The notes: generated by a model from the sequence alone, not told the origin. Shown: positions 1 to 32,000, numbered from the stretch's first letter. The stretch: DNA of 32,000 nt from Caldivirga maquilingensis IC-167 (GCF_000018305.1 NC_009954.1:720001-752000), one strand, 5' to 3'. Program-made: numbers and translations.

Positions 1-335
1 TTATTTCAGTGCTCGGTGAGGATTACGTAAACTACGCAGAGGCAAGGGGACTACCAAGCAACTGGATACAGAGAAGATACGTTGGAAGAAACGCACTACT
101 ACCACTATACACAGGAATAATAATAGCACTAGGAACATCATTCGGAGGAGCAGTATTCGTTGAGTCTGTTTTCTCATACCCAGGTGTTGGTGCATTATTC
201 TCATCATCACTCAGTAATGGTGACTGGGCCCTTGGAATGGGTATTCTACTTATACTAATATTAGCTGTGATATTAGGTATGGTTATTGCTGACTTAACGT
301 ACTCACTAATAGACCCAAGGGTGAGGCAAGGATGA
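1..335 (+). CDS. ABC transporter permease, DppB/OppB family (C-terminal part; 5' end lies outside the window)
   Basis: The reading frame is open to the window edge; the track start at 9 is an internal GTG. It has the EAA-loop-like segment EDYVNYAEARGLP...GRNALLP and the terminal LIDPRVR tail typical of Dpp/Opp permeases. It is a clear paralogue of 10032-11039 and overlaps the next permease by 4 nt. Confidence 0.85.
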   Translation, partial: ISVLGEDYVNYAEARGLPSNWIQRRYVGRNALLPLYTGIIIALGTSFGGAVFVESVFSYPGVGALFSSSLSNGDWALGMGILLILILAVILGMVIADLTYSLIDPRVRQG

Positions 336-1228
336 TGGAAGCTAGTTACAGTAGGGTTGAGGGGGTCATTAAGAGTATTTACAATATTTTGAGGCTCATT
401 TGGGTTAATAAGTCAGCTAGGTTCGGTTTACTTACGCTCACGTTCTATATACTAATGGCTATAATTGGTCCATTAATATTACCCTATAAGCCTATAATAG
501 CTAGTTCAACCAATGTTTTCCAGCCACCTAGGCTTTGGCCACCCATATACTGGTTCGGTACAGATAATGTTGGTGTACCCCTCCTGGTGGATATTGTTAA
601 TGGAGCACCCTTCGTCCTTGAAGTTAGCTTATTCACTGCCCTCTACACTACCGTAATAGGCCTATTGGTTGGTATTGTAGCTGGGTTTAAGGGAGGTTAC
701 GTGGATGCTGCCTTATCCTTTGTTAGTCAAGTACTCATGACTATTCCTAGTCTACTCTTAGTCATGATAATGGCAACAATGATACACACTAATAACCCGC
801 TCATACTATCTGGGGTATTGAGTATAACAGGTTGGACTGGCTTAGCTCTCGCGGTTAGGTCACAGATACTTTCAATGAGGGAATTACCTTACATTGAGGT
901 TTCAAGGGTATTAGGACTATCTAGTGGATACATACTGTTTAGGGAAATAACACCAAAAATAATGCCATATGTTTGGATAAACTTCATACTAAATATGGAG
1001 GGAGCAGTGTATGCCTCAGTTGGCTTATACTTTCTAGGCCTATTACCATTCCAAAACTACAACTGGGGTGCATTAATAAGCCAGGCATTAGCCTATGGGG
1101 CGTATTATGGTGGAAGAGCATTACCAATATTAATAGTGCCCGTGGTCTTTGTGACACTATACATGGTGGCACTCATAGAGTTGGCTTATGGGATAGATGA
1201 GATAATAAACCCAAGGTTAAGGAGATGA
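332..1228 (+). CDS. ABC transporter permease, DppC/OppC family
   Basis: 298 aa and polytopic. It has a conserved N-terminal TM followed by a WFGTD.VG..LL block and ends in INPRLR. It is paralogous to 11036-12001 (compare YILGTDYLGIPLL) and is translationally coupled (ATGA overlap) to the upstream permease. Confidence 0.85.
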   Translation: MMEASYSRVEGVIKSIYNILRLIWVNKSARFGLLTLTFYILMAIIGPLILPYKPIIASSTNVFQPPRLWPPIYWFGTDNVGVPLLVDIVNGAPFVLEVSLFTALYTTVIGLLVGIVAGFKGGYVDAALSFVSQVLMTIPSLLLVMIMATMIHTNNPLILSGVLSITGWTGLALAVRSQILSMRELPYIEVSRVLGLSSGYILFREITPKIMPYVWINFILNMEGAVYASVGLYFLGLLPFQNYNWGALISQALAYGAYYGGRALPILIVPVVFVTLYMVALIELAYGIDEIINPRLRR

Positions 1229-1283
1229 ATTATATATTATAATTATTAATATTTATGTTAACGTTAATCAATTTAGAGTAAAG

Positions 1284-1291
1284 CTTATAAA
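1284..1291 (+). promoter_or_regulatory. TATA-like box (cttataaa) for the binding-protein gene
   Basis: An A/T box is centred about 26 nt upstream of the ATG at 1314. The same spacing recurs at several other genes in this window, consistent with leaderless crenarchaeal transcripts. Confidence 0.4.
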
Positions 1292-1313
1292 GTAGTATAC
1301 TATTTGGTAATAC

Positions 1314-3362
1314 ATGGCTATAAAATACACCTGGTTCAAGTGGATCCTAGTAGTCGCTACAGTTCTAGTAGTGAGTTTAGTGGTGGGTCAGGTTAATTTT
1401 GGGCGTACCGCAGTAAACCCAATACTTAATGCCCAACAGTATAATATTACACCCTACAATACAATATATGTATTCACCATAAGTAGCCCACCCTTAACCA
1501 GTATGTCGCTTTATAACCCGAACATATTCCATGGTGGTATTGCATGGTATGGTGTTGTTCAATCACATGTAGCGGCGATAAATTACACCACTGGTGAAGA
1601 GATTCCAATACTGGCTAAGAACTGGACCCTTCAAGTGCTTCCAAATGGTACACTGGCTATTTACGTAACCTTAAGGCAAAGTGGGATGAGTAATGGGCAA
1701 CCAGTCACGTGTTGGGATCTATTGGCTAATAATATTGCTAATGGTTTAATACACAACATGTGGGGTAACGTCAGCATTGTGAATAACTACACATGCATAT
1801 TCAAGATGCCTCAAGGCTACTATGCACCACCCACTAGCCCAGCTGCTGAGGCTTATGACGTATTCTGGGCGCTTAACTGGGGTGGGGTGGCATTGGTCTG
1901 GACATTTAATGCATGGTACCCATTAATGGAGGCAACATTGGCTAACTATAGTTGGCTCTGGCTCTTCAACTTTGGTAACGCCACCCAGCAGGCTCAGGCT
2001 AGAAAAGTATTAACGCCATTAATTAATGAGTTATTCACTGCAAAATTACCACCTAACACACCTACAACAGGCCCATTCTATGTTTGCGATATTACACCTG
2101 AGTACATTCTCCTTTGTAAGAATCCGTATTGGTATGATGCTAAGGATATTAAGGTTGATTACATTGTTGAATGGCAGTACTCATCAATGACCCAGGTTTA
2201 CGCAGCATTGGCTTCCGGTAAGATCAGTATCTGGCGGACCGGGGGCTCGTCAATTTCATCCACGTTGCTTAGTCAAATACTTAGGAATCCATACATAGAG
2301 ATGAATATTTACCCAGGCTTCGGTGGTGATGCCTTGTATTTCAATTTCCTTAATCCTTGGTTGGCTATGCCTCAGGTTAGGCAGGCTATTTACTATGCTG
2401 TTAATTGGACTCAATTAGCCCAAGCAGCATACGGGCCTCAATTCATATTACCTTCACCAACTCCTCAAGTAGGTATAATGAATGATATGTATCCAAGCTT
2501 AGTGCAGCAGGTTATAGGCTATTGGGCTAGTCAAGGATCACCATTAATAAACTACACTTATAATCCATCCATGGCTACTCAATTGCTTGAGAGTGCTGGT
2601 TTCACTGAGAAGAATGGTGTATGGTATACACCCAACGGCTCAGAATTCACGTTAACACTATACATTAGTTCAGGAGCATCACCGCCGCAGTTGGCTTTAG
2701 CTAATAGTATTGCCAATGCGTTAACAAGCTTCGGAATACCAACAACAGTAACTGTTTACCCAAGCTCAGAGTTCAGTACCATAGTTCAACAAGGTAAGTA
2801 TGATTTAATATTCTTGTATTATGATGGTGCACCTGAACCTGGTTTTCCATCATTCTTCCCAGAGGGTCCAATACCAGCAGCCTACTTCCAAGGTTACCCA
2901 TTCAATGCAACGCATTGGAATATGGTTGTTACCCTACCTAATGGTACTCAAGTTACCCCACTTCAAGCATGTACTGATTACTTGCTGAGTCCAGCTAGGA
3001 TATTCTCATGTTACGCAATATCAATGTGGGCTTGGAACCACTATACACCATTCATACAGATTGATAGGAATACTTGGATATTCTTCCTAAACACCCAGTA
3101 TATTAACTGGCCGCTTAACGACACGTCAATATGGGAGAACCTACTAACCATAGAAACAGAGGCTTGGACTGCATTACTCATGCACGTATCATTCAAGTCA
3201 CCTTCAGTCGCAACTACAACTACCTCCCCAGTAACCACAACTACCCCGAGCACTGTAACTAAGGTTGTTACACCGTCATATATTATATATGCTGTAGTGG
3301 CTGTAGTTGTAGTGGTTATTGTTGCGGCTGTTGTTGCGATAATACTGGTGAGGAGAAGGTGA
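1314..3362 (+). CDS. ABC transporter extracellular solute-binding protein (family 5, Dpp/Opp-type; peptide or sugar), membrane-anchored
   Basis: It has an N-terminal TM/signal (WFKWILVVATVLVVSLVV) and a roughly 600-aa extracytoplasmic body with a family-5-like segment (YVTLRQSGMSNGQPVTCWDLLANNI). There are at least 12 N-X-S/T sequons. The C-terminus has a Thr-rich linker (ATTTTSPVTTTTPSTVT), then a TM, then RRR. The gene lies directly after two Dpp/Opp permeases. Confidence 0.75.
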   Translation: MAIKYTWFKWILVVATVLVVSLVVGQVNFGRTAVNPILNAQQYNITPYNTIYVFTISSPPLTSMSLYNPNIFHGGIAWYGVVQSHVAAINYTTGEEIPILAKNWTLQVLPNGTLAIYVTLRQSGMSNGQPVTCWDLLANNIANGLIHNMWGNVSIVNNYTCIFKMPQGYYAPPTSPAAEAYDVFWALNWGGVALVWTFNAWYPLMEATLANYSWLWLFNFGNATQQAQARKVLTPLINELFTAKLPPNTPTTGPFYVCDITPEYILLCKNPYWYDAKDIKVDYIVEWQYSSMTQVYAALASGKISIWRTGGSSISSTLLSQILRNPYIEMNIYPGFGGDALYFNFLNPWLAMPQVRQAIYYAVNWTQLAQAAYGPQFILPSPTPQVGIMNDMYPSLVQQVIGYWASQGSPLINYTYNPSMATQLLESAGFTEKNGVWYTPNGSEFTLTLYISSGASPPQLALANSIANALTSFGIPTTVTVYPSSEFSTIVQQGKYDLIFLYYDGAPEPGFPSFFPEGPIPAAYFQGYPFNATHWNMVVTLPNGTQVTPLQACTDYLLSPARIFSCYAISMWAWNHYTPFIQIDRNTWIFFLNTQYINWPLNDTSIWENLLTIETEAWTALLMHVSFKSPSVATTTTSPVTTTTPSTVTKVVTPSYIIYAVVAVVVVVIVAAVVAIILVRRR

Positions 3363-3391
3363 AGTTAACTTTCTTTAATTAAAATTAAATC

Positions 3392-3408
3392 TATTTTTCA
3401 AATTTTCA
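3392..3408 (+). terminator. Oligo-T tracts after the binding-protein gene (ctatttttcaaattttc)
   Basis: A T5 run at 3394-3398 and a T4 run at 3403-3406 lie 30-45 nt after the stop at 3362. Archaeal termination typically uses oligo-T. Confidence 0.4.
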
Positions 3409-3524
3409 AAATTAATCTAATGGGCTTAATGAACCTAAGGTACTTCCTTTAATATTAAACTTAACTCTAATTCACGTATTTTTGAGTAAAATATTTAAAA
3501 TTAACCTTGCATAATAAGGACTTA

Positions 3525-4136
3525 GTGCTGGAGGTCTCGTTCATAGGTAGAAGAAGCGTGTTTAATGAGTTGAGTAGTATTGTAACGGGCCCCATTAGTG
3601 TTAAGTATGCTGACTCCAGGGTAATTAGGGCTGTGGGTAATGAGGTATGTATCCTGGATTACTACGTTGATGTTGATTGTTCAGGTAATTGCGTGAGGGT
3701 GGGTAGGTATGTTGAGCCAGTGGAGCTTATGGGTATTTTAACCAGTATTATAGTTAATATGCTTAATCATGAACTTATTAAAATGGGTATTGACTACGGT
3801 ACGGAGAGGACAGGTGTAGTCTTGATTTACGACAACACACCCTTAATCGGCAGTATATTAACCCCCGTTAAGTTAATTAAATTAATTAAATTGATTAATG
3901 GTAGATTCAGTGAAGTAGCTATAGGTGATTCACCTTCAGCGCGTAGATTCCTTGGGAGAAGTATCAATGACTTATGCTCAATAACGGATAACATACTGAT
4001 TATTAATGAGCTTGAATCCTCCAGGTTAAGGAACTGGATATCCACGAATGGTCTAATGGGTGATGTAGCTGACGCCTATGCAATAGCGTTAACTAAACCT
4101 AAGATAACCATTAAGTGCCCTAACCTTAAAGACTAA
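3525..4136 (+). CDS. Hypothetical protein; C-terminal half resembles a YqgF/RuvC-like RNase H-fold nuclease
   Basis: The track ORF starts at TTG 3507, but the in-frame GTG at 3525 sits about 26 nt after the TATA-like aaatatttaaaatt. The C-terminal half has MGIDYGTERTGVV (compare G.D.G..R.G of YqgF and GIDPG of RuvC), FSEVAIGDSP, INELESS and DVADAYAIAL (compare D.ADA.AIA of RuvC). The function is only a motif-level guess. Confidence 0.5.
   Translation: MLEVSFIGRRSVFNELSSIVTGPISVKYADSRVIRAVGNEVCILDYYVDVDCSGNCVRVGRYVEPVELMGILTSIIVNMLNHELIKMGIDYGTERTGVVLIYDNTPLIGSILTPVKLIKLIKLINGRFSEVAIGDSPSARRFLGRSINDLCSITDNILIINELESSRLRNWISTNGLMGDVADAYAIALTKPKITIKCPNLKD
3873..3899 (+). repeat. Three tandem 9-bp units (ttaattaaa ttaattaaa ttgattaat) inside the CDS
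   Basis: Read directly from the sequence. The repeat encodes LIK-LIK-LIN. Confidence 0.8.
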
Positions 4137-4291
4137 GTTTCCTGGTGTTATATGGTAAACGTGGAGATTACTGGTTTTCTTAAGGTGATTCAAGGATTAA
4201 CAATATGCGCTTAAAGTCGTCTTTCAGTGGGAAGATGCTTAAGGGGTTTAAATAGCGGTGTTTAATTAAGGGTGTCTAGGTTTTATAGATG

Positions 4292-5671
4292 TTAGGGGGT
4301 TTCCCTTTCAACGCTCCTTATTGATTCAATAATTATGTCAACAGCCTTTTCAGCTAATTCAATGGGTATGTTAAGGGGTGGTGCAATCCTTATTGTTGAT
4401 TTACCCGAACCTATTACAGCCACCCCCCTCTTAAACGATCTCATTAACACCTCCCCCAGCTCCTTAACGGCAGGTTCCTTGCTTACCTTATTCTTAACCA
4501 ACTCAACACCAATCATTAATCCAAGCCCCCTAACGTCACCAATTAACCTGCTTGAATCAGTCTCCTCTTTAAACCTCCTCATAATGTAATCCCCAACCCT
4601 TGAGGCGTTTGTAAGTAAGTCCTCATCCTTAATAACGTTAATCACCTCAATACCTGCAGCCAAGGCCACTGGATTACCACCGAAGGTATTGGCGTGGGAA
4701 CCCTTAGGCAGTTTCATTAAGTTAGCCTTACCCACAATGGCTCCTAATGGTAGGCCAGCCGCTATGGCCTTAGCCATGGCTATTAAGTCAGGTTCAATGC
4801 CGAAGTGCTCCACTGCAAACCACTTACCGGTTCTACCGAAGCCTGATTGAACCTCATCAACAACCAGCATTATACCGTGCTCCTCAGTAATCTTCCTTAA
4901 CCCTCTCATGAAGTTAACCGGTGGTACAACGTAACCCCCCTCACCTTGAATGGGTTCAATGAAGACTGCAGCCACCTCACTTGGATCAACTAACCTACCG
5001 AATACCCAATCCTCAATGAACGATAAAGCTTGCTCGCCACACTCCTCCTCACTCAGCCTCTTACCGAAGGGGCACCTGTATGGATACGGGTATGGTGCGT
5101 GAATGACATTAGGCATCATTGGGTTAAACCCAAATCGCTGAATAGGTTTACTGGCTGTTAAGGACATTGAACCATAAGTCCTACCGTGGAATGCACCTAG
5201 GAAGGCCATAACGTAAGGCCTCTGATTCCTGAAATACCCCCTAGCTATCTTAAGGGAACCCTCTATCGCCTCAGTACCTGAATTGGCGTAGAAGACGCTC
5301 TTCCCGCCACTTATTGGGGTTACTTCAATTAACATTGAGGCGTGTTTAACGGCTAATTCATAGTAGAAGTCAGTTAAACTGTAGTGGGTGAATTCACCTG
5401 CCTGATTCCTTATAGCCTTAACAATCCTTGGGTGGGAGTGCCCAACATTCATGACTGCTATACCTGAGTTAAAGTCCACGTATAGGTTACCGTCAACATC
5501 CTCTATCACTGGGCCGAATCCCCTCTTAATCACTAGGGGGTACCATCGCCCAAAGGACTGCATTATCAGTGACTCATCGCTCTTAACAATACTTAAGGCC
5601 CTGGGTCCAGGGGGCTCCACTATTATTCTTGGGACGTCACTTGGCTTAACATCCCAGTACCAGTTAGGCAT
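4292..5671 (-). CDS. Class III PLP-dependent aminotransferase (4-aminobutyrate/ornithine/acetylornithine aminotransferase family)
   Basis: 459 aa with class III blocks: GPVIEDVDGN.Y.DF.SGIAV.NVGH.HP, NSGTEA.E...K.AR, DEVQSGFGRTGKWFA, a probable PLP-lysine context MAKAIAAGLPLGA, and TFGGNPVA. Confidence 0.9.
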   Translation of the reverse strand: MPNWYWDVKPSDVPRIIVEPPGPRALSIVKSDESLIMQSFGRWYPLVIKRGFGPVIEDVDGNLYVDFNSGIAVMNVGHSHPRIVKAIRNQAGEFTHYSLTDFYYELAVKHASMLIEVTPISGGKSVFYANSGTEAIEGSLKIARGYFRNQRPYVMAFLGAFHGRTYGSMSLTASKPIQRFGFNPMMPNVIHAPYPYPYRCPFGKRLSEEECGEQALSFIEDWVFGRLVDPSEVAAVFIEPIQGEGGYVVPPVNFMRGLRKITEEHGIMLVVDEVQSGFGRTGKWFAVEHFGIEPDLIAMAKAIAAGLPLGAIVGKANLMKLPKGSHANTFGGNPVALAAGIEVINVIKDEDLLTNASRVGDYIMRRFKEETDSSRLIGDVRGLGLMIGVELVKNKVSKEPAVKELGEVLMRSFKRGVAVIGSGKSTIRIAPPLNIPIELAEKAVDIIIESIRSVERETP

Positions 5672-5734
5672 ACTTAGTTACCTCAGTGGTGTTTAATAAA
5701 GTATCCTATAATAGGGTATATAACCTATGTAGCA

Positions 5735-6793
5735 TTATTTAAGAACCTTACCGGTTAACAGACTGACAACCGGGGATTTACCGAAGTCCTCCCCTAAGTC
5801 AATACTAGTCCCTTTAGCTGGAATAAGCCTAACACCCAGTGAACGACCCTTAACCCTAACCACCTCGGTTAAGTCAAGGAGTAGGTTCTTAATTAACCCA
5901 AGTTCATTAATTGGTACTGGAACCATGTCAATACCCGCCACGCAAACCTGCGTATATGATATTAGTTTAAATAAGTCAACTAAACCATTATTAAACCTCT
6001 CCTTCAACTCATCATCCTCCCCCAACGGTAACATAACCTCATTGAATCCTGTCTTACTGAAGGGTAATTCCGTTATCAACCTATTAATGAGGCCAATGGT
6101 CGCCATGGTCCCTAATTCACCAAACCTTAACCCACCCACCTTCTCAATCACCTTAACCACAGAGTCCTGACCCCAGGGTGATAGTGAAGCATCAATACCC
6201 CTGTACTCCACGCCGGCTAATTCACTCAACTCCTCACCTATTTCATTAGCCTTACCCACAATGTCCCTTAACCTCCTCTGCAAATCACCACCCTCCAGTA
6301 GGTCTGAGGCGTATAGTATTGCTATTGATAACCCAGTACCACCCTTAACGTTAACAGATGCCGGGTAGTATGGGGTTTCAATTAAGTCACCTAGGAGTAT
6401 AGCCACCTTCCTAGCTGCTAATGGTTCCTCGGAGGCGATTAACTTAAGTAGGTTAACGTAGAAGTCGACTACTTCATCATCATACTCAGGCATCCAAACC
6501 ATGGAGTAGGTATCATACTCATTAATCAACTTAACCACGGTGGAGGAATCTAGAGGAGTCATTAGGCTTAAACCTGAGTAAACGTAACCCCTCCTGGCGG
6601 CTGTGGATTTAAGTACCCTAAGCTGCTCCTTGGCCGCATTAGCATCATTTACGAATGGTAACGTAACCCTCTTAGTAACAATGCTTACACCATACTTAGA
6701 TGAGACTACGCTAATGCCCGCATTAACCCTATCCAGTAGGTTAGGTAATGAGGCTAAGTCATCTGTGAATAAGGTCACTGCCCTAATCTTCAT
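5735..6793 (-). CDS. DUF711 / UPF0210 family protein
   Basis: It aligns by eye along its length with UPF0210 proteins as I recall them: N-terminal KIRAVTLF and IVTKRVTLP, then GIDASLSPW, GTMATIGLIN, VMLPLGEDDEL, VCVAGIDMVPVP and VRLIPAKG. Confidence 0.75.
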   Translation of the reverse strand: MKIRAVTLFTDDLASLPNLLDRVNAGISVVSSKYGVSIVTKRVTLPFVNDANAAKEQLRVLKSTAARRGYVYSGLSLMTPLDSSTVVKLINEYDTYSMVWMPEYDDEVVDFYVNLLKLIASEEPLAARKVAILLGDLIETPYYPASVNVKGGTGLSIAILYASDLLEGGDLQRRLRDIVGKANEIGEELSELAGVEYRGIDASLSPWGQDSVVKVIEKVGGLRFGELGTMATIGLINRLITELPFSKTGFNEVMLPLGEDDELKERFNNGLVDLFKLISYTQVCVAGIDMVPVPINELGLIKNLLLDLTEVVRVKGRSLGVRLIPAKGTSIDLGEDFGKSPVVSLLTGKVLK

Positions 6794-6835
6794 GAAGTTT
6801 AATTACAGTTAGGAGTTATTAAACATAACCCACAT

Positions 6836-7690
6836 TCAGCATTCAAGCCTAATACCGCTAAGTATATGCGCCTTAATCCTGTACGTTAATACGTAATCCT
6901 CATCAGCCAGTAGTTGAGTTAAATTCACTGAATTGGGTTTAAGATTCCTCATGAATGAGTATGCGCTAGGGTTACTCAATGTTTTAACAGGCTCAGCATC
7001 CATTAAGGAGAAGTTCTTAACACAGAAGTGTGGTATGGGTATTGCTGATAATTTAGTTGACCAATGTATCGATAAGGGTACCCTAAAGGCCTTAACCTTA
7101 CTCAGTGTGTTAACGCCCAGGGTTACGTTACTCATTAACCCACTGAACCTACTGAACCTCTTCATAGCCCTCTCGGCGGCGTCAATTATGATTCTAAGTA
7201 ACTTAGAGGCATTCTTCAAATCAACACCATTCTTTTCATTAAGCCTAGCGAAGACCTTAAAGCCATTCATGCCGTCAAAGTACATTAACACGTTACCAAT
7301 ACCCACGGCCTCAAAACCCAGCCTAACGGCGTTGGAGGCTATGTGCATGATTAAGTAACCCTCAGGTGTATTAAACATTACCTGCTTAACCTTAATATCA
7401 GCAACTAGGACATCAACGTTACTTGAACCTATTGGCTTAACTGAAGCCATGAAGTCTAACCCACCTTGAGCAACAAAGGATTTTAAATCATTAATACTAT
7501 TTATCACTATTGGCTTACCCTCAATACTCCTAATCAACCTAACACCACTGGATTGCTGAACTATGACTTGGGTGGTCCTATTAACCATGAAGTCAAGCAT
7601 TAATTCACCCACTGAGTCATAGTACTTAATTGGGTCAACCGGAACCTTCTTCACTACCGGATTCAGTCTCCTAGCACTCTTCATACTCAC
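6836..7690 (-). CDS. Hypothetical protein with archaeo-eukaryotic primase (AEP / LigD-Pol)-like motif layout but substituted catalytic positions
   Basis: 284 aa with a GTG start at 7690 (ATG at 7684) and TATA-like tatatta at 7711-7717. The motif order is VDVLVADIKV (compare h-h-D-h-D), YFDGMNGFKVFARL (compare SG.kG.H), then KAFRVPLSIHWSTKLSAIPI (compare R.PgS.H.ktgl). It lies 42 nt upstream of DUF711 on the same strand. Confidence 0.55.
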   Translation of the reverse strand: MSMKSARRLNPVVKKVPVDPIKYYDSVGELMLDFMVNRTTQVIVQQSSGVRLIRSIEGKPIVINSINDLKSFVAQGGLDFMASVKPIGSSNVDVLVADIKVKQVMFNTPEGYLIMHIASNAVRLGFEAVGIGNVLMYFDGMNGFKVFARLNEKNGVDLKNASKLLRIIIDAAERAMKRFSRFSGLMSNVTLGVNTLSKVKAFRVPLSIHWSTKLSAIPIPHFCVKNFSLMDAEPVKTLSNPSAYSFMRNLKPNSVNLTQLLADEDYVLTYRIKAHILSGIRLEC

Positions 7691-7839
7691 TAACTGGTGT
7701 TGAACAATAGTATATTAACTTACTGTTGCTTAGGGTCATTTAACGATTATGGTAAGCTTAAATTGAGGCTAAGCAGTATTGGCGTGAGTTCTCATGGGTC
7801 ATTAAGTAAGTGTTTTAAGGGTAATTACTTGATTAATAC

Positions 7840-8193
7840 GTGGTCAACATATACATGGGTAGGGAGAGCTGCTATGCGGTTAAGGAGGGTGTTTACGTTA
7901 AGCCTGGGCCAATGGACCTAGGTAGGGCTGCGGCACACCTTTACCTGCACTTAAGGGACCTTAAGTTAGGTTACACTTACAATCATGATTGCGTTAAGAT
8001 TAGGATGAGCCGAAGTCTCTTTGAGGCTAGGTGCAAGTACCTTGTTAAACTCTGCAGGGAGCAGATTAATGATGAGTATGAGTGTAGTCAAGTAGAGCAA
8101 TTAGTCAACGCGGTGCTAAGTAACATGAAGCTACCCCAATGGGCTGAGGAATTGGTTAAACAATACCTAGTTAAGGTAACTAGGTTGATTTAG
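7840..8193 (+). CDS. Hypothetical small protein (about 112-117 aa)
   Basis: An ORF with GTG at 7840 or ATG at 7855, divergent from 6836-7690. TATA-like ttttaagg lies about 25 nt upstream. I see no recognisable motif. Confidence 0.4.
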   Translation: MVNIYMGRESCYAVKEGVYVKPGPMDLGRAAAHLYLHLRDLKLGYTYNHDCVKIRMSRSLFEARCKYLVKLCREQINDEYECSQVEQLVNAVLSNMKLPQWAEELVKQYLVKVTRLI

Positions 8194-8238
8194 GAGTTAG
8201 CAATATTAATAAGTCCCTAACGCCTCAAGGGGGGTTCA

Positions 8239-8865
8239 GTGAGCCTATGCCTACTTGAACATAGGGATATGGTGATTTCAGGCCTAGCAGTCTTCGCAGC
8301 ATCATTCATGCTCCTCTCACAATACTGGCTAACTAACTTAAGCCTACTGGGACCCATTTCCCTAGCATCTATCCTAATTGCCTTAACCGCATTTATGGCT
8401 CATGAGTTAATGCACAGGTACGTGGCTAGGAGGCTTGGCTACATTGCCTGCTTCAGACTTGTTAAATACGGTTTAGTGATGCTTCTTGTAACAGCATTAA
8501 TAGGGTTAGCCGCCAGGTCACCATTCATGATGGGTGCCCCAGGGGCCGTGGCTATTGGGCCTAACATACTGGGTAAGGAGAATAGTAAGTATAGGGCGCT
8601 CATAGCCTTAGCTGGGCCAGGGACTAATGTGATAATGGCTGCCTTATTCTACGCATTAACCCTACCCACCGTTAATAATGCTGCATTGCTACTGGTCCTG
8701 CGTTTAACATATATTCTCAACTCGATTCTAGCCCTATTCAACTCACTTCCAATACCACCCCTTGATGGCTACCAGGTGGTTAAGAATAGGGAGTACGGAT
8801 TATGGTTAACGCTCATGGTATCATCAATACTGGTCTCTATCCCTGCATTAGGGTACTTACTTTAA
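8239..8865 (+). CDS. Site-2-protease-type (peptidase M50) zinc metalloprotease, short archaeal form
   Basis: It has HExxH inside a TM segment (MAHELMHRYVA), the second M50 signature NSLPIPPLDG, and multiple TM helices. Confidence 0.8.
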   Translation: MSLCLLEHRDMVISGLAVFAASFMLLSQYWLTNLSLLGPISLASILIALTAFMAHELMHRYVARRLGYIACFRLVKYGLVMLLVTALIGLAARSPFMMGAPGAVAIGPNILGKENSKYRALIALAGPGTNVIMAALFYALTLPTVNNAALLLVLRLTYILNSILALFNSLPIPPLDGYQVVKNREYGLWLTLMVSSILVSIPALGYLL

Positions 8866-9711
8866 TCGAACTCACACCCTTAACAGTTTCCCTTACCCTC
8901 AATGCTATTAATGCGGTTATTATTGATGATACTGCTGATGATATGAATATGTAGTAGAAGGATAACCTTGAGGGAACCATGTAAAGTACTGGCAAGTTAC
9001 CTAACATATCATTAATACACCATGCTTATACATATCAAGTATTGAACTTGCAAACACTGGACCGAGGGTATTACCCATTAGTCTCATGGTTGTGTTGGTT
9101 CCAGTTATGGTGGCAAGTCTCCTCTCGGATGCAGACATCATGAGTATAGTTATCCTAGTCACCATCATTCCACCAATACCGATTAACGTGACTACTAGGA
9201 TCATCATAACGTCAACCACAGTTAATGAGTAGTCCAGCGGTGTTACTGCAAGAAACAGTGAACCAAGGGCTGCAATTAATGGTGTAATTATTAATATTGG
9301 CTTAACCCTAATCCTACTTGATAATGCCACGAAGACTGACCCAATAATCAGCATTATTATGCTTATGGGGGCTGGGGTAATGCCAGTGGATAATATATCC
9401 ATGCCGAAACCCACTGGGCCGGTAGGTTAAGAGGACTGGCACTGTGTATATTTATTAAAAACCATGAGTACCCTCTTCCTACCGTACTCATCAGCTAACT
9501 TACCTATAACAGGCACTAGGACTAAGCCACCTAAGGTTTCAGCGGATAAGATCCATGAAGCCTCTGAGGCTGAGGCATTGAATTCGCTTTCAATCTTGTA
9601 TATTAAGGGGAGTACAGCCATTTCAATGTACATTGTTAAAATAAATATGAAGGCTAATATGGGTAGGTGTCTCCTTAAAACATTGGCAGTATGGCTCATA
9701 GCGGTTCTCAT
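8837..9711 (-). pseudogene. Decayed MFS transporter remnant (N-terminal half only; in-frame stop plus frameshift)
   Basis: Fragment 9427-9711 carries TM1-2 and MFS motif A (GKLADEYGRKRVL). Fragment 9001-9414 is in the same frame, separated only by TAA at 9427-9429. A third MFS-like fragment (LPVLYMVPSRLSFYYIFISSAVSSIITALIALRVRET) is open at 8840-9025 in a different frame. No C-terminal six-helix half is present, and the remnant runs into the 3' end of the M50 gene. Confidence 0.55.
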
Positions 9712-9812
9712 AAGGGCTTGTATATTAAGTCTAGTAGATGGTAATCATGGCTTAATCGAATATTAATTCGACTCAATAGTCATACTTAGATTCAATACAG
9801 TAATCAAAGTTA

Positions 9813-9834
9813 ATTAACCTCCATTGAGGTTAAT
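9813..9834. repeat. Perfect 9-bp inverted repeat with 4-nt spacer (attaacctc catt gaggttaat)
   Basis: Read directly. It lies in the 320-bp spacer between the MFS remnant and the second ABC operon, about 200 bp upstream of 10032. Confidence 0.7.
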
Positions 9835-10001
9835 GGTTTAAAACATATGCGATACTGCATTATATAGGTGTAGGTAAGTTATCAACACTCTTAATAGTAT
9901 GGTTATTTGTCAGCATATAGTAGGTGATACTTATTTACCTGAGTAAAATTGTGTTAAATATGGCCCATTATGTTCACTTAATGGTGCATCATGGGAAAAA
10001 C

Positions 10002-10008
10002 TTATATA
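10002..10008 (+). promoter_or_regulatory. TATA box (ttatata) with purine-rich BRE-like upstream gaaaaac, for the ABC operon
   Basis: It is centred 27 nt upstream of the ATG at 10032. The same aaaacttatata string occurs upstream of the citramalate synthase gene. Confidence 0.5.
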
Positions 10009-10031
10009 GGAGAGGTAGCTGAAAATATTTT

Positions 10032-11039
10032 ATGGCTAGGAGAGACGTAATAAATACCTCAATATGGGCTGCTAAGAGTATAGCTGTTGTCTTCGCTGAG
10101 CTAGTTTTCGCAATAAGCATATCCTTCTTCCTAATACACGCAATGCCAGGTAACCCGTATCAAATAATCCTAGTTGGATTACTGCAGAAGGGTATACCTT
10201 ATGAACAGGCTAAGATAATGGCAGCTGCATTAGCCGGCTACAACCCTAACACTAACCCAATAGTTAGTTGGGCTGGTTACATGTGGAGTGTGTTCCACGG
10301 TAATTTAGGTTACTCACTAATATACAGGGCACCGGTTAGTAAAATTATAGCCACAGCCGCACCCTGGACAATACTACTGGTCGCAGTATCCTTAACACTA
10401 GCCTTTGCCACAGGTTATATACTGGGGCTTTATGCAGCATCAAAGACAGGTATAGTGGATAGTTTAATAAACGGTACATTATCCTTCTTCCAATCAATAC
10501 CAGCCTACGTCCTAGCCTTAATACTAATAATAATATTCGGTGTACTACTGAAGATAGCCCCCATAGCTGGAGCTTACTCCTCAAACGTCACACCAGGCTT
10601 CACGGCGAAATTCATACTGGATGTTATGCATCATCTAGCCCTACCCCTCTTAACCTACTACCTAGTAATATTCCCAGGCTGGGTCTTCGGTACCAGGAGC
10701 CTAGCCATAAGCATTACTAGGGAGGATTACGTGCTTGTGGCTAAGGCTAGGAGCCTACCGGAGAGGAGGATTACGCTCACCTACATTGGTAAGAACGCCC
10801 TACTACCCCAGTTAACTGCATTACTATACTCCTACGGTTTAATGTTCGGTAGCAGCATATTCATTGAATCAACCTTCGCCATACCCGGGTTAGGCTATGT
10901 CTTATCAATAGGCTCTGGTTCAAGGGACTACTTACTGACCATTGGTTCATTCCTAGTGATTATTATTGCTGTTATTTTGGGTAATTTTATTGCTGATGTT
11001 ACTTATGGTTTGATTGATCCTAGGGTGAGGGGTGTATGA
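10032..11039 (+). CDS. ABC transporter permease, DppB/OppB family
   Basis: 335 aa. It has EDYVLVAKARSLPERR...GKNALLP (EAA loop) and the C-terminal GLIDPRVR. It has six predicted TM helices and overlaps the next gene with ATGA. Confidence 0.9.
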   Translation: MARRDVINTSIWAAKSIAVVFAELVFAISISFFLIHAMPGNPYQIILVGLLQKGIPYEQAKIMAAALAGYNPNTNPIVSWAGYMWSVFHGNLGYSLIYRAPVSKIIATAAPWTILLVAVSLTLAFATGYILGLYAASKTGIVDSLINGTLSFFQSIPAYVLALILIIIFGVLLKIAPIAGAYSSNVTPGFTAKFILDVMHHLALPLLTYYLVIFPGWVFGTRSLAISITREDYVLVAKARSLPERRITLTYIGKNALLPQLTALLYSYGLMFGSSIFIESTFAIPGLGYVLSIGSGSRDYLLTIGSFLVIIIAVILGNFIADVTYGLIDPRVRGV

Positions 11040-12001
11040 TGGAGTCTGCTATTCCTCTTGGTAGGAGGGTTGTTAATAGGATTGTTGATTTGCTTCATCA
11101 ATTATACGTCTCCATAGTCATCTTCACCAGTACTGGTCAAGGTAAGGCTGGCTTCGGTTTAACAGTATTCGTTGTTGCATTAGCCATAGCAGCACCATTA
11201 TTCCCATACCCAGGACCAAAATGGAGCAACGTAGCACTACAATTCATACCACCATCAACAAAACCATCACTATGGTACATACTTGGCACTGATTACCTAG
11301 GAATACCACTGTTACTGGACATAATATGGGGACTAAGATACTTCTTGGAGATAGGTGCAATAGCCGGTGTACTGCAGGTGGCTATAGGTACCTTCCTGGG
11401 GCTCCTGGCTGGTTACCTAGGGGGCTTCACCGATAGGGCATTAAACTTCGTTTTCAACTTACTGCTCACAATACCAACCTTCGCCCTATGGTTAATACTA
11501 GCAGTCATATTTAGGTCAGGTAACCCAGTTATCCTAGGTTTCATACTAGGTATATTGAGTTGGGCTGGGTTAGCCAGATCCATTAGGGCTGCTGCCTTGA
11601 GTGCTAAGAATAAGGATTACGTTGAGGCATCAAGACTACTAGGCTTAAACTCACTATCAATAATAGCAAACGATATAATGCCTGCAATAACCCCATACAT
11701 AGTCATGAACTTCATGTTAAGTATAGTCGGAGGCTTCTATGGCGCAATGGGCCTAGCATTCCTAGGCCTAATACCCTACAGTAACATAAACTGGGGGGCA
11801 ATAATGGGTAATGCCTTCTACCAGGAGGCAGCAATATTCTCACCAACTGGAACAATACCAGTAGTAATACTGATAGTGATTCAAACAGTGATATTAATGG
11901 GTTTCGTCTACTTCGCAAACGCCTCAGTGTACATATTCGACCCCAAGAGGAGGAGGGAGGTAGAAATTAAATTAGCCAGCAAGCGTAGGGCTGTGAGGTG
12001 A
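11036..12001 (+). CDS. ABC transporter permease, DppC/OppC family
   Basis: 321 aa. It has YILGTDYLGIPLL, DYVEASRLLGL (EAA loop) and multiple TM helices. Confidence 0.9.
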   Translation: MMESAIPLGRRVVNRIVDLLHQLYVSIVIFTSTGQGKAGFGLTVFVVALAIAAPLFPYPGPKWSNVALQFIPPSTKPSLWYILGTDYLGIPLLLDIIWGLRYFLEIGAIAGVLQVAIGTFLGLLAGYLGGFTDRALNFVFNLLLTIPTFALWLILAVIFRSGNPVILGFILGILSWAGLARSIRAAALSAKNKDYVEASRLLGLNSLSIIANDIMPAITPYIVMNFMLSIVGGFYGAMGLAFLGLIPYSNINWGAIMGNAFYQEAAIFSPTGTIPVVILIVIQTVILMGFVYFANASVYIFDPKRRREVEIKLASKRRAVR

Positions 12002-12005
12002 CAGC

Positions 12006-13028
12006 ATGTCTTCGACAGTGCTCTCCGTTAAGAACCTGAACGTAACGTATAAGACAGCTACCTTCGACGTTGAGGCTGTTAAAAACGTTTCCTTCGAGTT
12101 ACATAGGCATGAGATACTGGGGATAGTTGGCGAGTCGGGTAGTGGCAAATCAACCATAGCCCTAGCACTAATGAGACTACTTCCCAATAATGCCGTAATA
12201 ACTGGTGAGGCTTCATTATACAGTAGGGATGGATCCAGAATTGACAATGTATTAACGCTCCCTGAGGAGGAGCTTAGGAGGATTAGGTATAGGTGGGGTA
12301 AGATATCCATAGTGTTCCAGGGCGCCATGAATTCGCTGAACCCATTATTAACTGTTAAGGATCACTTCATTGATACTGCCCAAGCCCATGGTATTGATAA
12401 GGAGGAGGCACTTAAAATAGCTGCTGATTTGCTCCGTTCAGTTAGGCTTGAGCCTGCTAGGGTGCTTAGGTCATACCCGCATCAATTATCAGGTGGTATG
12501 AAGCAGAGGGTTATGATTGCCTTAGCTCTAATGCTGAACCCAGACGTAATAATACTTGATGAGCCAACCACCGCCTTAGATACATTGACTCAGAGGCAGA
12601 TACTTGAGTTAATTAGGGATCTGCGTAAGGAGCGTGACGTAGGCATAATGCTTATTACTCATGATTTATCCGTCGTGGCTGATGTGGCTGATAAGGTTCT
12701 CGTTCTCTATAGGGGCTACGTAATGGAGATTGGGGATGTTTATACAGTGTACTCACGCCCATACTCGCCATACACGCTCATGTTAATAAACTCCTTCCCA
12801 GCAATAGGCAAGAGGATAATTAAGCTTAAGCCCGCTGGCATAACTGCAACAACTAATAATAGGGGTTGCCCATTCATAAATAGATGCCCATTCGCATCCA
12901 TTGAGTGCGCTGACGCGGATATGAATCTTATTGAGGTTGAGCCAGGACACTTCTCATCATGTATAAAGGCAAATCTCATACAGCAGCAGGTCGCAGGCAA
13001 GGTGATGGCCAGTGAGCAACAGCAGTAG
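12006..13028 (+). CDS. ABC transporter ATP-binding protein, DppD/OppD family
   Basis: It has Walker A GESGSGKST, the signature LSGGMKQR, Walker B IILDEPTTALD, an H-loop ITHD, and the C-terminal oligopeptide-type Cys motif GCPFINRCPF. Confidence 0.92.
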   Translation: MSSTVLSVKNLNVTYKTATFDVEAVKNVSFELHRHEILGIVGESGSGKSTIALALMRLLPNNAVITGEASLYSRDGSRIDNVLTLPEEELRRIRYRWGKISIVFQGAMNSLNPLLTVKDHFIDTAQAHGIDKEEALKIAADLLRSVRLEPARVLRSYPHQLSGGMKQRVMIALALMLNPDVIILDEPTTALDTLTQRQILELIRDLRKERDVGIMLITHDLSVVADVADKVLVLYRGYVMEIGDVYTVYSRPYSPYTLMLINSFPAIGKRIIKLKPAGITATTNNRGCPFINRCPFASIECADADMNLIEVEPGHFSSCIKANLIQQQVAGKVMASEQQQ

Positions 13029-14204
13029 CTCAGGCAGTAGCCCAAGGGGGCCTGCCCCAGTTTGCCCATATCTTCAAAGAACCCCCCAGGGCTACTTATG
13101 TAGCCTAACTCAGAAGCCTGTTAATCCACTTGGCTGGTACTGCATATTCGACTACATGAATTGCCCAATATACGTAAGCCACGCCGCTTACATGAGTGGT
13201 AGGAAGGGGCTTGAGAGGAAGTATAGTGAGGATGTTGTTATTGCTGCAGAAGACTTAACAGTAGTCTTTAAGGTTGGGAGCATGTTCAGTAAGAAGGATC
13301 TTTACGCTGTTGATCATGTTAACATAACTGTGAATAAGGGTGAGACTATGGCAGTGGTTGGTGAGTCGGGTAGTGGTAAGACCACGCTCGGTAAGACCCT
13401 AGTTGGATTATATATACACCTGCAACCGGTAGGATCTACTTCCATGGTAGGGATATTTCAACAATGACTGAGGAGGAGTATAAGGTTTACAGGCTTAAGT
13501 CACAGTACATTCACCAGGACCCATACTCAAGCCTTAACCCATATAAGACAGTGTACGATATATTGGCTGTCCCATTGAGGGCTAATAAGCTTGTGCATAG
13601 TAAGGCTGAGGAGGAGAAGCTGATTTTCGAGGCTCTTGAGAACGTTGGCCTTAACCCCAAGGCCTACATTAACAAGTACCCCTTTGAATTAAGTGGTGGT
13701 GAGAAACAGAGGGTATCCATTGCAAGGGCATTGCTCGTTAAGCCTGAGTTTGTGGTGGCTGATGAGATAGTTACGATGCTTGATGCTTCACTTAGGCTCG
13801 AGGTTCTTGATCTACTCTTAGCAGTGCAAAAGGAGATGAATTTAAGCGTACTCTTCATAACTCATGATTTAGGAATGGCCTACTACATGGCTGGTGACAC
13901 AGGTAAGGCTGCAGTAATGTACCTTGGTTCAATAATGGAGTATGGGCCAGCTAAGGAGATGCTTGAAAGCCCACTACACCCGTATACCCAAGCCTTATTA
14001 TCAGCAATACCTGAGCCTGACCCAGCTAAGTCAAGAAGTAAGAAGGTTATGAAGCTTAGAAGCCTTGATCCACCTAACCCACTTAGGGCGCCTCCTGGAT
14101 GCAAGTTCAGTGACAGGTGCCCATTTGCCATGGATAGGTGCTTTAAGGAGAGGCCTCCACTTAAGAAGGTTGGCAACGTAATGGTTGCCTGCTGGTTATA
14201 TTAA
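13012..14204 (+). pseudogene. ABC transporter ATP-binding protein, DppF/OppF family, split by a frameshift (two track ORFs, 13012-13467 and 13464-14204)
   Basis: The first ORF has Walker A GESGSGKTT and then reads LVGLYIHLQPVGSTSMVGIFQQ*. The other frame reads YTPATGRIYFHGRDISTMTEEEYKVYR...QDPYSSLNP, LSGGEKQR, ADEIVTMLD, ITHD and GCKFSDRCPF. Removing one TA from the (TA)4 run at 13409-13416 restores a continuous canonical protein. The conserved part starts near the ATG at 13192, so 13012-13191 is an unusual Cys-rich extension. Confidence 0.8.
13409..13416 (+). repeat. (TA)4 dinucleotide run at the frameshift site
   Basis: Read directly (ttatatatac). It is the only point where the two homologous frames can be joined to give GLY-TPATGRIYF. 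Confidence 0.8.
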
Positions 14205-14217
14205 AACAGTGATAATT

Positions 14218-14430
14218 ATGCATCCTGAAATAGGTAAGGCTGTCTACGGTATAATACTAAGTTTACTAGTGCTATTGGGTATATCATTCATTTACCTGAA
14301 CCCAGATGAGGTAAGCTTCTACGTAGCCTTAGTGGCACTGGTATTCCTCATAATACTGCTGGTATGGACTATCAATGATATTAGAAAACAGGCTGGTCAG
14401 GAGGGTTTAAGGTCCTCATCGGAGTCGTAG
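14218..14430 (+). CDS. Possible small two-TM membrane protein (about 70 aa)
   Basis: ATG at 14218 (the track start at 14185 overlaps the ATPase). There are two hydrophobic helices, AVYGIILSLLVLLGISFIYL and FYVALVALVFLIILLVWTI. The 3' end overlaps the convergent 14397-16331 gene by 34 nt. No homology is recognised. Confidence 0.3.
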   Translation: MHPEIGKAVYGIILSLLVLLGISFIYLNPDEVSFYVALVALVFLIILLVWTINDIRKQAGQEGLRSSSES

Positions 14431-16331
14431 TCTGTTTTTAAACTGGGTCTTTTATACTGTATTATGTTTGTTACTCCTCTATGCAGGTTCTTGGAGGATT
14501 CACTAATCATGAAGTGTAGGCTTACTGGTTCATCAATGCGCTTAACCTTTATGGAAACAGTATTCCACCCATGTCTCATTAAGGCATCTGCGTAATTCCT
14601 ACCATCACCATCGTAATTAGGCCTAAGCATATACTTCTCCTTGGATTCAACAATGGGCTCCTCATTAAACCACAGTTTAGCGTATGGTGCATTATTGGGG
14701 ATACCCAAGTGCATTATTCTTGAATCACCTGGATTATAAATGAAACCCACAGCAACCATTGAAGCACCCTTAGGTATTAAATCCTCGAGGCTGAGGTCAT
14801 AACCATCCCTGTAAACCGCAGCCCATTCACCAGCCGCAGCTTCACCAACCCACCTATCAACATCCTCATCACTGTCATTAACCTTATTAATGAACCAAAC
14901 CACCGGTGGTAATATTGTTAAGGTTATGTTAATTGACTCAAATGAGTCTAAAGCAGTGAATTGAATGATAGGGTGCTCAACGGTATTAAGCTCATTAAGG
15001 TTAATTAACCTAACCCTAAACTCAACCTCGGCCGTGGAATTAGGCTCAATGAATAACCCTCCACTCACTGGGTTTATTTGATAGGCCTTAGTGTTGATGC
15101 CGTGTATAATGTAGTTTAGGTTAATTGGACTTAACCTAATGCTCCTAATTGTGATTATTATGGGTAATTCAACATTAGGCTTAAGCACCGGGCCGATTGG
15201 GTGCTCAACGGTGGCCTCAATCCCAATGAATCTAAGCCTCCAGGTATTTGGCTTATAATTCAACCATGATTCATTAGGCTTAACCGTGAATGGGTCTATT
15301 AACCATTCAACACCACCTTCATGGTTAATCTTAACTCTATCATTATACCTAGCAAGTAATCTATACGTAACCTTAAGGATCCTATTAGCTAACTCGGTCA
15401 CAGTCCTATTAGACCTAATATTAGATACACCACCCCATGTCTCATTGGTCATAATCTCTTCGTAAACCTTAACGTAGTCTTGGGGTATGTAATCCGCGCC
15501 ATGAATAATACCCAATACAGCACCCACGGTGGCCGCGGTGCTGTCAGTGTCGTAGCCTAGGCTAATAGTCTTAGCAATAGCATCCATGAAGCTGTTACCG
15601 TAGAGTAGACCTAATACCTCAAAGCCTAGGTTAATGGGTGAGTATTGGGCTATTTTACGGTACTCAGTAGGTGCGAGCTCAATAATAATTCTCCTAGCCT
15701 CCCTTAAATCTAAGCCCTTAGCGTAGGCATTAAGGGCATTCTCAATTGCCTTATGAGTTAAGCTATTCTGGGGTATGTAGCTTAACGCATGCTTAATTAA
15801 CTTAATTAAGTCACCTTCAATGAATGCTAAAGACTCTAATACCGCATTAAATACTTCACCGTAAACAGACTCACCACCACCATGGTCAACAATAGCATCC
15901 TTAAAAGCGTACTCAGCAGCTACGTCAGGTAACCCTGGAGCTATCATTGCCCAAACCTCAGACCTAATGGGTGAACCCATGCAGTGTTTAAACCAATTAT
16001 TGAAGAAACCTGACATGGGTGGTAGTATGCCCAGCCTCAGATTCCTCTTACTCAACCCATATTCATCCCAATTATAGTGAATACAGTCGAGCCAACACTG
16101 GGCAAGATCATGCTCAGTCACATCAAGTCCCCTATCCTCAATAAGCCTAAGCCAAGCCATCTGAACCTCAAAATCATCATTAGGGTAAAGCTTAGGCTCA
16201 AGTCTAACATCAATTAAATCCTCCTGGCCAAAACCCCTCTCATAAGGGGTACCAAGACTACCACCAGCATTCTTACCTAGTAAACCACCGTAAACCTTAT
16301 TAAATAAAGCTGCCCTTGAAAGTGAAACCAT
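14397..16331 (-). CDS. ADP-ribosylglycohydrolase (ARH/DraG) family domain fused to a roughly 300-aa uncharacterised beta-rich C-terminal region
   Basis: The N-terminal 330 aa or so carries ARH blocks: GGLLGKNAGGSLGTPYE, NDDFEVQMAWL (compare TDDT) and GYDTDSTAATVGAVLGIIHG (compare DTD[ST]). The C-terminal 300 aa or so is rich in short beta-like segments with no motif I recognise. TATA-like ctttaaaa lies about 25 nt upstream of the start. Confidence 0.8.
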   Translation of the reverse strand: MVSLSRAALFNKVYGGLLGKNAGGSLGTPYERGFGQEDLIDVRLEPKLYPNDDFEVQMAWLRLIEDRGLDVTEHDLAQCWLDCIHYNWDEYGLSKRNLRLGILPPMSGFFNNWFKHCMGSPIRSEVWAMIAPGLPDVAAEYAFKDAIVDHGGGESVYGEVFNAVLESLAFIEGDLIKLIKHALSYIPQNSLTHKAIENALNAYAKGLDLREARRIIIELAPTEYRKIAQYSPINLGFEVLGLLYGNSFMDAIAKTISLGYDTDSTAATVGAVLGIIHGADYIPQDYVKVYEEIMTNETWGGVSNIRSNRTVTELANRILKVTYRLLARYNDRVKINHEGGVEWLIDPFTVKPNESWLNYKPNTWRLRFIGIEATVEHPIGPVLKPNVELPIIITIRSIRLSPINLNYIIHGINTKAYQINPVSGGLFIEPNSTAEVEFRVRLINLNELNTVEHPIIQFTALDSFESINITLTILPPVVWFINKVNDSDEDVDRWVGEAAAGEWAAVYRDGYDLSLEDLIPKGASMVAVGFIYNPGDSRIMHLGIPNNAPYAKLWFNEEPIVESKEKYMLRPNYDGDGRNYADALMRHGWNTVSIKVKRIDEPVSLHFMISESSKNLHRGVTNIIQYKRPSLKTDYDSDEDLKPS

Positions 16332-16522
16332 AGGTAATTAAGTCGCATTGGTTTTAAAGCTTTAGATAACGCATTAATTTCCTACCCAGATTCAATAAAT
16401 CCTTGAATTAATACACGAATCAATAGCTTATTTTTACTGAGTCTTAGTTAAGCTTATGATGCTTACACCAGGAATTTAATGCTTTAATTCAAGTTAATTT
16501 TAGTCGGAACCCTGATACCTCA

Positions 16523-17128
16523 TCAACTATCAGTGATGGCAGCCGTCCCCACTTCACTTAGGAATCCTTCAACTATTTTTATGAATTCCTCAGTATTATC
16601 AAGGTATGCAGGATGCCTTGCTCCCTCTATGTAGACTACCTTGAAGCCGAATCTAGTTAATAAGTCGGCATTATACCTTGGTGACACATCATCCCTACTA
16701 CCCCATATACCCAGTACTGGCTTTCTTATTTTAACAAGGTCAATCCTATTAACACCCACTGGTCCTATCACAATGGCTGCAGATGCAGGGTAACCTAAGG
16801 CTAAGTACCTTAATACTGTTTCCCCACCTATTGACGCACCTATCAGTATTGGATTTAAGATACCTAATGCATCCACAATAGCCTTTAAGTGTTCTGCGTA
16901 ATCATTCTCGTTTTCCCTCTCAAAATGGTCGCTTCTTGACCTTGGGCCATAGGGCATGTCTACGGCGTAAACCTCATACTTCTTCTCAAAGTAACTTAAG
17001 CAGCATTCATTCCAAGTATCGGCACTAAAGCTGAGGCCATGGATGAAGAGTAATGTTGATTTACCTGAACCACCTTGAAGTAATCTAACCCTCTTACCGT
17101 TAACTGTTATCCACTTCTCATTAACCAT
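16523..17128 (-). CDS. Alpha/beta-fold hydrolase
   Basis: 201 aa. It has the oxyanion HG (LLFIHGLSF), the nucleophile elbow GASIGG (G-x-S-x-G), GSRDDV (Asp) and GARHPAYLD (His). Confidence 0.8.
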   Translation of the reverse strand: MVNEKWITVNGKRVRLLQGGSGKSTLLFIHGLSFSADTWNECCLSYFEKKYEVYAVDMPYGPRSRSDHFERENENDYAEHLKAIVDALGILNPILIGASIGGETVLRYLALGYPASAAIVIGPVGVNRIDLVKIRKPVLGIWGSRDDVSPRYNADLLTRFGFKVVYIEGARHPAYLDNTEEFIKIVEGFLSEVGTAAITDS

Positions 17129-17257
17129 AGTGATTAAGAATTCACGGTAGTTAATTAATCTTACTCACCAGCCTCTTTGGTTACCTATTTAGCTAAGTAA
17201 TGAGGCTATATGGTGTAATCGCTATTATATTTACTTACCCGATTAATTAGGTAAAAC

Positions 17258-17264
17258 TTATATA
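17258..17264 (+). promoter_or_regulatory. TATA box (ttatata, context aaaacttatata)
   Basis: It is centred 26 nt upstream of the ATG at 17287. This supports that ATG, not the TTG at 17390, as the intended start. Confidence 0.5.
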
Positions 17265-17286
17265 CCCCAGGTAATTAACTAAACCT

Positions 17287-18874
17287 ATGGAAGGTGTTCT
17301 AGAAATCAACCGTTGAAGTACTGGACACAACCCTGAGGGATGGGGCACAGGGTGCAAATATATCATTCACGCTTAATGACAAGATTAAGTTGACGCTTGT
17401 TCTTGATGAGCTCGGTGTTGACTATGTTGAAGGTGGTTGGCCTGGATCAAACCCTAAGGATGAGGAGTACTTTAAGGAGATTAAAAAGTATTCACTGAGT
17501 CATGCCAAGGTTGCTGCATTCAGCAGCACTAGGAGGAAGGATACTAAGCCCAGTGAGGACCCAAGCCTAAACGCAGTATTAAGGACTGATGTTGATACTG
17601 CGGTGTTATTTGGTAAATCATGGGTGCTTCACGTTAATGAAGTGTTGAAGGTGAGTAGGGAGGATAACCTTGAAATGATATATGACAGTATCAGTTACTT
17701 GAAGTCACATGGCCTTGACGTAATCTTTGATGCTGAACACTTCTACCAAGGCTTTAAGGATGATCCTGATTACGCTCTCTCCGTTGTGAAGACTGCTGAG
17801 GACGCTGGGGCCAAGGTAGTGGTGTTGGCTGATACTAATGGTGCTATGATGCCTAATGAGGTTTATGAAATAACTAAGAGGGTAGTGGGTACTGTTAGGA
17901 TTAAGATTGGTTTACACATGCATAATGACTCAGGCTGCGCAGTAGCTAACACGGTCATGGGTGTCTTAGCTGGGGCGAGGCATGTTCAGGGAACAATTAA
18001 TGGTATTGGGGAGAGGACCGGTAACGCTGACTTGGTTCAAGTAATACCGAACCTAATTATTAAGGTTGGCTTAAGGGCGTTAAACGGCTCAAGCAGCTTA
18101 AGGAAGCTGAGGGAGGTCTCCAGGTTAGTTTATGAATTAGCAGGTCTACAGCCTAACCCGTATCAACCGTATGTGGGTGACTACGCGTTTACGCATAAGG
18201 CTGGTGTTCATGTTGATGCTGTTTTAAAGAATCCAAGGGCCTACGAGCATATTGACCCTGAAACAGTGGGTAATTCAAGGCGCTTCATATTATCTGAGTT
18301 ATCAGGTTCATCTAACCTGGTGGTTTACCTGGAGGAGAATGGTATTAAGGTTGATAAGAAGGATGAGAGGGTTAAGAGGGCGTTAATGAGGATTAAAGAA
18401 CTTGAGAATAAGGGCTACAGCTTCGATCTGGCTCCAGCCTCAGCGGTCCTAATAGCGTTAAAGGAACTTAACCTATACAGGGAGATGATTAAGGTGGAGT
18501 ATTGGAGGGTCATTGATGAAAGCGGCGTGAATCTGGCGGTGGTTAAGGTTAATGGGCAGCTTGAGGTGGCTGAGGGGGTTGGTCCAGTTCATGCAGTTGA
18601 CTTAGCATTAAGAAGAGCACTTCAGAAGATTTACCCTGAACTCTCCAGGGTTACTTTAACAGACTACAGGGTTGTATTACCCTCTGAGGTTAAGAATACT
18701 GAGAGCCTAGTTAGGGTAACGGCGGAGTTCACTGATGGTGTGAGGAGGTGGAGGACCATTGGGGTCTCCACAAGTGTAATTAAGGCCAGTATTGAGGCTC
18801 TGGTAAATGGTCTTGATTATTATCTTCAATTAAGCAGGTTAAGGGTTATTGAGGGGGCTCAGCGTTCACCTTAA
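17287..18874 (+). CDS. cimA: Citramalate synthase / 2-isopropylmalate synthase family (CimA-like, GGWPGSNPKD type) with a 5' frameshift
   Basis: The track ORF starts at TTG 17390, but the same frame is open from 17303. From 17312 it encodes the indispensable DRE-TIM N-terminus VEVLDTTLRDGAQGANISFTLNDKIKL. That frame has no start codon after the TAG at 17300-17302. The promoter-proximal ATG at 17287 is in the -1-offset frame and stops at TGA 17314-17316. Downstream motifs are GGWPGSNPKD, HMHNDSGCAVAN and GTINGIGERTGNADL, plus a C-terminal LeuA-type regulatory domain. Confidence 0.85.
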
Positions 18875-18900
18875 TAATGAGCCTGAGTTTAAGCATCATT

Positions 18901-18921
18901 GAGTATTCAAAGTGAATACTC
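18901..18921. terminator. Perfect 9-bp hairpin (gagtattca aag tgaatactc) between convergent cimA and tpiA
   Basis: Read directly. It lies 27 nt after the cimA stop and touches the tpiA stop codon (18920-18922). Its role is uncertain because archaeal termination does not require hairpins. Confidence 0.3.
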
Positions 18922-19597
18922 ACTTACCCACAAGGGGTTTAGCTAATTCAGTTATCTTAGCCTCCCAATCCTTAGCCTTAACTATTGCACTAGCCACCAA
19001 TACACCCACTGTACCTAATTCAATTGCCTTAGCAACATCATTATAATCCTCTATACCGGCACCTGTAATAACCTTAACATCACCGTTAACCCTCTTAACT
19101 GCATTAACCGTTTCAACAACCACATCAGGCTTAGTCCTACTAACGGACTTACCTGTGCCTATTAATTCAGGAGGCTCCATGGCAACTGCCGTGGGTGCAA
19201 GGGCAGCCGCAGCGGCACTTGATAATGGGTCTGGGGAACACACCACTGTCTCAAGGTTAAGGGCCTTGGCCTTATTAACAAGCATGGCTATGTCATTTAA
19301 CAGTAACCTATGCTCACTATGATTTATAATCACACCTGAAGCCCCAGCGTCCTTAATGAACTCTAAGGGTATGTGGCCAGTCCTAGCCCCTGGATCCACT
19401 GGGTCAGCTGACTGCGCGTAAACGGGTATGTTTACGGATTCAGCAACCTGCCTTAGGTAAGTGTGCGGTGGTGCAACTATTATGGATGCACCCAGGTTAT
19501 TAGCAACCTTCTCAGCTACTTGAGCCAGCTTAACGGCACCACCCCCCAGTAACTCTGGGTAAGCCTTCATGTTTATTATGAGTACTGGAACCTTCAT
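18920..19597 (-). CDS. tpiA: Triosephosphate isomerase, archaeal short type
   Basis: 225 aa. It has INMKAY (catalytic Asn/Lys), INHSEHR (His) and [11 protein letters not shown] (Glu). The length is typical of archaeal TIM. Confidence 0.95.
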
Positions 19598-19651
19598 GAT
19601 TAAGCCTAGGTTAATGGGTGTATAAGCATTAGCTCATATTAATCATTAACA

Positions 19652-20101
19652 CTATTGAACTATTAAGACTTCACCACCAGCCTCCTTAATAGCCTTAATA
19701 GCCTTTGCTGAAGCAGCCCTAACCTTAACCACCACGGGCTTCTGTATCTTACCTTCACCAAGTAGTTTACCATACCCCAGTTGAGTTAAGTCAATAATGT
19801 ACTTATCACCCTCCATCTTAATTAAATTCCTCCTCTGCAGTGAATCAATTAACCCATTTAAGTCACCTACATTTATTACATTAACCTCAGGACTCGGCCT
19901 ATAGAAGCCATGCTTACCTATTAATGGGTAAAGTTCACCATTAGTTATCTTAAGTAGCAGGCTCTTCTTATGCTTAAGTAAACCAATCTTACCTCCCCCA
20001 CCTCTTTGACCCCTGCTCCTATGCTGACCAACCCTCCCCCATGAGTGGGTTCTCCAGCCCCTAAGCTTCCTAGACTTCTTCTCTCTACGTCTCACAAGCA
20101 C
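19652..20101 (-). CDS. rpl15: 50S ribosomal protein uL15 (L15P)
   Basis: It has the basic N-terminus RRREKKSRKLRGWRTHSWGRVGQHRSRGQRGGGGKIG and a GTG start. Confidence 0.9.
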   Translation of the reverse strand: MLVRRREKKSRKLRGWRTHSWGRVGQHRSRGQRGGGGKIGLLKHKKSLLLKITNGELYPLIGKHGFYRPSPEVNVINVGDLNGLIDSLQRRNLIKMEGDKYIIDLTQLGYGKLLGEGKIQKPVVVKVRAASAKAIKAIKEAGGEVLIVQ

Positions 20102-20146
20102 CCTTAATGGGGAGGGTTTAAAACTTTAACAATACAACCCAACTTA

Positions 20147-20806
20147 ATGAAGGTAATAGCCAAGGGTGCTGAGGCTTTGCTGTACTTGGAGGATTGGTTA
20201 GGCTTAATAGTGCTTGTTAAGGAGAGGGTACCTAAGGGTTATAGGGATCCTGTGTTTGATAAGGTGATTAGGGTTAAGAGAACCATTAATGAAGCCAGGT
20301 TAATGATGGATGCTGCGGATTTAGGTGTTAAAACCCCGGTGGTGTATGATGTTGATGTTGTTAGGACTAAGATAAGGATGCAGTACTTGAATTCACCAAC
20401 ATTGAACACTATTATTAAGAGTAATGGTTACTCTAAGTTGGTTAAGGAATTAATGAGCAGAATGGGGGCGCTAGTGGGTGTACTGCATAATGGGGGTATA
20501 CTCCACGGTGACCCGACCCCAGCTAACGTGATAGTTAATGATAGTGATGAGTACTTAATTGACTTCGGGCTTGGTGAGAAATTGAAACCAACCTGGGACA
20601 GTAAATACCTCAGGAAGACTGCTGTGGACTTAAACGTGCTACTTAGATCCCTTGAGAGTAATTACGGTGAGTACAGTGAACAACTCTTCAACGACTTCAT
20701 TAACGGCTACAGTAGCGTCATAGGAGGTGATAAGGCGGCTTCCGTGGTTAAGTGGGTTAGGAGAATTAGGAGCCTGGCAAGGTACTATACGGGAAGGTTA
20801 CTATGA
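20147..20806 (+). CDS. bud32: KEOPS complex Bud32/PRPK-type atypical kinase
   Basis: 219 aa. It has KGAEA.L, VKERVPKGYR, R...EARLM, the catalytic HGDPTPANVIV and LIDFGLG. It is a stand-alone gene, not fused to kae1. Confidence 0.9.
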   Translation: MKVIAKGAEALLYLEDWLGLIVLVKERVPKGYRDPVFDKVIRVKRTINEARLMMDAADLGVKTPVVYDVDVVRTKIRMQYLNSPTLNTIIKSNGYSKLVKELMSRMGALVGVLHNGGILHGDPTPANVIVNDSDEYLIDFGLGEKLKPTWDSKYLRKTAVDLNVLLRSLESNYGEYSEQLFNDFINGYSSVIGGDKAASVVKWVRRIRSLARYYTGRLL

Positions 20807-21334
20807 GGTTTCTGAACCTTGTTTCTCCCCTATCTTGGATACAGTCCACTTAATGGCATCAATTATCCTCCTTAACCTACGCTGCTCCCTGTAGTTCCGA
20901 ATAATTATCCTGGTTATTAGACCCTCACTGTTCTTCTCAATCTCGTAATCAAACCCCATTGATTCATCTAACTCACCATTATTAATCAACTCCTCATCCT
21001 CACCCTTAAGGCTATTGAGAACCTTCTCAATGAAGAACCTCCTTAATGGCGGCTGCTCGGTTATTGGTTTACTGAACTCAATCACAATCTTGTCATCATC
21101 ATAGGTTAACTTAGCCACCTCCTCCCCACTGGCTGCTGTTAAGTGTAATTCCTCCTTGGGTGAAACCTTATCAGCGGTGGTTATTGATCGAGTTCTTATT
21201 AATGCATCTATTACCTTAAGTGTTGACTCAAGCATGCTTAACTCATCCCTAAGCTCATTGACTCTCTCCCTAATCCTCCTCCTAAGTTCAAGTAATTCCT
21301 TGACGTTTAACTCCTCATTACCCACGGTTAACAA
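20801..21334 (-). CDS. Hypothetical protein with N-terminal coiled coil
   Basis: 177 aa with a heptad-like N-terminus (LLELRRRIRERVNELRDELSMLESTLKVIDAL). No motif is recognised. It is convergent with bud32 and overlaps it by 6 nt. Confidence 0.5.
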   Translation of the reverse strand: MLTVGNEELNVKELLELRRRIRERVNELRDELSMLESTLKVIDALIRTRSITTADKVSPKEELHLTAASGEEVAKLTYDDDKIVIEFSKPITEQPPLRRFFIEKVLNSLKGEDEELINNGELDESMGFDYEIEKNSEGLITRIIIRNYREQRRLRRIIDAIKWTVSKIGEKQGSETS

Positions 21335-21432
21335 TCCAGGTAAACAATATAAATGTTACTCCAATTCCTTAAACCGTCATTACTCATTCAGGTAGCATTA
21401 GATTTAAAAAGGGTAACTAGGCTATTTGGGCA

Positions 21433-22050
21433 ATGTCTGAAGTTCCCGCTGCCAATATTGAGGAGTGGAAGCCTAGGACTGAGATTGGTAGGCTTGTTAA
21501 GGAGGGTAAGATAAAGTCGATTGACGACATATTTATAGCCAATGCAAGAATTCAGGAACCTGAAATCGTTGATGCATTACTAACTAACCTTAAGTACGAG
21601 GTATTAAGCATAAATATTGTGCAAAGACAGACAGATGCTGGGGAAGTTAGTCAATTTCAAGTGGCGGTAGCCTTAGGTAATGAGGATGGGTACGTGGGTA
21701 TAGGGGTTGGTAAGGCTAGGCAAATAGGCCCAGCCATGGAGAAGGCCATAAGGGAGGCTAAGGTAAACATTATCCCAGTGAGGAGGGGTTGCGGCTCATG
21801 GTACTGTTCATGTGATGAACCACATAGTGTACCATTCGTGGTTAGGGGCAGGTCCGGCAGTGTGTTTGTTGAGCTCATACCGGCACCTAAGGGTGTTGGT
21901 TTAGTTGCAGGTGATACAATTAAGCCCATACTTAGGTTAGCTGGGATTAAGGATGTTTGGTCAAGAGCCCTTGGTGAAACAAGGACAACCCTTAACTTCG
22001 CAATGGCTACTTGGAATGCATTAAAGAACACGTACATATTTAAGATATAG
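21433..22050 (+). CDS. rps5: 30S ribosomal protein uS5 (S5P)
   Basis: It has WKPRTEIGRLV, QRQTDAGEVSQFQVAVALGNEDGYVGIGVGKA and the C-terminal GVGLVAGD...AGIKDVW blocks typical of uS5. Confidence 0.95.
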   Translation: MSEVPAANIEEWKPRTEIGRLVKEGKIKSIDDIFIANARIQEPEIVDALLTNLKYEVLSINIVQRQTDAGEVSQFQVAVALGNEDGYVGIGVGKARQIGPAMEKAIREAKVNIIPVRRGCGSWYCSCDEPHSVPFVVRGRSGSVFVELIPAPKGVGLVAGDTIKPILRLAGIKDVWSRALGETRTTLNFAMATWNALKNTYIFKI

Positions 22051-22067
22051 TATCATTAACTCAACGC

Positions 22068-23183
22068 TCATAAGCCGTACATTATCCTCTTAACGTAGTC
22101 AAGTATCTTAGCTTGATCACCCGTGGACCTAATGTTCTCAAACTCATCCCTAGATAAGTATAGTGCCAGAGCCTTCTTATACAGGTTAGCGAATAATTCC
22201 TTAGATAACCTTAACCCATCCACTGGATTAAGCCTATAAGTGAATTGATCCAGGGTAAACCAGCCTGAGTAACCAGTGTCCAGTAGTGCGTATAGGAAGT
22301 CTACGAAGTGCCATGCGTCCCCAGTTCCAACAACCCTGTCCTCATCATTACTATGCCACTTAGCTGTATTAATATGCACCGTGGCCACTGAGACTCCCTG
22401 CTCCTTAGCTAAGTAGACTGTGTAGGCTGGTTCAACGGCGTACATTAATTCATGACCATAGTCTATGGTTATTCCAAACAGTTTTACACCTAAATCATTA
22501 TTTAGCCTGTTAGCGAGCATTATTGAAACATGGGATGTGGGTATGATTAAATTACCCTCCCTAGGCTCCTTGGGCTTAGCCTCAAGTCCAAAAGACCTAA
22601 TGCCCAACCTATGCGCCTCCTTACCTAGGGTAAGTAACCCCTCGTAAAGTTCCTTAATCTTCTTACCGTAATTAGACTCAAGACTGTAATCCCAGCCATC
22701 TGGACCAAGCCAAAGTGATACTGAATCCAGGCCAAGCATACGGGCTATTTCAAGGCTCTGGGTAAGGGTGCTTAAGGCCAGTTCCCTCACCTTAGGGTCA
22801 GGGTTAGTTAATGAACCTAGTTTAAACACGTGGAAACCTGAAATATCCATACCTAACCCAGCTATCTTAAGGCCTAATTCACTTGCAGTTGCCTTAACTT
22901 CATTTATCAAGTCCTCCTTAACCTTAAGATTATCGTCAAGGAATTGAGCATCTATTGGCACGACACCCTCAATCCCAGACTCCCTCACCCTCCTTAACTG
23001 ATCCACTAACCCTCTTGGTAGATTCGGGAAGTAACCACTTCTATTGAATCTATCTGAGAAATCCCCAGCAGTCCATGTACCTGCAGCGAACTTAACATTA
23101 TACTCACTGAAAAATTGATCAACAGTCTTACCCTCTATGAAACCTGAGTAGGTTGACTTTAACCTACTTATACTCATGCTCAT
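22068..23183 (-). CDS. Xylose-isomerase-fold sugar isomerase; predicted L-rhamnose(-like) aldose-ketose isomerase
   Basis: 371 aa, collinear with class I xylose isomerase blocks: FKFAAGTWT (compare FTFGLWT), LEAKPKEPREGNLIIPT (compare EPKPNEPRGD.LLPT), IDYGHELM (compare PEVGHEQM), HINTAKW (compare HIDLNGQ), NDEDRVVG (compare DQDLRFG) and FTLDQF (compare HFDFK). It is the last gene of the aldolase-AOR-rhamnulokinase operon. Confidence 0.75.
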   Translation of the reverse strand: MSMSISRLKSTYSGFIEGKTVDQFFSEYNVKFAAGTWTAGDFSDRFNRSGYFPNLPRGLVDQLRRVRESGIEGVVPIDAQFLDDNLKVKEDLINEVKATASELGLKIAGLGMDISGFHVFKLGSLTNPDPKVRELALSTLTQSLEIARMLGLDSVSLWLGPDGWDYSLESNYGKKIKELYEGLLTLGKEAHRLGIRSFGLEAKPKEPREGNLIIPTSHVSIMLANRLNNDLGVKLFGITIDYGHELMYAVEPAYTVYLAKEQGVSVATVHINTAKWHSNDEDRVVGTGDAWHFVDFLYALLDTGYSGWFTLDQFTYRLNPVDGLRLSKELFANLYKKALALYLSRDEFENIRSTGDQAKILDYVKRIMYGL

Positions 23184-23242
23184 TAACTGAATTAAGCATT
23201 AGTTTACTTTTAAGTTATAGCCATCATTAATCATTAAACAGG

Positions 23243-24751
23243 TTAGGGTAGGTTAAGTCTAGTCACGAATATTGAGTATAAATCCTCATACTTCTTCTCA
23301 TCCCTTGGTTCAAAGACCCTAATATTGAATGAATCCCTAACTATGGATCTAAGTTCCTGAATGGACTTAATAATGCCCATGCCAGCTGCCTGAATTAGAA
23401 TGTTCCCAATTGATGTTGATTCTTCAGGTCCCGCGTAGACAGGAATCCCCATTACATTGGCTGTTAATTGATTCATGAGACTGTTCCTAGAGCCACCACC
23501 AAATATGTTGATTCCCCTCAGTCTCCTACCAGTTATCTTAGTCGCTTTCTCAAATATATACCTATGCTTCAAGGCTATACTGGTTATAATAAGCCTAATT
23601 AATTCACCTAAGCTCCCTGGTTCCCTCTGCCTAGTTTCCTTAAGGTAACCGTGGATCTCATTAATCATATTAATTGGAGCCAAGAACCTTGAATCATCAA
23701 CATCTATGAAGGATTCAGGTTCCTCAGCCTCAGCCGCAAGGTTAACTAACTCATCGTAAGAGTACTCCCTTCCACTTAAATCCACTAGTATTCTCCTAAC
23801 CTCCTGCAGTATCCACATGCCCTGCATATTCCTTAAGAAGGTAATTGTACCGAAGGCACCGCCTTCATTAGTGAAGTTGCTTAACATGGCTTGTTCATTA
23901 ATTAAGGGTTCATTCAACTCCACTCCAACAAGATTCCAAGTCCCTGAACTCACGTAGCCAGTATCCTCATTAATCATTGGCCCAGCCGCAATGGCGGAGG
24001 CAGTATCATGCGTTGCAGGCGCTATCACGTTGACATCCCTACTGTCCTCACCCAACTCCTCCACAACGTCCCTCTTTAAGTAGCCTAAAACGGATCCAGC
24101 ATTAACTATTTCCTGAAGAATGTCAGTAGGTATATTGAGTTTCTCCAGTATGTCTAAACACCACCTTTTACTCTTGGCATCAAGTAATTGAGTGGTTGAT
24201 GCATTGGTGTATTCATTAACCTTAACGCCGCTTAACCAGTAATTAAGTAAGTCAGGTATCATGAGCATTGCCTTAGCAATCTTCAGTTTAGGTGAATTAA
24301 ACTTAACTAGGGCGTAGAGTTGGTAAAGGGTGTTAATGCGCATGAACTGTATACCAGTCCTACTATATATGACTTCCTTAGGTACCTTACTGAAGACTTC
24401 ACTCATTAATCCTTCAGTCATAGGATCCCTGTAGGCGTAGGGTAAGCTCACTAACTCATCATGGTCATCAAGCAGTACGAAGTCAACACCCCAAGTATCA
24501 ATACCCACTGAGGCTAATCTACCCCTATACTTCCTTAAGGCGGCTTTAATTGAATTCTTAACCTCAGCCCATAGTTGAAGCATATCCCAGTATAGGTGGT
24601 TATTAACCCTAATCATTTGGTTAGGGAACCTATATAATTCATCTATAGTTAACTTAAGGTTCTTTAAATCCAATACACCGGCAATAGCCTTACCCCCACT
24701 TGCACCTATATCTATAGCTAATATTACTATTGAATCCATGCTGCCTCTCAC
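23243..24751 (-). CDS. rhaB: Rhamnulokinase (FGGY family, RhaB type)
   Basis: It matches E. coli RhaB, as I recall it, block for block: AIDIGASGGK, YRFPN...WD, GIDTWGVDFVLLD, AYRD, GIQFMRINTLYQL, EYTNASTTQL, THDTASA, SSGTWNLVG, TNEGG and NMQGMWILQ. The GTG start overlaps the AOR stop (GTGA), and an alternative ATG lies at 24739. Confidence 0.9.
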   Translation of the reverse strand: MRGSMDSIVILAIDIGASGGKAIAGVLDLKNLKLTIDELYRFPNQMIRVNNHLYWDMLQLWAEVKNSIKAALRKYRGRLASVGIDTWGVDFVLLDDHDELVSLPYAYRDPMTEGLMSEVFSKVPKEVIYSRTGIQFMRINTLYQLYALVKFNSPKLKIAKAMLMIPDLLNYWLSGVKVNEYTNASTTQLLDAKSKRWCLDILEKLNIPTDILQEIVNAGSVLGYLKRDVVEELGEDSRDVNVIAPATHDTASAIAAGPMINEDTGYVSSGTWNLVGVELNEPLINEQAMLSNFTNEGGAFGTITFLRNMQGMWILQEVRRILVDLSGREYSYDELVNLAAEAEEPESFIDVDDSRFLAPINMINEIHGYLKETRQREPGSLGELIRLIITSIALKHRYIFEKATKITGRRLRGINIFGGGSRNSLMNQLTANVMGIPVYAGPEESTSIGNILIQAAGMGIIKSIQELRSIVRDSFNIRVFEPRDEKKYEDLYSIFVTRLNLP

Positions 24752-26622
24752 TTATTATTCATGAATCTCTCCACTATTGGCAGTATTCCCAATTCCTTAA
24801 GAGTCTCCCTAGTTGGTATACCATTCTCATCCCAGCCCATGTAATTATAGTACTCGTTAAGCATGGGTTCAAGTTCAACAACCTGCCCCTTAGCCCCACC
24901 TTCACCTAACGGCTCCTTTAGGAACCTTTCAGGTAAAGTGTCATCCTTCCTACTTATGCCGTTTATGACATTGAACATTCTCTTCAAAGTGAAAATACGC
25001 TTACCCGCCGTTAAAAGATCCTGCAGAGTCTTCTTCCTTCCCGTCACCAGCGTATACATTCCAGCTAGGTGTAATGGTGGTATACTTATGAATTTGCATA
25101 TTACTAGTGATTCAAGAACCTCGTGCCAAGTCTCCATTGTGGCAACCACACGGCCTTTACCGATGTAGGAAACCCTATCATACCTCTCGTAAATCTTCAA
25201 GTCAGTTACTCTCTCACCCTGCTCAATCCTGAAGGTTAAACCCTGAAGGTGATCAGCACCCCTATTTGATGTTGCGTATTGAAGCCCCATGCCCTTGAAA
25301 GCCCTTGGATCATGCATAGGCATTTCAGTGCCCTTAACATGCATGCAGTACTTCTCAGTGCCCCTACCTATGCTTCTTGAAGCCATGCGGCATCCCTCCC
25401 CAAGTAGTTTACCGAAGCCCTCCCGCTTCCCTATGAGCTCTATGAGTTTAAGTACTGTTTCCTTATCACCCCACTTAAGCTCCAACCCATCTGTATCCTC
25501 CTTAGTCAATAACCCCTTCTCAAAGCTCTCAATTGCCCACGCTATGGTGCCTCCTGTGGATATTGTATCTATGCCATACTTATTGCATAGGTCATTTGCC
25601 TTAACTATGTAGTAGGGGTCATCTATCATTAGCATTGAGCCCAGTGAGGCAATAGTTTCATATTCAGGACCCCTGCCTTTAACATTATTCACCTCAACGT
25701 ACTTCCAGCAGTGTATTGGGCATGCCCAACAGGCCCTATGAGCTTTCACAATATCCTTCTCCCTAAAAGCCCTACCACTTATATTAAGTATACCATCCCA
25801 CTTACCCACTGTGAAGTTCTTTATGGGCATGTCACCGTACTCGTAGAACTCCTCAACCTCACCCGCGGTACCGTATATTGAGTATAATTGTGTCGTTGGG
25901 TAGGATAATATGTAGGGTAGTAGCCTATTAATGTTGCTCCTAAGCTTCTCAGGTTCCTTAACCTTAATTTGCCCATTACCCTTAACTACAATGGCCTTAA
26001 GGTTCTTTGAACCCATGACAGCCCCCATCCCTGTTCTACCAGCTACCCTGGGTCCATCTGGAGTTATGTCTGAGGCTATTATGGCATATCTAACAAGTTT
26101 CTCACCAGCCGGCCCTATTGCAGCCACGCGTATCGCCTTATCCCCTAAATCATTCTTTAGGCTAAGGTCTGTTTCAACTGTTGTTAATCCCCAGTACTTG
26201 GATGCGTCACGGACTTCAGCTTCCCCATCATGTATGTATAAGTAAACTGGGTTACTTGACCTACCTTTAATTATAATACCATCGAAGCCGGCCTTCTTAA
26301 GCTCAACACCCCAGAAGCCTGAGGCATGTGCCTCACCCCAAGCCATGGTTAATGGTGACTTAGCCGCCACTACGTAACGGCCACTGCATTGAACCATTGT
26401 ACCAGTTAATGGTCCAGTCATGAACACTAGCACGTTATCTGGGCTGAGGGGTTCAACCCTTGGGTCAACCTCATCGAACATTATCTTTGCGGCAAGGCCA
26501 ATGCCTCCTATAAACATGTCAGCATCCTCTTCCTTCAATTCCCTAACCCTAGTTTTACCACTGCTTAAATCAACCTCAAGTATCTTCCCTATGTACCCAT
26601 ACCATTCACTCATGCAGTCCAC
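24748..26622 (-). CDS. aor: Tungsten-type aldehyde:ferredoxin oxidoreductase (AOR family)
   Basis: 624 aa. It has the N-terminus WYGYIGKILEVDLSSGK, the 4Fe-4S ligands CWACPIHC plus ICKF, and the pterin-binding GIDTISTGG and RGADHL blocks. Its start abuts the aldolase stop. Confidence 0.9.
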   Translation of the reverse strand: MDCMSEWYGYIGKILEVDLSSGKTRVRELKEEDADMFIGGIGLAAKIMFDEVDPRVEPLSPDNVLVFMTGPLTGTMVQCSGRYVVAAKSPLTMAWGEAHASGFWGVELKKAGFDGIIIKGRSSNPVYLYIHDGEAEVRDASKYWGLTTVETDLSLKNDLGDKAIRVAAIGPAGEKLVRYAIIASDITPDGPRVAGRTGMGAVMGSKNLKAIVVKGNGQIKVKEPEKLRSNINRLLPYILSYPTTQLYSIYGTAGEVEEFYEYGDMPIKNFTVGKWDGILNISGRAFREKDIVKAHRACWACPIHCWKYVEVNNVKGRGPEYETIASLGSMLMIDDPYYIVKANDLCNKYGIDTISTGGTIAWAIESFEKGLLTKEDTDGLELKWGDKETVLKLIELIGKREGFGKLLGEGCRMASRSIGRGTEKYCMHVKGTEMPMHDPRAFKGMGLQYATSNRGADHLQGLTFRIEQGERVTDLKIYERYDRVSYIGKGRVVATMETWHEVLESLVICKFISIPPLHLAGMYTLVTGRKKTLQDLLTAGKRIFTLKRMFNVINGISRKDDTLPERFLKEPLGEGGAKGQVVELEPMLNEYYNYMGWDENGIPTRETLKELGILPIVERFMNNK

Positions 26623-27291
26623 CTAACCCTGGAAGTACAACTTCATGTAGAGCTCCACATCCTTCTCAGGTATAACTGGTGGTTCCTTACCTAACACCAT
26701 GGCCACAAACTGCGCAGTGGCAACCTCCTCAAGGGTCTCCACCACAGCCTCAGCCTCAAGTAAATTAGCCCCCATACCCACTACCCCATGATTCATCAGT
26801 ATTATTGCACGCGCACCCTTAAGCGCAGCATCAGCAACAAGCTTAGCTAATTGGTCAGTCCCAGGGAAGGCAAAGGGAACGACCTCAACCTTCCTCAGGG
26901 TCATAATAGCCTCAACGGATATTGGCTTCAAGTTAACACCAGCCAACGCTAACCCTAATGTTACTGGGTTATGTGCATGAATCACTGCGTTAACATCCGG
27001 CCTAACTTTATATATGGCTGCGTGAAATGGAGTCTCTGTTGATGGCCTAAGCACGCCCTCAACCACATTACCATCTAAATCAACCTTAACTAAGTCATCA
27101 ACATTAACAGCACCCTTAAAGACACCACTGGGTGTTATCCAAAATTCACTGGCTCCAGGTACCCTGGCACTAACATTACCCCCAAGCGCAGACACTAATC
27201 CTCTCTCATACAGTGCCTTCATTACACGCGTAATCTCATTCTTAATCTCATCCTCACTAATGAGGCTAGGTCCCTCTTCCCCTGTTGACAT
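26623..27291 (-). CDS. Class II (zinc) aldolase/adducin family; predicted rhamnulose-/fuculose-1-phosphate aldolase
   Basis: 222 aa. It has PSTETPFHAAIY (catalytic Glu), VIHAHNP (Zn His-x-His) and LMNHGVVGMG (third His). It is the first gene of the operon. Confidence 0.85.
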   Translation of the reverse strand: MSTGEEGPSLISEDEIKNEITRVMKALYERGLVSALGGNVSARVPGASEFWITPSGVFKGAVNVDDLVKVDLDGNVVEGVLRPSTETPFHAAIYKVRPDVNAVIHAHNPVTLGLALAGVNLKPISVEAIMTLRKVEVVPFAFPGTDQLAKLVADAALKGARAIILMNHGVVGMGANLLEAEAVVETLEEVATAQFVAMVLGKEPPVIPEKDVELYMKLYFQG

Positions 27292-27313
27292 GCAGTGAAT
27301 ATTTAATCAGATG

Positions 27314-27320
27314 TATATAA
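27314..27320 (-). promoter_or_regulatory. TATA box for the aldolase-AOR-kinase-isomerase operon (minus strand gcttatatac)
   Basis: It is centred 26 nt upstream of the ATG whose first base is 27291. Confidence 0.5.
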
Positions 27321-27341
27321 GCATTTTACCATTATGTTTAT

Positions 27342-27355
27342 CCTAACATGTTAGG
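27342..27355. promoter_or_regulatory. Perfect 14-bp palindrome cctaacatgttagg upstream of the operon TATA box
   Basis: Read directly. It lies 22-35 bp upstream of the TATA box (relative to the minus-strand operon), the position expected for an archaeal activator or regulator site. Confidence 0.4.
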
Positions 27356-27476
27356 TATGCATGAAGACTCAATGAACATTAAATCATCATGCAATACCTA
27401 CAATAATAAACCATAACGTAGGCATAAAGCCTCAAAGGGGAAACCTTTTAAGGAGCCTATTAAGGACTAAATGAAA

Positions 27477-27565
27477 GCCGGGGTGGCCGAGCCTGGTTTA
27501 AGGCGTGGGCCTGCTAAGCCCATCCCCGCAAGGGGGCCCGGGTTCAAATCCCGGCCCCGGCGCCA
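27477..27565 (+). tRNA. tRNA-Ser (anticodon GCU), long variable arm, genomically encoded CCA, no intron
   Basis: The cloverleaf reads as follows: acceptor GCCGGGG/CCCCGGC, anticodon stem tgggc/gccca with loop cTGCTaa, variable arm ccccgcaaggggg, T arm CCGGG-TTCAAAT-CCCGG, discriminator G, then CCA. Confidence 0.95.
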
Positions 27566-28044
27566 TTGATTACTTTCGCTTGTGTTGAAGTGGATTTGGT
27601 GTTTACTGAGCTTTTATTGAAGATTATTCATGATTATTATTGTATACTTTGTTTAAATGAAGCTTTACATATCTTAATTATTCATTGATGACCTGATACG
27701 GGTAAACTAATGTGAGGTCTCTCTAAATGTAGTATTTTAATGTACTCCCGGATTCAAGGTTTCCGCTTCCGCTAGTTGAATTAATGGCTAAGAGTGGGGA
27801 TTGGGGTAAGATAAGGGGGTCATGTATTTATAATCGGTAAGGCCGATGAGGCTAAGGGGTCTTACGGATAAACTACACTTACACTAGTGGTTAAGAGTAT
27901 TTCATATGTTAGATTCAAACTAAGTAAGGTAGTAAGGGAAAACAAACTTTAGAACTTATAATTGATAATATTTTAATATTATTTAGATTGGAGTATGTAA
28001 GTTACAAATTAAATACTTAAATACTATCTTTCAGGAGTATTAAC

Positions 28045-29436
28045 GTGAAGTCTACTCATTATCCCAGTAGAGCAGCATATACCGTGGTCTCTGCCTTGGG
28101 GTATATGTTGGATGGATATGACCTAAGCGTTATCAGCGTTTTCACTTTCTCCTTACTCAAGTTTGGGTTCTTCAAGTATAATAGTCTAGAGCTGGGCTTT
28201 GTTAGTGGTGCGGCATTGCTAGGGGCAATGTTCGGTGCATTGATTTTTGGCCACTTCTCCGATAGACTCGGTAGGAGGTATCTATATACCTTTGATCTCT
28301 TATTCTTCGTAGTATTTGCAGCGCTCAGCGCCTTCTCCACTAACATTATTCAAATGATAATATACAGGTTCTTTGTGGGTTGGGGTGTAGGGGCTGATTA
28401 CGCCCTGAGCCCAGTTTACGCAACTGAAATGTATCCAACTAACAAGAGAGGAATGGGTTATGGTTGGGTGTGGACGTTCTGGAGCGTGGGTGCCTTCATA
28501 GCATTCATATTAGGCTATGTGTTTTACTTAGTTGATCCAGTATACGGATGGAGGTGGGCCTTGGGCATAGGTGCAATAATAGCGCTGGCCACGATAATAG
28601 TGAGGTCACTTATGCCGGAGTCTAGCCGTTGGAAGGTGGCAGTTAAGCAGGATACGAATGCCGTGGAAGAGGCCCGTCGGTTATCTCAAGTCACCGGTAT
28701 GAGTGATCAAGACATAAGTAAGCTAGTGGAGGTTGAAGCTAAGAAGCTAGCTCATGTGAAGCCAGGTTCGTTTTTGGAATTATTTAAGGGTGATTACGCG
28801 AAGAGGACGGCAATTGTCTGGACTCAATGGATACTATATGACATTGGGTCGTATGGTTTTGGCCTGTATGCCCCATCCATAATATCGATGCTTGGCTTCA
28901 AGGGCGCATCCTCCATGTTATTATCAGCACTACTCTACATACCGGGGGCCCTGGGTGCACTGGGTGCTGCATTCCTCAATGATAGGTGGGGGAGAAGGAT
29001 TCTTCAATTACTTGGTTTTGGTTTCTCCACGCTTGGAATGGTATTAGTAGCCTTAGGGGCATTAATAGGTGGGCTTATGGCCATGGTTATTGGTGTCATT
29101 GGATTAGTGTTGTGGTATGGCTTCGGTAATTTGGGTCCGGGAAACACCATGGGTCTGTATGCTATAGAGCTTTTCCCAACTAAGCTTAGGTCAACATCGA
29201 TGGGTAGTGCCACGGCCATAACCAGATTCGTATCGTTCTTGAGTGCCTTCGAGTTCCCATACATAGCCCTAGTCTTCGGTAAATTATCATTCTTCGAGTT
29301 CCTGGCAGCGATTACCTTCGTGGCCTTCATATTTACAATTTTCTTCACACCGGAGACTAAGGGAATATCGCTGGAAGACATAGCCACAGCCAAGTACAAG
29401 GGCCCTGGACTACATCCCAGACTAGAGGTGGAGTAG
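28045..29436 (+). CDS. MFS transporter, sugar-porter family
   Basis: 463 aa with 12 predicted TM helices. It has GHFSDRLGRRYLY (motif A), R...G.G.G, PESSRWK (compare PESPRW), NDRWGRR and TPETKGISLEDI (compare PETKG). It has a GTG start with a TATA-like ttaaata about 26 nt upstream. Confidence 0.85.
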   Translation: MKSTHYPSRAAYTVVSALGYMLDGYDLSVISVFTFSLLKFGFFKYNSLELGFVSGAALLGAMFGALIFGHFSDRLGRRYLYTFDLLFFVVFAALSAFSTNIIQMIIYRFFVGWGVGADYALSPVYATEMYPTNKRGMGYGWVWTFWSVGAFIAFILGYVFYLVDPVYGWRWALGIGAIIALATIIVRSLMPESSRWKVAVKQDTNAVEEARRLSQVTGMSDQDISKLVEVEAKKLAHVKPGSFLELFKGDYAKRTAIVWTQWILYDIGSYGFGLYAPSIISMLGFKGASSMLLSALLYIPGALGALGAAFLNDRWGRRILQLLGFGFSTLGMVLVALGALIGGLMAMVIGVIGLVLWYGFGNLGPGNTMGLYAIELFPTKLRSTSMGSATAITRFVSFLSAFEFPYIALVFGKLSFFEFLAAITFVAFIFTIFFTPETKGISLEDIATAKYKGPGLHPRLEVE

Positions 29437-29837
29437 GAACAGTGTACTGAATATCGCCTTTAAACAAGAATTTATTTAACCTTACCTTTAAGGTTCATCA
29501 TCAAGTGGAATTCCCCATCTCCACCCTGGTTATGGATCCTTTACGTTATGGTAAGTGCTAGGGAAGAGACAACTCTACTACATATAAGGGGTCTCAGTAT
29601 CCTTAGTGTGTTTCTTTATAGGCATAATACTGATTGATTCGGTAATACTTATTACAATTATTGGGATTGGGAGGCCGCATCATTAAAAGATATGTAAACC
29701 TGAATCAATGGTGGAGTTTATTCATTTAAGGTAGGAGGAAGTTTGGCATCTTCACGAATACTACTTACCTCAACTTACAATACTTGGGGGAATAGTAGAA
29801 GCCTCTAACATGCGAGCCCCCTCTAAAGGGTAAGGGG

Positions 29838-30269
29838 TTATTTTAATTTTAGCAGCCTTCTTAGTTTAATCCATTGATCAGTGAATTCAATTATGGAGAA
29901 GGTTAATAATGCAAGGATAGCTACCATGGTTATTAAATCTAGTTTAATTAAACCCAGTAGTAGGCTAATCAGATATATTACTGTTAATGCTGCTGAGAAG
30001 CCTAGGTAAAATGCAGTTCTAGGCAGCATAATGGATCTAACTATTATCACGCCTTCAATTACCCCATTTTTCCTAACCGCCCTATATCCATCGGTGTCCT
30101 TAGTCACTAACCCAAGTTCCCTTAGTCTTTCAAGGTGGTGGTATGCTTGGCCAGGACTTGATAAATCCAGGGCCCTCTGAACTTCTCTAATGCTCATGGC
30201 CTTACCCTCCCTAATTAGGAGTAGGTAAACCCTTAATGTTGTTTCACCTAACTTAACCTCATCGTTCAC
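29838..30269 (-). CDS. Membrane-anchored winged-helix (ArsR/MarR-like) DNA-binding protein
   Basis: 143 aa. The N-terminal wHTH is LRVYLLLIREGKAMSIREVQRALDLSSPGQAYHHLERLRELGLVTKDTDGY. Two C-terminal TM helices follow. It has a GTG start with tttataa (30291-30297) about 25 nt upstream. Confidence 0.65.
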   Translation of the reverse strand: MNDEVKLGETTLRVYLLLIREGKAMSIREVQRALDLSSPGQAYHHLERLRELGLVTKDTDGYRAVRKNGVIEGVIIVRSIMLPRTAFYLGFSAALTVIYLISLLLGLIKLDLITMVAILALLTFSIIEFTDQWIKLRRLLKLK

Positions 30270-30305
30270 GGTTGGGCGTATTGCCCTTGGTTATAAAGTT
30301 CTAGG

Positions 30306-30339
30306 CATTAGAACATGAATGCCCAGGTATTAGAAACAT
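30306..30339. repeat. Direct repeat attagaa(a)cat x2, 22 bp apart, plus 6-bp inverted repeat ggcatt/aatgcc, in the divergent promoter region
   Basis: Read directly: cattagaacat at 30306-30316, tattagaaacat at 30328-30339, and ggcatt at 30304-30309 paired with aatgcc at 30318-30323. The second copy may simply be the TATA element of the plus-strand gene. Confidence 0.5.
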
Positions 30340-30361
30340 TAACAGTGGGTGCAACAGTGGA

Positions 30362-31528
30362 GTGATGGGCATGGGAGGTGTAGGTATGAGGATACTCACG
30401 GCAATCATAGCGTTGGCGGTAGCCGCTACTATAGTATCTGTAGTATCTCTAGTGGTTATTGCTCAGAATCCTCAATGGGTTAATCAGCCTCAACCAATGC
30501 CTAACGCATTAGGTGGGTTAATGGTCTATATAATTAATGTTAATGGATCAATGGTAGGCTTAGTATCCTTCAATGGTCAATTCGCATGGGGTAGGGTTGC
30601 AGTGCAGTTAATAAATCCAAGGACAGAATATGTGCTTGTTGCTTATGGCCTCAACTTCACTGGTAATGGGTTAATGGAGTACATTGGATACACTTACGTT
30701 AATGGGTCAACATTACTAAGTGTAATTAAAGGTGGCTTAAGTAACCTATATTCATGGGTAAGGAGTGAAATTACCTTAAGGCCCCTTAACCAGTACCCGA
30801 ATTCAAGTATCACAATTATGGTTAAGTCACCCAGTGGTGAATTAATAAGCAATGGTACTCTATGTGCAATCCCGGTTTCAGCAATAGTGATACCGTGGTT
30901 CAGGGAGGCAGCATTAATGCAGGGTGTAGTATGTGTTAAAGTCGTAAATGGAATAGCACGGTTAGGTAACATACCTGAAATACCATATTACTTACTCTAT
31001 TATAATTACGTTAAACTGGGAGGTAGTAGCATTAGTACTGAGAGTGTTACGCATAAGGTGGTTAATGTATATGGTGTAAATGTTAACGTCACAGAGTATA
31101 CTGAGGTGGTGAGCATTACAGTGCCTTCAGTAATAATGTTACGTAACTTAACATTTACAATTCCAAGCAATAACACTTTAACTATAATTCCCAGGATATG
31201 GTACTTACCTTCACCGCAGTATAATATTAATGGACAAAATAGTGAGGAAAGCACTACTACGGCGAATGAAAGTGACCCAGTGAGTATTGTTAACTCAATG
31301 AATGGTGCCTTCAGTATAATGCCATCAACAAGTACATCCGTATCATCAACCATCACCTCAACTAGTGCACCAATACCACAGGTTGCTTCGCCTACTGAGC
31401 AGGGTCACATGGGTAGAGTCCACTATGAGTTAGCCTTAGTTGCAGTGGCAATTGCTGTGGTTACCGGGTTTATTGCAGCCTTAGTGGCTTCAAGGGTTAT
31501 TGTTAAGTCAGGGATCAAGCATGAATGA
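30362..31528 (+). CDS. Hypothetical anchored surface (glyco)protein
   Basis: It has an N-terminal TM/signal (MRILTAIIALAVAATIVSVVSLVVIA; the likely start is the ATG at 30386). There are 9 N-X-S/T sequons, a Ser/Thr-rich linker (STSTSVSSTITSTSAP) and a C-terminal TM anchor. No catalytic motif is recognised. Confidence 0.6.
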   Translation: MMGMGGVGMRILTAIIALAVAATIVSVVSLVVIAQNPQWVNQPQPMPNALGGLMVYIINVNGSMVGLVSFNGQFAWGRVAVQLINPRTEYVLVAYGLNFTGNGLMEYIGYTYVNGSTLLSVIKGGLSNLYSWVRSEITLRPLNQYPNSSITIMVKSPSGELISNGTLCAIPVSAIVIPWFREAALMQGVVCVKVVNGIARLGNIPEIPYYLLYYNYVKLGGSSISTESVTHKVVNVYGVNVNVTEYTEVVSITVPSVIMLRNLTFTIPSNNTLTIIPRIWYLPSPQYNINGQNSEESTTTANESDPVSIVNSMNGAFSIMPSTSTSVSSTITSTSAPIPQVASPTEQGHMGRVHYELALVAVAIAVVTGFIAALVASRVIVKSGIKHE

Positions 31529-31832
31529 AATCGATTACTCAATAGTGAATAGACGCATTGTTAGGCGTAGGACTCGTAGGAATAGGGATAGGGTAACAAT
31601 TATAATGCAGATACTAGAGTACTTAGCAGGTAGATGCAGTAAACCCAGTAAAGTATCCGTTGAATTGAATTTAACCTATGATAGGCTTATGCAGCTTCTA
31701 AAAAGTCTTGAGAATCTTGGGTTAATTAAAAGTAGTACGCATGGTTACTGCATTACCCAAAGCGGCTTAACACTATTAGAGGGTTATAGAAGATTCATGA
31801 ATACTCTTAAGGCCTTAAACATAATAGTCTAG
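31521..31832 (+). CDS. Small winged-helix DNA-binding protein with Arg-rich N-terminus
   Basis: The ATG at 31521 overlaps the stop of the upstream gene; the track start at 31500 is a TTG. The sequence RRIVRRRTRRNRDRVTIIMQILEYL...LTYDRLMQLLKSLENLGLIKSSTHGYCITQSGLTLL has an archaeal wHTH layout. Confidence 0.6.
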   Translation: MNEIDYSIVNRRIVRRRTRRNRDRVTIIMQILEYLAGRCSKPSKVSVELNLTYDRLMQLLKSLENLGLIKSSTHGYCITQSGLTLLEGYRRFMNTLKALNIIV

Positions 31833-31861
31833 TAACTTGCCTTTAAAATCAAGTATTTTCT

Positions 31862-32000
31862 CTAGTTCTTCTCAAAGACGCTTGGTGAAATCACATTCCC
31901 ATATTTACCTTCAGCCTCCAGCAGCCTCTGTCTTTGTTCACTAAGTATATTAAACAGTATCTTAGGCGTAGTAGGTATCTCTGAATATATCTTCATTATC
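31862..32000 (-). CDS. Possible 3' end of a minus-strand gene continuing beyond the window (or a 44-aa ORF from the ATG at 31996)
   Basis: The reverse frame is open from the window edge to the TAG at 31862-31864 and encodes ..IMKIYSEIPTTPKILFNILSEQRQRLLEAEGKYGNVISPSVFEKN*. It is not in the ORF track because it is too short within the window. There is no functional evidence. Confidence 0.25.
   Translation of the reverse strand, partial: IMKIYSEIPTTPKILFNILSEQRQRLLEAEGKYGNVISPSVFEKN

Follow-up and report, generated by a model that had tools for sequence, protein, structure and literature searches.

A conserved aldolase-tungstoenzyme gene pair in Caldivirga maquilingensis and its probable role in the oxidation of L-lactaldehyde

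In the heat-loving archaeon Caldivirga maquilingensis IC-167, a gene for an aldehyde:ferredoxin oxidoreductase (AOR) directly follows a gene for a class II aldolase. This pair, and not the whole operon around it, is the conserved unit, and it is a widespread module across the Thermoproteota. The AOR is probably the dedicated partner of the upstream aldolase in a phosphorylative deoxy-sugar route that would run via L-lactaldehyde. The genes lie in a window of 32,000 nucleotides, which is the whole stretch of DNA that was analysed. A sequence-only reading of the window had suggested that the AOR acts on L-lactaldehyde released by the aldolase. That reading is partly supported, and comparison of related loci makes its core, the link of the AOR to the aldehyde of the aldolase, appear much better supported than it was from the window alone.

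The gene cluster and its enzymes

The cluster consists of the following features, with positions counted from the first nucleotide of the window.

22068..23183, minus strand: xylose-isomerase-like TIM-barrel protein, 371 aa (PF01261, E 3e-22)
23208..23213, minus strand: TATA-like TTAAAA, -30 to -25 from the isomerase ATG, read from the sequence
23243..24751, minus strand: ketose kinase of the FGGY family, RhaB / S. pneumoniae FucK type (FGGY_N and FGGY_C)
24748..26622, minus strand: AOR-family (tungstopterin, [4Fe-4S]) aldehyde:ferredoxin oxidoreductase (AFOR_N and AFOR_C, PDB matches, aligned residues)
26623..27291, minus strand: class II (Zn) aldolase of 222 aa, with which the cluster begins (PF00596, E 6.6e-49)
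27314..27320, minus strand: TATA-like box TTATATA, -29 to -23 from the aldolase ATG, read from the sequence

The full-length AOR that had been read from the sequence is confirmed. It has 624 residues counted from the GTG at 26622, or 621 from the likelier ATG at 26613, and it carries AFOR_N (PF02730) on residues 12-215 (E 2.5e-79) and AFOR_C (PF01314; domains 2 and 3) on residues 240-613 (E 3.8e-139), which is the AOR-family architecture in a protein of about 600 residues. The motifs CWACPIHC, ICKF, GIDTISTGG and RGADHL are all found in the translation. The protein is 39% identical over its full length to the Pyrococcus furiosus AOR (1aor), and CWACPIHC and ICKF align with CYACPIGC and LCLF of that enzyme, which hold the cluster ligands Cys288/291/295 and Cys494. 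The cysteine ligands are kept among the top 45 homologues inspected, one of which was missed by the regular expression. Likewise, GIDTISTGG aligns with the pterin block GLDTISTGG (Asp338), RGADH aligns with RGGCH (His448), and Glu313 is kept within GPEYE; Asp489 of 1aor is conservatively changed to Glu. Two-domain architecture, length, CxxCxxxC...C ligands, pterin blocks and the catalytic pair Glu313/His448 are shared with 1aor, 9mqx and 9g7j. These alignments establish membership of the AOR family with an intact predicted active site, in which tungsten would be the metal and from which ferredoxin would accept electrons.

Matches in the PDB span the full length of the AOR with E-values of 1e-127 to 1e-136, and therefore its identity is far beyond chance. 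The bit scores are 459 for 9mqx, 427 for 1aor, 372 for the Aromatoleum AOR and 343 for Haloferax WOR83, and in other subfamilies 322 for FOR, 273 for WOR5 and 244 for BamB; the GAPOR model, with its cut-off of 1300, is matched at only 48 bits. By this ranking of similarity, which is not a phylogeny, the protein lies nearer to the characterised AORs (sensu stricto) than to FOR, WOR5, GAPOR or BamB. Genes for a polyferredoxin or FAD subunit (Fer4, AorA/AorC type) were not found in the cluster, where the neighbours of the AOR are the aldolase and the kinase, and the multi-subunit AorABC type was rejected. Given that no AorA- or AorC-type gene adjoins, the Caldivirga AOR is probably of the simple type without these subunits.

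The aldolase does not reach the cut-off of any NCBIfam equivalog. Its top models, FucA_Meth, OtnC and PRK06557, each give about 119 bits, and the FucA equivalog models all fall below their cut-off, at best 119 bits against 250. Scores are equal for FucA, 3-oxo-tetronate-4-phosphate decarboxylase and the epimerase subfamily, and the PDB matches are S. pneumoniae FucA (105 bits), DrdA (6btd; 93), 6vop (81) and E. coli FucA (66). The Zn ligands His92/94/155 are kept, as are the catalytic Glu73 and the phosphate-binding residues, and the equivalents of His92, His94, His155, Glu73, Asn29, Gly44 and Ser71 are invariant in 51 members of the clade, in keeping with a class II aldolase. (Residue numbers are those of E. 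coli FucA; S. pneumoniae FucA was confirmed to carry the HYM motif.) Tyr113 of FucA is replaced by Val in 47 of the 51 sequences and Phe131 by Pro in all of them, and the aldolase of the window has both replacements. With scores below the cut-offs and without these two residues of the aldehyde pocket, assignment to FucA proper (the L-fuculose-1-phosphate aldolase equivalog) was rejected; by sequence, the aldolase is of a distinct subclade, separate from FucA. The clade lacks Tyr113 and Phe131, and therefore glycolaldehyde, glyceraldehyde and acetaldehyde remain candidate products.

The kinase, 498 aa from the likelier ATG at 24739, had been labelled a rhamnulokinase, which is only approximately right. 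It is RhaB/FucK-like, with 478.7 bits to the rhamnulokinase model TIGR02627 and 98 bits to XylB, but the former score is just under the cut-off of 527.95, and the best PDB match is the L-fuculokinase FucK of S. pneumoniae (4c23, 324 bits) ahead of E. coli RhaB (2cgj, 294 bits). The xylose-isomerase-like protein has weak matches to xylA_Arthro (74 bits, cut-off 447) and RhaI_grampos (42 bits, cut-off 531), and among PDB entries 3ktc, named a "xylose isomerase" but uncharacterised, matches it best. It is a candidate for the aldose-ketose isomerase of the deoxy-sugar, and its gene adjoins the kinase in Caldivirga, in a Sulfolobales MAG (L021) and in L047 and L048. Rhamnose and fucose are both possible as the sugar, given that isomerase and kinase fall below all curated cut-offs.

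The gene junctions, proposed sites of translational coupling, are tight, as had been claimed, with 0-9 nt on either side of the AOR, but overlaps are not favoured. The aldolase stop TAG (26625..26623) is followed without a gap (0 nt) by the GTG, and the TGA of the AOR overlaps a kinase GTG (GTGA; -4). For both proteins, the N-termini of orthologues (MxEW[YF]GY in the AOR, MDS[IV]V.LAID in the kinase) speak for the ATG starts, which leaves spacers of 9 nt (aldolase-AOR) and 8 nt (AOR-kinase), each with a Shine-Dalgarno-like motif (GGTGG or GAGG). By the usual crenarchaeal promoter geometry, TTATATA would be the promoter of a leaderless transcript of aldolase, AOR and kinase, which would then be co-transcribed. 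TTAAAA lies in the 59-nt gap between kinase and isomerase and may be a separate promoter for the isomerase.

The aldolase-AOR pair across archaea

The aldolase is directly upstream of the AOR in all 28 distinct archaeal loci found via the AOR (58-94% identity). This is so for 22 of 22 archaeal genome loci with AORs of 60-94% identity, and for 9 of 9 context look-ups, which extend to AORs of 58% identity and include Bathyarchaeia, Thermofilum and Ignisphaera. Conversely, of 56 distinct loci that carry a close relative of the aldolase and extend far enough beyond it, 54 have the AOR downstream. Loci with the pair are found in Caldivirga, Thermofilum, Ignisphaera, Desulfurococcales, Sulfolobales and Bathyarchaeia, and its order and orientation are kept across lineages in which the AORs are 56-60% identical and the other neighbours are unrelated. 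No aldolase of this kind is present beside 4 bacterial AORs (32-43% identity). The distance matrices of aldolase and AOR co-vary (r 0.85; Mantel 0/999 permutations), and in two decayed copies (L061 and L073) both genes are lost or broken together; L061 is also without the kinase and half of the isomerase.

The view that an AOR embedded in a sugar operon is a rare case does not hold, given that the kinase and isomerase genes are attached to the pair in only about 15 distinct loci and that the pair is solitary in the majority of loci, with neither adjoining. Conservation of the pair, co-variation of distances and joint decay support the suggestion that the substrate of the AOR would be the aldehyde of the aldolase. 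The clade of the Caldivirga AOR (at least 56% identity to the window protein) differs from 1aor in its invariant upstream class II aldolase; no such partner of a characterised AOR was reported in the literature searched, and no paper was found that describes the pairing.

The AOR could instead be a broad-specificity scavenger like the P. furiosus enzyme, which acts on aldehydes derived from amino acids, with no specific metabolic meaning to the adjacency of the aldolase. The characterised members of AOR sensu stricto, the similarity group in which the Caldivirga protein falls, are promiscuous, and WOR1, discussed below, oxidises many aldehydes (PMC11725836). Yet adjacency, order and orientation persist in the 54 loci despite the divergence of the AORs and of the other neighbours, and decay affects both genes at once. 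Further AOR paralogues are present in genomes that bear the pair, including a second AOR in L027, so that general scavenging need not be the task of this clade. A scavenging role is therefore very improbable.

The identity of the aldehyde and its fate

In the proposed route, a free 6-deoxy-hexose (L-rhamnose or L-fucose) would be isomerised by the TIM-barrel isomerase, and the RhaB/FucK-like kinase would phosphorylate the ketose at C1. The Zn aldolase would cleave the ketose-1-phosphate to DHAP and L-lactaldehyde, and the AOR would convert this reactive aldehyde by oxidation to L-lactate, with two electrons passing via its [4Fe-4S] cluster to ferredoxin. The AOR would thus take the place of the bacterial NAD-dependent AldA or RhaW, or of the propanediol-forming FucO. 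The identity of the sugar, the identity of the aldehyde and the direction of the reaction are inferred. AORs are typically promiscuous, and lactaldehyde could be the physiological substrate without being kinetically preferred.

The genes that flank the pair vary, and include the RhaB-like kinase, a xylose-isomerase-like or FucI-type isomerase, and sugar transporters. The deoxy-sugar reading is suggested because in three loci (L008, L009 and L033) the orthologue of the RhaB-like kinase, which scores 480 bits to TIGR02627, is accompanied by a FucI-type isomerase (145 bits, cut-off 775). Lactate as the product is suggested by a split LutB/LdhH-like L-lactate dehydrogenase, which directly follows the AOR in L019/L035 along with a mutarotase, by a LarA-like racemase encoded after the kinase in a sugar island of Ignisphaera (L086), 10.7 kb from the pair, and by a GlcD/CCG oxidase in a Thermofilum locus (L029). 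Because these variable neighbours in relatives point the same way, L-lactaldehyde is the likeliest candidate for the substrate of the AOR. The original choice of L-lactaldehyde thus gains from the context in relatives and is weakened by the aldehyde pocket of the aldolase. Lactate-utilisation genes were not seen in the Caldivirga window, and the nearby MFS sugar porter is unconserved, even in Caldivirga. In many loci, MoaD-like and MoeA cofactor genes adjoin the pair, and one kinase-isomerase locus (L087) has no aldolase-AOR pair within 10 kb.

The same coupling could serve another aldehyde, either glycolaldehyde from D-ribulose-1-phosphate or L-xylulose-1-phosphate (for example from D-arabinose via FucI-type enzymes) or glyceraldehyde from a ketohexose-1-phosphate, or the pair could be a generic ketose-1-phosphate module. 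The haloarchaeal ribulose-1-phosphate aldolase model scores 108 bits on the aldolase, almost equal to the FucA models, and the FucA-specific Tyr113 and Phe131, which shape the aldehyde pocket, are absent. A second, XylB-like FGGY kinase occurs with the pair in L006, L009, L033, L035 and the Thermofilum locus L029, where PTS EIIC genes stand in place of the RhaB-like kinase and the GlcD/GlcF-like oxidase could act on glycolate. The FucI, FucK and FucA enzymes of E. coli also process D-arabinose, and in Thermoproteus an AOR-type enzyme acts on glyceraldehyde in the non-phosphorylative ED branch. A different aldehyde is nonetheless unlikely, given that the only kinase of the window is so strongly RhaB/FucK-like (479 bits) and that L-lactate-specific LutB/LdhH-like genes and the LarA-like racemase are linked to the pair in relatives. 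In addition, aldolases from kinase-linked loci share 70-80% identity with those from stand-alone loci, suggesting one specificity.

A housekeeping role in the salvage of S-adenosylmethionine by-products, the DHAP shunt (PMC10986504), would have the aldolase cleave 5-deoxyribulose-1-phosphate or methylthioribulose-1-phosphate and the AOR oxidise acetaldehyde or 2-(methylthio)acetaldehyde, with the kinase link in Caldivirga being secondary. DrdA of B. thuringiensis and Ald2 are likewise FucA-like class II aldolases that yield DHAP and a small aldehyde (PMC10986504), and the matches of 93 and 81 bits are comparable to that of true FucA. The pair also stands alone in many genomes of widely differing lifestyle, and a relative of the aldolase at 57% identity, without an AOR, precedes S-adenosylhomocysteine hydrolase in L071. 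However, the genes of DrdA and Ald2 are accompanied by those for MtnK or MtnP and by MtnA-type genes, and the MtnA-type isomerase, MtnK, MtnP and nucleosidase that would mark the shunt are absent from the 9 Pfam-annotated contexts of the pair and from the window. The catabolic genes attached to the pair are always sugar kinases, isomerases, transporters or lactate enzymes, and in L061 and L073 the module has decayed as if dispensable, contrary to expectation for a housekeeping role in detoxification, all of which makes the shunt improbable.

The pair might also run in the biosynthetic direction, with the AOR reducing an acid such as lactate with reduced ferredoxin and the aldolase condensing the aldehyde with DHAP to a deoxy-ketose phosphate. 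Given a low-potential donor, AORs are able to reduce acids, and the class II aldolase reaction can run both ways. The solitary pair of many genomes would fit, as would the tie of methanogen FucA and lactaldehyde metabolism to F420 biosynthesis (PMC8498797). The attached genes are nevertheless catabolic, including kinases that act on free ketoses, uptake systems and lactate dehydrogenase, and a consumer of deoxy-ketose-1-phosphate is not encoded nearby. Reduction of acids is also thermodynamically unfavourable, and the biosynthetic direction is scarcely credible.

Relation to known pathways

Degradation of L-lactaldehyde by the Caldivirga cluster would follow a known logic. In bacteria, RhaA/RhaI-RhaB-RhaD and FucI-FucK-FucA, with AldA or FucO, proceed from isomerase to ketose-1-kinase to class II aldolase to disposal of L-lactaldehyde, which is a product of both the rhamnose and the fucose routes (PMC3870299). 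The Caldivirga kinase clearly belongs with RhaB and S. pneumoniae FucK. Differences lie in the lactaldehyde step, which in Caldivirga would use ferredoxin and tungstopterin in place of NAD(H), in the aldolase, a member of its separate subclade, and in the isomerase, which is of the xylose-isomerase-like family. For archaea, the literature search yielded a single rhamnose route, the non-phosphorylative diketo-hydrolase pathway of Haloferax (PMC10838023).

The closest parallel in organisation is RhaEW, a fusion of L-rhamnulose-1-phosphate aldolase with L-lactaldehyde dehydrogenase in Chloroflexi, Bacilli and others (PMC3870299). In both cases an aldolase is tightly coupled to an enzyme that oxidises, or would oxidise, lactaldehyde to lactate, and the lactate dehydrogenase genes (lldEFG) that belong to Rha regulons in some genomes (PMC3870299) parallel the LutB/LdhH-like genes after the AOR of L035. 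RhaW differs in being NAD-dependent and fused to the aldolase, whereas the archaeal pair consists of separate genes with an unrelated oxidiser of the AOR family. By analogy with the fused protein, the archaeal aldolase and AOR might be physically associated and channel the toxic aldehyde.

Oxidation of lactaldehyde by an AOR-family tungstoenzyme has been described in vitro for WOR1 of Eubacterium limosum, among other short aldehydes (PMC11725836). A figure legend in that work presents WOR1 as one of three electron-bifurcating enzymes that work with NAD+/NADH as well as with ferredoxin. The enzyme was assigned to detoxification during growth on lactate, and lactaldehyde was not detected in cells (PMC11725836). 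Unlike the Caldivirga AOR, WOR1 is without an aldolase partner.

Put tentatively, the pair may be a two-enzyme module of the Thermoproteota that is new to the literature, in which the substrate of this AOR clade would be the aldehyde half of a ketose-1-phosphate, chiefly L-lactaldehyde. If so, the whole clade would gain a defined physiological substrate, and Archaea would have a phosphorylative, ferredoxin-linked pathway for deoxy-sugars. Anaerobes could then oxidise the lactaldehyde half fully, by way of lactate to pyruvate, with no excretion of propanediol.

Gene cluster and AOR protein

Four minus-strand genes, in the order aldolase, AOR, kinase and isomerase, span positions 27291 to 22068 of the window.

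Genes of the cluster, with window coordinates
27291..26623, minus strand, class II aldolase (222 aa, PF00596)
26622..24748, minus strand, AOR-family protein (624 aa, AFOR_N + AFOR_C)
24751..23243, minus strand, FGGY kinase
23183..22068, minus strand, xylose-isomerase-like TIM-barrel protein, 59 nt after the kinase

The sequence-only reading had described an AOR-family gene with the motifs CWACPIHC, ICKF, GIDTISTGG and RGADHL, translationally coupled to both flanking genes. All four motifs are in the AOR sequence and the tight junctions on both sides are confirmed. The aldolase stop TAG abuts a GTG and the AOR stop TGA shares bases with another; orthologue N-termini favour ATGs that lie 9 nt and 8 nt further on, behind a GGTGG or GAGG motif in each case, and the overlapping GTG starts for the AOR and the kinase were dropped. 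Given these N-termini, aldolase, AOR and kinase genes are packed closely together but probably do not overlap. A TTATATA box at -29 to -23 relative to the aldolase ATG and a TTAAAA box at -30 to -25 relative to the isomerase ATG suggest that aldolase, AOR and kinase may share a leaderless transcript and that the isomerase perhaps has another transcription start of its own, from the TTAAAA box. Antisense ORFs within the AOR gene (24863..25168, 25289..25612 and 25931..26245, all on the plus strand) were taken as spurious, and an Rfam scan of the window matched only a tRNA-Ser and no cofactor riboswitch.

The motifs align to the [4Fe-4S] ligands Cys288, Cys291, Cys295 and Cys494, the pterin block around Asp338, and His448 of the P. 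furiosus AOR (1aor), whose Glu313 is likewise conserved in the alignment; the two proteins are 39% identical over their full length. Its homology to solved AORs is clear from sequence. By similarity score the window protein groups with the AORs proper, which reach 427-459 bits against 322 for FOR, 273 for WOR5 and 244 for BamB, and a GAPOR model gives only 48 bits; membership of GAPOR, FOR, WOR5 and BamB was ruled out on score in each case. No additional AOR subunit gene is adjacent.

A tRNA-Ser(GCT) gene (27477..27565, plus strand) lies between the putative aldolase promoter and an MFS sugar porter gene (28045..29436, plus strand). The porter was considered as part of the module and excluded, because the tRNA gene intervenes and the porter is absent from that place in Caldivirga sp. 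UBA161. There (L001, 4900..7340), a nucleotidyltransferase-like ORF and a DapA/KDG-aldolase-family gene replace the porter past the tRNA, and the region beside the tRNA-Ser gene is strain-variable.

Conservation of the aldolase-AOR pair

The conserved unit is the pair of an aldolase gene followed by an AOR gene. The sequence-only reading had called the substrate prediction from this context rare; the pairing is widespread. In a search with the AOR, the aldolase is immediately upstream in 22 of 22 archaeal genome loci (60-94% identity), drawn from Caldivirga, Thermoproteaceae, Desulfurococcales, Ignisphaera and one Sulfolobales MAG, and is absent from that position at all four bacterial AORs (32-43% identity). 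Nine of nine context look-ups, with homologues down to 58% identity and with Bathyarchaeota, Thermofilum and metagenome lineages included, place an Aldolase_II gene directly before the AOR, and their remaining neighbours are unrelated. A search from the aldolase side, for relatives at least 55% identical to the window aldolase, gave 57 distinct loci, in 54 of which an AOR starts no more than a few tens of bases past the aldolase stop. One of the other three contigs is too short to judge, and the AOR is absent in L070 and L071 (57% identity). Pairwise distances of aldolase and AOR correlate with an r of 0.85 (Mantel 0/999; 44 complete pairs and the window), which shows co-inheritance, although any vertically inherited gene pair correlates somewhat.

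The closest loci are those of Caldivirga sp. UBA161 (AOR 94% and aldolase 99% identical), further Caldivirga genomes and metagenome contigs from hot springs; they carry the four genes of the window, with the same ribosomal protein S5 gene after them. In two contigs the module has decayed, and both genes of the pair are damaged. The Caldivirga-like L061 (6001..7500) has a frameshifted aldolase, no remaining kinase, and AOR residues 6-147 fused directly to isomerase residues 187-370. In L073 (4349..5621) the aldolase is frameshifted and an internal deletion leaves residues 5-104 and 518-620 of the AOR; the frameshifts in both contigs could be assembly errors.

Elsewhere in the window, an OppF-like ABC ATPase domain, in an Opp/Dpp-type transporter cluster (10032..14204), is split over two plus-strand ORFs, with Walker A in 13012..13467 and the remainder plus oligo_HPY in 13464..14204; the split reflects either a pseudogene with a frameshift or an error in sequencing. 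The 137-aa ORF 9001..9414 (minus strand) aligns with no more than the C-terminal third of the MFS_1 profile and is probably a truncated transporter gene. The 644-aa product of 14397..16331 (minus strand) has an ADP-ribosylglycohydrolase domain at residues 15-285 and about 350 C-terminal residues with no domain assignment.

Most pairs stand alone. In about 15 distinct loci an orthologue of the RhaB-like kinase lies next to the pair, in an order and orientation that vary between AOR subclades; the window kinase's best solved relative is the L-fuculokinase of S. pneumoniae, above E. coli rhamnulokinase. Flags for a second FGGY kinase at Caldivirga loci came from cross-matches to the RhaB-like kinase and represent no additional genes. 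The isomerases near the pair are of two unrelated types: the xylose-isomerase-like family of the window, in Caldivirga, the Sulfolobales MAG L021, L047 and L048, and a FucI type, divergent from the aldolase in L008, L009 and L033 and 4.4 kb away in Ignisphaera L012. A kinase-isomerase locus, L087, has no aldolase-AOR pair within 10 kb.

Three other gene contexts are relevant to the product. In L019 and L035 a split LutB/LdhH-type L-lactate dehydrogenase is directly 3' of the AOR, and a mutarotase and a sugar-binding protein stand ahead of the kinases. At the Thermofilum locus are PTS EIIC genes together with genes for an FGGY kinase and a GlcD/CCG hydroxy-acid oxidase. In Ignisphaera L086, a sugar island (10001..16652) that shares its contig with the pair, at a distance of 10.7 kb, encodes a RhaB-like kinase, a second FGGY kinase, a XylB-like kinase, a fructose-6-P-aldolase/TalC-like protein, a sugar ABC transporter and a LarA-like 2-hydroxyacid racemase that scores 424 bits against lactate racemase, slightly below the cut-off of 460. 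Many loci have a small MoaD/ThiS-like gene that runs divergently from the aldolase, and two MoeA genes, one annotated by Pfam with extra PBP_like and SBP_bac_11 domains, adjoin the pair in one Ignisphaera genome. Such neighbours (L028 12046..15294; L034 8334..8705; many Ignisphaera loci) are consistent with a pterin-cofactor enzyme; neither gene is in the window.

Proposed pathway and aldolase specificity

In the proposed pathway, a deoxy-hexose would be converted to a ketose by the isomerase, phosphorylated to the ketose-1-P by the kinase and cleaved by the aldolase to DHAP and L-lactaldehyde, which the AOR would oxidise to L-lactate with the formation of 2 reduced ferredoxin; lactate would then go to pyruvate in some lineages. 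Rhamnose and fucose routes each give DHAP and L-lactaldehyde (PMC3870299), and the aldehyde prediction is therefore independent of the identity of the sugar. The AOR step would be a ferredoxin-linked counterpart of AldA or the fused RhaEW (PMC3870299), and WOR1 of E. limosum, an AOR-family enzyme, has been shown to oxidise lactaldehyde (PMC11725836). A triosephosphate isomerase gene (18920..19597, minus strand), 2.5 kb from the cluster with ribosomal protein genes between, would handle the DHAP; its closeness may be coincidental.

The conserved pair argues strongly for the functional link between AOR and aldolase, and it is highly probable that the AOR acts on the aldehyde product of the aldolase, whichever aldehyde that is. 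The earlier assignment of lactaldehyde as substrate is likely, with moderate confidence, and is kept as a candidate; the earlier interpretation as a whole has partial support. The window aldolase is no canonical FucA: it falls under every curated cut-off, models for FucA, OtnC decarboxylase and an epimerase subfamily score about equally, and PDB scores are similar for FucA (105 bits), the DHAP-shunt aldolase DrdA (93) and another aldolase (81). Essentially all members of the AOR-linked clade (the window aldolase and 51 relatives) have Val for FucA Tyr113 and Pro for Phe131, with the motif P[IV][ST]VEA[VI]M in place of xHYM, and keep the Zn ligands, the phosphate ligands and Glu73. By analogy with RhaD and AraD, the Tyr might be replaced in function by a conserved Glu that lies two positions past the Val.

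Since the aldolase is non-canonical, most pairs lack a kinase or isomerase beside them, L087 has these genes but no pair, and the MFS porter is not conserved, it is possible that the aldehyde is instead glycolaldehyde or glyceraldehyde, or acetaldehyde via a role like that of the DHAP shunt, although no Mtn-type gene was seen beside the pair in the contexts examined, which argues against the shunt-like role. The aldolase relative without an AOR in L071 (3222..5461; 57% identical) has an S-adenosylhomocysteine hydrolase gene 315 nt downstream, a hint of a possible role for neighbouring aldolase subclades in SAM-related salvage. For biocatalysis, the Val/Pro subclade may be of interest as a thermostable DHAP aldolase whose aldehyde pocket is different.

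Implications for AOR function and archaeal deoxy-sugar use

For most AOR-family tungstoenzymes the physiological substrate is not known, since they are promiscuous in vitro and usually encoded by solitary genes. What the lactaldehyde proposal chiefly offers is a specific physiological substrate that can be tested for one archaeal AOR clade, via an adjacency conserved in multiple lineages. In the literature searched, neither a module of class II aldolase and AOR nor an AOR within a rhamnose or fucose cluster of archaea was found described, and from that literature the finding is read as a non-orthologous replacement, by a known enzyme family, in a known type of pathway. A MAG paper speculates on lactaldehyde detoxification by unlinked AORs (PMC9324843), and the same literature gave a single archaeal rhamnose route, the non-phosphorylative diketo-hydrolase pathway found in Haloferax (PMC10838023). 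If the proposal is true, the phosphorylative rhamnose/fucose pathway would reach Archaea. From the half of deoxy-sugars that becomes lactaldehyde, strict anaerobes could then draw reducing power in the form of ferredoxin and a second pyruvate, and would be spared both the consumption of NAD+ and the excretion of propanediol.
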